In this document: piece by piece, positions 1 to 64,000 of the stretch
Position numbering within the stretch: the stretch's first letter is position 1
Layout: each line of letters begins with the position of its first letter
From: an uncultured Anaerolineaceae bacterium
Lineage (GTDB): Bacteria; Chloroflexota; Anaerolineae; Anaerolineales; UBA4823
Reading direction: 5' to 3'
NCBI GenBank assembly: GCA_964400875.1
Contig: CAYNWK010000002.1
Coordinates: 3,391 to 67,390, forward strand
Length of the DNA stretch: 64,000 bases
Translations under genes and position numbers: made by a program
Notes under the pieces: generated by a model
Databases searched by the model: none
Told to the model about the DNA's origin: nothing
Seen by the model: only the letters and a program-made list of their open reading frames with translations

Positions 1-92
1 GCAACCAGGATCACTTCAGGGATCGATGTCGGGGTGAATTCCATATAAAATCATACATTAATTAACGAGAGAGCGCCACCAATTGTATCGCA

Positions 93-1667
93 CTATCTGC
101 AAGCAAAAATCGCCAGATCGGCGTTGTAGCCGTAATCTTCACCGGTAAACTTGCGCACCTGGCTGCAATGATCATCCAGGTAGCCATCTTCGATTTGAGG
201 GAAGTCTGCTTGCAGCACGATGTAGTCCGGTTGGTATTCGCGCAGCGCCCACCCGGCGGCTGCGGAGTAATCTTGCGCCCCGATAAGATGTTCCGCAACA
301 GCAGGCTGCAGCAGGCCTGCAAAATCGATCATCTCCCGCTGTGCGTAATAACCGATAATGCCGATCTCGAGCGCGCCAACGCTCTCATCTTTGCTCGTAT
401 GCTCATCCAACCACTGCCCGATCTCCTTGTAGATCGAATAGCGGGCATCCGGGTTGCGGGCAAACCGGGCTAAATCTCTGACCTGAAAAAACAATAGTAT
501 AAATAAGAACGATGTAGCGATGAGCCCATTCCGGTTTCGGACTAACCAGTTGCGTCCTTGATCGGAGTGGCTGCTATCGTCTGTAGTCGTTAAAGCAGAG
601 TTCCCCAAAGCTGTAATCCCCAAGCCTGCGAGTACAACGAACCCGGGCACAAGGGGCGCATAATACCAAAAATAACTGGTCACCCCGAGCAGCACATATG
701 CAATGAAATACAGCAGCGTCCAGGCTGGTAAGATCCACCAGCGCCTGTTCCGTAAGATCAGGTAAGCGAGCCCTAGTAAGGCAATCGCCGCCGCCACCCA
801 GTAGTGCCAATGGGAACCGTAAGTCTCCAGCACGGATAAAAAACCAGCCGCGAATTTTTGGCTGATCGCTAAGGTGCCCTGAGATTGCTTGGCTGCCAGG
901 GTAACCGGAAATGGGGAGCCAAAGTACCACCACACGAGCGCCATCCAGCTGACCAGAATACCGCAATACCAGCCGATGGCGCTCCAAGGGAGCAGCTGCC
1001 GCAGGCGTCTTAATTTTGCCTCGACTGTGCCCGTCAATTGCAGTTGACGCCGCTCCGTGAGCAAATAATCTATACACAGGGGCAGGACGACCAAGACGCC
1101 ATCCAGACGCGCCAGCGCGGCTAAAGCCCCCGCCACGGCGGTCCAAACATACGCTTTACGGGCGTACAGAACGATGGTCAGCAAACACAACGCCAGGTAA
1201 ACTGGCGTTTCCGATCCAAGCGTAGTGACCACCAGGGGAAAAATCGGGTAAAGCAGCAAGCCGGTCCAGCCAACCCAGGGACTTCTCCAGGTATGAGCCA
1301 GGTCCCAGATCAGCAGACCACCCAACCCCAGGCTGATTGCGCCGATCAAATTGGCCAGGTGCGGCAGATCGGGCCAGATGTTTCCAAAGAGCGCTAAGAG
1401 AAAAGCAAAAAGGGGCGTTGTTGTGCTTAATACGTATTGGCCTGGATTGTAGACAAAACCGGAGCCCGCCAGCAGGTTTTGAGCGTACCGGTAGGTGATA
1501 AAAGGATCATCGTAGGCCCAGTTGCCAAAGATGGCATAGAGCAGCCCAGACACAATCGCCAGGTAAACCAGCCCAAAAATTCCCCGCCAGGCAAACGCTT
1601 GACTCAATACGGACAGGGGCCGGCGAAAATTCCATGGCGTTGTGGAATCGACTCGTTCGAGCTTCAT
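93..1667 (-). CDS. Polytopic membrane protein, candidate GT-C fold (ArnT/PMT-like) lipid-linked-sugar glycosyltransferase
   Basis: 524-aa ORF with many hydrophobic helices. The N-proximal loop DDPFITYRYAQNLLAGSGFVYNPG is typical of GT-C enzymes. Soluble C-terminal tail. Confidence 0.55.
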   Translation of the reverse strand: MKLERVDSTTPWNFRRPLSVLSQAFAWRGIFGLVYLAIVSGLLYAIFGNWAYDDPFITYRYAQNLLAGSGFVYNPGQYVLSTTTPLFAFLLALFGNIWPDLPHLANLIGAISLGLGGLLIWDLAHTWRSPWVGWTGLLLYPIFPLVVTTLGSETPVYLALCLLTIVLYARKAYVWTAVAGALAALARLDGVLVVLPLCIDYLLTERRQLQLTGTVEAKLRRLRQLLPWSAIGWYCGILVSWMALVWWYFGSPFPVTLAAKQSQGTLAISQKFAAGFLSVLETYGSHWHYWVAAAIALLGLAYLILRNRRWWILPAWTLLYFIAYVLLGVTSYFWYYAPLVPGFVVLAGLGITALGNSALTTTDDSSHSDQGRNWLVRNRNGLIATSFLFILLFFQVRDLARFARNPDARYSIYKEIGQWLDEHTSKDESVGALEIGIIGYYAQREMIDFAGLLQPAVAEHLIGAQDYSAAAGWALREYQPDYIVLQADFPQIEDGYLDDHCSQVRKFTGEDYGYNADLAIFACR

Positions 1668-1684
1668 CTGTGTGACGAACCAGC

Positions 1685-2656
1685 CTAATCCCCTGCTCCC
1701 GCAGAGAACTTTGTCAACAAAGAAAGGAAAACCTGGTAATTATTTGCGGAAACTTTGGGGTGAGGCGGCGAAAAGTTCTCATCCCATACTACCGGTCTGA
1801 TGGTCACTGAATAATCCGTCAGGTAGGATGTATACCACTTCCCCGCCTCCGACAGCCAGAGCTCGTGGGCCCATCCAGGCTGAAAGGTCTCCGCGGGAAA
1901 CCAGGGGCCAATGGGGCTGACGCCGCTGCGGTATTGTTCGCCTGCGACGGTGTTGTGATAGAAAAGGTAATAAACTTGCTTGTTTTCAAGAACCGTCGCG
2001 CTTTCAAGCATGCCGATCTCAATCGGCGGCGCAGCTCGTCCATGGTCAATCCAGGGTCCAATAGGGGATTTCGCTGTAGCCACGCCTACAATGCCTCCAT
2101 CTAGATCGGAGGCGGTGTAATAAAGATAATAATCCTCCCCAAACCTCGCCATCGTTGGATCGCGGCAGTCGGCCCATTCACCATCCATCCAGACCATGTG
2201 CTCATGATCGGGTTGGAAGACTGCGCCGCGAGGAGTCCACGCGGACGGATCTGCCGGGTTGTCCGATGTCGCCATTAAGATCCGCTGGGTATAATCATGG
2301 GTCACACCGGTGTAGTACAAATAATAGACCCCTTGTTCCTCATAAACAAAAGGCGCCCAAATTGCTAATTCGTCCACCGACCCTGGGATCCTGGTGCCCA
2401 ACACCGCGCCTAAATCCTCCCAGTTACATAAGTCCTGCGAACGACCATAAGCGAACCATTTCTCACCAGGGATGTGGTTGCCGATCAGATAGTAGTATCC
2501 CTGGTAATAAAACACATGGTGGTCTTTCAGGCCGTATCCGTCAGGTCTCCACCCCATGGGATCACATAGCGCGGATACAGGCTGCGCAGCACTTTGAAAT
2601 GAGCCAGCCAGGCCAAACATGGTGATCAGTATTGCGAAAAGGCTAAGTGATCGCAT
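1685..2656 (-). CDS. Secreted five-bladed beta-propeller glycoside-hydrolase-like protein (GH43/GH32 superfamily)
   Basis: N-terminal signal peptide (MRSLSLFAILITMFGLAGSFQSAAQP). Repeated propeller signatures WAPFVYEEQGVYYLYYTG and CRDPTMARFGEDYYLYYT. Confidence 0.5.
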   Translation of the reverse strand: MRSLSLFAILITMFGLAGSFQSAAQPVSALCDPMGWRPDGYGLKDHHVFYYQGYYYLIGNHIPGEKWFAYGRSQDLCNWEDLGAVLGTRIPGSVDELAIWAPFVYEEQGVYYLYYTGVTHDYTQRILMATSDNPADPSAWTPRGAVFQPDHEHMVWMDGEWADCRDPTMARFGEDYYLYYTASDLDGGIVGVATAKSPIGPWIDHGRAAPPIEIGMLESATVLENKQVYYLFYHNTVAGEQYRSGVSPIGPWFPAETFQPGWAHELWLSEAGKWYTSYLTDYSVTIRPVVWDENFSPPHPKVSANNYQVFLSLLTKFSAGAGD

Positions 2657-2670
2657 ACCAGGTTATCGGC

Positions 2671-3513
2671 TCATCGCCTGATCCAGTCAATTAGTTGGCT
2701 CGCCGAAGATGTTATCGCCGCCAGGCTTATTGACCGCCTCAACCATAGCCGGGCGCCCAGCGGCAGCCGGGCGTAAAATACCCTGCGGAAGAGAGCTTTA
2801 AACACCAGCCACGAAAACCAGGACCCCCCTTCGCGCCGGTGTACGCGGATCATCTCCGGCCAGCAACGGTCATCGGCTGCGACGGACTTGGCTTCGCCGT
2901 GCAACCGGAAGTTCGCCCAGGGACGAGGATAGTACTTCAACGGCGCAACCTGGGACAGCCGCACCCAGAGATCGTAATCCATGGCAAAGAAGAAGCTGGG
3001 ATCCAGCGGTCCAACCCGGCGCCACAAATCAGCCCGGAAGAAGGCGGTTTGCTGGGGGATATGTACATAGCCGCGGCGCAGACGGTGGTAGTCCGTTTGC
3101 CGCGCCGGGAATTCCCCGATCACCCGGCCGCGCTCGTCGATCAGGTGCGCGTCCCCGTACACCATCCCGATCTCGGGGTGCGACTCGAGGTATTCGACGG
3201 CTTCAGAGACCGCCCTCGGAAGATAAGTGTCATCGGAATTCAACCAGGCTAAAATTTCGCCGCCCGCCATCGCGAATCCTTTGTTGATCGCTTCGGTCTG
3301 GCCGCGATCGGGTTCGGAAACCCACCCGGCTAAATGCGGCGCATAGCGCCGGATGATCTCCAGGCTGCCGTCGGTAGAGCCGCCATCCACAATCCGGTAT
3401 TCGATGCGCGGGTAATCTTGTTCCAAAACGGAACAAATGGTTTCTTCCAAGAACTGCGCCTGGTTGTACGACGGGGTCACGATGGAAACCAGCGGCCGGA
3501 TTCGTTCGCTCAC
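2671..3513 (-). CDS. Family 2 glycosyltransferase
   Basis: [26 protein letters not shown]...VDGGSTDGS...NSDD (GT-A fold, DxD-type). GTG at 3513 overlaps the upstream stop as GTGA. The ORF track starts at TTG 3519. Confidence 0.85.
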   Translation of the reverse strand: MSERIRPLVSIVTPSYNQAQFLEETICSVLEQDYPRIEYRIVDGGSTDGSLEIIRRYAPHLAGWVSEPDRGQTEAINKGFAMAGGEILAWLNSDDTYLPRAVSEAVEYLESHPEIGMVYGDAHLIDERGRVIGEFPARQTDYHRLRRGYVHIPQQTAFFRADLWRRVGPLDPSFFFAMDYDLWVRLSQVAPLKYYPRPWANFRLHGEAKSVAADDRCWPEMIRVHRREGGSWFSWLVFKALFRRVFYARLPLGARLWLRRSISLAAITSSASQLIDWIRR

Positions 3514-4457
3514 AGCCAATCCTCGTCACGATAAAACTGCGCGGCGACCTCTCCGGTCAGCTGCCGCAGCCTATCGATCTCCGTCTGGCTCAAGCGGCGC
3601 TGCCAATTCTTGAGATTGGCCCGGCTGTCCACGTGGACGGAATGCACCTTGCGGGGAGAAAGTTCCTTCGGGTTGCCGGCTGCGCTCGATTCAAGAATCG
3701 CGCTTTCCACACCAGGCGTGAACGGCAAACCCAGGGCAGCATATAGGTTTTGATAACCTGCGACAGGCTCTTTGGAGAGGTCCTCGTGGCGGATGACGAT
3801 GGTTTCCGGACAATTCATCTGCAGTTCACCGACAAAACGGTAAATCATATTCCATAGGAGCGCGCTCTGCGCGACGATATCCTCCAGATGTTCCAAAATT
3901 TGCTCCATTTGTTCCCGATAGGGTTCCAGGCGGTCGCGCATCAAGAGAGGCTGCTCCAGAAAATCATCGAAGTCGAAGGACCAATCAAGGCGCATCAGGC
4001 TGCTGGTAAACGCTGCAGGATGCCGGACTACGATCACCACTTTGCAGCCCAGAGCCTTTATAAACCAGGGAGCAGAAAACACCGCAAATGGGTCTTTCAG
4101 CAGAGCCCGCTGCCCTCTGAACTGCCCGAGCGTAAAAGTCGCCCAGTCCCGCGCCATCCGCAGGCAATCTTTAAGCGAGCGCAGCGAACCGAGCTCCGCC
4201 CAAAGACGATAGCGAAAGCGGAGGGTATCCTTCAATGCTGGCAAATACAGGGCCTGGTTATCCGTGCAGATATACGTATACCAGCGCTCCACCGGGGCGA
4301 GCATAACGCCTGGACGATGGTGCACGTTGAGCGGCTCGCTGATATAGCCAACTTCTGGACTGGAAGCCAGCATTTTTCCCACCCAGGTAGTGCCGCTGCG
4401 ATGAGCGCCGGTAACCAGGATCGGCTTGCCTCGCTTTTCGGAGGTCGACGCAGGCAT
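3510..4457 (-). CDS. Sulfotransferase (PAPS-dependent)
   Basis: 5'-PSB loop GAHRSGTTWVGK and 3'-PB-like VVRHPAAFTSS. ATG at 4457 overlaps the upstream stop (ATGA), so the first 8 codons of the ORF track were trimmed. Confidence 0.75.
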   Translation of the reverse strand: MPASTSEKRGKPILVTGAHRSGTTWVGKMLASSPEVGYISEPLNVHHRPGVMLAPVERWYTYICTDNQALYLPALKDTLRFRYRLWAELGSLRSLKDCLRMARDWATFTLGQFRGQRALLKDPFAVFSAPWFIKALGCKVVIVVRHPAAFTSSLMRLDWSFDFDDFLEQPLLMRDRLEPYREQMEQILEHLEDIVAQSALLWNMIYRFVGELQMNCPETIVIRHEDLSKEPVAGYQNLYAALGLPFTPGVESAILESSAAGNPKELSPRKVHSVHVDSRANLKNWQRRLSQTEIDRLRQLTGEVAAQFYRDEDWL

Positions 4458-5449
4458 CACTGCAAGCAAAGGCCTGGCCAATGCCCCAGCCCGGGTAAAT
4501 TGAGCGACTCAACGGCTGCGCGCTGTTTTCGCCCCCCTACCCGTCGGAAATACCAACTTCCCAGGCTCGCTCCGCCTACCAGGCTGAGCGCTGCATAGGC
4601 CATACGGTGCCAGTGCTTGAGGGCGTAGCCGGGATCCCGGGTCAAAGCCCTCCCATAAGCTTGCAAAGCTGCGCCGGGTTCACCGCCATCCAGCAGATAA
4701 CGTCCAACCAGCCGGTAAGCGCCGGCTTCGCAGTAAGCCTGGTTGGCCTCGACCAGCGGCCCTAACTCTGGATCGGAGCGGATCCAAGCCAACAACCGGC
4801 GGGTCTCGGTGCTGAAACCCTCAGCCTGGGCGATGTTCTTGGCGCCCGGGTGGTGGCGCGCCGCCGCCCAGACCGCCGGGATGTGCACGAACGGGCTGTG
4901 TTCGGCTATGCGCAACCATAGGTGGTGATCCAGCATAAAATGATAGCTGGCATCCAGCGTCCCGGCAGTTTCAAGAGCCGCACGGCGCATGAACACGGCT
5001 GGCTGGCAGATGATGCGGAAACCCAGTAAATCGATCAACCCCCAGTTCGGGAACCTCAGGGCATTGAGCAGCCTGCCTCGCGCATCGATGGTGACAGCAT
5101 CCGCATATACCATCCCGGCCTGCGGATTGGCGCTCAAAGCGGCCACCGCGCTGGAGACCGCTCCGGGAAGATAGAGATCGTCGGAATTCAACCAGGCGAC
5201 GATCTCTCCACGGGCGCGCGCCAGGCCCTTGTTGATCGCCTCAGCCTGGCCTGCATCCGCCTCGGAGACCCACCAGGACAGCCGGGGGGCATGTTCCCGG
5301 ATAATTTCGACGCTGCCGTCCGTCGAGCCGCCGTCGACAACGATATATTCGATCGACGGGTAATCCTGCCCCAGCACTGATTGGAGCGTATAGGCCAGGA
5401 ACTCTGCCTGGTTATAGGACGGCGTTACTATGGAGACCAGGGGTGTCAT
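4457..5449 (-). CDS. Family 2 glycosyltransferase, paralogue of 2671-3513
   Basis: [26 protein letters not shown]...VDGGSTDGS...NSDD. The N-terminal ~100 aa align closely with the neighbouring GT2. Confidence 0.85.
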
Positions 5450-5464
5450 TAACGGGGGTCGGCC

Positions 5465-6322
5465 TTAAAACAAGCTTTCATAGAGCACTTTCGGAAATAC
5501 GCGCAGCTGTCCCCCAATGGTGGCATCGAGCACTTCTCGGCCTGCTTGCGCGTACGCATCGCGGGCCATATGATAAGCCCGTTCCGAGGTCTCCAGGTCA
5601 GGCAGCTGCCAGCGGAATCCCTTGCCGAAATACTCTGGAGCAAAATGATTGGGGTCATCCCCCTGGGAGATCACGGTGGTATTGGCCTTGCCTTGAGTCG
5701 TGAAACTGTGGTCCACGCCGATCAGGATCACCTGTTCGAATCCAAGATGGAAGGCCAGCTGCAGCGCCACATAGGTCACCGTGGCGCCCTCCCACAAACG
5801 CCCGCTGGCGTCTGGTGCAAAGGTCGGGCCGGTATAGGTGGTATGCAGGAAGACCAGGGGAGCGGTGGCCACTTTCGCCGAAAATTCTGGACCGTTGCGA
5901 CTGGTTGCCTCCGGTTTGATTAGATCGCGGGAGCGCCACGAGATAAACTTGGGTACCGGCAGCGCCAGGATATCTGCCGCGCACTGCTCTACGACCAGGC
6001 TGTTTACCGAAAGATAATAGCTGGTCGGGAAGCCCAGCTCGGGAAAGAGCAAATAAATGCGGTTCATCCCGAAGGTGTATTCGCCTTCCAACAGGGATAG
6101 ATCGGTATGCTTCAGGCTGGGACCGTTCCCGATGATGAAAGCGCGCTCACCATGATGTCTATTGCGCGCGCTCTCCAACCAGCGGATGCTGGCCCGCCGC
6201 CTGGGATGAAGGTTCGCAGCGGGCCACTGCGCAGCGCGGCCCAGGCCGTACCACGTTTCCCTGGCCAAATTCCACAGCGGCTCCGGTAGGACCCGCTTCA
6301 GATCAGAGCGATAAGTCATCAT
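5465..6322 (-). CDS. DUF115/MptE-like protein (Maf/Cst-II-like), candidate ulosonic-acid transferase
   Basis: FIIGNGPSLKHTDLSLL resembles the GNGPSL N-terminal motif of Campylobacter Cst-II/Maf-type proteins. LIGVDHSF core. Start overlaps the upstream stop (ATGA). Confidence 0.5.
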   Translation of the reverse strand: MMTYRSDLKRVLPEPLWNLARETWYGLGRAAQWPAANLHPRRRASIRWLESARNRHHGERAFIIGNGPSLKHTDLSLLEGEYTFGMNRIYLLFPELGFPTSYYLSVNSLVVEQCAADILALPVPKFISWRSRDLIKPEATSRNGPEFSAKVATAPLVFLHTTYTGPTFAPDASGRLWEGATVTYVALQLAFHLGFEQVILIGVDHSFTTQGKANTTVISQGDDPNHFAPEYFGKGFRWQLPDLETSERAYHMARDAYAQAGREVLDATIGGQLRVFPKVLYESLF

Positions 6323-7128
6323 TCCGTGCTCAAACGCGCCGTCGCGCCGCCATCAACCACCAGGGCTTGACCGGTCATGAAGGAGGATTGTTCTTCGTCA
6401 GCCAGGAAATAAATTGCTCGGGCGATCTCTACAGGTTTCCCGATCCGCCCGATGACAGTCTTATCCGCAAGATTTTCCAGCCGTTCGGTCAGGCTGCCCG
6501 CCCCCACGTGGCCGCGGCTTAAGCCGGCGTGCAGCATGGGCGTGTCCACCGCGCCGGGCAGGATGGCGTTTGAACGAATGCCGTCCGGAGCGAATTCAAT
6601 TGCCATGGCGCGCGTTAGCGCCAGCAAGCCGCCCTTGCTGGCGGCATAGCTGGCGATGTTCGCCGAGGTGGCGATGGCGTGCACCGAAGAAACGTTCACG
6701 ATGGCACCCCCGCCCGCAGCCTTGAAAAGCGGATGGGCCAGCTTGGCGCTCAGGAAGACCGAACGCAGGTTCGATGCCAAGACCAGATCCCATTCCTCAG
6801 CGCTGGTCTCAAGCAGGGGCTTGGTAATCTGCACGGCAGCGTTGTTTACCAACGCGTCAAGGCGATCCGTAAACAACTGGGTTTGTTGGAAGATCGCTTC
6901 CAATTCCTGAGGATCTGAGATATCCGCCTGGATGAATAGGCTGGAGTCAGGGAACACACCTCCGTACGGCGCCCGGTCGACGGCGATAACGTTCCAATCC
7001 CTGGCAGAAAACACGTCCACCGTCGCCCGGCCAATGCCGCCAGCCGCGCCGGTGATCAGGACTGTCCTACGCTTACCGAGATGGTTAATTTTGTTCATTA
7101 TTCTGTTGATACTGGTAAATACAATCAA
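6319..7128 (-). CDS. Short-chain dehydrogenase/reductase (SDR)
   Basis: TGAAGGIGRA cofactor loop, NNAA, and the S...YAASKGG catalytic triad region. Confidence 0.85.
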   Translation of the reverse strand: MIVFTSINRIMNKINHLGKRRTVLITGAAGGIGRATVDVFSARDWNVIAVDRAPYGGVFPDSSLFIQADISDPQELEAIFQQTQLFTDRLDALVNNAAVQITKPLLETSAEEWDLVLASNLRSVFLSAKLAHPLFKAAGGGAIVNVSSVHAIATSANIASYAASKGGLLALTRAMAIEFAPDGIRSNAILPGAVDTPMLHAGLSRGHVGAGSLTERLENLADKTVIGRIGKPVEIARAIYFLADEEQSSFMTGQALVVDGGATARLSTE

Positions 7129-7156
7129 TCATCAAGTTCACTTCGACTATTTCGAC

Positions 7157-8119
7157 TCAACCTGCTTCTTTGAGGCTATCAACCGGCAGACCTAATCCGG
7201 AAAAGAGATTGCGCAGCGTATTCCAATGCACCCGTTCCCATGCGCTCGGGCTGGAATTGGCGTTGTGGGGCGCCAGCATCACCTGATCCATTTTGAGCAA
7301 GGGACTATCCAGTGGTAACGGCTCTACTTCGAAAACGTCGAGGGCAGCCCCTGCGATCACCTCTTGCTGAAGTGCATCCACCAGGTCTGGTTCGTCTACC
7401 ACCGGACCCCGCGAAGTATTGATCAGGATGGCGGTGGGTTTCATCAGCGCCAGCGTCTCCCGGTTGATCAAATGATAGCTGGATGGATTCAGATCGCAGT
7501 GCAAGCTGACGAAATCCGCTCGCGCCAGCAGATCCGCCAGCGAAGTCATCTCCACACCCTGCTCCAGGACGAAGTCGGGCGCGATGGCGATGATATCATT
7601 GCCTAATAATTTCATACCGAACCCTCGGGCGCGGCGCAGCACCGCTTTCCCGCAGTTCCCCACGCCAATGACCCCGAGAGTGCATTCGCTCAGCGAACGC
7701 CCGGGGAGCTTTTCCCAGCGTCCCGCCTTCATCGCTCGGTCCATCCAGGGTTGGCGGCGGGCGTAGGCTAGTAGGTAGCCCATCACCGTGTCCGCAACCG
7801 GCAGGGTGAAGGCGTTCGGCGTGTTGCCCACGCGAATACCCAGCCGGGCAGCGGCGCCTTGGTCAATGGAGTCGATCCCCGTGCCCCATTTCGAGATCAC
7901 CTTCAAGCGCGGCGCACAGGCGGAGAGTACCCGGTCGGTAAAGCGGTCATCGCCGCAAATCGCGCCGTCGAATTCTCCGGCGAGCGCCAGCAATTCCGCT
8001 TCCTCCAACCGCTCAGAGACCTGTGGGACGATCAGATCAATCCCACGGGCTTCAAAAAGTGGGCGAAATCGATCCAGGAAGGGGATCATGTAGGGGGCGG
8101 AAAAGAGCACGGTCGTCAT
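7157..8119 (-). CDS. D-isomer-specific 2-hydroxyacid dehydrogenase family (phosphoglycerate-dehydrogenase-like)
   Basis: GVIGVGNCGKAV NAD loop, LINTSRGPVVDE, DVFEVEPL, PHNANSS. Confidence 0.85.
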   Translation of the reverse strand: MTTVLFSAPYMIPFLDRFRPLFEARGIDLIVPQVSERLEEAELLALAGEFDGAICGDDRFTDRVLSACAPRLKVISKWGTGIDSIDQGAAARLGIRVGNTPNAFTLPVADTVMGYLLAYARRQPWMDRAMKAGRWEKLPGRSLSECTLGVIGVGNCGKAVLRRARGFGMKLLGNDIIAIAPDFVLEQGVEMTSLADLLARADFVSLHCDLNPSSYHLINRETLALMKPTAILINTSRGPVVDEPDLVDALQQEVIAGAALDVFEVEPLPLDSPLLKMDQVMLAPHNANSSPSAWERVHWNTLRNLFSGLGLPVDSLKEAG

Positions 8120-8787
8120 ATACCGTCCGCCCGCTGCATCAAGAACTCCGTGATGGCAAAATCCAGTTCCTCGTCGATGTCCCAGGCTTCGGCGGCGTCG
8201 ATCTCGAACAGATACGGGCGCTCTCCGATGCGATTGCGCTTTTCTTCCAGCGTCCGGCGGGTGAAGATGTACAGGCAGGAATTTTCCTCGAAAACCGGGG
8301 GCAGATCCTGCGTGCGAAGTAAGATCGCCGGATTATGATTGACCGCCCTTCCAAGCGAATCCCACAAACGCGTCTGCCAGCGGGTAACCGAAAACAGCGA
8401 ATCGTAACCAGGGTAATTTTCCAAATACACGTGGATGGCGCCCCGGATTGTCTCAGGCTGGAGCAGCGGGTTGGTGGTGTGAGTTTGCAGGTAGAAGTCC
8501 GCCTCGACCAGGGCCGTATCGTGGAGCAGCACCTCATTCATCGGCACATCCCCGGCTCGCAAGTGCTCCGGTCGATCGATCACCTGAACCTTGGGGAATT
8601 TCGTCTGTAATCCTGCGGCAATCTCCAGGCTGTCAGTGTCCACCACGATCGTATCGATCTCTTCGCAAACGGATAAGGTGTCCAGGATATAGTGATATAA
8701 CGGCTTACCCGCAAGAGGGCGGTAATTTTTACCCGGCACACGCTCCGAGTGATGCCGCATGGGTACAAGGGCTGCTAACTTCTTCAT
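8116..8787 (-). CDS. Cytidylyltransferase, acylneuraminate (NeuA/KdsB)-like
   Basis: ALVPMRHHSERVPGKNYRPLAGKPLYHY N-terminal signature. ATGA coupling at both ends. Confidence 0.7.
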   Translation of the reverse strand: MKKLAALVPMRHHSERVPGKNYRPLAGKPLYHYILDTLSVCEEIDTIVVDTDSLEIAAGLQTKFPKVQVIDRPEHLRAGDVPMNEVLLHDTALVEADFYLQTHTTNPLLQPETIRGAIHVYLENYPGYDSLFSVTRWQTRLWDSLGRAVNHNPAILLRTQDLPPVFEENSCLYIFTRRTLEEKRNRIGERPYLFEIDAAEAWDIDEELDFAITEFLMQRADGI

Positions 8788-9758
8788 CCTTCTTCCGTCG
8801 CGTCATTATAATGGATGGGTTTCACCTTCCTGGGCTCCACTGCGCTCTTCGAGCGGACCCCGCGAGGGTAATAAAAAGTCTGGCGCAGCTGCCAGGTCAG
8901 CGGGCCTGAATGCCGGAAACCCTGGTAGGTGCCCCAAAACTGCATAAAGCGAAAACCAAGGATACCGCTTAGCTCGGTGAACAAAGCTCCCTGCCGGGCA
9001 GCATGCCAGAGATCCACGGCGACGTTGACGGTGAACAGGCGCAGGAAATCCCACCAGTGAAAGCTTTCCCTGGGGAAGATGTGTTTGAAAGCCATCGACT
9101 CGCGCCGGTAGCGGTTGAAGATGCCCCGCAGCGTCTCGTCGTGCACGTGGATGACTTCCGCTTCCGCTGAATAAGCCACCTGGTAGCCTTGCTCCAAGGC
9201 CCAATGAGCCCAGGCGACATCCTCCAACCCGGACAGGGTTTCGTCATAGGCATGCTGCTCCCAGAGAACCCGCCGGATGGCAGCATTGGCATTGTTACAG
9301 AACGGGTGTTCTTGACGCGCTTGGGAGACTTCTGGGAACCAGTGGGCGAACACCTGATGCTCCGAAAACCGCGTGGTACCGTTGCCGCGCTGTTTTCCGT
9401 AAACGACAGCCACCTGCTCGTCTTTGAACGGCGCGAGCAGCCGTTCGATCCAGTCCGGGTAAACTGGATATACGTGGGCGCTGGCGAAAAGGATGAAATC
9501 GCTACTGGAGGCTGCGATCCCCCGGTTGAGCGAGTAACCAAAGGTGAAGTCCTCAGGGTGAATGCGCACGACCTTGACCGGGTAACGCGAAGCGATCGCC
9601 ACCGTCGCATCGGTGGAGCCGGAATCGACCAGGATGATCTCCGGTTCGGAGTAGCTCTGCTTCAAGACACCTTCCAGCAGGCGCCCTATGTGCTCTTCCT
9701 CGTTGAACGCCCGGATTACGATGGAACAGCGGGCCGACTCCGGGACATTACCAGTCAT
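8784..9758 (-). CDS. Family 2 glycosyltransferase
   Basis: CSIVIRAFNEEEHIGRLLEGVLKQ...LVDSGSTDAT. Start moved to ATG 9758, just inside the end of the upstream gene. The ORF-track N-terminus overlaps that gene by about 145 nt. Confidence 0.8.
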   Translation of the reverse strand: MTGNVPESARCSIVIRAFNEEEHIGRLLEGVLKQSYSEPEIILVDSGSTDATVAIASRYPVKVVRIHPEDFTFGYSLNRGIAASSSDFILFASAHVYPVYPDWIERLLAPFKDEQVAVVYGKQRGNGTTRFSEHQVFAHWFPEVSQARQEHPFCNNANAAIRRVLWEQHAYDETLSGLEDVAWAHWALEQGYQVAYSAEAEVIHVHDETLRGIFNRYRRESMAFKHIFPRESFHWWDFLRLFTVNVAVDLWHAARQGALFTELSGILGFRFMQFWGTYQGFRHSGPLTWQLRQTFYYPRGVRSKSAVEPRKVKPIHYNDATEEG

Positions 9759-10614
9759 AACCCATTTCGTAACCCAATGCAACCAGCAGGTCGCCGGCGA
9801 CCTCTTTAAATAACCGGGTGATCTCAGGCGTGAACCGATCCTTCCAGGCGCCCACTCGTCCTGCACGGAACGTAGGCGATCGCTGGGGGTCAATACTGCG
9901 CGCCAGAACGGCGACGGCGTGTTCCCGGTCCACCTTTATCGGGAAGCCGCGCCCGACGGCATGGCCCAGGATCAAAACCAGCGCATCATCCCGATGCTCG
10001 ACGAGATCCTCGAAGTGGATGACCAGCGTCCCAGGGCTCTCCAACCATCCCAGATAAGGCTCGAAGCGCGCCCGGATATCGGGGAAAGGATGCATCCAAT
10101 CCGGTCGGCCCAGGATGCTGGTCCGTAATTGGGCCTCATAGTTTTCGAGTTCCTGGTAATAATCATGGTGGGCATGGCGGGGGGCCATTTCGGTTACATA
10201 ATGCACGTGAGAGACAACCACGTCGCGAGGGTCGCGCAGGATGAAATAGTTTGCCACCCCCTCCCGATCGAGCAGATCGACGATTTGCGGGTGGGCGTGC
10301 AGGTGACCATAGGCAACGTCTCCTGGGCGCAGTCGCTGGACGTCCGCCTTGATCGCCGTCAACGGCCGCGGCTCTCCCGAATCGCCAGCATAAGTCACGA
10401 TCGCCGGCAGCCCGCTGTCCACTGCCGGGCCGAGCTCAGTGAAACCGTGCAGCACCTGGGTCAACAAATGCGTCCCGCTCTTCGGAAACGAATTGGCGAA
10501 CAGAACCGGCACGCCGGAGAAGGTCAGCTGGCGATAACGGGCCAGTTGGCTAATACGTCGTACCGCCCTGCGCGCCAACCTCGCCTGCAGCTCCAATGCG
10601 GCAGCCAAATTCAT
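9748..10614 (-). CDS. Sulfotransferase (PAPS-dependent)
   Basis: 5'-PSB FPKSGTHLL and 3'-PB LRDPRDVVVSH motifs. Confidence 0.8.
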   Translation of the reverse strand: MNLAAALELQARLARRAVRRISQLARYRQLTFSGVPVLFANSFPKSGTHLLTQVLHGFTELGPAVDSGLPAIVTYAGDSGEPRPLTAIKADVQRLRPGDVAYGHLHAHPQIVDLLDREGVANYFILRDPRDVVVSHVHYVTEMAPRHAHHDYYQELENYEAQLRTSILGRPDWMHPFPDIRARFEPYLGWLESPGTLVIHFEDLVEHRDDALVLILGHAVGRGFPIKVDREHAVAVLARSIDPQRSPTFRAGRVGAWKDRFTPEITRLFKEVAGDLLVALGYEMGYDW

Positions 10615-10629
10615 CTTTCTCGCCAGTGG

Positions 10630-11544
10630 CTACCAGTCATGATCGTCTTCGTAACCCAGGCGGATGAGCAGATCGCCGGCCGCTGCCTTAAAACACGCTT
10701 TGTTCGCCGGGGTGAAGTGCTCTCGCCAGTTCCCAGGCTGACCTTTGCGAAAAGTCCCGGATTTGCCGGGGGCCACGGCCATGGCCAAAGACTCGATTGC
10801 TTTGGGACGCGGCAAATTCACCTTGAAGCTGCGCTCAGCCAGGTAACCCAGTAAACGTTCAAGTGCTTTCCAGCGGTCAAGGATTAAATCCTCAAAACGC
10901 AGGCTCAGTACCTGCGGCTGGCTGAGCCAACCCAGGTACTGTTCGTAACGAGCGCGCACACCGCGCAGCTCAAAACCCGGTTGATCCACCCCCTGGATGG
11001 CCGCGTTGAGGCGCGCCTCCATGCTGTCCAGGTCTTGAGTGTAAAAATCGTGCATGCCATGTTCTGGACGCATCTGCGTGGCGTAAAAGACGTGGGAAAC
11101 GAGCATATCCCGGGGGTCCCGGTAGAGGAAGATCGTGGCTCGTCCCCGTCGGGTGAGTTCAGAGAGGTAAGGTTCTTCCGCGCCCAGGTAGCCGTAGGCG
11201 ACGTCCCCCGGGCGCATGGCGCGCAGGTTTTCCAGGATTGCGTGCGGGGGCAAATTCCGGTTATCTTCAGCCCGGTTGATTGGCGGGAAACCCGGATTGA
11301 CGCTGGGCCCTAACCTGGTCAGACCCTGCAGTACTTGGCTGATCAGATGAGAGCCGGATTTGGGCATGGCGTTCCCGAAAACGATCGGCGACTGCTGCAG
11401 CGCCGCCGCGCCCCAACGCAGGCTGGCTGCGGCGCGCCGCCACCGCCAGCGCACAAGTTTGAGAGCGCGCTTGACCCGGTAGTACGGCGTGATTTCGTGG
11501 TTCACGAGGGAGCGGTTAATTTTCCCCTCGAAGGAAGTTTCCAC
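10630..11544 (-). CDS. Sulfotransferase (PAPS-dependent), tandem paralogue
   Basis: 5'-PSB MPKSGSHLI and 3'-PB YRDPRDMLVSH motifs. GTG start. Confidence 0.8.
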   Translation of the reverse strand: METSFEGKINRSLVNHEITPYYRVKRALKLVRWRWRRAAASLRWGAAALQQSPIVFGNAMPKSGSHLISQVLQGLTRLGPSVNPGFPPINRAEDNRNLPPHAILENLRAMRPGDVAYGYLGAEEPYLSELTRRGRATIFLYRDPRDMLVSHVFYATQMRPEHGMHDFYTQDLDSMEARLNAAIQGVDQPGFELRGVRARYEQYLGWLSQPQVLSLRFEDLILDRWKALERLLGYLAERSFKVNLPRPKAIESLAMAVAPGKSGTFRKGQPGNWREHFTPANKACFKAAAGDLLIRLGYEDDHDW

Positions 11545-13243
11545 CGTGCAGAATGCCGTCTACCAGAACCCGGATAGTATTATCCGACCGGATAGTATTA
11601 TCCGACCGGATAGTATTATCCGACCGGACGGTATCCGCCTGGCTGGTACCCTGTCGCGGCGGCGTAAGTTCCTCCCAGGAAAATGCACGCAGTTTCACGT
11701 AACCAGGTCGAGGGTGAGGCTCGATGTAATCCCCAAAAGGAAGGGAGGCTTTCTCCAGCTGGTAGTACAAAAAACGGCGGGCGTTGCGTTGGTATTCTTC
11801 CGGCAGTTCTATCGCGCCCGGCTGGGCTAAAAACAGCTCCGCCTGCCGGCGATAGGCCTCAGCCGAATCGGGGAAGAAAACTATCGGGTACTGCGTAAAG
11901 CGCGCCTTACCGCCGCACAGCACCGGCACGCCCATCAAAGTCGCTTCCAACCCGATCGATGAGTTGTAAACCATCACGAATTTCGCCTTCTGAATCAGCT
12001 CGTAAGAACTCAAATATTCCACCGGCTTGATGAAGATTACATTGGGCAGCCGGTCCACCTGATTGCGCTCGACCCAGTCCTGGACGCTCTCCCGGCTCTG
12101 CTTCCCGGTTCCGGGACGCATTTCATCCGGATGGGCGCGAATCACGAATAGGGTTTCCGGGTGCGCCCGGATGATCTCCAGGATCTGGTCGAGCCAGGCA
12201 AACATATGCGGGAATAAGACATTCGCATGCACCTGGCTGGTATCGTAAACTACGTTGGTAAATACCGGCACGATCTGGTTGAAACCGGCCGACTTGCGTT
12301 CGAACGCCTCTCCTAACCTCTGCATATCCGGCCAGAAGCGGATGCCTGCCATGGTGAACTTGCCCTGAAAGCGCCCACTCAGATACTCATCGAGGCGCGC
12401 GTTTTGCTCGTCGTCCAGCTCGAATTCCTCGGGAATGTCGATGGGATACGCCGTGGCGTGCCTTTCGCTGAAAAACGCCGATTGGGGTTTGAAAGCCACC
12501 TCGTGCGTGATCACCCGTACGCCGGACTGCTGCGCTACCCAGCGCGCCGAGGCTTCCGGGTACATCAAGCCGTTGAACACCACCACGCACTGCGGTTCTA
12601 CACGCTGCAGCAAATCGCGGAAACTTACGCCAACGTGATACGCTGATTGGATATATTCGCGGAACAGGTAACGGGTGGGTTCATCGTCCGGCAGGTTGTG
12701 GACGCGCAGCGCCCAGCGCAAAGAGGGCGTTACCAGGCTGCCCAGCGGCATCACCGGCAGTCGCTCCTCGGGATCGGGTAAGCGCCATGCAAAATCCATC
12801 AAAGCGGGAACGTTCAGATCCTCCAGCGCAGCACCCAGAGCCGAACTGCGCCGAAAAGTGAACCATTCCGTCGGCGCGTGGGCGAACATCCGCTCGGCTT
12901 GGACGATGCAGCCTTGGCATGGCGGAGGCTTGGTGTAATCCCTCCGGTTGGTTCCCAGGACGCAGTGGCTCATGCCGGATCTACAGCCAAAGTAGATCAC
13001 CGGGGCGCCGGCTAACTGCACTCCACAAGCCGCCAGAAACGCGAAGGTGCTGTTTAAACTCATCCCGGTCAGCCGTGTGGAGGCATTGAAAAACACCACC
13101 GGCGGCTCATCTTTGGAGAGGCGCGCCTTCACAGCAATCTTGCGGGTCAGCCGGAACAACCGCCAATTGTTGCGCGCCTCCGCCAGATTGAAGCGCAGTC
13201 TGCGTTGAAGGCTAAGAGTATTGGCCATCAACCGCGGCAGCAA
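11516..13243 (-). CDS. Capsule_synth (KpsC/KpsS-like) glycolipid/ulosonic-acid transferase candidate with a repeat-encoded C-terminal tail
   Basis: IRAHPDE...FVMVYNSSIGLEATLMGVPVLCGGKARF matches the HP...T.NS.VGLEAL..G.PV...G pattern of KpsC/KpsS. The tail is RSDNTI x3. Confidence 0.5.
   Translation of the reverse strand: MLPRLMANTLSLQRRLRFNLAEARNNWRLFRLTRKIAVKARLSKDEPPVVFFNASTRLTGMSLNSTFAFLAACGVQLAGAPVIYFGCRSGMSHCVLGTNRRDYTKPPPCQGCIVQAERMFAHAPTEWFTFRRSSALGAALEDLNVPALMDFAWRLPDPEERLPVMPLGSLVTPSLRWALRVHNLPDDEPTRYLFREYIQSAYHVGVSFRDLLQRVEPQCVVVFNGLMYPEASARWVAQQSGVRVITHEVAFKPQSAFFSERHATAYPIDIPEEFELDDEQNARLDEYLSGRFQGKFTMAGIRFWPDMQRLGEAFERKSAGFNQIVPVFTNVVYDTSQVHANVLFPHMFAWLDQILEIIRAHPETLFVIRAHPDEMRPGTGKQSRESVQDWVERNQVDRLPNVIFIKPVEYLSSYELIQKAKFVMVYNSSIGLEATLMGVPVLCGGKARFTQYPIVFFPDSAEAYRRQAELFLAQPGAIELPEEYQRNARRFLYYQLEKASLPFGDYIEPHPRPGYVKLRAFSWEELTPPRQGTSQADTVRSDNTIRSDNTIRSDNTIRVLVDGILHGGNFLRGEN
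11571..11639. repeat. 18-bp tandem repeat: three perfect units plus one degenerate unit, each self-complementary
   Basis: cggatagtattatccgac occurs at 11571-11588, 11589-11606 and 11607-11624, followed by cggacggtatccg. Both CGGATA-GTAT-TATCCG (within a unit) and TATCCG-AC-CGGATA (across units) are palindromes. Confidence 0.95.
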
Positions 13244-13276
13244 TTGGAAATGGATGAATGCAATGAATTCCGAATG

Positions 13277-15199
13277 CTAACCGCTGCTGGCAGTTTGGAC
13301 CTCATCGACGGCGCGGAAGTAAGCCTCGGACAGGCGTTGGATGGCGATGCGGAAACCCTCGCCCTGGCGCTGGTGACCGCGCCAGATCTCCGGGATCATA
13401 GTGCCCCTATAGCCATCCGGTTGACCGGCGCCGATCATCTTGAAGAATCTGACCCAATCTATGGTGCCCTCCCCGATTTGCAAGCCTTCCCCATCCAGGC
13501 CGGCCCCGTCGGACAGATGTAAATGCCGGATGTATGGAAGTAGGACCAGGACTTGCTCAAAGAAGTCCACGTGCGCCCAGTTGCAGTACAGCTTGGCGTG
13601 GGAGGTGTCGAAGCACATATTCAAGTCGAGAGGGGTGATGAAATCCCGTATTTCGTAAGCGTCCATGAAAGCATTGGTAAGCCACTGCCCGCCGAAATAC
13701 CATGGATGCGGCGGCAAATTCTCCAAAAGGAATTCCACCCCGGCGTAGTCTAAAGCTTCCACCGAGCGGCGCAGGTTATCGTAGAGCGCCTGGCGATCTT
13801 CGACGGGGTGATCCAGGCTCATGCCGCCGGTGTGCACCACCACTTTGGGGGTTCCGACGAAGTGCGGCGCTATTTCGCGGGTCAGATCGATGCTCTTCTG
13901 GATCAACGCCAACGACTGGCGGCGCTGGCGCTCGTCGATGGCGCATAAATCCACCAGGGTACGCTCGAAGAACTCTGGCGCGTGCACGACCAATTTAAGG
14001 TCGAAATCTTGGCCTGGATAATGCTCGTCCAGGTCCTGGTCGGTAAAATGGAACTCGAGCATGCGGGGGTGGTACTCCAACAGCTCTTCAAAGTCGCGGA
14101 AGCGCACAGTGAAGCCCCACTCCATGGGGAGCGTATGCGCTTCGTCCAGGATCACCTCAACGCCTAAATCTTTCTCCAAAAAAGGCTCGTCCTCCTCGAT
14201 CTCCCTGGTTGCCACCCGCCCGATCAATTCGTCGTAGTGCTGCGGCGAAATGCCCAACGCCGGTCCTTTGACCGTCACCAGTTCGGCGGTGATGATCTCT
14301 CCCGCTTGGATACAGCGAGCTGCGACTAAGCTTTTCCCCAATACCTCACGATTGAGGATTTCACCGCGCGAGATATATTTCTCCTCGCCGGTGCCCAACG
14401 CCTCCCTGACCTGCTGTATATCCCGCACCATCTTCCTGAATCCCTGGGGCTCCAGGCTTGCAGCGTGGTCGGGACCGTCCATTGTGCGGTCCAGGGTAAT
14501 ATGCCGCTCGATGATGTTGGCGCCCAACGCGGTAGCAACCGTGGAAACGGCGATGCCGCGTTCGTGCCCGGAATAGCCCACCGGGACGCCAAACCGGCGC
14601 AAACGGTCCATAAAGCGCAGGTTGATGTCCTCAAAGGCGGCGGGATAGGTGCTGTTGCAGTGCAGCAGCGCAAATTCCGCGCCGCGCTGATTGAGGAACC
14701 GGACGGTGGTCTCGACCTCTTCCATCCTGGACATCCCGGTCGAAAGGATGATCGGTTTGCCCTTATTGACCAAGTGGTCCAGCAAGGGCAGGTTGGTCAG
14801 GTCGGCTGAGGCGACTTTGTACGCCGGCACTCCCAGCTCCTCCAGGAAATCGGCGCTCTCGATATCAAACGCCGAGCACATGAAGATGATAGCTTTATCC
14901 CGGCAATATTCAACGATGCGGTGATAAGCACGGTCGGGCAGCTCAACCCGCTGCAGGATCGGCAGGAGGTAACGCAACGTCTTTTCACCGGCGTTGGCGT
15001 TATCCAGGTATTTTTTAGCGTACAGGCTCTCCAGATTGCGCTTTTGAAATTTAACCGCATCAGCGCCGGCATCTACTGCAGCATCGACTAGCTCCAGAGC
15101 CAGCGGCAGCAAGCCATTGTGGTTCACGCCGATCTCGGCGATCACAAAAGCAGGGTGGCCATCGCCGATCAGGCGATCGCCGATCTTTATCACAGGCAT
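13277..15199 (-). CDS. NeuB-type ulosonic acid synthase (with SAF domain) fused to a xylose-isomerase-like TIM-barrel domain
   Basis: N-terminus: FVIAEIGVNHNG...GADAVKFQ. C-terminal ~290 aa: VVHAPEF, FLLENLP, CFDTSHAKL, HLHLSDG...GEGTIDW (AP_endonuc_2/sugar-phosphate isomerase fold). Confidence 0.8.
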   Translation of the reverse strand: MPVIKIGDRLIGDGHPAFVIAEIGVNHNGLLPLALELVDAAVDAGADAVKFQKRNLESLYAKKYLDNANAGEKTLRYLLPILQRVELPDRAYHRIVEYCRDKAIIFMCSAFDIESADFLEELGVPAYKVASADLTNLPLLDHLVNKGKPIILSTGMSRMEEVETTVRFLNQRGAEFALLHCNSTYPAAFEDINLRFMDRLRRFGVPVGYSGHERGIAVSTVATALGANIIERHITLDRTMDGPDHAASLEPQGFRKMVRDIQQVREALGTGEEKYISRGEILNREVLGKSLVAARCIQAGEIITAELVTVKGPALGISPQHYDELIGRVATREIEEDEPFLEKDLGVEVILDEAHTLPMEWGFTVRFRDFEELLEYHPRMLEFHFTDQDLDEHYPGQDFDLKLVVHAPEFFERTLVDLCAIDERQRRQSLALIQKSIDLTREIAPHFVGTPKVVVHTGGMSLDHPVEDRQALYDNLRRSVEALDYAGVEFLLENLPPHPWYFGGQWLTNAFMDAYEIRDFITPLDLNMCFDTSHAKLYCNWAHVDFFEQVLVLLPYIRHLHLSDGAGLDGEGLQIGEGTIDWVRFFKMIGAGQPDGYRGTMIPEIWRGHQRQGEGFRIAIQRLSEAYFRAVDEVQTASSG

Positions 15200-15275
15200 T
15201 TATTATTCTCCAGAAAGGCGGGATCGAACTTTAAAATTGATAGGTCTTTCGCATTTGGAGCAGGGTTGGGGCTGA

Positions 15276-16034
15276 TTAGCCTAGCTGGAAGCCCAGATCG
15301 TCCAAGCTGAGCTCCCCGCTTTCGACCAGCCGCTCGGCGCGGCGCCAGTCATCCGCCGAATCGATATCGATCCAGTCTGCCGCGTCTATCACGAGCGGCA
15401 GAATACGCTCCCCCGTCATTGAATTCTTTTCCAGAAAAGTCCTGGACCAGGCCGCATCCACATAGCCGGTCTGCCAATAAACTTCCGGCAGCGCCTGGCG
15501 CGGCATATTGTAAGCCTCGGGGTATTCCGTCTCGATGAGCGGGTGCATGATCCCTTCCGGATCGATCCGCCACATCTTGTAAGGGTTTTGAAAAGGAACG
15601 CAAACCGTGCGCACCGAATCGGCCTGCGGATGCTCCCTCAACCGCGCCACCGCCTGGTCGATATGGCTGACCCGCCGCAGAGGAGAGGTCGGCCGCAGCT
15701 GGACGACGATCTCCGGATGGTAATCTTCCTGCTCCGCCAGCCAGTGCAAGGCGTGCTGAAAGACAGGCAGATCGGGTGTGTCGTCTTGGGAGTACTCCTG
15801 CGGACGGGTAAACGGCGCCTCCGCACCGTAGTCCAGGGCAATCTGCCGGATGTTTTCATCGTCCGTAGATACGATCACCCGAGCGACACTCCGGGCAGCC
15901 AGCCCAGCGGCGATGCTGTAGGCAATTAAAGGGCGTCCGGCAAAAAGACGGATATTTTTATGGGGAATGCTCTTGGAACCGCCTCGGGCGGGGATCAATG
16001 CCAGCGTTTCGAGCTGACTCACCATGCCGTCCAA
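15276..16034 (-). CDS. Acylneuraminate-type cytidylyltransferase (CMP-ulosonic acid synthetase)
   Basis: ALIPARGGSKSIPHKNIRLFAGRPLIAYSI signature. Confidence 0.8.
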   Translation of the reverse strand: MDGMVSQLETLALIPARGGSKSIPHKNIRLFAGRPLIAYSIAAGLAARSVARVIVSTDDENIRQIALDYGAEAPFTRPQEYSQDDTPDLPVFQHALHWLAEQEDYHPEIVVQLRPTSPLRRVSHIDQAVARLREHPQADSVRTVCVPFQNPYKMWRIDPEGIMHPLIETEYPEAYNMPRQALPEVYWQTGYVDAAWSRTFLEKNSMTGERILPLVIDAADWIDIDSADDWRRAERLVESGELSLDDLGFQLG

Positions 16035-16864
16035 CCGCCGTCTACTACCAGGTTGGCGCCGGTCATATAACTGGAGGCGTCGGAGGCCAGGAAAAGCAGC
16101 GCGCCATTGAGCTCGTCTTTCTCAGCCATGCGTCCCAAGACCGTGCGGGCAGCGTAAGCTTGCAGGAATGCATCGTCGTGCTGGTCGAACACGCCGCCCG
16201 GCGAGAGCGCGTTGACGCGGATATTCTTACCGGCGTAGTAGGTCGCCAGGTAACGTGTCAAGCCTAAAAGCCCGGCCTTGGTCACCGAGTAATAAACAGG
16301 TTTGTACTGAACTTCTACGCCCGCTCGCTGGTAGAGCCGCTGGTCGGGCCCGACCAGGCCGTAGATCGAACACAAATTGACGATCACACCCCCGCCCTGG
16401 CTGAGCATCGGTCGGATGGCAGCCTGGCTGGCGAGAAAAACACCGGTCAAGTTGACGTCCAGCGCTTCTCGCCAGGCCTCCAGGGGATAATCCTCAAAGG
16501 CGTTGGCGAGCTCCTCCGGCGCCTTCTCCGTTTGGCCGGGAGCGAACTTCGGATCGCGTGCTGCACTGTTGACCAGGATATCCAGACGCCCAAAGCGCTC
16601 CAGTGTCTCCGCAACCAGCCCCTGCACGGACTGGGCTTGGGTGACATCGGTTTGAACGGAAATAGCTTGCGGCGCGTCCGCTGGCTGCCCTTCGTTCAGA
16701 GCGCTGCTTATCGCTTCCGCTCCGCCACCATCCAAATCGGCGACCACCACCCGCGCGCCGGCCTGCGCCAGAGTCCGGCAAAATTCCGCACCCAGCAAGC
16801 CGGCTCCGCCGGTGACGATGGCGACCCGCCCGTACAGATCGAACTTTTCAGGCAGGCCGGGCAT
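16019..16864 (-). CDS. Short-chain dehydrogenase/reductase (SDR)
   Basis: VTGGAGLLGAEF cofactor loop, NSAA, YSVTKAG. Confidence 0.85.
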   Translation of the reverse strand: MPGLPEKFDLYGRVAIVTGGAGLLGAEFCRTLAQAGARVVVADLDGGGAEAISSALNEGQPADAPQAISVQTDVTQAQSVQGLVAETLERFGRLDILVNSAARDPKFAPGQTEKAPEELANAFEDYPLEAWREALDVNLTGVFLASQAAIRPMLSQGGGVIVNLCSIYGLVGPDQRLYQRAGVEVQYKPVYYSVTKAGLLGLTRYLATYYAGKNIRVNALSPGGVFDQHDDAFLQAYAARTVLGRMAEKDELNGALLFLASDASSYMTGANLVVDGGWTAW

Positions 16865-16869
16865 GCAGG

Positions 16870-18693
<1,824 letters not shown>

Positions 18694-18708
18694 TTATCCG
18701 ACAGGATT

Positions 18709-18740
18709 CGGGCTTACGCAGTTCGCCGTAAAGTCCGGTG
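18709..18740 (+). repeat. Conserved intergenic motif, copy A
   Basis: CGGGCTTACGCAGTTCGCCGTAAAGTCCGGTG, 40-70 nt upstream of the sat/cysC ATG. Confidence 0.8.
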
Positions 18741-18939
18741 ATTTAAGCGGTCAGCGAGAGGTAAGGGGCGTTTGATGTGCCGATCAAAGGTCGTCCATCG
18801 CGCGTCATTCTTCATGCGATGTCGTTCACCGCACGATTCAGTACCTCCCCCACCCTTCTTTAACGCAGCCGGAGCAGAATCATTTCAGTTGTGCTCGAAT
18901 CCGGGGAGAATGTAGAGGTAAAAAAACCCAACGATTCGC

Positions 18940-19998
18940 CTAGAGCAGTCCTTCGCGACCGGTCTCAATCAACCGTACCAGCCGATTTTCCCGGGCTGAA
19001 AGATGAGCTGCCAGCGCCAACTTCAAAGCCTGGATGCCGTCACCTAGCGTACAGCGCGGCGCACATTCGCCGCGTGCTACCCCAAAAAAGTGGGCCATCT
19101 CCTCCAGGAACATATCGTTGCGTTCAAAATCCGGGCCAGGTTCGTACCGCACCCAACCCGGTCCAGATTGCCCTTCCACTGGTGAGGAGCTGTCCTCCCC
19201 CCGATAATAGGCACAGCTGCCGTCGTAATTGTCCCAACGCAGCACGCCTTTGCTGCCCACGATCTCCAGGGAGTGTTCAGTCGGGCGGCGGCTGAAATCC
19301 AGGTGGACGCTGCCCAATTGTCCTTGCTCGAAGCGCAGCCCGATCTCGGCGGTATCTTCGACTGCCAGTTCGAATTCGTTCAGTTGATCCTTGAAAGCCC
19401 AAACCGCCTCGACCTCTCCCAGCAGCCAGCGGACATAATCCAGCGGATGGCACAGGGTAAGGATCACACCACCACCCAGGTCGCCTCGCGCGCTGTAGCC
19501 GACCCGGTAGTCTTCCCAGGGATGCATCCCGGGGAGGTATTCCGCGTAGACCGCCCGCAGGGACAAGGGCTGCCCGATCTCGCCGTCCTGCAGCCAGCGC
19601 GCCGCCTGCTGCAAGCCCGGATGAAATCGAAATTGAAATCCGACCAGCGCCTGACCGCCTCCCTGTTCTACGGCGTCTGCCAGCTCCTCCACTCGCGCCA
19701 TCGAGTGGGAGATCGGCTTCTCAAGGAGCAGAGGGCAGCCCCTCCTGGCGGCAGGGATGGCGACATCCAGGTGCAGGGCGGTCGGGTTGGAAACGATCAC
19801 CCCATCCGGCTGCAGGTCGAGTGCTTCGTCCAGGTCGGTCACCACCTGGAAGCCTGCAATATCGGCCTCGGGCAGTGTGCTTTGATGGGTGCGGTACAGC
19901 AGGATCTCGTGGGCTTCGCCGTTGCGCTCCCCTAAGGCAACCAGGTTGCGCAGGTGGCGGCGCCCAACGGAGCCGAGACCGGCGATTAGAAATCTCAC
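18940..19998 (-). CDS. Gfo/Idh/MocA family oxidoreductase
   Basis: MRFLIAGLGSVGRRH Rossmann N-terminus, EKP motif (LLLEKPISH). Confidence 0.85.
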   Translation of the reverse strand: MRFLIAGLGSVGRRHLRNLVALGERNGEAHEILLYRTHQSTLPEADIAGFQVVTDLDEALDLQPDGVIVSNPTALHLDVAIPAARRGCPLLLEKPISHSMARVEELADAVEQGGGQALVGFQFRFHPGLQQAARWLQDGEIGQPLSLRAVYAEYLPGMHPWEDYRVGYSARGDLGGGVILTLCHPLDYVRWLLGEVEAVWAFKDQLNEFELAVEDTAEIGLRFEQGQLGSVHLDFSRRPTEHSLEIVGSKGVLRWDNYDGSCAYYRGEDSSSPVEGQSGPGWVRYEPGPDFERNDMFLEEMAHFFGVARGECAPRCTLGDGIQALKLALAAHLSARENRLVRLIETGREGLL

Positions 19999-20027
19999 AG
20001 GTTGATGCTCTGCGGGGAGTTCAAGCG

Positions 20028-21590
20028 TTATGAATTGCGATAAGGTTCGTTGACCGCCTGCAGCTTGGTCTGCAGCTCTTGGCTGAGCTCGCCTGCTAGC
20101 GCACCGCGCGTATCGTAGAGATCTTCCAATTCCTCGGGGTCGTTCTCGAGGTCGTAGAGTTCGTAGACGCTGGTGTAGTCATCGTAACCGAAGTAATGGA
20201 TCAGCTTATACGGCCCTTTGACCATCGAGACCGTCCCCCTGGTAAAAGGCGCTATGCGCGGGTTGGTCTTGCCATCCATCGTAAAGACGCTGCGGTCGTC
20301 GGCAGAACTGTTCTCGCTAAAGGTGGGCAGGATGCGTCCCTCGCTCCACGCCGGCGCAGGCAAGCCGCTTACGTAGCATAAGGTCGGCAGCAGGTCCACA
20401 CAGCTGGTGGGCATGCTTACGTCAATTCGTTTCCGCTGACCCGGGCTGGAGATCAACAGGGGTATCCTGGTCAACGGCTCATACAACGTCTGGGTGATGT
20501 GCTCCAGGATGCCTCGTTCGAACATCTCGCCGTGGTCGGAGGTCACCACCAGGTATGTGTTTTCCAACAAGCCGTTCTGAGCCATGAAATCATAAAGGCG
20601 TCCGAATTCGGCGTCAGCGTAGGCGATGAACTCGTCATATTCGCGCCTTTTCTCTTCTAACTGCTCCTGTTGATGGCCTTGTGTAAAGTGATGAGCAGGT
20701 TTGGTTGGCGTGTGGAAACCGTCATTCAAAAACATATCGTAGAACTCACGGCGGGTATTGTAGGGTTCGTGAGGCGGCATCATATGGAAATAGCCCAGGT
20801 ACGGGCGCGGCGAATTGGAAACCTGCCCCGCGATCCAGTCGATGGCGTCCTCAAGCAGAAATAACAGCGGGGCCGCGTTAGCGGACGGTATCCCGCGAGG
20901 GAATAGTTCCTTGTAGGCGCGCTGGAGATCGTTGCCTTTGTTCGTGCGCCACAGCCGGTGCAGGGTAGAAACGAATAAAGTGCTGGGGATCTTGTGATCT
21001 TTGCCGCGCAGCGCCAACCGTTCACCCATGAACTCGACGTTGTGATCGTTTACAAACAGCCCATCGGCCAGGATCTTCTCGTAATACAGGGCCAGCTCTT
21101 TGGTTTTCTTGAAAAGGTCGATGTCCTCACTGAACTGGTACAACAGCATCCCTGCCAGGTCGTTGTGAGTGTACGCCATGCGGTTGTACGTATTCGCTGG
21201 AAAAGCGCTGAATAAGTTCTGTCGGAGGTAATCCCGGATCACCCGGCCGTACACGTGAAAGGCGCGGTGGGACCAGGGATAGGTACCAGTCAACAGGGAA
21301 GACGCGCCGGGGGTGGTAAAACTACCGCCGGCGTAGTGCCGGTTGAACACCGTGGCGCGTTCGGCGAAGCGGCGCAGGTTGGGCGTATTGTCGCGCGGGT
21401 AACCGTACAGCGATAGATTCGTCGCCGAACAGGCATCGAAAACTAGGACCAGGATGTTCGGCGCATTCGGATTCTGCGAGGGACCTTGCGGCTCACCGCC
21501 CAGTTCGTTGAAGAGATCGAAAGGCACCTTCAGGAGCGGCAGCAGCGCCAATAATTTTAAGAAATCACGTCGGCTTAAATCTGAGTGCAT
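20028..21590 (-). CDS. Tat-exported sulfatase-fold (alkaline phosphatase superfamily) enzyme lacking the C/S-x-P-x-R formylglycine motif
   Basis: SRRDFLK twin-arginine signal. NILVLVFDA metal site, TSDHGEMF. FTTPGASSLLTG sits where sulfatases carry CxPxRxxxLTG. Confidence 0.7.
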   Translation of the reverse strand: MHSDLSRRDFLKLLALLPLLKVPFDLFNELGGEPQGPSQNPNAPNILVLVFDACSATNLSLYGYPRDNTPNLRRFAERATVFNRHYAGGSFTTPGASSLLTGTYPWSHRAFHVYGRVIRDYLRQNLFSAFPANTYNRMAYTHNDLAGMLLYQFSEDIDLFKKTKELALYYEKILADGLFVNDHNVEFMGERLALRGKDHKIPSTLFVSTLHRLWRTNKGNDLQRAYKELFPRGIPSANAAPLLFLLEDAIDWIAGQVSNSPRPYLGYFHMMPPHEPYNTRREFYDMFLNDGFHTPTKPAHHFTQGHQQEQLEEKRREYDEFIAYADAEFGRLYDFMAQNGLLENTYLVVTSDHGEMFERGILEHITQTLYEPLTRIPLLISSPGQRKRIDVSMPTSCVDLLPTLCYVSGLPAPAWSEGRILPTFSENSSADDRSVFTMDGKTNPRIAPFTRGTVSMVKGPYKLIHYFGYDDYTSVYELYDLENDPEELEDLYDTRGALAGELSQELQTKLQAVNEPYRNS

Positions 21591-21612
21591 GGGAACTATA
21601 GGACCCGATCGT

Positions 21613-22149
21613 TCAAACGTTGCGCAGCACGATGATAAAAATGCTCAGCGCGTCCAGCCCCAGGTAAATAAACGAGAGCACCATGAGCCGTTCAGCAGCG
21701 CCGGATAGCGCCATTTCTAGTTTCTTATAATGTTGGATCAAGAATGAACCGACTGCGATGGCGACGAGGATCGCAGCAAAACCAAGCAGCAGCCCATTGA
21801 CCGACCACATGTTCCCGGCGCCGCCCTGAGTGTGAGCCAGCACTGCCCAGGCGGAGACGACCAGCGCGGCCAGGCTGCCCTGGGCGACGAACCTGTCCAG
21901 GAACCAGCGCTTCGGCAGGATAAAGCCGAGCGCGAGGACTCCGGCAAGCAGTAGAAGGCTATCGACCAGGGCGAACAACTGGGTGTAGGCAATCCCGCCG
22001 AGTAACTCCCAGATGTTCATGTACAGAATCCAGGCCGGCACTTCCTGCAAGACGTTATAGATCGACCAGATATGGGTGATAAACACGCAAACCACGAAGG
22101 TGGCAAGCAGCTCCGGGCCGGATGGCAGCCGGTCCCTAAAGATAGCCAA
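21613..22149 (-). CDS. Small integral membrane protein, unknown function
   Basis: 178 aa with about 5 hydrophobic helices. No motif recognised. Confidence 0.45.
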   Translation of the reverse strand: MAIFRDRLPSGPELLATFVVCVFITHIWSIYNVLQEVPAWILYMNIWELLGGIAYTQLFALVDSLLLLAGVLALGFILPKRWFLDRFVAQGSLAALVVSAWAVLAHTQGGAGNMWSVNGLLLGFAAILVAIAVGSFLIQHYKKLEMALSGAAERLMVLSFIYLGLDALSIFIIVLRNV

Positions 22150-23971
22150 GGCTTTTCAATCGCTCCTCGACCACCTCTTGGTCTTCGTCTCCCCCGCTCG
22201 GCGGCGGCGCCGCGCCGCTATCGACAAGGTCTTCCCCGATCGACAACCGGGGGATATCCCGGTAGGAAGGGCTTGCCAGCTCGCCCAGGTGCTGGTTAGA
22301 GAACAATACACCGGGCACAGCCGCGGCGTGGAAGCAGTGGTCGCCAGACCAGTGATCCCGGTTGGGTTCGATTGCTTCAGGTTCCCAGCGGCCCAATCCG
22401 GTCTGAGAAGAAGCCCGGTATCCCGGCGCAAAGCCAACCAGCAGGTCAGGCGCGTATTCGCTCAACGAACCCGCGAAAACCTCGTCCCTGCGGTAGACTT
22501 TTGTGACGACCGGTTCTCCGTCCGGACCGCGCCAGCTTTCTAGCTGGGCGGCGAGCTGCTGGCGCAACGAGTCCGTCTGATCGGCTTCGACAATGCCCTG
22601 GCCCTCGCGCCCGTCCAGATTGAAATAGATGCTGTTCAGTCCCAGGGCATAGGCTCGGCTCTGCGACCAATCCACGTACTGCAGATCCGCGGAGGGATTT
22701 TCGTTATGCGGGGTCAAAAAGCCCTGGTCGATCAGCCAGCGGTTCAAATGTACTTTATGATCGAACCGGTTGAACCCATGGTCGGAAACCACCAGGACTC
22801 GGGTAAGCTGCATCCCGCCCTTGCCCAACTGCTTGGCGACCTGCCCCACCAGCCCATCCAGCTTCGTATACCAGCGCTCGATCACGTCCTGCCGATCGCG
22901 CCAGAACATGTGCTGGATGCGATCAAGCGAATCGAAAACGACGCCAATGACGCCTTCCCGGAAATCGGATAATTGGTCCATCAGGATCTTCGCCCTGGTT
23001 TCGACGATCGAATCGCACAGGTCCAAGAACTGCTGGTCGTCGATGAAACCTTCCTCGAGCCCGGTGGTATCCTGCGGCCAGCCGATGGTCAAAAACGGCC
23101 CACCGGCTTCCCAGGCGCGTTTAACGAAACCGCCCGGCGTGCCATAACGCCAGAGCGATTGCAGCGGGTGCAGCTGCAGCGGCAGCGAATACAAGCGGAT
23201 TTCCGGTTGAAGTTTGGTGATGATGATCCGCGTCAGCGCGCGGATCTTTACGAAAAACCCGACTTTGAAAGTCAGCTCCAAAATCGGACTCCACTCACCG
23301 ATGGTCAAGTCGATCTGTTGGTCGTCCAGCTTTACGCGCGCCGAGCGGTCATCGATCAAATCGATCTCCAGCGGCAGGCCGGTTTCCTTGACGTTCCAGC
23401 GCGACTTGCGGATCGGCCCTTTCAGGGTTCCGCTGAAACGGCCCTTCCCGGTTGAGGTCAGATGCTCGACCGGAGTCTTCAGGTCTTCGCCCTCAAAACC
23501 GGCTTCAGAGGTGAAGAAGATCCCCACCCCCAGCTTGCCGTGGATATCCGGCGTGCCCAGCCCCGGCAGCGTATTGAGCGGCGAACCCAGCCGGGCTGGG
23601 AACATTGCCGGCCACCACATCATCGAGGCGGGATATCCCCGCCGGACGGCCTGATCGAACAATGTATTGGCGTTGAACGGTGGAACGAACTGTGAACCTC
23701 CCAGGCCCTGTTTTGTCGGCAGCAGGGATACAAAAGGCGCATAGTTCTTCGGGTTGCGGTGGACGAAATCGAAGATCCCGTGCCCGCCCGGGTTCAGCCC
23801 GGTGGCAATACTCGTCCAGGAGACCTCGCTTTGGGGCGGGTTTGCGACTTCGAAGCGGGCGTAGAATCCATCGTCCAGGAAACGCGTCAGGTTCGGTAAA
23901 GAGCCCGACGCGGAAAGCCGCTCGAAAATTCCCGGATCGAAAGCGTCCAGGCCGAGGATAAGTGTTCGCAT
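22136..23971 (-). CDS. Alkaline phosphatase superfamily protein, nucleotide pyrophosphatase/phosphodiesterase-like
   Basis: ILGLDAFDPG N-terminal metal site, TSIATGLNPGGHGIF, VVSDHGF. Confidence 0.65.
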   Translation of the reverse strand: MRTLILGLDAFDPGIFERLSASGSLPNLTRFLDDGFYARFEVANPPQSEVSWTSIATGLNPGGHGIFDFVHRNPKNYAPFVSLLPTKQGLGGSQFVPPFNANTLFDQAVRRGYPASMMWWPAMFPARLGSPLNTLPGLGTPDIHGKLGVGIFFTSEAGFEGEDLKTPVEHLTSTGKGRFSGTLKGPIRKSRWNVKETGLPLEIDLIDDRSARVKLDDQQIDLTIGEWSPILELTFKVGFFVKIRALTRIIITKLQPEIRLYSLPLQLHPLQSLWRYGTPGGFVKRAWEAGGPFLTIGWPQDTTGLEEGFIDDQQFLDLCDSIVETRAKILMDQLSDFREGVIGVVFDSLDRIQHMFWRDRQDVIERWYTKLDGLVGQVAKQLGKGGMQLTRVLVVSDHGFNRFDHKVHLNRWLIDQGFLTPHNENPSADLQYVDWSQSRAYALGLNSIYFNLDGREGQGIVEADQTDSLRQQLAAQLESWRGPDGEPVVTKVYRRDEVFAGSLSEYAPDLLVGFAPGYRASSQTGLGRWEPEAIEPNRDHWSGDHCFHAAAVPGVLFSNQHLGELASPSYRDIPRLSIGEDLVDSGAAPPPSGGDEDQEVVEERLKSLGYL

Positions 23972-23994
23972 GGAGGATTAACTGTTTTGGAGGT

Positions 23995-24264
23995 TTAGCG
24001 GTTCTCTTCGGCTTGCTCGGGGGCGGCGAGGTCCTCTTGCTCTTCTTCTTGGCCGCGCAAGTAGCGCATGCCCCGGAAGAAAGCCTTCTTGATCCGGCTG
24101 GAGAAGAACAAGATAAAACCGGAAAACAATCCGATCGCCACCGCCAAGATTTGGAAGAGCATACCGCCGGTATTCGGATCGATATAAGCCGCCTGAGCCG
24201 GTCGGGCTGCTAAGAAGCTCAGGATCAGGGCAAAAAATCCCGCTTTGAGGATTATGTTTTTCAT
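23995..24264 (-). CDS. Small membrane-anchored protein with an acidic tail, unknown function
   Basis: MKNIILKAGFFALILSFLAARPAQA signal-like segment, AYIDPNTGGMLFQ, and a second TM helix. GGAG SD before ATG 24264. The ORF-track N-terminus was trimmed. Confidence 0.45.
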   Translation of the reverse strand: MKNIILKAGFFALILSFLAARPAQAAYIDPNTGGMLFQILAVAIGLFSGFILFFSSRIKKAFFRGMRYLRGQEEEQEDLAAPEQAEENR

Positions 24265-24360
24265 CAGATATCTCCTGCAACTACAAACTAAACAAAATAA
24301 AGCGGAGCGAAGTGTACCACAAACCACCTCCTCCAGCGAACCCGCCTCCAGCCGAGCTTT

Positions 24361-25959
24361 TTACTGCTGGCTTAGATAAATCCAACCATCCTCGAGCGTT
24401 TTCCAGAGCACGAGATCGTCGGCCAGCTCCGCGATGGGTGGATACGAACTAGAATGAAGGTTAGTGTCGAAAAGCACCAGGGCGCCGCCCTGCTGCGCAA
24501 TGGTCAGGTGCATCTCGCGCAGCTGCGCCGGGTAGTCCACTGCCGCCTGACCCTTGACCACGTCGACCTTTTCGGGGATCCAGTTTGCCAGCCTTCCGGT
24601 CAGGAAGGTGATCGGGAAAGCTTCGTTGGAATAGATCAGGGTATCTTCAGGGAGCTCCCGGAGCGCCTGGATGGTTGCGGAGGATCGCCAGTCACGGCTG
24701 TTGAAGCCAAGCCCCTCTTCACGGACGACAGCCAGTAAACCTTGAGAGCGGACAAAGTTTACGCCGATTAGGAGGATGCCGGCGAGGACGACGGCGGTAC
24801 GTAATCTGCGCGAACCCAGCAGGAAGAGCGCTGCCCAAAGTATCACTAGCGCCAGGATCATCCCCAAAATGTACACAGGAAACAGGATGCGGTCGTTTAA
24901 CCGGGTTGAGGCATCGAAGAAGGTGAGCGAGAAGCCCAATAACACCACGTAAGCCAGGATAAAGACAGCCAAGAGCCCTGTGGCAATCCAAGCTCGCCTG
25001 ATTCTACCGCCGCCAGCCGCGAGCGTGCGCCCGCGCGTGCCGGCATAAACCGCCGCGCCAACCAGAGCCAAAACCACTACAGCGGTAAACATGAGTCTCA
25101 AGAGGCCGGGAACTGAGGGCGGCAGCAACCAGAGTGAGACTGTGACCAATCCCTGGCGCAGCTGGGCTGCCGTAGGCGGGTGGAAGAGAAAAGCCCGGTT
25201 AGCGCCTCCTCCCGTGAGCAGGCTGTTGCGTACGTACCAGGCGACCATCACTCCTGCGGCGACCAGCCCAAAGAGCAAGGCGTCCTTCACCCGCTTCCAC
25301 CAGGGTTTGCGCCCCAAGATCAACACGGCCAGTCCCCCGGCGCCGGCAGCCGATGCACCGACATAGCGAGCCAGGTAGGCCGTCCCGGCGAGCAACCCGG
25401 CCAGCGCCAGAGTCCGGATGTCGCCGCGCGCCAGATAAGCAAACAACGCCCCCAGGAGCATCATTATGGCGAGCAGATACGGGGGCTCGGACATCGCCAT
25501 CAGGTGCACGTCAATCAACACCGGTGAGGAAACAGCCAGCAGCGCGCCTAGCCCCCCTGCCAAGGTTGAGCCGGTGAAGCGGTACACCAGCCAACCGATC
25601 ATGGCGACGTTGATCCCGATTAAACCAGCCGCGAGGATGCGAGCGACGAAATCGACCGGGATTCCGGACAGCCAGTGAAAGAACGCCAAGATTATGGGAT
25701 AAAGCGGCGGGTAATGAGTCAGCGGGATCAGGTTGCCAAACCCGTCCGTGCGGCTCAGACCCAGGCCGTCGACGAGGTTTCCGGCCGCGCTGAGGTAAAA
25801 CATCGAATCATAGCCAACGCCGATGCCCCAAGGGGTATTCACCCACAACAAGACGCTGCTCAGCGCACCTAATAATGCCAGTAGCACGTAAAACGTGCCC
25901 GGCGAGGACGCACGCGCCGCAAAGCCTTTCACCAATTTAAATCCTGCTCGTAACCCCAA
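24361..25959 (-). CDS. Polytopic membrane protein, candidate GT-C fold (ArnT-like) glycosyltransferase
   Basis: 532 aa with more than 10 TM helices, N-proximal GVGYDSMFYLSAAGNL...THYPPLYP loop, soluble C-terminal domain. An alternative GTG start at 25932 overlaps the upstream stop. Confidence 0.55.
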   Translation of the reverse strand: MGLRAGFKLVKGFAARASSPGTFYVLLALLGALSSVLLWVNTPWGIGVGYDSMFYLSAAGNLVDGLGLSRTDGFGNLIPLTHYPPLYPIILAFFHWLSGIPVDFVARILAAGLIGINVAMIGWLVYRFTGSTLAGGLGALLAVSSPVLIDVHLMAMSEPPYLLAIMMLLGALFAYLARGDIRTLALAGLLAGTAYLARYVGASAAGAGGLAVLILGRKPWWKRVKDALLFGLVAAGVMVAWYVRNSLLTGGGANRAFLFHPPTAAQLRQGLVTVSLWLLPPSVPGLLRLMFTAVVVLALVGAAVYAGTRGRTLAAGGGRIRRAWIATGLLAVFILAYVVLLGFSLTFFDASTRLNDRILFPVYILGMILALVILWAALFLLGSRRLRTAVVLAGILLIGVNFVRSQGLLAVVREEGLGFNSRDWRSSATIQALRELPEDTLIYSNEAFPITFLTGRLANWIPEKVDVVKGQAAVDYPAQLREMHLTIAQQGGALVLFDTNLHSSSYPPIAELADDLVLWKTLEDGWIYLSQQ

Positions 25960-26966
25960 TCGATGAGGGTTTGTCCGGCGATGGATTTAAACAGCGCTTT
26001 ATCGGCTGCGGTGAACAGCTCTCGCCAGGACCCGGCCTGCCCTTTTGATATGTTCTTGGCAAGGTCGCCTCGCTTCTCCTGCTGCCAGTCAGCGTCCGGG
26101 TTACGCGCCATTTCGGCTTGAACCTGTGCCTGCCATCCAGCGAATGCGGGTTCCGCGCCAAGGAAACCCCATACGCGCGCCATTTCCGTCGCCGGCCGTG
26201 AGAGCAGATCTTCGTAGCGCAGGTCGAGATACTGCTCTCCGAAGAGGGCCTTTGCATGGGCGCTCGTCTCTCGCAGGTTACTTACCCAGCCCTCCGCGCC
26301 TTGGCTCAGCGCCTGAGGGGTAAAGAGGGAGGTTTCGCCCTTTAAGAACGGTTCCGGATCTTCCGAAAACGCCAAACGAATTTGTTTATCGACCTGGTTT
26401 AGGTGCTGGGGAGCGTCAATGAACTGCTGAATGCGGTGGGAGAGCAGCGTGTCGCGCCCATCCCGGACGATGAAAAGCAGCAGCCCATCCGGATACACCT
26501 TGTGTAATAAGCGGACGGCCTCGCCGTCCATCAGGCTGTTGGGGCTCTTATCGCCGACAATGCGCTTGCCCAGCCGGCGGGATTCCCGCTCCAGGATGAA
26601 ATCCGCGGCAGCGCGCAGCACCACGGGCGAAAGATCCGAGCCCCGGTTCCAACGGTTGCTCCGCTGGCTCAACCAATCTGCGACCTCCGGATCGCTGACC
26701 AGAGATTGGAGCAGGGGTGCACGGGTGAAGAAATGCGCCTGCCAGCTGCAGTGCACCTCCGGATGGAGGCGGCAGAGCCTGGCCAGCAGCGTCGTGCCGG
26801 AGCGAGCGTGGCCAAAGATGAAGAACTTGGTTGCCGGAAAAATCGCCCGCGCCTCTAAAGCCTCCTCCGGGGAGAGCGCCGGGACCTCCCGGACTGCCCC
26901 CAAGGGCGAGTCCCCGTAAAGCAAGACACGCGCCGCTGCTCTCAGCCGCTGAAAATAGCGTCTCAT
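25929..26966 (-). CDS. Sulfotransferase (PAPS-dependent)
   Basis: 5'-PSB GHARSGTTLLARL and 3'-PB IVRDGRDTLLSH motifs. Confidence 0.75.
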   Translation of the reverse strand: MRRYFQRLRAAARVLLYGDSPLGAVREVPALSPEEALEARAIFPATKFFIFGHARSGTTLLARLCRLHPEVHCSWQAHFFTRAPLLQSLVSDPEVADWLSQRSNRWNRGSDLSPVVLRAAADFILERESRRLGKRIVGDKSPNSLMDGEAVRLLHKVYPDGLLLFIVRDGRDTLLSHRIQQFIDAPQHLNQVDKQIRLAFSEDPEPFLKGETSLFTPQALSQGAEGWVSNLRETSAHAKALFGEQYLDLRYEDLLSRPATEMARVWGFLGAEPAFAGWQAQVQAEMARNPDADWQQEKRGDLAKNISKGQAGSWRELFTAADKALFKSIAGQTLIDWGYEQDLNW

Positions 26967-26988
26967 CGGTCTCTCAGATGCGAGGGGT

Positions 26989-27972
26989 TTAATGCAGCAC
27001 CCGGAACAAGTGGTCGTAGAGCGCCCGCAGGACGCGCCGGCTGCCTGGGAGGCGCATCAGCCAGTGCGGGTGCCGCTGCAGCGTCACCCCATTCCCGTCC
27101 ACCCGAATGCCCAGCGCTTCCGCCTCCTCGATCACGCCGGGGCTGAGTACGTTACCCAGGTGGCGCGTGTAGCGCTGAGATGTGGACAACCTCAAATAAC
27201 CGCGCCTATCGATAGCTTCGTCCATCTCGACCATCGCGCCCATCAACTGGCCGGTCCAAACTTCCGGCAAAGCCTTGAGGATCACTTCCTTGCGGGCGAC
27301 GAACTGGAAATGGTTCGCTGAGCCAACTGCGGTGAGGTCGCCGCAGCGTAGGACGAACTCGCTCCAGTTTTTCATCGCTTGGAGATGCTCGCCCGGTTCG
27401 CGCCCCGTGCTTTGCGCCCAGTCGATCTCCCATCCATCCGGGATGAAGCGCTCCCGGGTGACCTCCAGCCCGGCTGGCCCGTTCTCCAGCAACCTTTCCA
27501 CGCTGCTGACCGCATAAGTCCCGGCGAAGCGCACCGGGACCCCACTGACCATCCCAGCGTTGGGGATGCCGTCCAGCAGCGCCAACTGCGGCTCCAGCCA
27601 GCCTGGGTAGAACAGGATATCGTCGTCGGAATAGGCGATCACTTCCCCCGGGGCTGCCTGGAAGAGGATCATCAGGGCGCCGATCTTGCCGACATTTTCC
27701 TTGGATAGGATCAGGTAATCGATCTGCCCTGCCTCCCGCATCCCGGTAAGGTACTCAACCACCGGGGCGCAGCTGCCGTTATCGAAGACAAGCAGGTCGC
27801 ACGGGAGCTGTGCGTTGGCGCGCAGGCTGTTCAGCGTGAGCTGCAGCACCTGTAGCCGGTGTTTGAAATACCCCGCCTGGTGCGGGATATAGGTAAGCAC
27901 CGCCGCGCTCACCCTCGCCGGCTGGTAGGCGGAGTCTTTGCCCCGCGCCGGGTTTATGCCAACCCTAGCCAT
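26989..27972 (-). CDS. GT-A fold glycosyltransferase (GT2-like)
   Basis: AVLTYIPH...DLLVFDNGSC...AYSDDDILF (DxD). Confidence 0.6.
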   Translation of the reverse strand: MARVGINPARGKDSAYQPARVSAAVLTYIPHQAGYFKHRLQVLQLTLNSLRANAQLPCDLLVFDNGSCAPVVEYLTGMREAGQIDYLILSKENVGKIGALMILFQAAPGEVIAYSDDDILFYPGWLEPQLALLDGIPNAGMVSGVPVRFAGTYAVSSVERLLENGPAGLEVTRERFIPDGWEIDWAQSTGREPGEHLQAMKNWSEFVLRCGDLTAVGSANHFQFVARKEVILKALPEVWTGQLMGAMVEMDEAIDRRGYLRLSTSQRYTRHLGNVLSPGVIEEAEALGIRVDGNGVTLQRHPHWLMRLPGSRRVLRALYDHLFRVLH

Positions 27973-28003
27973 CGATTAAATGGTCGGTATAGGTTGTGAA
28001 GGA

Positions 28004-28702
28004 TCACGGGTTATACAGGAAGTCGCCGAGCAGTTTATCGTTCACCCAGATATTGGCCTTGCTGACTTCAGAGAACTGGTAGATCGTCCCCCACACCTGA
28101 TCGCGATAGCGCTCTTTCTCGCAGCCATCTTTGGGTTTAGTGAATTTCCCGCTCAAATAAACGATCATCAAGCCGTCCGAGGCGGAGAAGTCGATCTTGC
28201 TTACTTTCAGGGAGGACTGGTAAACGGCGTTGTAGAAACCGCCGCTGAATTGAACGCCGATGGAAAACAGGTTGTTCAACGCGGCGGTTGTATCGGCGAC
28301 GACGTCCCCGGAGCGAACCATACCGGTGCTCAACGGGATCAAGGTATCGCCACAGCCAGCGTACCCTCCGGTATCTTTGCTGATCAGGTAGCTGACGATC
28401 CATCCTGAAGAACCGGCAGATTGAGGCGCAGGCGTCTCTGTGGGTTCCAAGGTGGGCGTCAGGGTGGGTGTCCACGTTGCGGTAGATGAAGGCGTGGTGG
28501 TCTCGGTGGGTTCCAGGGTGGGCGTATCCGTTGAAGTTGGTACCGCCGTTGCGGTCTCCGTGGCAGGCACGCGCGTTTCGGTAGAAGTTGGCGGGATAGA
28601 CGTAGCAGTCGGACTTGGTGTGGCGGGAGAACAGGATGCACTCACCGCTATCAGCAGCACGAAAAGGACAATTTGAAGGGGAGAGAGTTTTCGCGTGGAC
28701 AT
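28004..28702 (-). CDS. Secreted or lipid-anchored protein with a Thr/Pro-rich linker and a GerMN-like C-terminal domain
   Basis: MSTRKLSPLQIVLFVLLIAVSASC signal, about 85 aa of T/P/E repeats (TPTLEPTETT...), then a globular domain. Start set to ATG 28702. The ORF-track start at 28792 would run through a conserved intergenic motif. Confidence 0.55.
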   Translation of the reverse strand: MSTRKLSPLQIVLFVLLIAVSASCSPATPSPTATSIPPTSTETRVPATETATAVPTSTDTPTLEPTETTTPSSTATWTPTLTPTLEPTETPAPQSAGSSGWIVSYLISKDTGGYAGCGDTLIPLSTGMVRSGDVVADTTAALNNLFSIGVQFSGGFYNAVYQSSLKVSKIDFSASDGLMIVYLSGKFTKPKDGCEKERYRDQVWGTIYQFSEVSKANIWVNDKLLGDFLYNP

Positions 28703-28748
28703 AGGCTTGCGCTGCCCTCGGCAGCGTTCTCCTGGCGTCAGAAATTGG

Positions 28749-28781
28749 TAGGAGCTACGCAGTTTTCCGGGAAAGTGGTAG
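28749..28781 (+). repeat. Conserved intergenic motif, copy D
   Basis: TAGGAGCTACGCAGTTTTCCGGGAAAGTGGTAG, 47-79 nt upstream of ATG 28702. Confidence 0.8.
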
Positions 28782-28850
28782 TTTTCAAACAACCCCTTTC
28801 TTCCCTCGAGCGCGTAGTCCTAATTGGATTGAGATTGAAGCACTTCGTCA

Positions 28851-29726
28851 TTAGAACGGAATCCAGGCCTGCCGGGGGAATAACCGCTGAATGACCCGCC
28901 GGCGAAGCATCCCAGAGCGACGCTTCAATTCCACGCCGCGTTCTGGCTGCACCTCGTTGACCCAATGGCGTTTCCCCGCTGGCTGCGCCAGGGCGGTGAG
29001 ATAGAGGGGCAGTAGCTCCGAGCGCGGCGCCCCGTGTGCTTTCAGCGTGCGGACCTCATATCCGGCCCGGGCGAACGACTGCCGAAGGGTATGTTCACTA
29101 AAAGATACTAGGTGGGCGATCTCGAAGCAATCATGGGCGTACAGGTTCGGCACCTCGATCAATAACCAGCCTTCTTGGGACAAAAATCTATCCCTGAGTC
29201 GGTATAGATGGCCCACCGGGTCGGGCAAGTGTTCCAGCACATGCGCCATGGTAATGAGATCGCAGCGTTCTTCTCCAGCTTGCTCGAAAGCCTCCAGCGA
29301 TGGATAAACCTGGATGCCGCGCTCTTGAGCGAACGCCCGGTAGGTCTCACCAGGCTCGATCCCGACCATCTCGCCCCCATAACGGGCGTGGATGGTTTCC
29401 AGCAAGATCCCTGCCGAGCAGCCGATGTCCAGATGTCGGTCGTAGCGGTCCACGTACTGCTCCAGGTAGCTGGCCAGCGCAGCCGCCCGAGCCGATTGAA
29501 CGGCCAGGTCTTTCGCGGTAGGCCCTTCGGTTCCTTGATAGACCTGGCGATATTCGCTGGCGTAGAACGCCTCCAGTTCAGGATCGGTCTTGCGCGGGGA
29601 TTGGTAGACCAGCCCGCAGCCCTTGCAGAGGCGGTTGATCACCGGCTGTCCCAGAAAAGTCCTGCGGTCAAACAGCTCGCTGGCCCCACCGCCGCAGAGA
29701 GGGCAGCTCTGAACTTGTTCCGGCAT
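28851..29726 (-). CDS. Class I SAM-dependent methyltransferase with an N-terminal zinc ribbon
   Basis: CPLCGG...CKGCG ribbon. LDIGCSAG motif I. Confidence 0.8.
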   Translation of the reverse strand: MPEQVQSCPLCGGGASELFDRRTFLGQPVINRLCKGCGLVYQSPRKTDPELEAFYASEYRQVYQGTEGPTAKDLAVQSARAAALASYLEQYVDRYDRHLDIGCSAGILLETIHARYGGEMVGIEPGETYRAFAQERGIQVYPSLEAFEQAGEERCDLITMAHVLEHLPDPVGHLYRLRDRFLSQEGWLLIEVPNLYAHDCFEIAHLVSFSEHTLRQSFARAGYEVRTLKAHGAPRSELLPLYLTALAQPAGKRHWVNEVQPERGVELKRRSGMLRRRVIQRLFPRQAWIPF

Positions 29727-29729
29727 TGG

Positions 29730-30623
29730 CTAAACCAATCGCCGCCGCGCGCGCCGGAACCGGCGCGCCACCGACCAGCGCAGTCCTTCCCGGCTGCCAT
29801 CACGCGGGGCGAAAAAACGCTCCGCACGGCGCAGCAGCCGGGGCAGCGTCAACCTGGCCGCGCGTACCTTCCCGGCCACGAGCTCGTGATTGGCGTCCAG
29901 GAGCATGTACATATGTCCCAATCCGCCGCCCTTCTCCACGTTGACGTCCGTCTCGACCAGATCATAGTGCGGGTTTCCGCCAGGAAGGTGGCTGTAATCA
30001 TGATCCTGGTGGATCACCGTGACCGAATTCGTCGCGTCGATCACTGGCCAGCCCTGCTGGCGAGCGTGGTAAATCATCCAGTTATCCCAGCCAGCGCGCC
30101 CAATGGCGAAATCAGGCAGCTTCGCGAACTGATCGCGCGGGTAGATGAAGTAATCGCTGCCGGCTGGAGAATGCAGCCGGCCGCGCGCCTGGACATCCGT
30201 GCGCAGCCGCTCCGTCCACCCATTGGAGTAGTCCACAAGCTGGCGAATATCGAGATCCCAACGCTGGCCTACTAGAAGGAAACTCGCTTCCTGCCGCAGC
30301 ACACGGCGTGCGCTGCTCACGAAATCAGGCAGGACCAGGATGTCAGCATTGAGGTAGGCCAACAAGGGCGAGTCGCTGTTGCCCCGGGCCAACGCAAAGA
30401 TCGAACTTACCAGCGGCGTTCCCCATTCGTTAACTTCAACCTGCGGCAGGTGCTTGATGCCGTACTCGGCGGCGACGTCCGCCATTCCGGCCTCGTCGCC
30501 GATCATCAGCACCTCGACATCATCACCCAGGCTTAACCAGCAGCGCAGCGCGTTGCGTTGAATGGTGGCGATATGGGGATTGGTAAATGGCTTCGGCGTT
30601 GTGAACAACGTGATCAGGCTCAT
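29730..30623 (-). CDS. Hypothetical protein, possible GT-A-like glycosyltransferase
   Basis: ITLFTTPKPFTNPHIATIQRNALRCW...YLNADILVLPDF. This N-terminal pattern recurs in uncharacterised polysaccharide-locus proteins. Confidence 0.4.
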   Translation of the reverse strand: MSLITLFTTPKPFTNPHIATIQRNALRCWLSLGDDVEVLMIGDEAGMADVAAEYGIKHLPQVEVNEWGTPLVSSIFALARGNSDSPLLAYLNADILVLPDFVSSARRVLRQEASFLLVGQRWDLDIRQLVDYSNGWTERLRTDVQARGRLHSPAGSDYFIYPRDQFAKLPDFAIGRAGWDNWMIYHARQQGWPVIDATNSVTVIHQDHDYSHLPGGNPHYDLVETDVNVEKGGGLGHMYMLLDANHELVAGKVRAARLTLPRLLRRAERFFAPRDGSREGLRWSVARRFRRARRRLV

Positions 30624-30647
30624 TGTCGATACAGGGTGGTAGCAGGT

Positions 30648-31445
30648 TCAGCTGGCGCGGTCGTCCACTTCGAACACGTCCTTATGAAGGACTCCGGCGT
30701 TGATCGCCGCCAGCTCGGGCTCCTCCTCAAAGAGGGACAGCACATCCTGCCAGGAAAAGTCGTCCCGGTTTCCGAAGTGGGAGAACAACCGGCGCACCAG
30801 CTCTAAATCTTCAGCGGTGTCTACCGTCCAGCGCAGCGACCCGCGGTCAGGCTCGTGGTTGACCACCACGACGCGAAAGCGCCCTTCTTCTTCGTACAGG
30901 TACGGCATAACATGTTCTCTTTGGTGGGGTTGGTCGGCCTGCTCCCAGGCTTTCTCCAGGGCTTCGAACGTACAAACCTCGGTATCTAAACCGATTGGGT
31001 AAGTGCGTTTCCAGGGGGGCGGCAGCCGGTTGGCAGCGAAATCCCGGAGCGGCGTATCGTTGCCCATGCGCTCGAGATCAGCCGGCTTGCGCCCGTAAAG
31101 CGCTGCTACCGTGATGTCGATCACGTCGGGGTCGATCAGCGGACAATCCGCCGTAATGCGCACGATTACCCTGGCGTCGAACTGGCGGGCCGCCTGGTAA
31201 TAGCGGTCCAGCACGTCGGTGGCGCTGCCGCGAACATAGGGGTAACCGCGCGAGGAGCATAATTCCGCTGTGGGATCGTCCCCCGGATCCGTGGTTGTCG
31301 CCACGACAACCTGGTCTACCCAGCGAGCTCGTTGGGTCCTTTGATAAACCCGCACAAGCATGGGCTCTCCTCCGATATCGAGCAGCACTTTATCCGGCAG
31401 CCTGCTGGAGGCCATGCGCGCCTGAATGATGGCGACTCTCTTCAT
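30648..31445 (-). CDS. SpsF-type cytidylyltransferase
   Basis: VAIIQARMASSRLPDKVLLDIGGEPML signature. Confidence 0.75.
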   Translation of the reverse strand: MKRVAIIQARMASSRLPDKVLLDIGGEPMLVRVYQRTQRARWVDQVVVATTTDPGDDPTAELCSSRGYPYVRGSATDVLDRYYQAARQFDARVIVRITADCPLIDPDVIDITVAALYGRKPADLERMGNDTPLRDFAANRLPPPWKRTYPIGLDTEVCTFEALEKAWEQADQPHQREHVMPYLYEEEGRFRVVVVNHEPDRGSLRWTVDTAEDLELVRRLFSHFGNRDDFSWQDVLSLFEEEPELAAINAGVLHKDVFEVDDRAS

Positions 31446-31490
31446 CTTTTGCCCTTTATCTTGAACCCCTTGCCAAGCATCGGTCGTCGA

Positions 31491-32585
31491 TTAGCGGTTG
31501 GTATGTTTGATCGCCAGCTGGTATGCGTCTAATAACTGCGGAAAATTCGCCCGCCAATCGGCGCGGCGTTCAACCAGAACCCGGGCGGCGCGCCCCATAG
31601 CTGGCAGCTGGCTGCGCTGGTCCAGCGCCGTGTTTAAAGCCTGCGCCAGGCCGGTAACGTCGCCGTCAGTGAACAGCCAACCGTGAACGCCCGGCTCCAC
31701 CCATTCCCGGTTGCCAGGGATGTCCGAGACCAGCGCTGGGCGACCACAAGCCATCGCTTCCAAAAGAGATATCGAGGAACCATCGCTGTGCGAGGCGCTG
31801 ACGTACAAGGTTGCAGAACGGTAGAAGCGCGGCAGATCTGCCCGGCGCGACTGACCAGGAAAACTTACCCGCTCCAGCACCCCATCGCCCTGGAAGATCT
31901 TCCGCAAGGCGCCGGCCTGCGAACCGTTGCCCAGCATCGTCAAGCGAACTTCCGGGTAGACCCGCGCCAGGCGGACGAACGCCCTTGCGATGAGCTCCAC
32001 CCCGTAAATCGGCTCCCAGCTGCGCGTGGATAACAGGCGAAAAGCGCTATTCTCACCCCCTTCCCCCGGGGAAAAATGCTCGATATCCACGCCCCACGGG
32101 AAGGTGACGATGCGATGGTCCGGCATGCCGTAGAAAACTGCCAGCTTGCGGATGGTGTCGCAATCCCCCACCATGGCTGCGCTGCGCGCCAGCGTAAAGC
32201 GAGTCGCCCAGGTCCACAATGCGTTGCGGTGGGCGTCGTGCAGCAGATCGTAGCCCCAGGAGGCGCTGACCAGGGGCCGGAAACCGCTCAACGCGACCAG
32301 GAAGGCAGCCCGCTGGATCGGACCAGCCTGGATCAAGTCCGGATGGACCTCCCGGATGACCCGTTTCAAGTCGCCGAGCAGGCGCAGCCCATCTCCGAAA
32401 CCAACAGGGCCGCAACCTCCGGCCCATTCGACCTGGCATACTCGTTCGGGCAGAGGCCGGTCTTCCAGTTGGTGCGGACGCCGCTCTAAGCGCAGGTAGA
32501 AGATTTCGTGTTCGGTCTTCGCCAGCGCCGATAAAAAACGATAATCGTGGGGCGTGTAATCCCGTGAAAAGTATAGAACGCGCAG
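31491..32585 (-). CDS. Family 4 (GT-B) glycosyltransferase. The start is non-canonical or lost.
   Basis: C-terminal EAMACGRPALVSDIPGNREWV. The frame stays open 216 nt upstream of the ORF-track TTG and encodes (L)RVLYFSRDYTPHDYRFL, a typical GT4 N-terminus. There is no in-frame ATG/GTG/TTG in that stretch. CTG at 32585 lies 5 nt after the neuB-like stop, with GGGAG upstream. Confidence 0.65.
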   Translation of the reverse strand: MRVLYFSRDYTPHDYRFLSALAKTEHEIFYLRLERRPHQLEDRPLPERVCQVEWAGGCGPVGFGDGLRLLGDLKRVIREVHPDLIQAGPIQRAAFLVALSGFRPLVSASWGYDLLHDAHRNALWTWATRFTLARSAAMVGDCDTIRKLAVFYGMPDHRIVTFPWGVDIEHFSPGEGGENSAFRLLSTRSWEPIYGVELIARAFVRLARVYPEVRLTMLGNGSQAGALRKIFQGDGVLERVSFPGQSRRADLPRFYRSATLYVSASHSDGSSISLLEAMACGRPALVSDIPGNREWVEPGVHGWLFTDGDVTGLAQALNTALDQRSQLPAMGRAARVLVERRADWRANFPQLLDAYQLAIKHTNR

Positions 32586-32589
32586 AAGA

Positions 32590-33657
32590 TCAGGCTCCCA
32601 CGTCCGTCCAGCGCAGCTCTTTCCCGACCGGCAGGTCCTGCAGCGCCTTACAGCCGATCACAGCTTCGATCTGCGGAGGGGTGATCGCCCCCGGCGTAGC
32701 TGGACGCAGCACGGTGATCATCTCCCGGGTTAAGCTTTCCCCGGCAGCGATGTCGCGGGCGGCGCGCAAACAGCGGCGCTGGACCACCACCGTGTCCCGC
32801 TCATTCTCGGCGACGACTTTATCCGCCGAGCCCAGCGCGCGTTCCAGTTCACGTGTGCGGCCAACCATGTCCCGCCAGGTCTTCGGGGTCATCGAAAAGG
32901 GATGATCGGGACCTACGCGGTCGTTATCGTCAGTGAAGTGCTTTTCGACGACACGCGCTCCCAAGGCGACCGCGCCCAGCACGGTCGCGTGCCCAAAGGT
33001 GTGATCGGAGAGGCCCAGGACGACCTCTGGGAACATCGTCCGGTAGGTATCCAGCACACGCAGGTGGATGTGGTCGTAATTTTCCAGGCTGGCGGTGTAG
33101 TTCGTGTTGCACTGCATTAAAACCAACTGTGGGTTGATCGCCAAGATAGTGTGCACGGCGCGCTGTACCTCGCCAATGTTCGAAGCGCCGGTCGCCAGCA
33201 TCACCGGTTTGCCTTTCCGAGCAATATGCTCGAGGGCTTCCAGCCAAGTGATGTCGCCGGAGCCGATTTTGTAGACCAGGACGTGCGGATCGAGCATATC
33301 GATCGCTTCGAAATCGTAAGGCGTGGAGAAATAATCGATGCCGACTCGCTCGCATTCCTCTTTCAGGATGGGGGTCCATTCAAAGGGTATCGAGGCGTCG
33401 GCGTACACCTCGAAGACAGGCTTCTTCCAGCTGGATTGGTGGGAAAGCTGCCCCCCGAGCGATCGAAAGCCGTAATCGGAAACGATCTCTGGAGCGCGAA
33501 AGTTCTGGAACTTCGCCGCGTCCGCACCGGCTTCTTTGGCCAGCCGGACGAGCAGCTTAGCCCGTTCGAGCTCGCCATCGTGGTTGGCTGAGATATCGGC
33601 GATAAAGTAAGTCGGGTGATTTTCACCAATGGTGTGGCTGCCGAAATGAATCTCCAT
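32590..33657 (-). CDS. NeuB/PseI/SpsE-family ulosonic acid synthase with a SAF domain
   Basis: YFIADISANHDGELERAKLL...GADAAKFQNF. C-terminal SAF-like region. Confidence 0.85.
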   Translation of the reverse strand: MEIHFGSHTIGENHPTYFIADISANHDGELERAKLLVRLAKEAGADAAKFQNFRAPEIVSDYGFRSLGGQLSHQSSWKKPVFEVYADASIPFEWTPILKEECERVGIDYFSTPYDFEAIDMLDPHVLVYKIGSGDITWLEALEHIARKGKPVMLATGASNIGEVQRAVHTILAINPQLVLMQCNTNYTASLENYDHIHLRVLDTYRTMFPEVVLGLSDHTFGHATVLGAVALGARVVEKHFTDDNDRVGPDHPFSMTPKTWRDMVGRTRELERALGSADKVVAENERDTVVVQRRCLRAARDIAAGESLTREMITVLRPATPGAITPPQIEAVIGCKALQDLPVGKELRWTDVGA

Positions 33658-33658
33658 A

Positions 33659-33718
33659 TGTGGATAACCTTGTGGAAAACTTGTGGAGGACGAAAAAAGA
33701 TAGTGTAGAAACTGTGGA
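33659..33718. repeat. Array of TGTGGA direct repeats in the gap before the neuB-like gene
   Basis: TGTGGA at 33659, 33671, 33682 and 33713, plus TGTAGA at 33704. Spacings are 12, 11, 22 and 9 nt. Confidence 0.8.
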
Positions 33719-33725
33719 TAATTCG

Positions 33726-34649
33726 CTAGTTTTCCTGAGCCAGAGACCGTAAAAACTGCGGATAACCGGCTCGCTCCTGCTTGTACAGGCGCTCGATACC
33801 CTCTCGCCAGGTGGGCAGCGGACCGTGTAGATCGTCAACCAGGCGATCTATTCGCATGGTCAGGCGCGGCGAGCGGGCGACCTGTAAACCTGAACGCTCT
33901 ACTTCAACGGGCTCGATCAAGCCTTCGTCGAACCCAAAACGGTTCGCGATCGCAAGCCCGAAATCGTGCTTGCTGGTGCAGGTTGGGCTGAAAACGTGAT
34001 ACAGCCCGCTCAACCCCGCCGCCAGCATCCGTATGAAAACCTGGGCTAAATCGTTGACCAGCAGGGGACAAAAGTAGACATCGGTGAAACCCATCACCGG
34101 ACGCCCGGCGAGCAGGTTGTAATAGAAGAACTCAGCCAGGCTGCGTTTGCCGCTCAGGCTCCAGCCGAACAGGTTTACCCGGGCGATAAGCGCCTGCGGG
34201 TTGGCCTGGGCCACCGCGCGCTCCCCCGCCAACTTGGTCCGCCCGTAAACGCTCAATGGGTTGGGCAGGTCCTCCTCGGTGTATTCGCCTTTTTGCCCGT
34301 CGAAGACCGCGTCTGTAGAGAGATGCAGCAGGCGCGCTCCGCCCCTGGCGACATGGCTGGCCAGATTTCCAGGGAATTCTGTATTCAGTTTCGCCGCCAG
34401 CGCCGGTCGCTTCTCACAGATATCCACCAGCGCCAGCGCGGCGCAGTTGATCACCCAGTCGGGCTGGGTCCGTTCCAAAAGCCGCTCGATTGCGCCGGGC
34501 GCAAGCAGATCAGTCCGGAGCACCGAGAAGGAGGGGGGGGCAATCGGATGGTCCTTTACCGTGCCGTAAACTTCGTGGTTCTCGGCTGCTTCGAGCGCTA
34601 AGCTCAACCCGAGCAAGCCGCTGGCGCCGGTAACTAGGATTCGACTCAA
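33726..34649 (-). CDS. RmlD-like NAD(P)-dependent 4-ketoreductase (dTDP-4-dehydrorhamnose reductase family)
   Basis: ILVTGASGLLG, and YGRTKLAGE (YxxxK). TTG 34649 overlaps the pseB-like stop (TTGA). The ORF-track N-terminal extension runs inside the upstream gene. Confidence 0.7.
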   Translation of the reverse strand: MSRILVTGASGLLGLSLALEAAENHEVYGTVKDHPIAPPSFSVLRTDLLAPGAIERLLERTQPDWVINCAALALVDICEKRPALAAKLNTEFPGNLASHVARGGARLLHLSTDAVFDGQKGEYTEEDLPNPLSVYGRTKLAGERAVAQANPQALIARVNLFGWSLSGKRSLAEFFYYNLLAGRPVMGFTDVYFCPLLVNDLAQVFIRMLAAGLSGLYHVFSPTCTSKHDFGLAIANRFGFDEGLIEPVEVERSGLQVARSPRLTMRIDRLVDDLHGPLPTWREGIERLYKQERAGYPQFLRSLAQEN

Positions 34650-35650
34650 CCCAATTGTCCCTGCAGAAACTCGGTTTCGATCGGTGCGATCATCTCTTTT
34701 ATCTGGCCCAGGCTCAACCACTGCGGGTTGGTATCGCTGCCGTAGCGAAAACCTTCCGGAAGCGGTCGGCCCTGGTAGTGCAGGTCGCGCTGCCACAAAG
34801 TAGCGGTGGGCGTGACCACATACATATCTTCGCGCTCCAACGTGGAGCGGGCCTCATCCTCGTGGATCAACACTTCGTGCAGTTTCTCGCCGGGCCGGAT
34901 GCCGATCACTTCGAGTGCTGCTTTAGGGGCGATCACCTGGGCCAGATCCGTGAGCTTCGTGCTGGGGATCTTCGGTACGAACACCTCCCCGCCGAGCATC
35001 TCGTCCAGGCAGCGGATGACGAAGCGGACACCCTGTTCCAACGTCAGCCAGAAGCGAGTCATGCGCTCGTCGGTGATGGTTAGTTTACCGTTCTGGCGCT
35101 GCTTGAGGAACACCGGGATTACGCTCCCCCGGCTGCCTACCACGTTGCCATAGCGCACGCAGCTGAAACGAGTGTTCCCTCCGGCGGCGTAGGAATTGCT
35201 CTGCACGAAGAGCTTCTCGGCTGCCAGTTTCGTGGCGCCGTACAAATTGACCGGGTTGACGGCCTTATCCGTGCTCAGGGCCAACACGCGCTTTACTTCG
35301 GTATCCAGCGCCGCTTCGATGACGTTGCTGCTGCCCAGGATGTTGGTTTTGATCGCTTCCATCGGATTGTACTCGCAGGCCGGGACCTGTTTGAGCGCCG
35401 CGGCGTGCACAACGATATCGACGCCGTTCATCGCCCGGCGCAATCGGGTGACGTCGCGCACATCACCGATGAAATAGCGCAGATCGGGATGATCGAAGCC
35501 GCTGGTTCGCATCTCGTGCTGCTTCAGTTCGTCCCGGCTGAAGACGATCACTTTCGCCGGGTGGTACTCGTCCAGCATGATCTCGACAAACTTCTTGCCG
35601 AAAGAACCCGTGCCGCCCGTGACTAGAATCACCTGTTCGTTCCAGATCAT
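34646..35650 (-). CDS. pseB: UDP-N-acetylglucosamine 4,6-dehydratase, PseB/FlaA1 type
   Basis: ILVTGGTGSFGKKF, SRDELKQHEM, YGATKLAAEKLF, RYGNVVGSRGSVIPVF, MTRFWLTL, IGIRPGEKLHE. These are collinear with my recollection of H. pylori FlaA1. Confidence 0.75.
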   Translation of the reverse strand: MIWNEQVILVTGGTGSFGKKFVEIMLDEYHPAKVIVFSRDELKQHEMRTSGFDHPDLRYFIGDVRDVTRLRRAMNGVDIVVHAAALKQVPACEYNPMEAIKTNILGSSNVIEAALDTEVKRVLALSTDKAVNPVNLYGATKLAAEKLFVQSNSYAAGGNTRFSCVRYGNVVGSRGSVIPVFLKQRQNGKLTITDERMTRFWLTLEQGVRFVIRCLDEMLGGEVFVPKIPSTKLTDLAQVIAPKAALEVIGIRPGEKLHEVLIHEDEARSTLEREDMYVVTPTATLWQRDLHYQGRPLPEGFRYGSDTNPQWLSLGQIKEMIAPIETEFLQGQLG

Positions 35651-35697
35651 AAACCCATCATCCTTGCTCCCGTCCGACGGTAAGCAAAACGAGCCGT

Positions 35698-35703
35698 ATT
35701 ATA
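35698..35703 (-). promoter_or_regulatory. Candidate -10 box (TATAAT) upstream of the pseB-like gene
   Basis: Perfect TATAAT on the minus strand 48 nt before ATG 35650, inside a 165-nt gap. No convincing -35. Confidence 0.4.
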
Positions 35704-35815
35704 AGGGAATTCGCTCAACCTGTTGATACCAATGACAGCTTTCCTCAAACAGTCGTCGCAAAGCCCAACCCAGACAAGGGTGCTGCAACGCATACGATCG
35801 CACCACCTTTCTCGC

Positions 35816-36700
35816 TCAACTCCCATTCGTTTCCTTGCGGAGCACGAGTAAGGGGTATTGTCCCTGCTCACCGAAGAAGCCCGGAAAACGTTCCTCGAGC
35901 CCGTACAACACGCGTAGCCAGAGCCGCCCGCCCAGGCGAGGGTGAATCAACACCCGCAAGAAGCGCACGCTGACGCTGCGCCAGACCCGGATCTCTACCG
36001 GCATGCGCGCTCCGAGTTCTTGCTTGACCCAAAGCGCGTCGTGACGGTTGATGAAGGTGCCTTTGGGTTGTTTTGCCTTTTGCTTCTGCTCTGGGGAATG
36101 CCCCTCGTCTTCATCCGGGTCCGATGGCTTTGGCTGGCGGGACAGGCGCGCAGCCAGGCGTCTAGCCAGCTGCGCCAGACGAATGAACGGCGCTGCCAGG
36201 GTCATCAAGGTCGAATTCGGCCAGCCGTTAACCACCACGGCTGAGCAGCCGGGTGCCAGCACCCGGTACAGGCCGGCGAAGGCGTTGAGATGCTCCTCTT
36301 CCGGGAGATGATGAATGGTGTGCAGGGATACGACCCCATCGAAGGTATCCATTTTGAAGGGCAGGTTGGCGATGTCGGCCACGACGAACAGGCCGTGATC
36401 GCCGATCCGCTGCCGGGCTTCTCTCAAGGCCACGATCGAGATATCCGCGCACACCCGGCGCCGGTAACCACGTGAATAGTCGAGGTATTCCGGATACTGG
36501 ATCGGCCCGGAACCGGCATCCAGTAGGTAGTTTCCGCTGGGTTTCAAGTAGCGGCTGACCCGCAGATGGCACCGGTGGATATAGTCTCGGGAGACCAGGC
36601 GCAGATCCTCGTAGCGCGCGTTTTGGTAAATGCCCTCGCCGACCTCCTGCCAGCCGACCCGATCGTAAAACTCGCGCACCTGCTGTTTAATCGCCGTCAT
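35816..36700 (-). CDS. Class I SAM-dependent methyltransferase
   Basis: LLDAGSGPIQ motif I, then VSLHTIHHL. ATG 36700 has a GAGG SD and avoids overlap with the upstream gene. The ORF track starts at 36727. Confidence 0.75.
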   Translation of the reverse strand: MTAIKQQVREFYDRVGWQEVGEGIYQNARYEDLRLVSRDYIHRCHLRVSRYLKPSGNYLLDAGSGPIQYPEYLDYSRGYRRRVCADISIVALREARQRIGDHGLFVVADIANLPFKMDTFDGVVSLHTIHHLPEEEHLNAFAGLYRVLAPGCSAVVVNGWPNSTLMTLAAPFIRLAQLARRLAARLSRQPKPSDPDEDEGHSPEQKQKAKQPKGTFINRHDALWVKQELGARMPVEIRVWRSVSVRFLRVLIHPRLGGRLWLRVLYGLEERFPGFFGEQGQYPLLVLRKETNGS

Positions 36701-36707
36701 CCCAGCC

Positions 36708-38360
36708 TCACCGCTCATCGACCTCACGCGCCAGGAATTTTTCCCCTGGTAAGTACCCGGACCAATCGACCGGTTCTCCAGTCAGGTAGCGGAAGGTATT
36801 GCCGAAGAGAGCCCGGCCCTCCGCAGAAAGCACCCGATCCAGCGGCCAAACTTTCGCATCCTCCCACAAATGCACGATATGCCAGGGGAAAGGGTGCGGG
36901 TACTCGAAGAAGAACCGGTAGGCGTACTCCCAGGCGCGCGCCACCTGTGCATCGGCAAGGCGGTATGCCTCTGGATCGCCGCAAACCCGGTCGAGGGTAG
37001 CGAAATACTCCTCCCAGGAGGTCGGGTCCAGGGTGAAACCTTTACCCCGATAATGAGTCTGCCCGATGACCAGCACCGGCACGCCGAACATAGCCATCTC
37101 CAAACCGACCGTCGTGGTGTAAACCAATCCCAGATCGGCGATCTCGACCAGGTCATAAGTGTTGACCTCGGCATCGGCCGGGACAACGTGAATGTGCTCC
37201 GGCATCTCGTCCAGCTCACCGCGGATCAACCCGGCGACCGAGGGACCCTGCGTGATCAGTTCGCCCGGGTGAATGCGCGCCACCAGCTGGAACTCGGGAT
37301 GCTGGCTGAAATAAGCCACGGTACGCTTCAACCACTCGGTCATGCTGTCGCTGAACACCTGGCGACCCAGCGTCAGGCTGTCGCCGATCACGTTGGTCGC
37401 TAACAAAACGATCGGGCGCTGATCCAGCCCGAGATCGGCGCGCGCCTGTTCTCCGCCGGCGGATGGGACCCCCTGCCAGCGCCGGGCGAAGTTCTCCCAC
37501 AAGCTGCCCCGTTGGCGGGAGGCAAACAGCGTCTGCACCTGTTCCAGCTCTTCCGGCAGGAGATCGACGCCGCCGCGCTCGGACCACATCCCCGAGGTGT
37601 TTTGGCGCATGACCTCACTATCTTGGGCAACCCAGATGCGCTCGCGTTGTTCGCCGAACTCATACGTGACCACGGGCAGCCCCAGGTAGCTCGCCATCTG
37701 GTATAGAACGCCGAACTCGAAGATGCTTCCATTGGGCACGATCACAACATCCGGATAGCGATCGGTCAATAAGCGCCAAGAGGATTGGGCGGCGGCCAGG
37801 TTGCGGTCGCGGCGCAGCTGGTACAGATGGCTTTGATGGTCAACTTCTTCGACTTGCAGCGTGTACTGCGTATCCCGCAGCGTGATTTCTTCAACCTTGC
37901 GGCGCATCGCCGCCGGGAGTTCTTCCTCTTCGCCGCTGAATTCAAGGAGTGAAGTCGCCTGGACGTGCGGCGCCAGTTCGTTGAGGATCGTTTGAGCGTA
38001 CAGGTTCTGGCGGCGCAGGTCAAACCGTTTGATCGGGTCCTGCCAGCGGCCGTAGGGTAGGAAGGCCAGCTCGACCGGGTGCCCCTGGCCGGCCAAAGCC
38101 AGCCCCAAAATGCTGGCGTGCTCGATCCAGTAATGCAGCACGCTGAAGATCAGCACCCGCTTGCCCCGTTCGGCGGGCGGGCGGGAGCGCAGGTGTGACC
38201 TCAGCTGTCTCCGGAAAGCCGGCAGGTGTTTTTCCAACTGCTCCAACTTAAAATTGCTCTTGAGCGGCTGCCCATGCTGGCGCAGGTACCAGTAAAGCTC
38301 CGCAGTAAGCGGCAGGTCGCCCAGGAGCTCCTTCAGGTCGTCTTTCTTAATCAATCCCAT
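36708..38360 (-). CDS. Capsule_synth (KpsC/KpsS-like) transferase candidate, paralogue of 11516-13243
   Basis: VARIHPGE...LGLVYTTTVGLEMAMFGVPVLVIGQTHYRGKGFT. Confidence 0.5.
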   Translation of the reverse strand: MGLIKKDDLKELLGDLPLTAELYWYLRQHGQPLKSNFKLEQLEKHLPAFRRQLRSHLRSRPPAERGKRVLIFSVLHYWIEHASILGLALAGQGHPVELAFLPYGRWQDPIKRFDLRRQNLYAQTILNELAPHVQATSLLEFSGEEEELPAAMRRKVEEITLRDTQYTLQVEEVDHQSHLYQLRRDRNLAAAQSSWRLLTDRYPDVVIVPNGSIFEFGVLYQMASYLGLPVVTYEFGEQRERIWVAQDSEVMRQNTSGMWSERGGVDLLPEELEQVQTLFASRQRGSLWENFARRWQGVPSAGGEQARADLGLDQRPIVLLATNVIGDSLTLGRQVFSDSMTEWLKRTVAYFSQHPEFQLVARIHPGELITQGPSVAGLIRGELDEMPEHIHVVPADAEVNTYDLVEIADLGLVYTTTVGLEMAMFGVPVLVIGQTHYRGKGFTLDPTSWEEYFATLDRVCGDPEAYRLADAQVARAWEYAYRFFFEYPHPFPWHIVHLWEDAKVWPLDRVLSAEGRALFGNTFRYLTGEPVDWSGYLPGEKFLAREVDER

Positions 38361-38365
38361 CGTGT

Positions 38366-38377
38366 AATTTGCAAATT
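38366..38377. promoter_or_regulatory. Perfect 12-bp AT-rich palindrome AATTTGCAAATT
   Basis: Sits 6-17 nt upstream of ATG 38360 in the 44-nt wzt to kpsS-like gap, where an SD would be expected. Confidence 0.5.
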
Positions 38378-38404
38378 GCTATCCGATCGGCTCAAAGCCG
38401 GCGG

Positions 38405-39691
<1,287 letters not shown>

Positions 39692-39696
39692 CGGAC

Positions 39697-40547
39697 TTAC
39701 ACCATATCCGCGAAGCTGCGTTCCATACGGCGGAAGTAAATCAGCCCGCTGATCAGCAAGAGCATGGCAATCAGGGCGGAAACTGCAACGACCGGACCCG
39801 GTTGGTTTGCGCTGCCAAACAGCGCCCAACGAAAACCTTCCACCACGCCAACCATGGGATTGAGCGCGTAAAGCACTCGCCAGCGTTCCGGTACCTCATT
39901 TGCGGAGTAAACGATTGGCGTCAAATAAAACCAGAACTGGGTCAGGAACGGGAGGATATAACCCACATCCCGGTAAATCACGTTCAAGGCTGACAACCAC
40001 AAGCCAACGCCCAGCGCGGTAACGAGGGTCAACAGCAAGAACAGGGGCAGCGCCCATACTGCAGCCGTCGGTACGATATGGTAATACCACATCAAGGCGA
40101 GGAGCACGGAGAAGGCGATCACAAAATCTACCACCCCGGATAAGATAGAAGAGATCGGGATCACCAACCGGGGGAAATATACCTTCGTTATCATATTGCG
40201 GTTGATCACCAGCGAGCGCCCGGCGTCGGAGAGCGCCTTCGAAAAGAGCCCCCAAGGCAGCAGGGCGGCGTAGGAAAATACCGGATAAGGGACCTCACCG
40301 GACGAAACGCCTAACAGCCCGCCAAAAAAGACGCTGAAGACCACCATTGACAACACAGGCTGCAGGATGGCCCAGGCGGCGCCCAGCAGGGTCTGCTTGT
40401 AGCGCACCTTGATATCGCGCCAGGTGAGGAAGTAGATCAGTTCCCGATACAGCCAAAGATCCCGCAGGTTAATCGAACTCCAGCCGCGCGAGGGCCGCAG
40501 GATGATCACTTCTTCGCCGGAACCGGGGATGAGAGAAGTCTCGCTCA

Positions 40548-40548
<1 letters not shown>
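39697..40548 (-). CDS. wzm: ABC-2 type polysaccharide exporter permease (Wzm/TagG/KpsM type)
   Basis: Six-helix ABC-2 pattern. WRDIKVRYKQTLLGAAWAILQP motif. ATG 40548 overlaps the fcl stop (ATGA). Confidence 0.8.
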
Positions 40549-41567
<1,019 letters not shown>

Positions 41568-41588
41568 CTATCGGTTAATTCGTCAGGC

Positions 41589-42617
41589 TTACTGCACGAT
41601 AAACTGTGCGTTGCGGTAGCGCTGGCTCTCGGGATTGTTGTAGACGCCGTCCCGCAGCGCGTGGAGCACCTCTCGCACGCCGTCGTCTACGCTGTACTGC
41701 GCCTCGAAACCCAGCTGCTCCTGAATTTTTTGATAAGAAACGGTGATATCGCGCATATCCCCACCGAAAGTCATGTCTTTATAGCGCACGACCGTCTCCG
41801 GGAGCCTTTTCAAGATTAACGCCACAATCTCGTCTTTGGTATGGTTGCCGCGGTCGGTGCCCAGGTTGAATATCTGCCCTGAGATTTCTTCGCGCGGGGC
41901 CGTCAGGCCCAGGTGCAAACCCTGCATGGCATCTTGAAGGTGCAAAAACGAGCGAGAATAGCCGCGCTGGTAGATCAACAGCGCCCGTTTGGTATAGGCT
42001 TCAAGCACGAATTGATTGACGATCATGTCGAAGCGGGTGCGCGGCGAAAGCCCATAAAGCGTCGCCACCCGGAAGATCACGGGGGAACAAGCGGCGTCAG
42101 CGTGCGCAAGTAAATAACGTTCGGCGTTCACCTTCGTCTCCGCGTATAAAGACTGTGGGTTGAGGGGCGAGTCTTCGGTCACTGGTTTGCCGTCCGTGGA
42201 AAGCCCGTAATTGCTGTACGTGGACACGTAAATGAAACGTTCGACGCCCAGGTCGCTCGCCTGTTCGAAAACCCTTTGGGTCGCTTCCACGTTATAACGC
42301 CAGGCTACCTGTCGCCCAACGGCCTGGCAGGCGGGGAAACCCGCTATCGCAGCCAGGTGGATCACTGCTTCGACCGGGGTCCAGCCTTCCCGCGGGGCCA
42401 GGCGGATAGCGCGAGTTTCCCAGACGTTGGCTTTGACGAAATGAAAGCGCGGGTGGTGGAAAAAAGCGGTCAGGGACTCACCTCCGAAGAGCAGATCGTC
42501 CACGACGGTGATGTGACAGCCCTCGCGCAGCAGCCGGGCGGTCAGGGCCGAGCCAATGTAGCCCGCTCCACCGGTGATGAGGATATGCCTGGGTTGGTTC
42601 GATGCCATTCCACTCAC
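41589..42617 (-). CDS. NAD-dependent epimerase/dehydratase family protein (extended SDR)
   Basis: ILITGGAGYIGSAL, YAETKVNAERYL (YxxxK). Confidence 0.8.
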   Translation of the reverse strand: MSGMASNQPRHILITGGAGYIGSALTARLLREGCHITVVDDLLFGGESLTAFFHHPRFHFVKANVWETRAIRLAPREGWTPVEAVIHLAAIAGFPACQAVGRQVAWRYNVEATQRVFEQASDLGVERFIYVSTYSNYGLSTDGKPVTEDSPLNPQSLYAETKVNAERYLLAHADAACSPVIFRVATLYGLSPRTRFDMIVNQFVLEAYTKRALLIYQRGYSRSFLHLQDAMQGLHLGLTAPREEISGQIFNLGTDRGNHTKDEIVALILKRLPETVVRYKDMTFGGDMRDITVSYQKIQEQLGFEAQYSVDDGVREVLHALRDGVYNNPESQRYRNAQFIVQ

Positions 42618-43162
42618 AGGATTTCTTCCCCAGCGCCACCGAGGCTGCTCCGCGCCGGACCTGATGTTCCGGGTTCGGCGGTTTTAATCGCGCCGTCCTT
42701 GTGCAGGAAAAGCTTGATACCTCGAACTTCCAGTGCGGGAAAGTTATCCTCCTCCACCACGGCGAAACCTTGTTCCAGGCAAGTGAGCCTGCAGATATCG
42801 GCGATATCGCCTTCGCCCTGGATGCGCACCGCGGAGTAGCCTTCCTTATCCAGCTCCGAGAGCACGTTCTGAACGCGCAGCCTTGTCCGGCGATAAAGGC
42901 GCATCGATTGATCGATGTAATTCACCGTCAAACGGGCGCGAAACGCCAAGCCTTCGGGGGTGATGATGTAGCGCAGCTTCTTGCGTTGGGCGCGTTTGAC
43001 TTTGACGTACCCCTTTTTGACGAACCGCTTTAAATGCCAGTTCACCGTACCAACAGCGACGCCGACCTTGGCGGCTAAGGAGGCCTGGGTTACATCGGGG
43101 TCGTTCTCGATGTATTCGAGCAGGTTCAGTTCTCGGATGGGATCAGGTGAAGTATCCATCAT
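42614..43162 (-). CDS. Winged-helix (MarR-like, EPS-locus-type) transcriptional regulator with a C-terminal extension
   Basis: LLEYIENDPDVTQASLAAKVGVAVGTVNWHLKRFVKKGYVKVKR. ATG 43162 was chosen because the ORF-track TTG 43171 lies inside the promoter palindrome. Confidence 0.7.
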   Translation of the reverse strand: MMDTSPDPIRELNLLEYIENDPDVTQASLAAKVGVAVGTVNWHLKRFVKKGYVKVKRAQRKKLRYIITPEGLAFRARLTVNYIDQSMRLYRRTRLRVQNVLSELDKEGYSAVRIQGEGDIADICRLTCLEQGFAVVEEDNFPALEVRGIKLFLHKDGAIKTAEPGTSGPARSSLGGAGEEIL

Positions 43163-43171
43163 ATATTCCAA

Positions 43172-43213
43172 AATTCAACTGCTGAATTATAACCGTTGCT
43201 TCGAAAAGATCAA
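43172..43213 (-). promoter_or_regulatory. Sigma70-type promoter with an overlapping palindromic operator (regulator gene)
   Basis: Minus strand reads TTGATC-16 nt-TATAAT. AATTCA-N5-TGAATT (43172-43188) overlaps the -10 and the predicted TSS. The block GGTTATAATTCAGC..(T/C)TGAATTTT is shared with 49372-49413. Confidence 0.65.
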
Positions 43214-43231
43214 GGGCGTATCCGGTTGCTC

Positions 43232-43259
43232 AGGAATTACCAGAACGCCGGGAAAGTCC
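43232..43259 (+). repeat. Conserved intergenic motif, copy F (diverged)
   Basis: AGGAATTACCAGAACGCCGGGAAAGTCC lies just upstream of the -35 of the regulator promoter. Confidence 0.55.
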
Positions 43260-43295
43260 TGCGCAAATTTCACCCAACTAATCCAGACGCCGACC

Positions 43296-45299
43296 TCATG
43301 GCTTGGGCTCGTAAACTTCAATGCCAAGATTCTTGAAGGACTTTGCCCGGTGGTAATAGGCGCGTAAAGGTTCTGTGACCCGGGACACCCAGGCATCGTT
43401 CTCTTCGCCAAAAGAAAATTCACGGCCCTTGTAGTTTATCCGCTGGGGATCGGTGACGATCAAAGCGAAACGGTGTTGACTTAAGTCTTCGTAAAACGCC
43501 TGAAGATACTCCGTGTTGTTCGCCATGACCATTTCCATCAGAAACACGTTTTCATAATCTTGGACCAGCGGCACGTCCGTGATCTGGTCGAAGGTGAGCA
43601 AATGGCGCTGCGAGATGAACAGCACTTCCCCTCCGTCCCCAACCGCCTCCTGAGTCATCCCCCTTAATGAACTCAACGCTGCTTGAGCACGCTGGCTGTC
43701 GGGCAAGGACCCCGGGACGCTTTCGGTCAGCGTAAAAATCACCGGGACCAGCACGATCAACCCCAGCAAAAAGGCTGGGGTTTCACTTGCATCCAGCGCA
43801 GCTGAGCTGCCATGGATTTTTCCAAAGCAAGCATAAGCGCCTACGACGAGCAGCAAAGTCAAAAATGCGTCCAGGTTGTGCAGATTGCTGCCGCCCCCGA
43901 TCTTGACGCTCACCACCACGCCGCCGGCAAAAAGGACGAGCAAACTGCTTGCCAGACCCCACTGCCGGGTCCAGCTGATCCCGCGCAGCCGGCGAACGAT
44001 CAACCAAATGAGCGGGAGAGAGGCCAGAGCAACAGCCGGCAGGACGCCCAGCGGGTAAGTCGCGCTGGGTAAGAGCCGATACCAGAGCAGGTCCGAGGTC
44101 AAACTGGAGGTCAAGGCGCTGCGATCTGCGCCACTGAATGTAAAGTACAGCTGCTGCCCGCCGAGGGCCGTCAACGTCCCAACCAGGAAGAAGGCGACCG
44201 GCTGCTGCAAATAACGGCTTAACGAGCGCAGGTCTGCAACCTCTTTACCAACCCGAACCTCGAGTAAATAGAGGCTGGCTGCCAGCAAGCCGGGCACAGG
44301 AAACCAGTTCAACCGGCTGATCCCCGCCCAAAGTGAGGCTACGATAACCACGCCGAGAGTCTTCCAGAATTTGTCCCTGTCAAAGCCCCACAGGACGATC
44401 AGGGCGCAAACGAGCAGATGGTAGTACACCGGACCCTGAAATAAAAACAAGAACGTCCAGGACAGGAAAAAGATTAATACGAGTTTCGAACGTTCTTTAT
44501 TGATCGACAAGCGCTTGGCCAGCGTGGAGGCCGTGATTAGCGTAAATCCCACCCAAAGGATGACCTGCCACAGGCGGTGGAACCAGAGCGGTAGTTCGGG
44601 GATGATGAAGGGGATCGACTGCATGAGATAGCGCGTGGGATGCAGCGCTGAAGGCGGCACGGAAACCCCGTATATTTGGGGGGCAAAGAACAAGGAAGCA
44701 TAATAATACCGGCTGGCTTCCGACCAGGTCAAGGAAAAGGGATAAGTAGAGACCTGGGGCCAAAACGTCGCCAATTTAAAGACCAAAGCGGTCAGCGTCC
44801 CGGAGAGTAGCATGACCCCCGGCCAGTTCCGCAGCCATAACTCCAAACGGGATGTATACGTTGTGGAGCCCGAGATATTTCCCAAATAGGCAGCTAAGAA
44901 GATCGTCCCCGCAAAAGCAGCCAGCCAGAAAAACCCCAGGCGCACGACGAACGGCGAGACCTGTTCCCTGAACGGGCCGAATACCAGAGCGATGAATCCA
45001 CCTGAAGGAAGCAGAAACAGAGGCAAATTCCAGGCGCCTAACCTGGAGAGTTGCTCCTGTAAACCGGCGATGGGACCGGAAGAACGACTCCAGCCCCGAG
45101 TCCAGGTGAGGACCAGCACACCCAGCCACATCAAAGCCCCGGCGAGCGCCAAAGCGAACAATGCGGTCCACTTGCGTGAGACGAACAACATCCCGAGGTC
45201 TGCGGCCTGCTGTGCAATCTTCACCGTCGATGCACCGAGCAGCAGAAATGAGGCCGCGAGAAGGAGGCGCCAAGCAGCGATGGCAGGTTTTGCTTCCAT
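43296..45299 (-). CDS. Large polytopic membrane protein with a soluble C-terminal domain, unknown function
   Basis: 667 aa from ATG 45299 (MEAKPAIAAWRLLL...) with about 14 or more hydrophobic helices. The ORF-track N-terminal 170 aa overlap the upstream gene in another frame and look non-coding. Confidence 0.55.
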   Translation of the reverse strand: MEAKPAIAAWRLLLAASFLLLGASTVKIAQQAADLGMLFVSRKWTALFALALAGALMWLGVLVLTWTRGWSRSSGPIAGLQEQLSRLGAWNLPLFLLPSGGFIALVFGPFREQVSPFVVRLGFFWLAAFAGTIFLAAYLGNISGSTTYTSRLELWLRNWPGVMLLSGTLTALVFKLATFWPQVSTYPFSLTWSEASRYYYASLFFAPQIYGVSVPPSALHPTRYLMQSIPFIIPELPLWFHRLWQVILWVGFTLITASTLAKRLSINKERSKLVLIFFLSWTFLFLFQGPVYYHLLVCALIVLWGFDRDKFWKTLGVVIVASLWAGISRLNWFPVPGLLAASLYLLEVRVGKEVADLRSLSRYLQQPVAFFLVGTLTALGGQQLYFTFSGADRSALTSSLTSDLLWYRLLPSATYPLGVLPAVALASLPLIWLIVRRLRGISWTRQWGLASSLLVLFAGGVVVSVKIGGGSNLHNLDAFLTLLLVVGAYACFGKIHGSSAALDASETPAFLLGLIVLVPVIFTLTESVPGSLPDSQRAQAALSSLRGMTQEAVGDGGEVLFISQRHLLTFDQITDVPLVQDYENVFLMEMVMANNTEYLQAFYEDLSQHRFALIVTDPQRINYKGREFSFGEENDAWVSRVTEPLRAYYHRAKSFKNLGIEVYEPKP

Positions 45300-45310
45300 C
45301 AAGGATGCAC

Positions 45311-46366
45311 CTATTCCCCCAGGCCGGGGTGTTCGGCGATCTCCGCCTGGCGACGCGTGCCCGGCATCAGTGCGGGTACGAAGATCGCGCCCGGCAGGCT
45401 GGCGAACATCATCATCGTGCGCAAAAGCAAGGCTGCCGTCAGGCTGCTCTGCAAGGAAGTCCCTGCAACCGCAGAAAAGAGGTATGTCAGGGATACTTCC
45501 TGGATGCCGTACCCGTTGATCGAGAAAGGCATCAAGGTGATGAAATAAACCAGGCTGTACAAACCACCTACCTGCCAGAAGGATACGCTCTCGCCCATCC
45601 CTGTGAAAAATATGCTCAAGATGGCAAAAAAGCACAACATGTGGACCCAGGTCAGTGCCAGAGAAAGCAGTAAGGCGCGCGGCTGTCCGAACCACAGGGA
45701 TAACGCCTCCAATAAGCGCCGCAGGAGACTGTGGCCTTTCTCCCAGGCGAGCCGCCACCAGCGGCCCAGAGGCAGAACCGCCAGATAAGCCGGGGCGTCC
45801 TTCGAGCAATAGCCGTCAATCCAGCCGAGGCTATCCAGCGTCTGGCCGGGGTTCGTCATCAGATTGGCGCGCAGGAAACTCGGCAACCCGAAAGGTACCG
45901 CCATCGCCATCCCCGCCATTCCCACCAGCCGGTCCACGATCAAGGAGGCCGCGCTCACTACCGCGTCGGTGTTCAACTGCAGCACACCGGCCAGGCGGAT
46001 GACGTCTCCGCCGATCGTGGTGGGTAGGAAATTTGAAGCAAAAAGACCTGCGAAGGTGATCCGCAGGCTCTGTAACGGGCTGATCTCCAGTTTTGAAGCT
46101 CGCAATAACACATGCCAGCGGGCCCAAACAGCCAGCCGCGATACAAACATCAAAGTCAACGCCAGGAGCAAACGCCACAGCGGGATCGAACGGACTGCCT
46201 CGGCGATCTCGTCCCAACCTTGCTGGCTGAGCAAATAGATCAGCAGCACGACCGCCAGCAGCGTTCCAAACAAGCGGATGAAGAAGACCGCGCGCCCCTT
46301 CATCAAATTACGGATTTGATCTTTCATCTTGGCGCTATTTTCCTTTGGTGGTCTTCCTGCACTCAT
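45311..46366 (-). CDS. UPF0104 / LPG-synthase-TM-like flippase-like membrane protein
   Basis: LFASNFLPTTIGGDVIRL motif. About 8 TM helices. Confidence 0.65.
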   Translation of the reverse strand: MSAGRPPKENSAKMKDQIRNLMKGRAVFFIRLFGTLLAVVLLIYLLSQQGWDEIAEAVRSIPLWRLLLALTLMFVSRLAVWARWHVLLRASKLEISPLQSLRITFAGLFASNFLPTTIGGDVIRLAGVLQLNTDAVVSAASLIVDRLVGMAGMAMAVPFGLPSFLRANLMTNPGQTLDSLGWIDGYCSKDAPAYLAVLPLGRWWRLAWEKGHSLLRRLLEALSLWFGQPRALLLSLALTWVHMLCFFAILSIFFTGMGESVSFWQVGGLYSLVYFITLMPFSINGYGIQEVSLTYLFSAVAGTSLQSSLTAALLLRTMMMFASLPGAIFVPALMPGTRRQAEIAEHPGLGE

Positions 46367-46482
46367 TTCCTAGACATATCCCGGTATTCGGACATAAGCT
46401 CCAATTGTAATGGAAAACACCAACGCATATGCCTGTTTCGACAGCGGATCATTGGGATCCACCGAGGCATAGAGAGCTGTCC

Positions 46483-48381
46483 TCAATTTTGCCTCTCATA
46501 TACGTAAATCGGTGAAGCGTTTTGACATCCCTCGGCCGGGCGAGAAGCTCGTGCTATCTCGATGAACGGCCCATTGGTCAGCTGGGCTTCGATCCAGCCA
46601 TCGTTGTTTTCCACATCGACCAGCACGTAATCAGCCTGTTGAATCCACTCCCTGCCGACTTGCTCATTCCAGTACCCGTACGCGACAAGCGCTGCAGGAT
46701 CGCCGCCCAGGCGGTAAGCGTAATCACCGTTGATCTGCGCCGGGAAGAGTTGAACGGCAGGCAAATATAATAGAGGCACAGCGGAATCTCCGCCGCGCCA
46801 GAAGACGCTCGAACCGGCATGGATTGCGGCATTCAATTGAATGCCGATGTCCTCGTAGCTGCGTAACACATCATGGTCGCAATCGTACGTGTCGTAGCCC
46901 CCACCGAGCACCACCGATGGTGAAAATACGAAGCCCAAAGCCAGGCTGGCGGTCAGCAGCGTAGCGCCGTAAGAAGGATACTGGCGGTGTTCATTCTTCC
47001 GCCTGGCCCAGCGCAGCATCACCCCTACTAGGGATAACCAGATACCCCCGGCGATCAGGCCTGCCAGCGTCGGGATGACCCGGCGCGCGTAACGCTCCAA
47101 ATCGAGATGGCTGAGGTTGAACAGGCTTTGAGGGTAAGCCCCCAGGTTCGTGGTCCCCGGTAGGATCTCGAACAGACGCACCCGGGGCACCTGCAGGTAC
47201 AATATCGACAAGGCTCTTTCCCCTACGCTGGTCGAGGCGCCGTATGCGATCAAAACGAAGAACCCGAACACCACCACCGCGATCAAAACCGAACGCCAGG
47301 CCGGGAGGCGGCGCATCCAGGCCGGAAAGGAGACGATGACGATCAAGAAGCCCAAGAGGGAGAAGAAAGAGATATACAGAGGATAACAAAACACGCAATA
47401 GCTCAACCCCAATGCAGCGACCATGTGGAGCAGCAGCAATAAGACGAACAGGACCGACAAGAAAATTGCTGCGCGATAACGCCAGGCTTCCTCCCACTGC
47501 TTTTTACCAGGCCACAAAAGCCAGGCGTTGAGCGATCCGAAGAGAGCGACGAAATGGAAGCGGAAGCCGTGCAAGAAGCTCAAAATGCGAGTGTCCCACG
47601 AGATCGGCGGGTTCCAGCTGGGCAGGCCGGCAGGTTCCGCCCATGGAGACAAAAAGGGGGCCAGGCTCACCGGCACGAAACGAGCCCACACGACTAGAAT
47701 GCCCGGCCAGTACAGCGCGTGAAGCAGGATTACCGGGGCTAACCCGGCGATAGCCGCCATCAGACCGGTCCGCCAGCCGTATTCCCAGGCGATGTAAAGA
47801 ACCGCCAGGCCAACGACCGGCGCCATATTCAACCGTGTCATCATCAACAATCCCGCTAATGCGGCCCCCAACAAGAGCTGCCAGAGTGGTCGATCTCGAC
47901 CCAGAACCAGGACCAGGGACCAAATCAAGAAAGCCGCCACCAGGGATTGCGAATTAGCGAGACTGTAATGTTTGATCAACGCAGGGTTTAGAGCGATCGC
48001 CCCCACCGCCAGAGCTGCCCACCACAGGTTGCCCAACCGCCTGGCGAGCACCCAGACGCCTGCCAGGGCGATCAGGCCGTTGAAAACCATCAGGTACCGC
48101 CCGGTCCTGAGCCCCGCGCCAAAGAGCTGTTGTACATATCCCGGGATCAGGAAGGACAGGGGCATATGGTTCGACCAGGGACCGTTAGGCGCGTAAGGAA
48201 CATACTGGCGATTGACGAACAGCAAACCTTTCAGCAAATAGGCGCCTTCGTCAAGTAAGGAGATCTGGAAACGAGAGTAATACCACGCTTGAATCAGGTA
48301 AACCAACGCTCCCAAAAAGGCCAGACCGAGCGGGAGACGCCGGTCCGACAGGAACGTCCTCAGGCGCGTTGAGGCTCGCAC
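46483..48381 (-). CDS. Polytopic membrane protein, candidate GT-C fold glycosyltransferase
   Basis: LDEGAYLLKGLLFV...PLSFLIPGYVQQLFG loop, more than 10 TM helices, soluble C-terminal domain. GTG 48381 with AAGGAA SD lies 2 nt after the gmd stop. The ORF track starts at 48465, inside gmd. Confidence 0.55.
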   Translation of the reverse strand: MRASTRLRTFLSDRRLPLGLAFLGALVYLIQAWYYSRFQISLLDEGAYLLKGLLFVNRQYVPYAPNGPWSNHMPLSFLIPGYVQQLFGAGLRTGRYLMVFNGLIALAGVWVLARRLGNLWWAALAVGAIALNPALIKHYSLANSQSLVAAFLIWSLVLVLGRDRPLWQLLLGAALAGLLMMTRLNMAPVVGLAVLYIAWEYGWRTGLMAAIAGLAPVILLHALYWPGILVVWARFVPVSLAPFLSPWAEPAGLPSWNPPISWDTRILSFLHGFRFHFVALFGSLNAWLLWPGKKQWEEAWRYRAAIFLSVLFVLLLLLHMVAALGLSYCVFCYPLYISFFSLLGFLIVIVSFPAWMRRLPAWRSVLIAVVVFGFFVLIAYGASTSVGERALSILYLQVPRVRLFEILPGTTNLGAYPQSLFNLSHLDLERYARRVIPTLAGLIAGGIWLSLVGVMLRWARRKNEHRQYPSYGATLLTASLALGFVFSPSVVLGGGYDTYDCDHDVLRSYEDIGIQLNAAIHAGSSVFWRGGDSAVPLLYLPAVQLFPAQINGDYAYRLGGDPAALVAYGYWNEQVGREWIQQADYVLVDVENNDGWIEAQLTNGPFIEIARASRPAEGCQNASPIYVYERQN

Positions 48382-48383
48382 GA

Positions 48384-49413
<1,030 letters not shown>

Positions 49414-49433
49414 GGTTTCCGCGAGTGCACCCT

Positions 49434-51035
49434 TCAGCTTGGACGGTCTGCTTTCTTGCGAGACCAATCCCACATGAAGAACAATACCGCGCTGGCTAAA
49501 CCCAGGCCGACGGTTTTAAAAACATCCTGCACCGGCCACTCCAATGGGGTGACCCGGCGCAGGTACCAGGGCACGAACCAGGCGAGGATGAAACCCAATC
49601 CAATTAAAGTCCGCGTAAGCCAGGGATCGCGGCTTTCGCGTTGGCTTACCCAGGCCCAGGCGCCCAGCGCGATCTGTAAGCCTGCAAAAGCCACCCTGTA
49701 GCGTGGGTTATCCCACAAATCACCGCCGCTGCGCCAGGAGGCTAGCAACACCCCCCACCATACAATCAGGCTCAGACCTCCCGCAACACGTATCTGCCTG
49801 GATCGCTCCCTCCCCCAGGACAGGAGTACCCGCAAAGGCGCATAGAGCAGCAAAGGAAGCAGCAATGTCCAGCCCAGCGCGCGCCAAATCGCCAGCGCTT
49901 TCCAAACCGGATTCCCGCCGGTGAGCACGGCAGCCGGTAGAAAAGGCTGCAAAATACCATATCCTAACAAAAACCAGACGTGAACGGATTCCGGCGTGGA
50001 GCGGAAGATCTTCTGCAGCCACCCAGAACCCTGCCTGGCGACATGGGTCTGCCATTTAACGGCTTCCCGCAGCCACCATCCGGCCAGGGCGACGGGGTTA
50101 TTGATCCCCTGAGGGGCGATGCGTCCCCAAAACAACCACAAGCCAACCGCGGCAATTATTGCCAGGCCGATTAAGGCGTACCAAAAATTGCGCTGCCTCC
50201 ATACCTGCTGCCCACCCAAAGCCAGCGCCAGGATCAGCAGCATCCCGAGCATCAAAGCAGTGAAAGGCGGCGAGAAAGGCAGGCTAAGCACCAGGCCGAC
50301 AAGCAGCAAGGCAAATCCGACCCCGGCGCGATCCTGCCAAAACCACACCAACGCGTAAAAAGCGACCATCACTAGCGTGACAGTAAACGCCTCCCGCATC
50401 TGCGAGCTGCCCAACAAGATAGCCTCCGGGTAGAGCGCAAACGCCCAGGCGCCAAGGTTGGCGGCAGGCGCGTTCCAAACCCGACGGGCAAAGGCCCAGG
50501 TGAAGAGCACCCCCAGCGAAGAAAACGATGCCGCGATCACCACCATGAGCAGCGGCAGGTGCACGGCGCCCCCCAGGTAGCGGTAAACCAGCGCGCTGAA
50601 GAACAACAACCCGCCATACTGGTCGGCCAATCGATAGTCTCGAAACGCCGTCCATAAAGGCTCACTGCTGCTTGCCAGCTGCCAGGCGGTCGTATCCCTG
50701 GCGTGCGCGTCCGCCATCACATATCCGGCTTGTTCGACCGGCGAGCCATAGCCCCAGGCCGGCAGGGCCAAATAGAAGAACAAACCCAACGCGAGCCGCA
50801 ACCCGGCCGCGCTCATCATCAGCCAGAACAACCACTTTGGGAGCGAGAGAGCCGCGTCGAGGCGGACGGTGCGCCACCCGGCAAACAAGATCAGCGCAGC
50901 TAAGAGGAGCACCAGCACGAAGGAGAGCCACGAGCGGAAATCCAATGCGCCTAACGAAGCCCAGGTCAGCAATAAGCTGAGAAGGGCCAGCGCGAAAGCC
51001 CCGAACAGCCAGCGTAACCACTTCGGCGCGCTCAT
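49434..51035 (-). CDS. Polytopic membrane protein, unknown function (polymerase/ligase or GT-C-like candidate)
   Basis: 533 aa with about 12 or more hydrophobic helices. No signature motif recognised. Confidence 0.45.
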   Translation of the reverse strand: MSAPKWLRWLFGAFALALLSLLLTWASLGALDFRSWLSFVLVLLLAALILFAGWRTVRLDAALSLPKWLFWLMMSAAGLRLALGLFFYLALPAWGYGSPVEQAGYVMADAHARDTTAWQLASSSEPLWTAFRDYRLADQYGGLLFFSALVYRYLGGAVHLPLLMVVIAASFSSLGVLFTWAFARRVWNAPAANLGAWAFALYPEAILLGSSQMREAFTVTLVMVAFYALVWFWQDRAGVGFALLLVGLVLSLPFSPPFTALMLGMLLILALALGGQQVWRQRNFWYALIGLAIIAAVGLWLFWGRIAPQGINNPVALAGWWLREAVKWQTHVARQGSGWLQKIFRSTPESVHVWFLLGYGILQPFLPAAVLTGGNPVWKALAIWRALGWTLLLPLLLYAPLRVLLSWGRERSRQIRVAGGLSLIVWWGVLLASWRSGGDLWDNPRYRVAFAGLQIALGAWAWVSQRESRDPWLTRTLIGLGFILAWFVPWYLRRVTPLEWPVQDVFKTVGLGLASAVLFFMWDWSRKKADRPS

Positions 51036-52213
51036 TCCGCTTCCTCCAGGCCGGAAAGCAGCCGTTCAGCGCGCGCCTCCCAGGAATATGCCTGGGCTGT
51101 CTGGCGCGCTTGCTCAGACAAACCGGCGCGCGCTTCCGGCTGGCTACACAAATTGGTGATTGCCGCGCGCCAGGCAGCGATGTTTTCCGGAGGTAAGAGC
51201 ACGGCATTCTCCGGAGAGAGCACCTCGCGCAGTACAGGCAGATCGCTCGACAGGATCACCCGCCCGCAGGCCATGTATTCAAACAATTTCATCGGGCTTA
51301 AATAACGAGCAATATCTCCCCCGGAAGAAGCCGCCACCCTGTGTTGGTAGGGCATCAATAAGAAGTCGCAAGCCGCCTGGTAACCCGGCAGGTCAGCGTT
51401 GGGGATAAATCCGGTCAGGTGGACGTTGGACAGGTCCCGAGCCTGCGCCTGGGTCTTCAAGCGCTTTACCGCCTCCGGCTCCCCACCAGCGATTATGAAG
51501 GATATCCGGGGAAGCAATCCGGCCAGGTCCAAGAGCATTTCCGCGCCTCTGCCGGCATATAGATGGCCGCTGTAACCGGCGGTGAAGGCGCTTTCGGGAA
51601 GGGAGAGGCCATGCTTGCGGTTAAGCGCCCGCCGCGCCGTCTGTGGTCCCGGCAGTTCTCGGTATCGTCCCAGGTCCACGCCATCGGGCGCTACGATCGT
51701 CCGTGGCGGCCGCAGCTCGACCTCGAATCGGTGAGAGAGGTCATCCCTAAGCGACGCGGAGATCAACACCATCCGCTCGATGCGACGGCTTCGGAGCATG
51801 CGGTGGAAAAGTAGGGGTCCCGCGGAGCCTTGGGGCATGTCGTGGACTTCAAAAATAGTCCGGATGCCGCGCCAGCTTGCCAGGGCGGCGGCTTGCGGCA
51901 GGCGGGTATACAGGTAATCAGCTTTCAAAGCTAGTGCCCTGTTTACCGCCCGCCAGCCGTAATCATATTTGCGCAAGGCACGTTTAGCGGCGATCCACTC
52001 GATCGGAAAGCGAACCTGCAAGCCGTAATGGCGGGAGAGGGAATCCCAGTCGCGCGCTTCTTCAGGCATATCCCCTTCGGTACTCACCTCCGGCGCGAGA
52101 AGGACGACCTCGTGTCCGATGGAGGCCAGCCCTTGCGTCATCTTCATTACTTGCAAGGAATTCGCCCGGCGAGAGGGAACCCGGGTTGGGGCGACGACCA
52201 CGATCTTGACCAT
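51032..52213 (-). CDS. Family 4 (GT-B) glycosyltransferase
   Basis: MVKIVVVAPTRVPSRRANSLQVMKM N-terminus. C-terminal MKLFEYMACGRVILSSDLPVLREV (EX7E). ATG 52213 lies next to the wzx stop. Confidence 0.8.
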   Translation of the reverse strand: MVKIVVVAPTRVPSRRANSLQVMKMTQGLASIGHEVVLLAPEVSTEGDMPEEARDWDSLSRHYGLQVRFPIEWIAAKRALRKYDYGWRAVNRALALKADYLYTRLPQAAALASWRGIRTIFEVHDMPQGSAGPLLFHRMLRSRRIERMVLISASLRDDLSHRFEVELRPPRTIVAPDGVDLGRYRELPGPQTARRALNRKHGLSLPESAFTAGYSGHLYAGRGAEMLLDLAGLLPRISFIIAGGEPEAVKRLKTQAQARDLSNVHLTGFIPNADLPGYQAACDFLLMPYQHRVAASSGGDIARYLSPMKLFEYMACGRVILSSDLPVLREVLSPENAVLLPPENIAAWRAAITNLCSQPEARAGLSEQARQTAQAYSWEARAERLLSGLEEAE

Positions 52214-52214
52214 C

Positions 52215-53582
52215 TCAGGAAGCCGCGCCCGCCGAGGCTGTTCCCCGGCGCACGTCCAAGGATACACGCGCGGCCGCGATGCCCACGGTGAAGAGGTAAT
52301 AGCCGGACAAAATCCCGGCGAAAGCCGTATAACCTAAGACCGGCACCAGCCAGTAAACTGCGGCGACTTTCAAGAGCATACCGGCAAAATTGACCAGCGT
52401 CGGGAAAACCGGGCGGCTCAGGGAGAGCAAGGCCACCCGGTTCCAATAGAAGATATTGACGAAGGTATAACCGATCAACAAGACCACGAGAGCCGGGTAT
52501 GCAGGCAAGTATTCGATTCCGTAAACATAGGAGATGATCCACTGCCCGAAAAGGATCAAGAAGAGTGTCACCGGCACGGAATAAGCCGCCGCCAGCCGCG
52601 ATCCCTGTCGGAGGATATACCGAACGTTTTCCCAGTTACGGCGAGCGATCTCTCTGGACAGTTCCGGATAGGTCGCTTTGGGCAGCGGACTGACCGGCAA
52701 CTGCAGCATATTGGCCAGGGCTAAGGCCAGTTTGTAATATCCGGCCGGAACCGTCCCTAGAAACCCGGAAACCCATAACACTTCGCTGTCTTTCGCAATC
52801 AAACTGACCGTCCCGCTCAGGTTGGTGCTGAAAGCGAAGGTCAGCAAGCTGCGGCGCTGGTCTGCAAGCGTGCGGAAAGGCGCCTGCCACCAGCCAGCCC
52901 CCCAGCTTTGCCTGGCGAGCACCAACGCCGAAATCGTATAAGCCAGCGCGCCGAGGACCTTCCCGGTCATGTAGGCCAGGATGATCGCAAACAACCCAGC
53001 CCCTGAAAAAAAGGCGGCGGCGATCAACATCAGCGTCACCGCGCTCTGCAAGGCGGTGATAACGGCGATAGAGCGGAAACGATCGAAAACCTGCAGCAAA
53101 CCGGTGGCGCTCTCCGAGATCAGGTTCGCCAGTACGATGCCGCCGTAGATGCGGAACCAGATCGCCAGGCCGACATCATGAGCGAAATACTGCGCCCCCA
53201 GCGGAGCCAGCGCCCAAACCAGGCCAAATGCCAGGACTGAGCCGCCCATTTCCAACAGGCTGGCGGTCTTGAAAGCAGCGGCGGCTTTGGATGGTTCACC
53301 TTGCTCTTGAAAATGGCTGACATAACGCACGACCAGCTCGTTCATACGATAGGAAGCCAACCGGTTGAGGGTGCTGGTAAACGTGGTAACCGCGCCGAGC
53401 ACACCGAAATTCGCCGGCCCCAGCAAGCGCGCGGCCAGAATACCCTGGAGCATGCTCAAAAAGGCTGAGATCCCCGTGGCGCTGAAAAGATAACCGGAAT
53501 TTTTGAGTATCCGCCGGATCAGGGGATTATCAAAAAAACGGTCGAATCTCTCCCGCGCCCGGGAATATACCGACTGGATCAT
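52215..53582 (-). CDS. wzx: Wzx-like oligosaccharide flippase (MOP superfamily, polysaccharide biosynthesis protein)
   Basis: NSGYLFSATGISAFLSMLQGILAARLLGPANFGVLG N-terminus. About 12-14 TM helices. Confidence 0.75.
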   Translation of the reverse strand: MIQSVYSRARERFDRFFDNPLIRRILKNSGYLFSATGISAFLSMLQGILAARLLGPANFGVLGAVTTFTSTLNRLASYRMNELVVRYVSHFQEQGEPSKAAAAFKTASLLEMGGSVLAFGLVWALAPLGAQYFAHDVGLAIWFRIYGGIVLANLISESATGLLQVFDRFRSIAVITALQSAVTLMLIAAAFFSGAGLFAIILAYMTGKVLGALAYTISALVLARQSWGAGWWQAPFRTLADQRRSLLTFAFSTNLSGTVSLIAKDSEVLWVSGFLGTVPAGYYKLALALANMLQLPVSPLPKATYPELSREIARRNWENVRYILRQGSRLAAAYSVPVTLFLILFGQWIISYVYGIEYLPAYPALVVLLIGYTFVNIFYWNRVALLSLSRPVFPTLVNFAGMLLKVAAVYWLVPVLGYTAFAGILSGYYLFTVGIAAARVSLDVRRGTASAGAAS

Positions 53583-53617
53583 GCAAAGGATAGGTGTAAG
53601 AAAAGCCGGGGAGACTG

Positions 53618-54616
53618 CTACTTACCCGTTTTGACCTGGCGCGCCCACTCACGCTCGCCTTTGTACCAGGCAACCGTCTCTTCGACGCCTCGATCGAGGG
53701 TAAATTCGGGTCGCCAGCCCAAGAGTTCTTCGGCTTTTTCGACGTTGGCCCAATTTGCCAGCATGTCGGCGGGATGGCGCGGGCGGTGCTCGACGACAGC
53801 CTTCCGTCCGGTTTTTTCCTCAAAAAGATCAACCAGTCCGTTGATCGTGATTGTCTCGTGCCCGCCCAGGTTGATGATCTGGAAGCCCATGGGGCGGAGG
53901 CCCAAGATCGTGCCGCGGGCGATGTCGTCGATGTAGGTAAAACCGCGCGATTGTTCACCATCGCCGTTAATCATCAGCGGTTGGCCCTCCATGATCCACT
54001 GGGTAAAGCGGAACATGACCATATCCGGGCGCCCGGCCGGGCCGTAAACGGTGAAATACCGGAAAATAGTCACGTCAAGATCGTAGAGGTAGTGGTAAGC
54101 GTGGCACATCGCCTCGGCGCCCTTTTTGCTGGCTGCGTAGGGCTGCAAGGGCAGATCGCTGTCCGCGTCCTCGGGAGTCGGCAGCGGCGCGCCAGCGCCG
54201 TAAATGCTGGAAGTGGAAGCTAGTATGAACTTCGGGATCCCGTTTTTCCGGCACAATTCCAGCAAATTCAGCGTGCCGGTGACGTTGGTGTTCACGTAAA
54301 CCCAGGGATCCTCCACCGACTGGCGCACACCGGCGCGCGCCGCCAAATTGATGACCCCATCGAATAAAGGCGCATCTGCACGCTTGAGGGGCTCCAGATC
54401 GAGCGCTTCGAAGGCCTCTTTATCGCTGATATCGACCTGGTGAAAAGTGAAGTTTGGATGCTCCTGGACGCGCTTCAAGCGCCAGTGCTTGATGCGCACG
54501 TCGTACGCGTCATTGAGATTGTCCAACCCGAGAACGGTGTGGCCGTCCTCGAGAAGCATTTCGGCAACCCGGGCGCCGATGAACCCCGCCGCGCCGGTGA
54601 CAAGATACTGCGCCAT
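53618..54616 (-). CDS. NAD-dependent nucleotide-sugar epimerase (UDP-glucuronate 4-epimerase-like)
   Basis: YLVTGAAGFIGARV, LDNLNDAYDVRIK, YAASKKGAEAM. Confidence 0.8.
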   Translation of the reverse strand: MAQYLVTGAAGFIGARVAEMLLEDGHTVLGLDNLNDAYDVRIKHWRLKRVQEHPNFTFHQVDISDKEAFEALDLEPLKRADAPLFDGVINLAARAGVRQSVEDPWVYVNTNVTGTLNLLELCRKNGIPKFILASTSSIYGAGAPLPTPEDADSDLPLQPYAASKKGAEAMCHAYHYLYDLDVTIFRYFTVYGPAGRPDMVMFRFTQWIMEGQPLMINGDGEQSRGFTYIDDIARGTILGLRPMGFQIINLGGHETITINGLVDLFEEKTGRKAVVEHRPRHPADMLANWANVEKAEELLGWRPEFTLDRGVEETVAWYKGEREWARQVKTGK

Positions 54617-54736
54617 ACTCTACCTCATACTTTTTAAAGTTACGCATCCTGCAGGTACTGCGGACGATGGCTTCTTTAAAGCTTGCTCAACCACCTTATC
54701 CACCCGCCAGGTGCGTAAGCGGTTCGTTCCTCGGGT

Positions 54737-56056
54737 TTACAAACGCACGACCTTGGGTTCCTGGTTCCGGTTCAATTTGAGCGCATTGCGGGTGTCGACG
54801 ATCAGCTCGGCCGAAGCTAACAGCCTGGCGTAATCATACACCTGGTGATCGGTGATGATCACAACGCAGTCTGCCTGGGACGCCTGCTCATAAAGATCGT
54901 CTACGCTGTCCAAACCCCAATCCTCGTGTCGAATGCGCGGGATGTACGGATCATGGTAAGAGACCTCAGCGCCTTTTTGACGCAGCAGGCCGATGACGTC
55001 CAAGGCAGGCGATTCTCGCAAATCGTCGATATCGGGCTTATAGGCCGCGCCGACGACCAGCACCTTGCTGGCCTTCAGAGGCTTGCAAACCTCGTTCAGC
55101 GCATCCTGGACGCGGCCGACCACGTAGCGCGGCATGTTGGTGTTTATCTCGGAGGCCAAATCGATAAAGCGCGCTGAATAATTCAAGGTGCGCAGCTTCC
55201 AGGAGAGATACAGCGGATCGATTGGGATACAGTGACCCCCCAAACCCGGTCCGGGGGTGAACTTCATAAATCCGAAGGGCTTGGTCGCCGCAGCGTCGAT
55301 CACCTCCCAGACGTCGATCCCCAGCTTGTCGCACATGATCGCCATCTCATTGACTAGGCCGATGTTGATCATCCGGAAGGTGTTCTCTAGCAGCTTGGCC
55401 ATCTCGGCCACTTCCGTGGAGGAAACCGGTACAACCGTCTCCAACGCCTGTCTGTACCAGGCAGCTGCCAGCTTGCTGCACTCGGGCGTGATCCCGCCGA
55501 TAACCTTGGGCGTATTGTAGGTGGTCCAATCCGTCCGTCCAGGATCGACCCGCTCCGGGGAAAACGCCAGAAAGAAATCCTCCCCCACGACCAGACCGGA
55601 GGCTTCGCTTAACTTCGGCAGCAGGATCTCGCGAGTTGTGCCGGGATAGGTGGTAGATTCCAGGACGATCACCATCCCTGAGTGCATGTATTTCGCCAGG
55701 TCGTCAGTCGCCGTCAGGATGTAAGACAGGTCCGGGTCGCCGGTCTTGCGCAAAGGTGTGGGCACGCAAATGCTTACCGCGTCCGTCTCCCGGATGGCGG
55801 AGAATTCCGTGGTGCCTCTCAAACGACCACTCTCAAGCAGTCGTGCCACCTGTTCGCCAGGGACATCCTGAATGTAACTTTCACCCCGGTTGATGGCCTC
55901 GACCTTGCGTACGTCCGGGTCGATGCCGGTCACTTCAAAACCGGACTCGGCAAAAATGGTCGCCAGGGGCAGGCCAACGTAGCCCAAACCCAAAACGGCG
56001 ATCTTCACTTCACGGCGGTCTAGCCGGTCTAACATAGATTGAACTGCTGGATTCAT
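54737..56056 (-). CDS. Nucleotide-sugar 6-dehydrogenase (UDP-glucose/GDP-mannose dehydrogenase family, UDP-HexNAc dehydrogenase-like)
   Basis: IAVLGLGYVGLPLA, GPGLGGHCIPIDP catalytic Cys region, VLVVGAAYKPDIDDLRESPA. Confidence 0.88.
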   Translation of the reverse strand: MNPAVQSMLDRLDRREVKIAVLGLGYVGLPLATIFAESGFEVTGIDPDVRKVEAINRGESYIQDVPGEQVARLLESGRLRGTTEFSAIRETDAVSICVPTPLRKTGDPDLSYILTATDDLAKYMHSGMVIVLESTTYPGTTREILLPKLSEASGLVVGEDFFLAFSPERVDPGRTDWTTYNTPKVIGGITPECSKLAAAWYRQALETVVPVSSTEVAEMAKLLENTFRMINIGLVNEMAIMCDKLGIDVWEVIDAAATKPFGFMKFTPGPGLGGHCIPIDPLYLSWKLRTLNYSARFIDLASEINTNMPRYVVGRVQDALNEVCKPLKASKVLVVGAAYKPDIDDLRESPALDVIGLLRQKGAEVSYHDPYIPRIRHEDWGLDSVDDLYEQASQADCVVIITDHQVYDYARLLASAELIVDTRNALKLNRNQEPKVVRL

Positions 56057-56091
56057 GTGGTCCTCTTTGTCTAAGCAGGTGAGTGGCAGGT

Positions 56092-56097
56092 ATTATA
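56092..56097 (-). promoter_or_regulatory. Candidate -10 box (TATAAT) upstream of the dehydrogenase gene
   Basis: Perfect TATAAT on the minus strand 36 nt before ATG 56056. AAGAGG SD. Motif copy C lies immediately upstream of the -35 region. Confidence 0.45.
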
Positions 56098-56121
56098 GAT
56101 CGGCAAACTGCCAGACAAAAC

Positions 56122-56154
56122 CCCCACTTTCCCGGCGAACTGCGTAACTTCTAA
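56122..56154 (-). repeat. Conserved intergenic motif, copy C (inverted relative to the other copies)
   Basis: The plus strand reads ccccactttcccggcgaactgcgtaacttctaa, the reverse complement of TTAGAAGTTACGCAGTTCGCCGGGAAAGTGGGG. Confidence 0.8.
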
Positions 56155-56191
56155 CTTTTTTAGCAGCATCGCCGACAATCATACCACTTCA

Positions 56192-56977
56192 TCAAATTGG
56201 GGCAAACCTCATCAACACAGCGAGGTGATCGGAATGTTTGAGATCCTGAGTTTCTAAATGCTGGGCGTCGATCACCTTCCATGGTTGATCCCCTGGCTGT
56301 AAAAAGATGTAATCAAGCCGGCGTTTACCGATTAGACGACCCAAGACCCCATCCAAGGCATGAGTCGCGCCTTGCTGCCCGGGACGTGTGCTGCGAAAGG
56401 TGTCTAACCAGACTGTTTGCATCTTCCTGATCTGCTGGCTATTCTCGGAGGCGTTAAAATCGCCGCCCACCAGCGCCATGCGCCCCTGCGCCGATGCCTC
56501 GATCCATTGGTGCAGCAACATGACCTGACGAATATTGCGACGCTTTCTCAAACTCAGATGGACGCTGGTTGCTAAGAACTCCCTGCCAGGCGCTTTAATA
56601 TTAACGGTCAAGGCCAACCGGTTAATCAAAAGGTCATTCCCCTGATTCAATTCGAGGACCTGTGGGTCTTCGAGCGGAAAGCTGCTGAAAACCGCTAACC
56701 CTTCCTCAAAACCAATCTGCCGGTGCCCATTAGCTCTGGCATAAACGTAAGCCATACCTAAACGTTCAGCCAACCATTTCTCGACATGCACCTCTGCGGT
56801 TCTCGCCACTTCCTGGAGAAGTAATATGTCCGCTTTTTCCCTTTCAACGAGTTCTGCAAAGGCTTCCAAGCGCTGGCGCAATCGTCGGTGTCGAGGCCAA
56901 TCATGGCATAGGTTAGCGCTCATCACGGAGAGGCTGTCGCTGCCAGAGCGTAACCCTTTCAACGGAGATCTGATCAT
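56192..56977 (-). CDS. Endonuclease/exonuclease/phosphatase (EEP) family protein
   Basis: LSVMSANLCHDW...ILLLQEV...GDFN...SDH. Start uncertain. The ORF track begins at TTG 57235, but the extra 86 codons are AT-rich and atypical, so ATG 56977 is preferred. Confidence 0.6.
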   Translation of the reverse strand: MIRSPLKGLRSGSDSLSVMSANLCHDWPRHRRLRQRLEAFAELVEREKADILLLQEVARTAEVHVEKWLAERLGMAYVYARANGHRQIGFEEGLAVFSSFPLEDPQVLELNQGNDLLINRLALTVNIKAPGREFLATSVHLSLRKRRNIRQVMLLHQWIEASAQGRMALVGGDFNASENSQQIRKMQTVWLDTFRSTRPGQQGATHALDGVLGRLIGKRRLDYIFLQPGDQPWKVIDAQHLETQDLKHSDHLAVLMRFAPI

Positions 56978-57240
56978 CGAGAACTGGCCAACAGGTCTGG
57001 TTACGGCAGCCGCTTTTCGTATCGCGGGCTTCAGAGAATGCAAGCCGGGGATACGCGTTACGGCGCTTATAAGCCTGCTTATCCATCGAAATTTGGTTGA
57101 ATTTCTCTTAAATTTATAGGTATTGCCAATATCAATTATTTGCGGAATTTCTTTTGTCAAATATGGCTCCAGGGATTGAAATCGCCCCCCACAAAAACAT
57201 TTATACCATATCCCCCATAGTCGTTCCAATTTCAATACTA

Positions 57241-57274
57241 TTAGGAGTTACGCAGTTCGCCAGCGAAGTCGGTG
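57241..57274 (+). repeat. Conserved intergenic motif, copy B
   Basis: TTAGGAGTTACGCAGTTCGCCAGCGAAGTCGGTG. Confidence 0.8.
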
Positions 57275-57313
57275 TGTTTGGGTGGCAGCACTGAACCCAC
57301 AAAACTTCGTTCA

Positions 57314-57898
57314 CTATCCGATTTTTGTATTATCTTGCTCTCGAATCTTAATCTTACGCAAACCAGCAAGGAATTGGGGAATCACAACTTGCGGAAAGCG
57401 AGGCCAAGTGATCACCACCACTCCAATCAGCCAGATCACCAACCAACAGGCTACGATGGGATTTTGCACGTATGCAAAAAATATAAACAATGCGTAGATC
57501 GGTGCTTGGAAAAGCATCCCTAAGGATCTCGGGATGCCGATACGCCAAAAAATCACCGCCCAATACAAAAGATACCCAAGCACCAGCCAGACGTTAATCC
57601 GTCCCGAGACCAACAAGTAAACCAACAGTCCAACAGAGACAGTCATATCAATCTCTAAATCGTGTTCTCCCCACCATGAGTGGTATTTTCGTCGACTACG
57701 GCGCGCCAAGGGACCGTCTAGGATATCGCCAGTCCAATCCAAGATCATCGCCCAGACCGCAATCTCCAACCCCTCCTTGCCACGGGATAGTCCTAACCAC
57801 ACCAACCCGCATCCCAACAATAAACGAGAGCAAGTCAGCAGATCGGCAAATTGTTTTGCGACCAAAATAGAACCCTCACCCGCCCATGGATCGTACAA
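57314..57898 (-). CDS. CDP-alcohol phosphatidyltransferase family protein
   Basis: DWTGDILDGPLARR (D-x2-DG-x2-AR motif) and about 5 TM helices. Confidence 0.75.
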   Translation of the reverse strand: MYDPWAGEGSILVAKQFADLLTCSRLLLGCGLVWLGLSRGKEGLEIAVWAMILDWTGDILDGPLARRSRRKYHSWWGEHDLEIDMTVSVGLLVYLLVSGRINVWLVLGYLLYWAVIFWRIGIPRSLGMLFQAPIYALFIFFAYVQNPIVACWLVIWLIGVVVITWPRFPQVVIPQFLAGLRKIKIREQDNTKIG

Positions 57899-58787
57899 TC
57901 ATTGTAGACCGATCGGCGTAATGAACTAGCTTACGTGAGACGCTACCTAAAAGTAAGCTCTCGACCGGTCCTAACCCGCGCGAACCGGCCACGATCAGGT
58001 CGATCTCGTTTACCCGAGCATACTCGATCAACTCGGTCGCGGCATCCCCCCGAACCAATACACTTTTCAAATCCACCTTTCCGGAGTGTGCGCTTAAGTA
58101 ATATCGCTCCATCTTGGCGAGCATCTCTTGTCCAGCTCTTTCCTCATCTTCCCCCTGGCGCGCCTCGGTCAGTTCAACCTCACGAATCTGAGCTTGTCGG
58201 GCAGATTCCATCTCAAGAGGCCAGGCTTGCGCCCAATTTGGCGGCAGACCAATCGGTGGCAATACGTGCATTAGATAAACTTCAACCTCTGCTGGTAGTG
58301 GAAATCTCGCCAGATATAAAGCTGCTTCCTGGCATTCCGGTGAACCGTCCACCGCCAACAGCGTTTTATGAAGACCTTGATAAGGCGCCCGGATCAACAA
58401 TACCGGACAAATCGCATGCTCGACCAGGGTCTGGGCCACGCTACCTAAAAGAATACCCAAGGTCCCGCGTAATCCTTTCGCGCCAAGCACAATCAAGTCA
58501 GGGTGATTAATCTCGGCGTATTCCAGCAGCTCGTGTGAAGGATACCCGGTGATAAGTTTTGTCTCTACCGCACATTCCACGTCGCTTAACATATCCCCGG
58601 CGCGCGCCAGCATAGCTTCCAAAGCGGCGTAGTTCGAGGCGTTGCGCGGCAACATAACCGTCACGATCGTGATGACGGTATCTGCACCCCATTGGAAATC
58701 GTGCACAAATTGGGTAGCTGCCCAAGAATGGTCCGAACCGTCTATTGCCAGCAAAATGGAGTGGATCCTACCAATCGAGTCGTCCAT
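57876..58787 (-). CDS. Universal stress protein with tandem Usp domains
   Basis: ILLAIDGSDHS...DLIVLGAKG and LLAVDGSPEC...DLIVAGSRG. AAGGAGG SD before ATG 58787. Confidence 0.8.
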   Translation of the reverse strand: MDDSIGRIHSILLAIDGSDHSWAATQFVHDFQWGADTVITIVTVMLPRNASNYAALEAMLARAGDMLSDVECAVETKLITGYPSHELLEYAEINHPDLIVLGAKGLRGTLGILLGSVAQTLVEHAICPVLLIRAPYQGLHKTLLAVDGSPECQEAALYLARFPLPAEVEVYLMHVLPPIGLPPNWAQAWPLEMESARQAQIREVELTEARQGEDEERAGQEMLAKMERYYLSAHSGKVDLKSVLVRGDAATELIEYARVNEIDLIVAGSRGLGPVESLLLGSVSRKLVHYADRSTMIVRSMGG

Positions 58788-58871
58788 CTCAGCCTCCTTA
58801 TCAACCGAGCTTAGAACTGACTCAAGGACACCCTCTTTCCCCCTCATTCAGATATCCCAACATCCATTTCC

Positions 58872-58900
58872 ACTATATCAAATTTATCCCCCGAATTCAA
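58872..58900 (-). promoter_or_regulatory. Sigma70-type promoter upstream of usp
   Basis: Minus strand reads TTGAAT-17 nt-TATAGT, about 85 nt upstream of ATG 58787. Confidence 0.5.
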
Positions 58901-59017
58901 GAGGTATCATTCAAATACGCAGGACAGTTGCATTTGCCCTTGCTAGGTAGCGCACTCCCGTAACACAGGGGTTGCAGGGTACGCGCCAAGCGTCTCAGCT
59001 ACAGAGGCGATCAGAGG

Positions 59018-59659
59018 TTAGAACAAGCTCAACTGCTGGGGATTATCGCTCTTCCCGTTTGCCGGTTCGACATACTCCGGGGCTTCACCAGCGGTAGCGA
59101 TCATTTCAGGAAGCCTGGAGAAGTCGCTTTCGATGGTCGGTTTCAATGACCTTTGGTGAAGCGCAGCCGCTGGGTGGTACATGGGGACGATCAGCCGGCC
59201 GCGCACCTGCCTGGCTTGACCGTGCACGTCGCTGATTTTGACGTTCGGCAAGAAATACCCCATTGAAAATCTTCCCAGCGTAACGATCACTTTCGGGTTG
59301 ATCGCTTGGATCTGCCTCTCAAGATAGTTGCTCGTACAGGCGCTCACCTCTTCGGGTTTGGGGTCCCGATTACCCGGCGGGCGGCACTTGACCACATTGG
59401 TGATAAAAACCTGCTCACGGCTCATCCCGATATTAGCCAACAACTCCTCTAAAAACTTGCCGGCAGCCCCAACAAATGGGCGCCCCTGTTCGTTTTCATG
59501 AAACCCCGGGCCTTCACCAATGAATAGGATCTCGGCGTTGGTCGGGCCTTCCCCTGGGACAGCGTTTTTGCGAGAGTATTGCAGTTCGCATTTGGTGCAA
59601 ACCCTGGTCTCCTTGGCAACCTGCTGCAAGATTTCTTCAGAATTCAAGAGTACCTCCAA
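59018..59659 (-). CDS. udg: Family 4 uracil-DNA glycosylase
   Basis: CTKCEL, GEGPGFHENEQGRPFVGAAGKFL, HPAA. Confidence 0.88.
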   Translation of the reverse strand: MEVLLNSEEILQQVAKETRVCTKCELQYSRKNAVPGEGPTNAEILFIGEGPGFHENEQGRPFVGAAGKFLEELLANIGMSREQVFITNVVKCRPPGNRDPKPEEVSACTSNYLERQIQAINPKVIVTLGRFSMGYFLPNVKISDVHGQARQVRGRLIVPMYHPAAALHQRSLKPTIESDFSRLPEMIATAGEAPEYVEPANGKSDNPQQLSLF

Positions 59660-60189
59660 GAAGATCCACGTTCATTTAAACGGCTTTCCATCCAGACCAA
59701 ATAATCCTGATCCAGGTTATTCACCGTCATCAAGATCGCGTCTTCGGCGTTATCTTTATAGTAGCGCGGCCGTCTGCCGACCACCTCGAAACCAAAACGT
59801 TTGTACAGGGATTGCGCGGCATGGTTGGAAGCGCGCACTTCGAGCGTCGCTTGCTCTGCGCCTCGCCGGATCACGCTTTCCAAGGATTTAGCCAGCAAGT
59901 GAGCGCCAATCCCCAGCTGGCGGTAATCCGGATGGACGGCGATGGTGGCAATATGCGCCTCATCGATGATCAACCAGATCACGGTCATGCCGACGATCAG
60001 TTTCTCGCCGCTCGGCGAGTCGATCTCAGCAACCCATAAGATCGACTTCGAGTTGCTGTTCAATTCATAATGATAGGCGCGGGTCGGCCAAGGCGTACTG
60101 AACGATGCACGATCGATCGCCTGGACTGCTTCGATATCCTCCAACTGCATGGGACGAAAATGGAGCGTAAAGGTGTCTGAGCTGATCAT
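59644..60189 (-). CDS. rimI: Ribosomal-protein-alanine N-acetyltransferase (GNAT)
   Basis: Sits directly after tsaB, with ATGA overlap at 60186-60189. GNAT motif A is QLGIGAHLL. N-terminus trimmed to MISSDTF. Confidence 0.8.
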   Translation of the reverse strand: MISSDTFTLHFRPMQLEDIEAVQAIDRASFSTPWPTRAYHYELNSNSKSILWVAEIDSPSGEKLIVGMTVIWLIIDEAHIATIAVHPDYRQLGIGAHLLAKSLESVIRRGAEQATLEVRASNHAAQSLYKRFGFEVVGRRPRYYKDNAEDAILMTVNNLDQDYLVWMESRLNERGSSWRYS

Positions 60190-60857
60190 TCGGGGATATT
60201 GTTGTGCGTCCGCAGGTATATTGGCGCCAGGGTTGCCGGATCGTCCCAGCGATCGGCTTGCAGACGATCCCAGGCCAACTCGGCAAGAAAAGACGGTCGC
60301 CGCACCGATTGCGCTGGAGAACAGAGCACAACGTTCACCCATTTCCTGGCTAACAACCTTCGTTCCTCCTCATCAAGCTCGCCGCAAATCATGGTCGGCT
60401 CATTGATCCTGGCGTTTAAATTCCTGGCGGTAAGTATCTCTGCATCTCCCGAGGATGACCAGGCATCCCCTTCACGATGGTACCAGCCGACTGCCAGACG
60501 GGCGCGTCCCGCTCGCAGTACAGCAGCCAGCCGCATATCCTGAGCTGGCTGTGCTGCCGCCAGGACATCCAGGGTGGGCACTCCGAAGATCGGTTTGCCT
60601 CGAGCCAGCGCCAGGCCTTTGGCGACCGCCAGTCCGATCCGTATCCCCGTGAACGACCCGGGGCCAATCGCTATAGCGATACCGCTGAGAGCCCGCATCG
60701 AAATATCCGCCCGGTTGAGCATTTGGTTGATCGCCGGCGCTAGCTCTACGGTGTGATAATTTGAGCTCGACCAGATCATCTCGCTGAGTACCTGGACGCC
60801 ATCGTACAGGGCGAGGCCCACCGTTCGAGTAGAGGTATCAATAGCCAGCAGCATCAA
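60186..60857 (-). CDS. tsaB: tRNA t6A37 biosynthesis protein TsaB
   Basis: LLAIDTSTRTVGLALYDG, GPGSFTGIRIG. Confidence 0.88.
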   Translation of the reverse strand: MMLLAIDTSTRTVGLALYDGVQVLSEMIWSSSNYHTVELAPAINQMLNRADISMRALSGIAIAIGPGSFTGIRIGLAVAKGLALARGKPIFGVPTLDVLAAAQPAQDMRLAAVLRAGRARLAVGWYHREGDAWSSSGDAEILTARNLNARINEPTMICGELDEEERRLLARKWVNVVLCSPAQSVRRPSFLAELAWDRLQADRWDDPATLAPIYLRTHNNIPE

Positions 60858-61351
60858 CCACTCCCATACACCCGCTTGCGAAATTTCTCCAGGAGAGCCT
60901 GATAATGCTCGCCGTTCGCGGAGAAAATCAGATCGCGCTGATCGTTATTAATCGTTCGCAGGCTGACCCACAGATTCTCAGCCGGCAAAGCTTTTTTAAT
61001 TCGATCCGCCCATTCGACGATCAAGGGGCTGCCAGCCACGAGCGTATCGATATCCAGGTCTTCAGCTTCCTCCGGACCGCTCAAGCGGTAACCGTCGAGG
61101 TGGTAAAAACGCTCACCTTGTGGGCGACGGTAAAGGTTGACAAGGACGAAGGTCGGACTGGTGACCTGATCGAGAGAGCCCCAACCGGAGGCGACGCCCT
61201 GCACAAAAGTCGTCTTGCCGGACCCCAGATCGCCAACCAGGCAAATCACATCACCTGGGGCAAGCAAAGCGCCCAAACGCATACCCACGCGGCGGGTTTG
61301 CTCTGGGCTCCGGCTGATCACTTCGACGGAATGAGCGTTGAGGATCGGCAT
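60854..61351 (-). CDS. tsaE: tRNA t6A37 biosynthesis ATPase TsaE
   Basis: LVGDLGSGKTTFVQG, SPTF, HLDGYRL. Confidence 0.88.
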   Translation of the reverse strand: MPILNAHSVEVISRSPEQTRRVGMRLGALLAPGDVICLVGDLGSGKTTFVQGVASGWGSLDQVTSPTFVLVNLYRRPQGERFYHLDGYRLSGPEEAEDLDIDTLVAGSPLIVEWADRIKKALPAENLWVSLRTINNDQRDLIFSANGEHYQALLEKFRKRVYGSG

Positions 61352-61360
61352 GTCTGGTCG

Positions 61361-61366
61361 ATTATA
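61361..61366 (-). promoter_or_regulatory. -10 box (TATAAT) 9 nt upstream of the tsaE ATG (near-leaderless)
   Basis: Minus strand reads TATAAT-CGACCAGAC-ATG. No SD possible. Confidence 0.5.
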
Positions 61367-61418
61367 CGCCGTGAAGCGCTTTGCGGGAAGCGTCCTGCGT
61401 GAATTTGCCCCCGGCCTC

Positions 61419-63602
61419 TTATGATTCTTCTAACATCTCCAGCTTGGCCAGCGAAGCCGCCACCCTTTTCAGGCCAACCTTATTGAAAAAAATATCGACG
61501 ATCTCATCGTCGTCCTCCAGGCGGGAATTAAGCACCATCCCTTCACCCCAGACAGGGTGTTCCACTCGCGCGCCGGGTTGGTACTGCGGTTTAACCAGAT
61601 GCGCCGAACCGGCGTTGCCTGAATCCCACCGGTCAGGTCGGTAGATTTCTCGAGCTTGCGAACGGCGGCCATAACCGCTGACTTCCTCTTGATCGAACAA
61701 CTCTTCGGGAATATCACCCAGGAAGCGTGACTGGTCGGAGGGCTCGTTGTACCCGTAAAAACTTCGGTTGATCGGGCTGAATAAAAACAAACGATCCTTA
61801 GCACGGGTGATGCCCACATAGAACAGGCGGCGTTCCTCCTGCATAGCCTCCGGATCATCAAATGACCGAGAATGCGGCAAAGTGCCGTCATTGAGACCAA
61901 CGATAAACACATAGGGGAACTCCAACCCCTTGGCGGCGTGCAGTGTAAGCAGGGTCGGAACGTTGGCAGAGGCGTCGATGGTATCCTGGTCGGATACCAG
62001 CGCGATATCCTCTAGAAAAGCGGACAGGCTCTCCTCCTTATGCTCCATAGCCAGCCGGCGCAGCTCTTGCACGTTCTCCCAACGCTCCGCGCCTTCCTCG
62101 CTGCCGTCATCGATATAATCGCGATAATCCGTATCGACCAGGATGCGGTCCAAAAGGTCAAGAGGAGCAAACTGCTCGCGCTGCTCAACCCAATTGAGCA
62201 GCATGCTTCCAAAATTGACCAGCGCCGAGGCGGCGCGGGTTGAAAAATATTCTGCGCGCCCAGGATTGGCGCCGCTGCTCAGTTCGAGCAAGAGCTGACC
62301 GGGGGTAAGGCCAAGCTGCTGGGCGCGGGTGCGCAGGGCCGCGCTGGTCTTAGTGCCGATGCCTCTTGAGGGGACGTTAATTACCCGGCTCAGGCTGATA
62401 TCGTCATCCGGATTTTGAACCAGGCGTAAATATGCAATCACATCTTTGATCTCGCGCCGGCCGTAAAAGCGCTGCGCGCCGACCAGTTTATACGGCAGGC
62501 TGCGCCGCAAGAATGCCTCCTCGAGTAGCCGGGATTGCGCGTTAGTGCGGTACATAATGGCGCAATCCCCCGGCTGAGCCTGAGCACGTGCGACCAGTCC
62601 GGCGATGGTATCGACCACGATGGAAGCTTCTTCCCGGTCATCATAAGGCTCTTTCACCACGATCTTCTGGCCGCGCCCCCGATCGGTGAACAACCGTTTT
62701 GGCGTCCGGTAAGGATGCTGGTCGATCACCGCCATGGCCGTATCCAGGATGGTCTGCGTAGAACGGTAGTTTTGTTCCAACAAGATCACCTGGGCATCCG
62801 GGAAATCATCTTCGAAACGCAGCACATTTCGGTAATCTGCGCCCCGCCAGCGGTAGATCGACTGGTCGGTGTCGCCCACTACGAAGATATTATGGTGAAA
62901 GGAGGCTAAATGCCTGAGCAGGACGTATTGGGCCAGATTCGTGTCCTGGAATTCATCCACCAAGACGTGCTCGTAGCGCCGGGCGTACTTCTCACGCACT
63001 GCCGGCGATTCTTCCAACAAAAAGGCCGTCCACAGTAACAGGTCGTCGAAGTCCACGCCGTTGCTGGCTAAGAGCAGCTCCTGGTAGCGACTGTAAACGC
63101 GTTTGACCACTTCATCGCGATACGTCTGGATGGGGAAATCATCCGGAAGCAGGAGCTCGTTCTTGGCATTCGAGATCGAGGCGTGGACGCTGTGCGGGCG
63201 ATAGCGCTTCTCATCGATGCCCAGGTCGCCCAGTGCAGTTTTTACGACGTTGATCTGGTCGTCGCTGTCGAAGATTACGAAATTGGATCCAAAGGGCAGG
63301 CGCTCGGCCTCCCGGCGCAGGATGCGGGCGCAGATCGCGTGGAAAGTACCCAACGTCAGGCCGCGCGAACCCCCTTCAAGCAGATCCACGACACGCGCTT
63401 CCATCTCCCGGGCGGCTTTGTTCGTAAAGGTGACCGCCAGGATGTGGTACGGCTGCACCCCCAGGTGGGCGATTAAAAAGGCGATGCGGTGGGTCAGCAC
63501 GCGCGTTTTGCCTGACCCGGGCCCTGCCATAACCAAAACCGGACCGAGTTCAGCCGTGACCGCCTGCTGCTGTTGAGGGTTTAAGCCCTCAATAAGATCC
63601 AT
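61419..63602 (-). CDS. pcrA: ATP-dependent DNA helicase, PcrA/UvrD family
   Basis: LNPQQQQAV...AGPGSGKT, VDEFQDTN, HAAKGLEF. Start at ATG 63602 (MDLIEGLNPQQ). The ORF-track extension to 63992 overlaps holB on the other strand. Confidence 0.9.
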   Translation of the reverse strand: MDLIEGLNPQQQQAVTAELGPVLVMAGPGSGKTRVLTHRIAFLIAHLGVQPYHILAVTFTNKAAREMEARVVDLLEGGSRGLTLGTFHAICARILRREAERLPFGSNFVIFDSDDQINVVKTALGDLGIDEKRYRPHSVHASISNAKNELLLPDDFPIQTYRDEVVKRVYSRYQELLLASNGVDFDDLLLWTAFLLEESPAVREKYARRYEHVLVDEFQDTNLAQYVLLRHLASFHHNIFVVGDTDQSIYRWRGADYRNVLRFEDDFPDAQVILLEQNYRSTQTILDTAMAVIDQHPYRTPKRLFTDRGRGQKIVVKEPYDDREEASIVVDTIAGLVARAQAQPGDCAIMYRTNAQSRLLEEAFLRRSLPYKLVGAQRFYGRREIKDVIAYLRLVQNPDDDISLSRVINVPSRGIGTKTSAALRTRAQQLGLTPGQLLLELSSGANPGRAEYFSTRAASALVNFGSMLLNWVEQREQFAPLDLLDRILVDTDYRDYIDDGSEEGAERWENVQELRRLAMEHKEESLSAFLEDIALVSDQDTIDASANVPTLLTLHAAKGLEFPYVFIVGLNDGTLPHSRSFDDPEAMQEERRLFYVGITRAKDRLFLFSPINRSFYGYNEPSDQSRFLGDIPEELFDQEEVSGYGRRSQAREIYRPDRWDSGNAGSAHLVKPQYQPGARVEHPVWGEGMVLNSRLEDDDEIVDIFFNKVGLKRVAASLAKLEMLEES

Positions 63603-63609
63603 GAGGTGG

Positions 63610-63638
63610 ATTGTAATGTCTGCAGGTAGGCATGTCAA
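63610..63638 (-). promoter_or_regulatory. Sigma70-type promoter positioned for a leaderless pcrA mRNA
   Basis: Minus strand reads TTGACA-17 nt-TACAAT-7 nt-ATG. Confidence 0.6.
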
Positions 63639-63675
63639 CTCGAGTTTGAATCCGCTCAATACGGGAGATATTTTG

Positions 63676-63704
63676 TTGCCAACGCGCGGCCCTTGCGCTA
63701 CAAT
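63676..63704 (+). promoter_or_regulatory. Sigma70-type promoter positioned for a leaderless holB mRNA
   Basis: Plus strand reads TTGCCA-17 nt-TACAAT-6 nt-ATG (63711). Confidence 0.6.
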
Positions 63705-63710
63705 CATCTT

Positions 63711-64000
63711 ATGAATTGGAACATCCTTGGACACGAGTGGGCGGTGGACCTGCTCCAAGAACACGTCGCGCGGGAGAACCCCAGGCATGCGTACCTGCTC
63801 ACCGGCCCGCAAGGTGTGGGCCGGCGCACCCTTGGGTTGCGCCTGGCTCAGGCAATAAACTGCCCCCAGCAAGAAGCGCCAGGAGAACCGTGTCTGCATT
63901 GCCAGACTTGCCGCCAGATCGAACGCATGCAGCATACCGACCTGGCGGTCGTGCAGGCCGAAGAAGTCGGCGGTGTGCTCAAAGTAGATCAAATTCGCGA
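63711..64000 (+). CDS. holB: DNA polymerase III delta-prime subunit, 5' partial (runs off the window)
   Basis: My own translation: MNWNILGHEWAVDLLQEHVARENPRHAYLLTGPQGVGRRTLGLRLAQAINCPQQ...PCLHCQTCRQIERMQHTDL. P-loop-like region plus the Cys-x2-Cys zinc module typical of delta-prime/gamma. Not in the ORF track because no stop lies inside the window. Confidence 0.75.
   Translation, partial: MNWNILGHEWAVDLLQEHVARENPRHAYLLTGPQGVGRRTLGLRLAQAINCPQQEAPGEPCLHCQTCRQIERMQHTDLAVVQAEEVGGVLKVDQIR

Follow-up and report, generated by a model that had tools for sequence, protein, structure and literature searches.

A NeuB-type synthase fused to an endonuclease-IV-like TIM barrel in Anaerolineales, a candidate ulosonic-acid-9-phosphate synthase/phosphatase

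The protein P0001, encoded in the 64,000-nucleotide stretch of DNA analysed here (the window), joins a NeuB-SAF module to a C-terminal TIM barrel. Whether P0001 is a bifunctional ulosonic-acid-9-phosphate synthase/phosphatase, most likely acting along the route Man-6-P to Kdn-9-P to Kdn, is in our judgement an even call. Catalytic and metal residues are intact in both halves, the coupling of NeuB with the TIM barrel recurs across lineages, and the neighbouring genes are conserved; we infer that the substrate is phosphorylated, that the barrel acts as a phosphatase and that the sugar is Kdn. The NeuB-SAF module would condense PEP with a phosphorylated hexose, likeliest mannose-6-phosphate and possibly ManNAc-6-P, to give a nonulosonic acid 9-phosphate (Kdn-9-P). 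The barrel, as a metal-dependent phosphoesterase of the MJ1311/endonuclease-IV branch, would strip the 9-phosphate and so stand in for the HAD-type phosphatase of Bacteroides and animal pathways. The cytidylyltransferase encoded 76 bp upstream would activate the free ulosonic acid, and the KpsC/S-like transferase, whose gene lies 33 bp downstream, would attach it to a sulfated polysaccharide. The fused gene and its domains are:

13277..15199, minus strand: fused gene P0001, NeuB-SAF-TIM barrel (ORF list, translation, three Pfam domains, full-length model)
14384..15091, minus strand: NeuB catalytic domain, aa 37-272, the module condensing PEP and an aldose (PF03102, E 2e-87)
14165..14332, minus strand: SAF (antifreeze-like) domain, aa 290-345 (PF08666, E 6e-12)
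13280..14137, minus strand: C-terminal MJ1311/endonuclease-IV-like metallo TIM barrel, aa ~355-640 (PF01261, model, profiles)

Translation of 13277..15199 on the minus strand gives a single open ORF that begins with ATG and runs for 640 codons before the stop. The plus-strand frame of this interval is riddled with stops and was ruled out as coding. The motifs listed in the first-pass annotation (IAEIGVNHNG, VVHAPEF, LENLP, CFDTSHAKL, HLHLSDG and GEGTIDW) are all found in the translation. The Pfam cut-offs are exceeded for NeuB (292.9 bits against 22.1), SAF (46.5 bits against 21) and AP_endonuc_2 (PF01261; aa 397-621, E 2e-29, 103.3 bits against 31.1). The AlphaFold2 model is confident throughout, with a pLDDT of 92.7 for full-length P0001 and 95.3 for the barrel alone, and the linker between the halves is short, confidently modelled and without disorder. 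ORF, Pfam matches and model together bear out the fusion of NeuB/SAF and AP_endonuc_2 in one ORF that the first-pass annotation had described.

The N-terminal 345 aa of P0001 align over the full length with Neisseria meningitidis NeuB (1xuu/4ipi; E 5e-54) and with Campylobacter jejuni PseI (PDB 8h2c; E 2e-49). In the alignment, the histidines within 'sdHt' and 'erHf' of 4ipi/1xuu stand opposite H212 and H233; we take the former to be the Mn ligands His215 and His236 of N. meningitidis NeuB. Among 37 fused relatives, H233 is invariant and H212 is at least 90% conserved. Like P0001, the N. meningitidis and C. jejuni enzymes combine NeuB and SAF with aligned Mn-ligand histidines; however, canonical NeuB and PseI stop at the SAF domain and take unphosphorylated sugars, whereas P0001 adds the barrel. 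The NeuB half scores 360.2 bits with the NCBIfam NeuB_NnaB model (TIGR03569; equivalog cut-off 399.65) and 257.8 bits with the PseI model (TIGR03586; equivalog cut-off 340.25). Being below both cut-offs, it is assigned no substrate or product by either model, which makes a non-canonical ulosonic-acid route plausible; a non-standard ulosonic acid had been suggested at first pass.

Judged by profile searches, the closest relatives of the barrel are MJ1311 (E 1e-17) and endonuclease IV (E 7e-11 to 0.03), not the ketose 3-epimerases, which reach only E 0.02-0.05. The earlier assignment of the barrel specifically to an isomerase, epimerase or dehydratase type is not supported by this ranking. A protein-atlas look-up of the barrel returned generic 'xylose isomerase-like' clusters only, and NCBIfam gave a weak match to the CbiR phosphodiesterase. 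In the model the barrel has a (beta/alpha)8 fold, with Z 23-27 to many members of the xylose-isomerase-like superfamily. The best structural match in VIA is MJ1311 (3wqo; Z 26.8, rmsd 2.3 Å over 246 residues, 24% identity), followed by the isomerase Art22 (Z 24.4), and endonuclease IV, ketose 3-epimerases and xylose isomerase all score Z ~23. Structure comparison (Foldseek, VIA) cannot tell endonuclease IV from epimerases or isomerases, and MJ1311 alone stands out; the tied fold scores, with Art22 second, were counted against a phosphatase. MJ1311 of Methanocaldococcus jannaschii (PDB title 'D-tagatose 3-epimerase-like protein') shares the HAP, HxG, EN, DxxH, HxHxxD and GEG motifs with the barrel; unlike the P0001 fusion, it is an uncharacterised stand-alone archaeal protein. 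A literature search returned nothing useful on MJ1311 and no paper linking nonulosonic acids with xylose isomerase.

The predicted metal ligands of the barrel are H406, H456, E493, D531, H534, H561 and E604. Mapping to E. coli Nfo, whose trinuclear zinc ligands we take to be H69, H109, E145, D179, H182, H216, D229, H231 and E261, aligns seven of the nine endonuclease IV ligands in the barrel. Among these, E493, D531 and H561 align to Nfo E145, D179 and H216, and E604 aligns to the last Glu ligand of Mycobacterium tuberculosis endonuclease IV; the core Glu-Asp-His-Glu ligand set of the xylose-isomerase-like superfamily (E493, D531, H561 and E604) is thus kept. The possibility raised at first pass that the C-terminal half lacks metal residues can be set aside, the ligands being intact. 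The stretch around D229 and H231 in Nfo is a four-residue deletion in NeuB-linked barrels, which carry an invariant GEG (E571) instead, whereas MJ1311 reportedly keeps all nine ligands. The histidines equivalent to H69 and H109, kept in the barrel, are presumably absent from ketose epimerases (D-tagatose 3-epimerase structure). The profile ranking and the seven shared ligands were counted in favour of a phosphatase.

Across 119 cluster representatives there is no variation at E382, H406, D531, H534, H561, E571 and E604, and 118 have D564; E382, D564 and E571 are the family-specific invariant residues. H456, E493 and N494 change to N, Q and T in relatives of the CBS-extended type (CBS-NeuB-SAF-TIM, ~750 aa), with N and Q at the first two positions in 36 of 36. 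In the same census E493 is Gln in 33 non-CBS relatives as well, and P0001 itself keeps both ketose-3-epimerase-type Glu residues, E493 and E604. The loss of D229/H231 and the N/Q changes indicate that the site is not a conserved trinuclear endonuclease IV centre, and both were counted against a phosphatase. By length, the CBS-type relatives, with N/Q at H456/E493, should include the KDN-making Serratia type. Endonuclease IV (Nfo; 1qtw, 5zhz, 2x7v) is a phosphoester-cleaving metalloenzyme with 3'-phosphatase activity and has the fold in common with the barrel. Unlike endonuclease IV, P0001 lacks the D229/H231 loop and shows no sign of DNA-binding features. A DNA-repair role is very unlikely because the barrel is joined to a sugar-acid synthase and lies in glycan loci.

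The genes near the fused gene are:

15276..16034, minus strand: CMP-ulosonic-acid cytidylyltransferase (CTP_transf_3, PseF/NeuA-like), 76 bp upstream (PF02348, E 1e-21)
11516..13243, minus strand: KpsC/KpsS-like (Capsule_synth) putative ulosonic-acid transferase, 33 bp downstream (PF05159, E 2e-8)
16019..16864, minus strand: PtmA-like short-chain dehydrogenase, SDR (adh_short_C2, E 1e-50)
16870..18669, minus strand: bifunctional ATP sulfurylase/APS kinase (PAPS synthase), inserted in the module (NF004040, 856 bits, above cut-off)
18940..19998, minus strand: GFO/IDH/MocA oxidoreductase, PtmF-like by family (PF01408, PF02894, PF22725)

More specific models are matched below their cut-offs by the cytidylyltransferase (TIGR03584 PseF, 165 bits), the KpsC/KpsS-like protein (NCBIfam BFO_1060-family glycosyltransferase, E 1e-10) and the SDR (PRK09186, 194 bits; FlagModPtmA, 138 bits). 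The 80 related loci retained are all from Anaerolineales, the search having been built on 10 sequences and its counts therefore covering no wider taxonomy. In these loci a CTP_transf_3 gene lies within 8 kb of the fusion in 61, a PtmA-like SDR gene within 8 kb in 61 and a GFO/IDH/MocA gene within 8 kb in 37; KpsC/KpsS-like genes occur in 67 and PAPS synthase genes in 47, the latter as context and no part of the fused enzyme. In Ensifer and in unrelated metagenome loci, too, a CTP_transf_3 gene immediately precedes the fusion. The locus of the fused gene spans ~57 kb and contains five sulfotransferases together with its own PAPS synthase. The adjacent PAPS synthase had prompted a possible role of the barrel as a PAP (3'-phosphoadenosine-5'-phosphate) phosphatase, which was rejected because the constant partner of the barrel is NeuB, even in loci without sulfotransferases.

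No HAD-family Pfam match was found in P0001 or in the 50 window ORFs scanned, and the called neighbours in nine other contexts examined likewise included no HAD phosphatase. Two window phosphoesterases (Phosphodiest, 22136-23971; Exo_endo_phos, 56192-57235) could dephosphorylate the intermediate, which speaks against a phosphatase role of the barrel. Some minimal loci contain the cytidylyltransferase and the fused gene only, without NeuC, PseB or PseC genes, which fits a substrate drawn from central metabolism. In Ensifer canadensis, a gene for a bifunctional mannose-6-P isomerase/GDP-mannose pyrophosphorylase is located directly upstream of the neuA and fused-neuB pair. One CBS-type locus, in contrast, has a NeuC-like gene directly downstream of the fusion, suggesting an unphosphorylated sugar supply there and counting against a phosphatase. 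NanE and type II mannose-6-P isomerase have no match in the window's own genome, which is uninformative at 92% genome completeness. The lack of a HAD phosphatase in these searches, the Ensifer mannose-6-P gene and the published Serratia, Leptospira and Kdn-9-P synthase work described below were counted for the phosphatase reading, as were the presence of phosphoesterases in the superfamily and NeuB as the one constant partner of the barrel.

It is unlikely, but worth serious consideration, that the barrel acts on keto-sugars as an isomerase, epimerase or eliminase, as the first-pass annotation had in mind. The GFO/IDH/MocA enzyme would make a keto-sugar, the barrel would rearrange the carbon beside the carbonyl and the PtmA-like SDR would re-reduce the product, giving either an unusual aldose for NeuB condensation or a modified ulosonic acid. 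Pfam places the barrel in the xylose-isomerase-like family, the canonical Glu-Asp-His-Glu ligands are present, and the fold scores of Art22, the ketose 3-epimerases and xylose isomerase equal that of endonuclease IV. The frequent SDR and GFO genes in the related loci fit this scheme, and in an unrelated metagenome locus GFO and SDR genes directly follow a TIM-CBS gene. Pairing of a GFO dehydrogenase with such a barrel is known from IolG/IolI, DgpA/DgpBC and LgdA/LgdB. This pairing, typical of keto-sugar isomerase and epimerase barrels and seen also beside the stand-alone TIM-CBS gene, was counted against the phosphatase reading. However, ketose epimerases rank far below MJ1311 and endonuclease IV in the sequence profiles, and E493, whose counterpart in ketose 3-epimerases we take to be a catalytic base, corresponds to Gln in the whole set of 36 CBS-type relatives and in many others. 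The extra endonuclease IV His ligands and the Glu to Gln change in CBS-type barrels make a phosphoesterase role likelier than sugar rearrangement. Several minimal fusion loci also lack GFO and SDR genes, as reportedly do Serratia KL1/KL2 (PMC9000132). In addition, PtmA SDR, LegF cytidylyltransferase and PtmF oxidoreductase genes occur together in legionaminic acid clusters without such a barrel (PMC4481668), so the SDR and GFO genes here need not concern the barrel.

A hydrolase that frees the reducing sugar for NeuB from GDP-mannose, another NDP-sugar or a sugar-1-phosphate, replacing enzymes of the NeuC, PseG and LegG types, is a rather improbable identity for the barrel. Every NeuB pathway needs a free aldose, which would explain NeuB as the only constant partner. 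The window contains two NeuB genes and no Epimerase_2, NeuC or PseG gene, and the genome's single strong Epimerase_2 gene lies on a different contig. One locus has NDP-sugar dehydratases and reductases around the fusion with no hydrolase seen, the Ensifer gene just upstream encodes GDP-mannose pyrophosphorylase, and CbiR provides a superfamily precedent for cleavage of small-molecule phosphodiesters. Cleavage of an NDP-sugar phosphodiester would, however, yield a sugar-1-phosphate and no free aldose, so that a second step would be needed. To our knowledge, the known NDP-sugar hydrolases are Nudix or GT-B enzymes, and beside the one CBS-type fusion that adjoins a NeuC-like gene the barrel would be redundant.

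A frameshift in sequencing or assembly that artificially joined two separate genes, a concern for a metagenome-assembled genome in 409 contigs whose contamination is estimated at 5.7%, has a negligible chance of explaining P0001, because 75 of 80 independent species-level Anaerolineales assemblies, from many studies, show the fusion without interruption in a single match of 600 aa or more. The same domains recur in each of the 120 top-scoring database relatives, which are 627-657 aa long and 78-99% identical, and 15 of 24 further genera in the family to which this genome belongs carry the uninterrupted fusion as well. It is also present in a complete Ensifer replicon, where the Ensifer canadensis protein, a CBS-type fusion, shares 42% identity with P0001 end to end; the short, well-modelled linker agrees with a genuine fusion. 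The frameshift allowed for in the first-pass annotation is ruled out by these assemblies and relatives.

At least 438 species genomes carry a relative matching one exact motif, and clustering at 50% identity divides the barrel clade into 800 clusters. Among 300 genomes sampled evenly across the phylum, the barrel was found at E ≤ 1e-10 only in the window's own genome; with the genus survey, this suggests that within Chloroflexota, as far as the sample reaches, the barrel does not extend beyond one family and a few sister families. Besides the NeuB-SAF-TIM and CBS-extended forms there are split forms, in which a NeuB gene is directly followed by a TIM gene with overlapping or adjacent stop and start, and such pairs support the coupling of the two halves proposed at first pass. 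Fused length was found in 69 of the best 150 barrel cluster representatives, and three of four stand-alone barrels examined lie directly downstream of a NeuB gene. An archaeal-type relative that was examined adjoins an aminotransferase gene, not NeuB. In a quick tree of 119 barrels, which is poorly resolved and in which truncated metagenome gene calls blur the length classes, a single supported clade contains all 36 CBS-type barrels but not P0001, and 12 stand-alone barrels cluster together.

The architecture of P0001 is known from the literature, and the fusion is common in bacteria. The novelty assumed in the first-pass annotation thus fails, the fusion being widespread and on record since 2012 for Leptospira (PMC3438082) and since 2022 for Serratia (PMC9000132). 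P0001 matches both in having NeuB and AP_endonuc_2 in one ORF with a CMP-ulosonic-acid synthetase gene adjoining. For the Leptospira interrogans NulO synthase, a C-terminal phosphatase and an animal-like 9-phosphate route were inferred (Ricaldi et al., 2012; PMC3438082). Likened by description, dephosphorylation by the fused domain is the mechanism favoured for P0001 too, although Leptospira belongs to another phylum and its fusion to another locus, the leptospiral NulO cluster. The Serratia marcescens KL1/KL2 loci have only neuA and a 2241-bp neuB with an extra COG1082 domain (Anderson et al., 2022; PMC9000132). They produce KDN and Neu5Ac at about 20:1, and deletion of neuB abolishes sialic acid; COG1082 is annotated as 'sugar phosphate isomerase/epimerase', and the authors did not settle what the extra domain does (PMC9000132). 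Compared by description, the Serratia NeuB resembles P0001 in its COG1082 domain, the neuA cytidylyltransferase alongside and the polysaccharide locus; at ~746 aa it fits the CBS-NeuB-SAF-TIM length class, unlike the 640-aa P0001.

Kdn-9-P synthases strict for Man-6-P are established (PMC6200933). In Bacteroides thetaiotaomicron, Prymnesium parvum and the human NANS/NANP pathway, PEP and a hexose-6-P yield a nonulosonic acid 9-P, which loses its phosphate and is then activated with CMP (PMC6200933); the same chemistry is proposed for P0001. The phosphatase is a separate HAD protein in B. thetaiotaomicron and NANS/NANP, or unidentified in Prymnesium (PMC6200933), whereas in P0001 the candidate phosphatase is the fused TIM barrel. 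If it is a phosphatase, the barrel would be a non-homologous replacement of the HAD-type Kdn-9-P/Neu5Ac-9-P phosphatase. For the barrel clade, the phosphatase idea in the literature is itself a prediction, which was counted against the phosphatase reading. More tentatively, and with somewhat less than even confidence, we propose that the NeuB-linked barrels may form a non-HAD class of sugar-acid 9-phosphate phosphatases, built on an endonuclease-IV-like site minus the third-metal loop. This class would come in two flavours, H/E/N and N/Q/T at positions 456/493/494, differing in their metal centre. For Anaerolineales, the fused enzyme would catalyse the committed step in a self-contained route to CMP-Kdn, which would supply a multiply sulfated extracellular polysaccharide.

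Nonulosonic acids are sialic-acid-like sugars that shape the surfaces, capsules and biofilm matrices of bacteria. The label 'N-acetylneuraminate synthase' that genome surveys usually give to every NeuB homologue hides both the sugar and the route. The fusion marks a widespread and probably phosphate-dependent route, with genetic support in Serratia (KDN). If the barrel is the missing phosphatase, it would represent a new enzyme class in the xylose-isomerase-like superfamily, suggest a function for MJ1311-like proteins and make Kdn-type pathways recognisable from sequence. Anaerolineales are common in anaerobic granular sludge. KDN-bearing, sulfated polymers have been reported in the EPS of such sludge (PMC10483923), and the ~57-kb locus with its sulfotransferases and PAPS synthase is a candidate source of them. 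If true, the CMP-Kdn route would offer a genetic explanation for the KDN and the sulfated glycoconjugates that have been measured in the EPS of granular sludge.

The gene at 13277-15199 (-) is a single ORF in the ORF list and its translation, running from an ATG start through 640 codons to a stop, and the plus-strand reading of this interval contains many stops. The encoded fusion protein (P0001) carries every motif quoted in the first-pass annotation, and HMM searches delimited three Pfam domains:

aa 37-272, NeuB (E 2e-87)
aa 290-345, SAF (E 6e-12)
aa 397-621, AP_endonuc_2, a xylose-isomerase-like TIM barrel (E 2e-29; 103 bits against a cut-off of 31)

A profile made from relatives places the barrel limits at about aa 355-628. 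The barrel was modelled alone by AlphaFold2 with confidence (pLDDT 95.3, pTM 0.93). The full-length model has a pLDDT of 92.7 and a linker without disorder, and its pTM of 0.67 means that it does not establish the relative domain orientation.

In the synthase half, residues 4-336 align with Neisseria meningitidis NeuB (E 5e-54) and residues 16-338 with Campylobacter jejuni PseI (E 2e-49). H212 and H233 match NeuB metal-ligand positions and are conserved among fused relatives. The NCBIfam equivalog scores are below the cut-offs for both Neu5Ac synthase (360 against 399.65) and PseI (258 against 340), and the sugar product of the fusion is therefore not assigned by homology.

The nearest 120 proteins in a collection of 5.8 billion are all 627-657 aa long with the same domains as P0001, and several bear the names 'N-acetylneuraminate synthase family protein [Anaerolineales bacterium]' or 'sialic acid synthase SpsE/sugar phosphate isomerase/epimerase'. 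When each prokaryote species, represented by one genome, was scanned with the motif EGLQIGEG, at least 438 genomes proved to encode a relative; the best 80 are without exception MAGs of Anaerolineales or Chloroflexota, contributed by many studies. The fusion occurs in 15 of 24 other genera of the window's own family. Elsewhere in the order it is present in 3 of 16 genomes, and none of 300 genomes sampled across the phylum has it. The source genome is itself a MAG (5.2 Mb, 409 contigs, 92% complete). An uninterrupted match of at least 600 aa in 75 of the 80 best related genomes excludes artificial joining of two genes by a frameshift or assembly error, a concern raised in the first-pass annotation. 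The novelty it supposed did not hold, as the fusion is abundant, has appeared in print twice and is annotated by JGI as a two-domain protein.

The metal site of the barrel was compared with Nfo, the endonuclease IV of Escherichia coli K-12, by profile alignment. Barrel H456, E493, D531, H534 and H561 align with Nfo H109, E145, D179, H182 and H216, respectively. H406 (HAP motif) and E604 line up with the first and last ligands when endonuclease IV of Gram-positive and mycobacterial origin is aligned by HMMER. The D229/H231 loop of Nfo corresponds to a four-residue deletion in the barrel, with an invariant GEG in its place. E382, H406, D531, H534, H561, E571 and E604 are invariant in all 119 cluster representatives, and D564 is kept in 118. 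H456, E493 and N494 (window ~13718-13834) change jointly to N/Q/T in all 36 longer CBS-NeuB-SAF-TIM (CBS-type) proteins and in some others. Ensifer likewise has N/Q/T; P0001 and many short fusions have the H/E/N form. This correlated switch suggests two versions of the metal centre. The C-terminal half thus keeps its predicted ligands. The isomerase/epimerase/dehydratase-type barrel proposed earlier stands as a family placement in Pfam, but judged from sequence the predicted site looks more like an endonuclease IV centre in trimmed form than like that of a ketose epimerase.

A profile from 31 barrels, searched against the PDB, matched MJ1311 best (3wqo; E 1e-17), followed by endonuclease IV of Mycobacterium tuberculosis (5zhz; 7e-11), other endonuclease IV entries (8axy, 2e-7; 1xp3, 2e-6; 2x7v, 8e-5), E. 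coli endonuclease IV (1qtw; 0.03), and D-tagatose and L-ribulose 3-epimerases (0.02-0.05). MJ1311 was the only stand-out in structure comparison (Z 26.8, rmsd 2.3 Å over 246 residues, 24% identity). The other matches were tied, with Art22 isomerase at Z 24.4 and ketose epimerases, xylose isomerase, UlaE and endonuclease IV at about Z 23.

When the barrel by itself was used in a full HMMER scan of 1.84 billion cluster representatives, 800 clusters passed E ≤ 1e-3, of which 130 also passed E ≤ 1e-30. Among the best 150, 33 match NeuB-SAF-TIM fusions in length (590-700 aa), 36 exceed 700 aa and are CBS-NeuB-SAF-TIM by Pfam, and 26 are of stand-alone barrel size. In three cases (46%, 43% and 40% identity) the gene of a stand-alone barrel directly follows a NeuB or NeuB-SAF gene, twice with stop/start overlap and once after a 58-bp gap. 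NeuB, either fused or adjacent, is therefore the barrel's one constant partner. In one locus, GFO/IDH/MocA and SDR genes come after a barrel gene with CBS (TIM-CBS). The gene of a stand-alone, archaeal-type barrel resembling MJ1311 (P0196, 34% identical; L110:4820-6828) overlaps a class I/II aminotransferase gene at the latter's stop, and no NeuB was seen nearby in this locus; from this context, the wider MJ1311 clade may act on another substrate. On a metagenome contig (L108:2545-5114), a split NeuB/TIM pair immediately precedes a cytidylate-kinase-family gene rather than CTP_transf_3. A 657-aa fusion without a SAF match (L022:1165-9612) neighbours several NDP-sugar dehydratases/reductases, a radical SAM/SPASM enzyme, a SIS_2 phosphosugar isomerase and a Capsule_synth protein, a tentative pointer to a ulosonic acid with heavier modification.

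The window gene lies inside a glycan locus of about 57 kb, beside these genes:

18940-19998 (-), GFO/IDH/MocA oxidoreductase
16870-18669 (-), bifunctional PAPS synthase
16019-16864 (-), PtmA-like SDR
15276-16034 (-), PseF/NeuA-like cytidylyltransferase
11516-13243 (-), KpsC/S-like Capsule_synth protein

This gene order shows conserved synteny: within 8 kb of the fusion in 80 related loci, and as far as contig ends allow, Capsule_synth was counted in 67, cytidylyltransferase in 61, SDR in 61, PAPS synthase in 47 and GFO in 37. In related genera (L015:14595-16691 in G323; L017:16418-18603 in G321), an extra pair absent from the window separates the GFO and PAPS synthase genes, encoding a ~400-aa cytidylyltransferase and a SAF-less ~290-aa NeuB 45-48% identical to the fused N-domain.

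Nearly the whole window (93-57235, -) is one co-directional glycan locus with many GT2/GT4 glycosyltransferases, and is a candidate for producing an envelope or EPS glycan with multiple sulfation. KDN and sulfated glycoconjugates are common in granular-sludge EPS (Chen et al., 2023; PMC10483923). Other genes of the locus include a second ulosonic-acid module (30648-35650), which also holds a GT4 gene and in which no aminotransferase or NeuC/PseG-type hydrolase was seen, and a third cytidylyltransferase module (5465-8787), conserved in relatives (L016):

3510-4481, 9748-10614, 10630-11544 and 25929-26966, plus weak-scoring pair members (-), five sulfotransferases
20028-21590 (-), sulfatase
22136-23971 (-), type I phosphodiesterase
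38405-40707 (-), Wzm/Wzt
48384-49352 (-), GDP-mannose 4,6-dehydratase
52215-53582 (-), Wzx-like flippase
54737-56056 (-), UDP-glucose dehydrogenase
34646-35650 (-), PseB-like dehydratase, second module
33726-34796 (-), RmlD-like reductase, second module
32590-33657 (-), stand-alone NeuB-SAF, ~35% identical to the fused N-domain, second module
30648-31445 (-), second CTP_transf_3, second module
8116-8787 (-), CTP_transf_3, third module
7157-8119 (-), D-2-hydroxyacid dehydrogenase, third module
6319-7128 (-), SDR, third module
5465-6322 (-), MptE/Maf-like protein, third module

We propose, at roughly even odds, that the fusion is a bifunctional synthase/phosphatase. NeuB-SAF would condense PEP with a hexose-6-phosphate into a nonulosonic acid 9-phosphate (in the simplest case Man-6-P into Kdn-9-P), the barrel would hydrolyse its phosphate, the cytidylyltransferase encoded upstream would form the CMP-sugar, which the KpsC/S-like enzyme encoded downstream would then transfer. 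An animal-like route from PEP and a phosphorylated hexose to a phosphorylated nonulosonic acid was inferred for the Leptospira fusion by Ricaldi et al. (2012; PMC3438082), who likewise assigned dephosphorylation to the fused domain. In the KL1/KL2 capsule loci of Serratia marcescens, neuA is accompanied only by a 2241-bp neuB that has an additional COG1082 domain; strains with these loci produce KDN and Neu5Ac at about 20:1, and both sialic acid and capsule are lost when neuB is deleted (Anderson et al., 2022; PMC9000132). Kdn-9-P synthases strict for Man-6-P are documented; the phosphatase of Bacteroides thetaiotaomicron is a separate HAD protein, and Prymnesium has no identifiable one (Wagstaff et al., 2018; PMC6200933). 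Evidence for the proposal comes from the endonuclease-IV-like set of ligands, the strict barrel-NeuB coupling, minimal two-gene loci without sugar-preparing enzymes or HAD phosphatases, the Serratia genetics, and the mannose-6-P isomerase gene adjoining the Ensifer pair. Against it count two endonuclease IV ligands that the barrel has lost, an N/Q/T variant in a clade expected to include KDN producers, and fold matches that do not discriminate.

The recurrent GFO and SDR neighbours also count against a phosphatase, and the barrel might instead be a keto-sugar isomerase/epimerase working with them, which we consider unlikely. PtmA (SDR), LegF (cytidylyltransferase) and PtmF (oxidoreductase) occur together in legionaminic acid clusters without such a barrel (PMC4481668), so these neighbours are not necessarily the barrel's partners. 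Less probable still is a hydrolase freeing the aldose from an activated sugar. A NeuC-like gene adjoining one CBS-type fusion weakens the phosphatase proposal; no HAD phosphatase and no NeuC-type or PseG-type hydrolase was found among 50 window ORFs scanned, and the only strong Epimerase_2 gene of the genome is on another contig. Other chemistry on the ulosonic acid takes the remaining probability.

The architecture is real, abundant and already known, and P0001 adds to a known kind with a predicted barrel function. Specific to this window are a metal site of the H/E/N form, the tight cytidylyltransferase-fusion-KpsC/S-like module conserved over many Anaerolineales genera, and the placement of the fusion in a large locus that has its own PAPS synthase and serves a multiply sulfated glycan. 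On replicon pT173e of the cultured Ensifer canadensis T173 (L107:5331-9888; NZ_CP083371.1 ~899840-904397), genes for mannose-6-P isomerase/GDP-mannose pyrophosphorylase (ManC/PMI), CTP_transf_3 and CBS-NeuB-SAF-TIM lie in that order with glycosyltransferases after them; the PLSDB record annotates no gene there, although the DNA encodes them. The Ensifer fusion shares 42% identity with P0001 end to end, and this organism offers a cultured, tractable host for studying the fusion.
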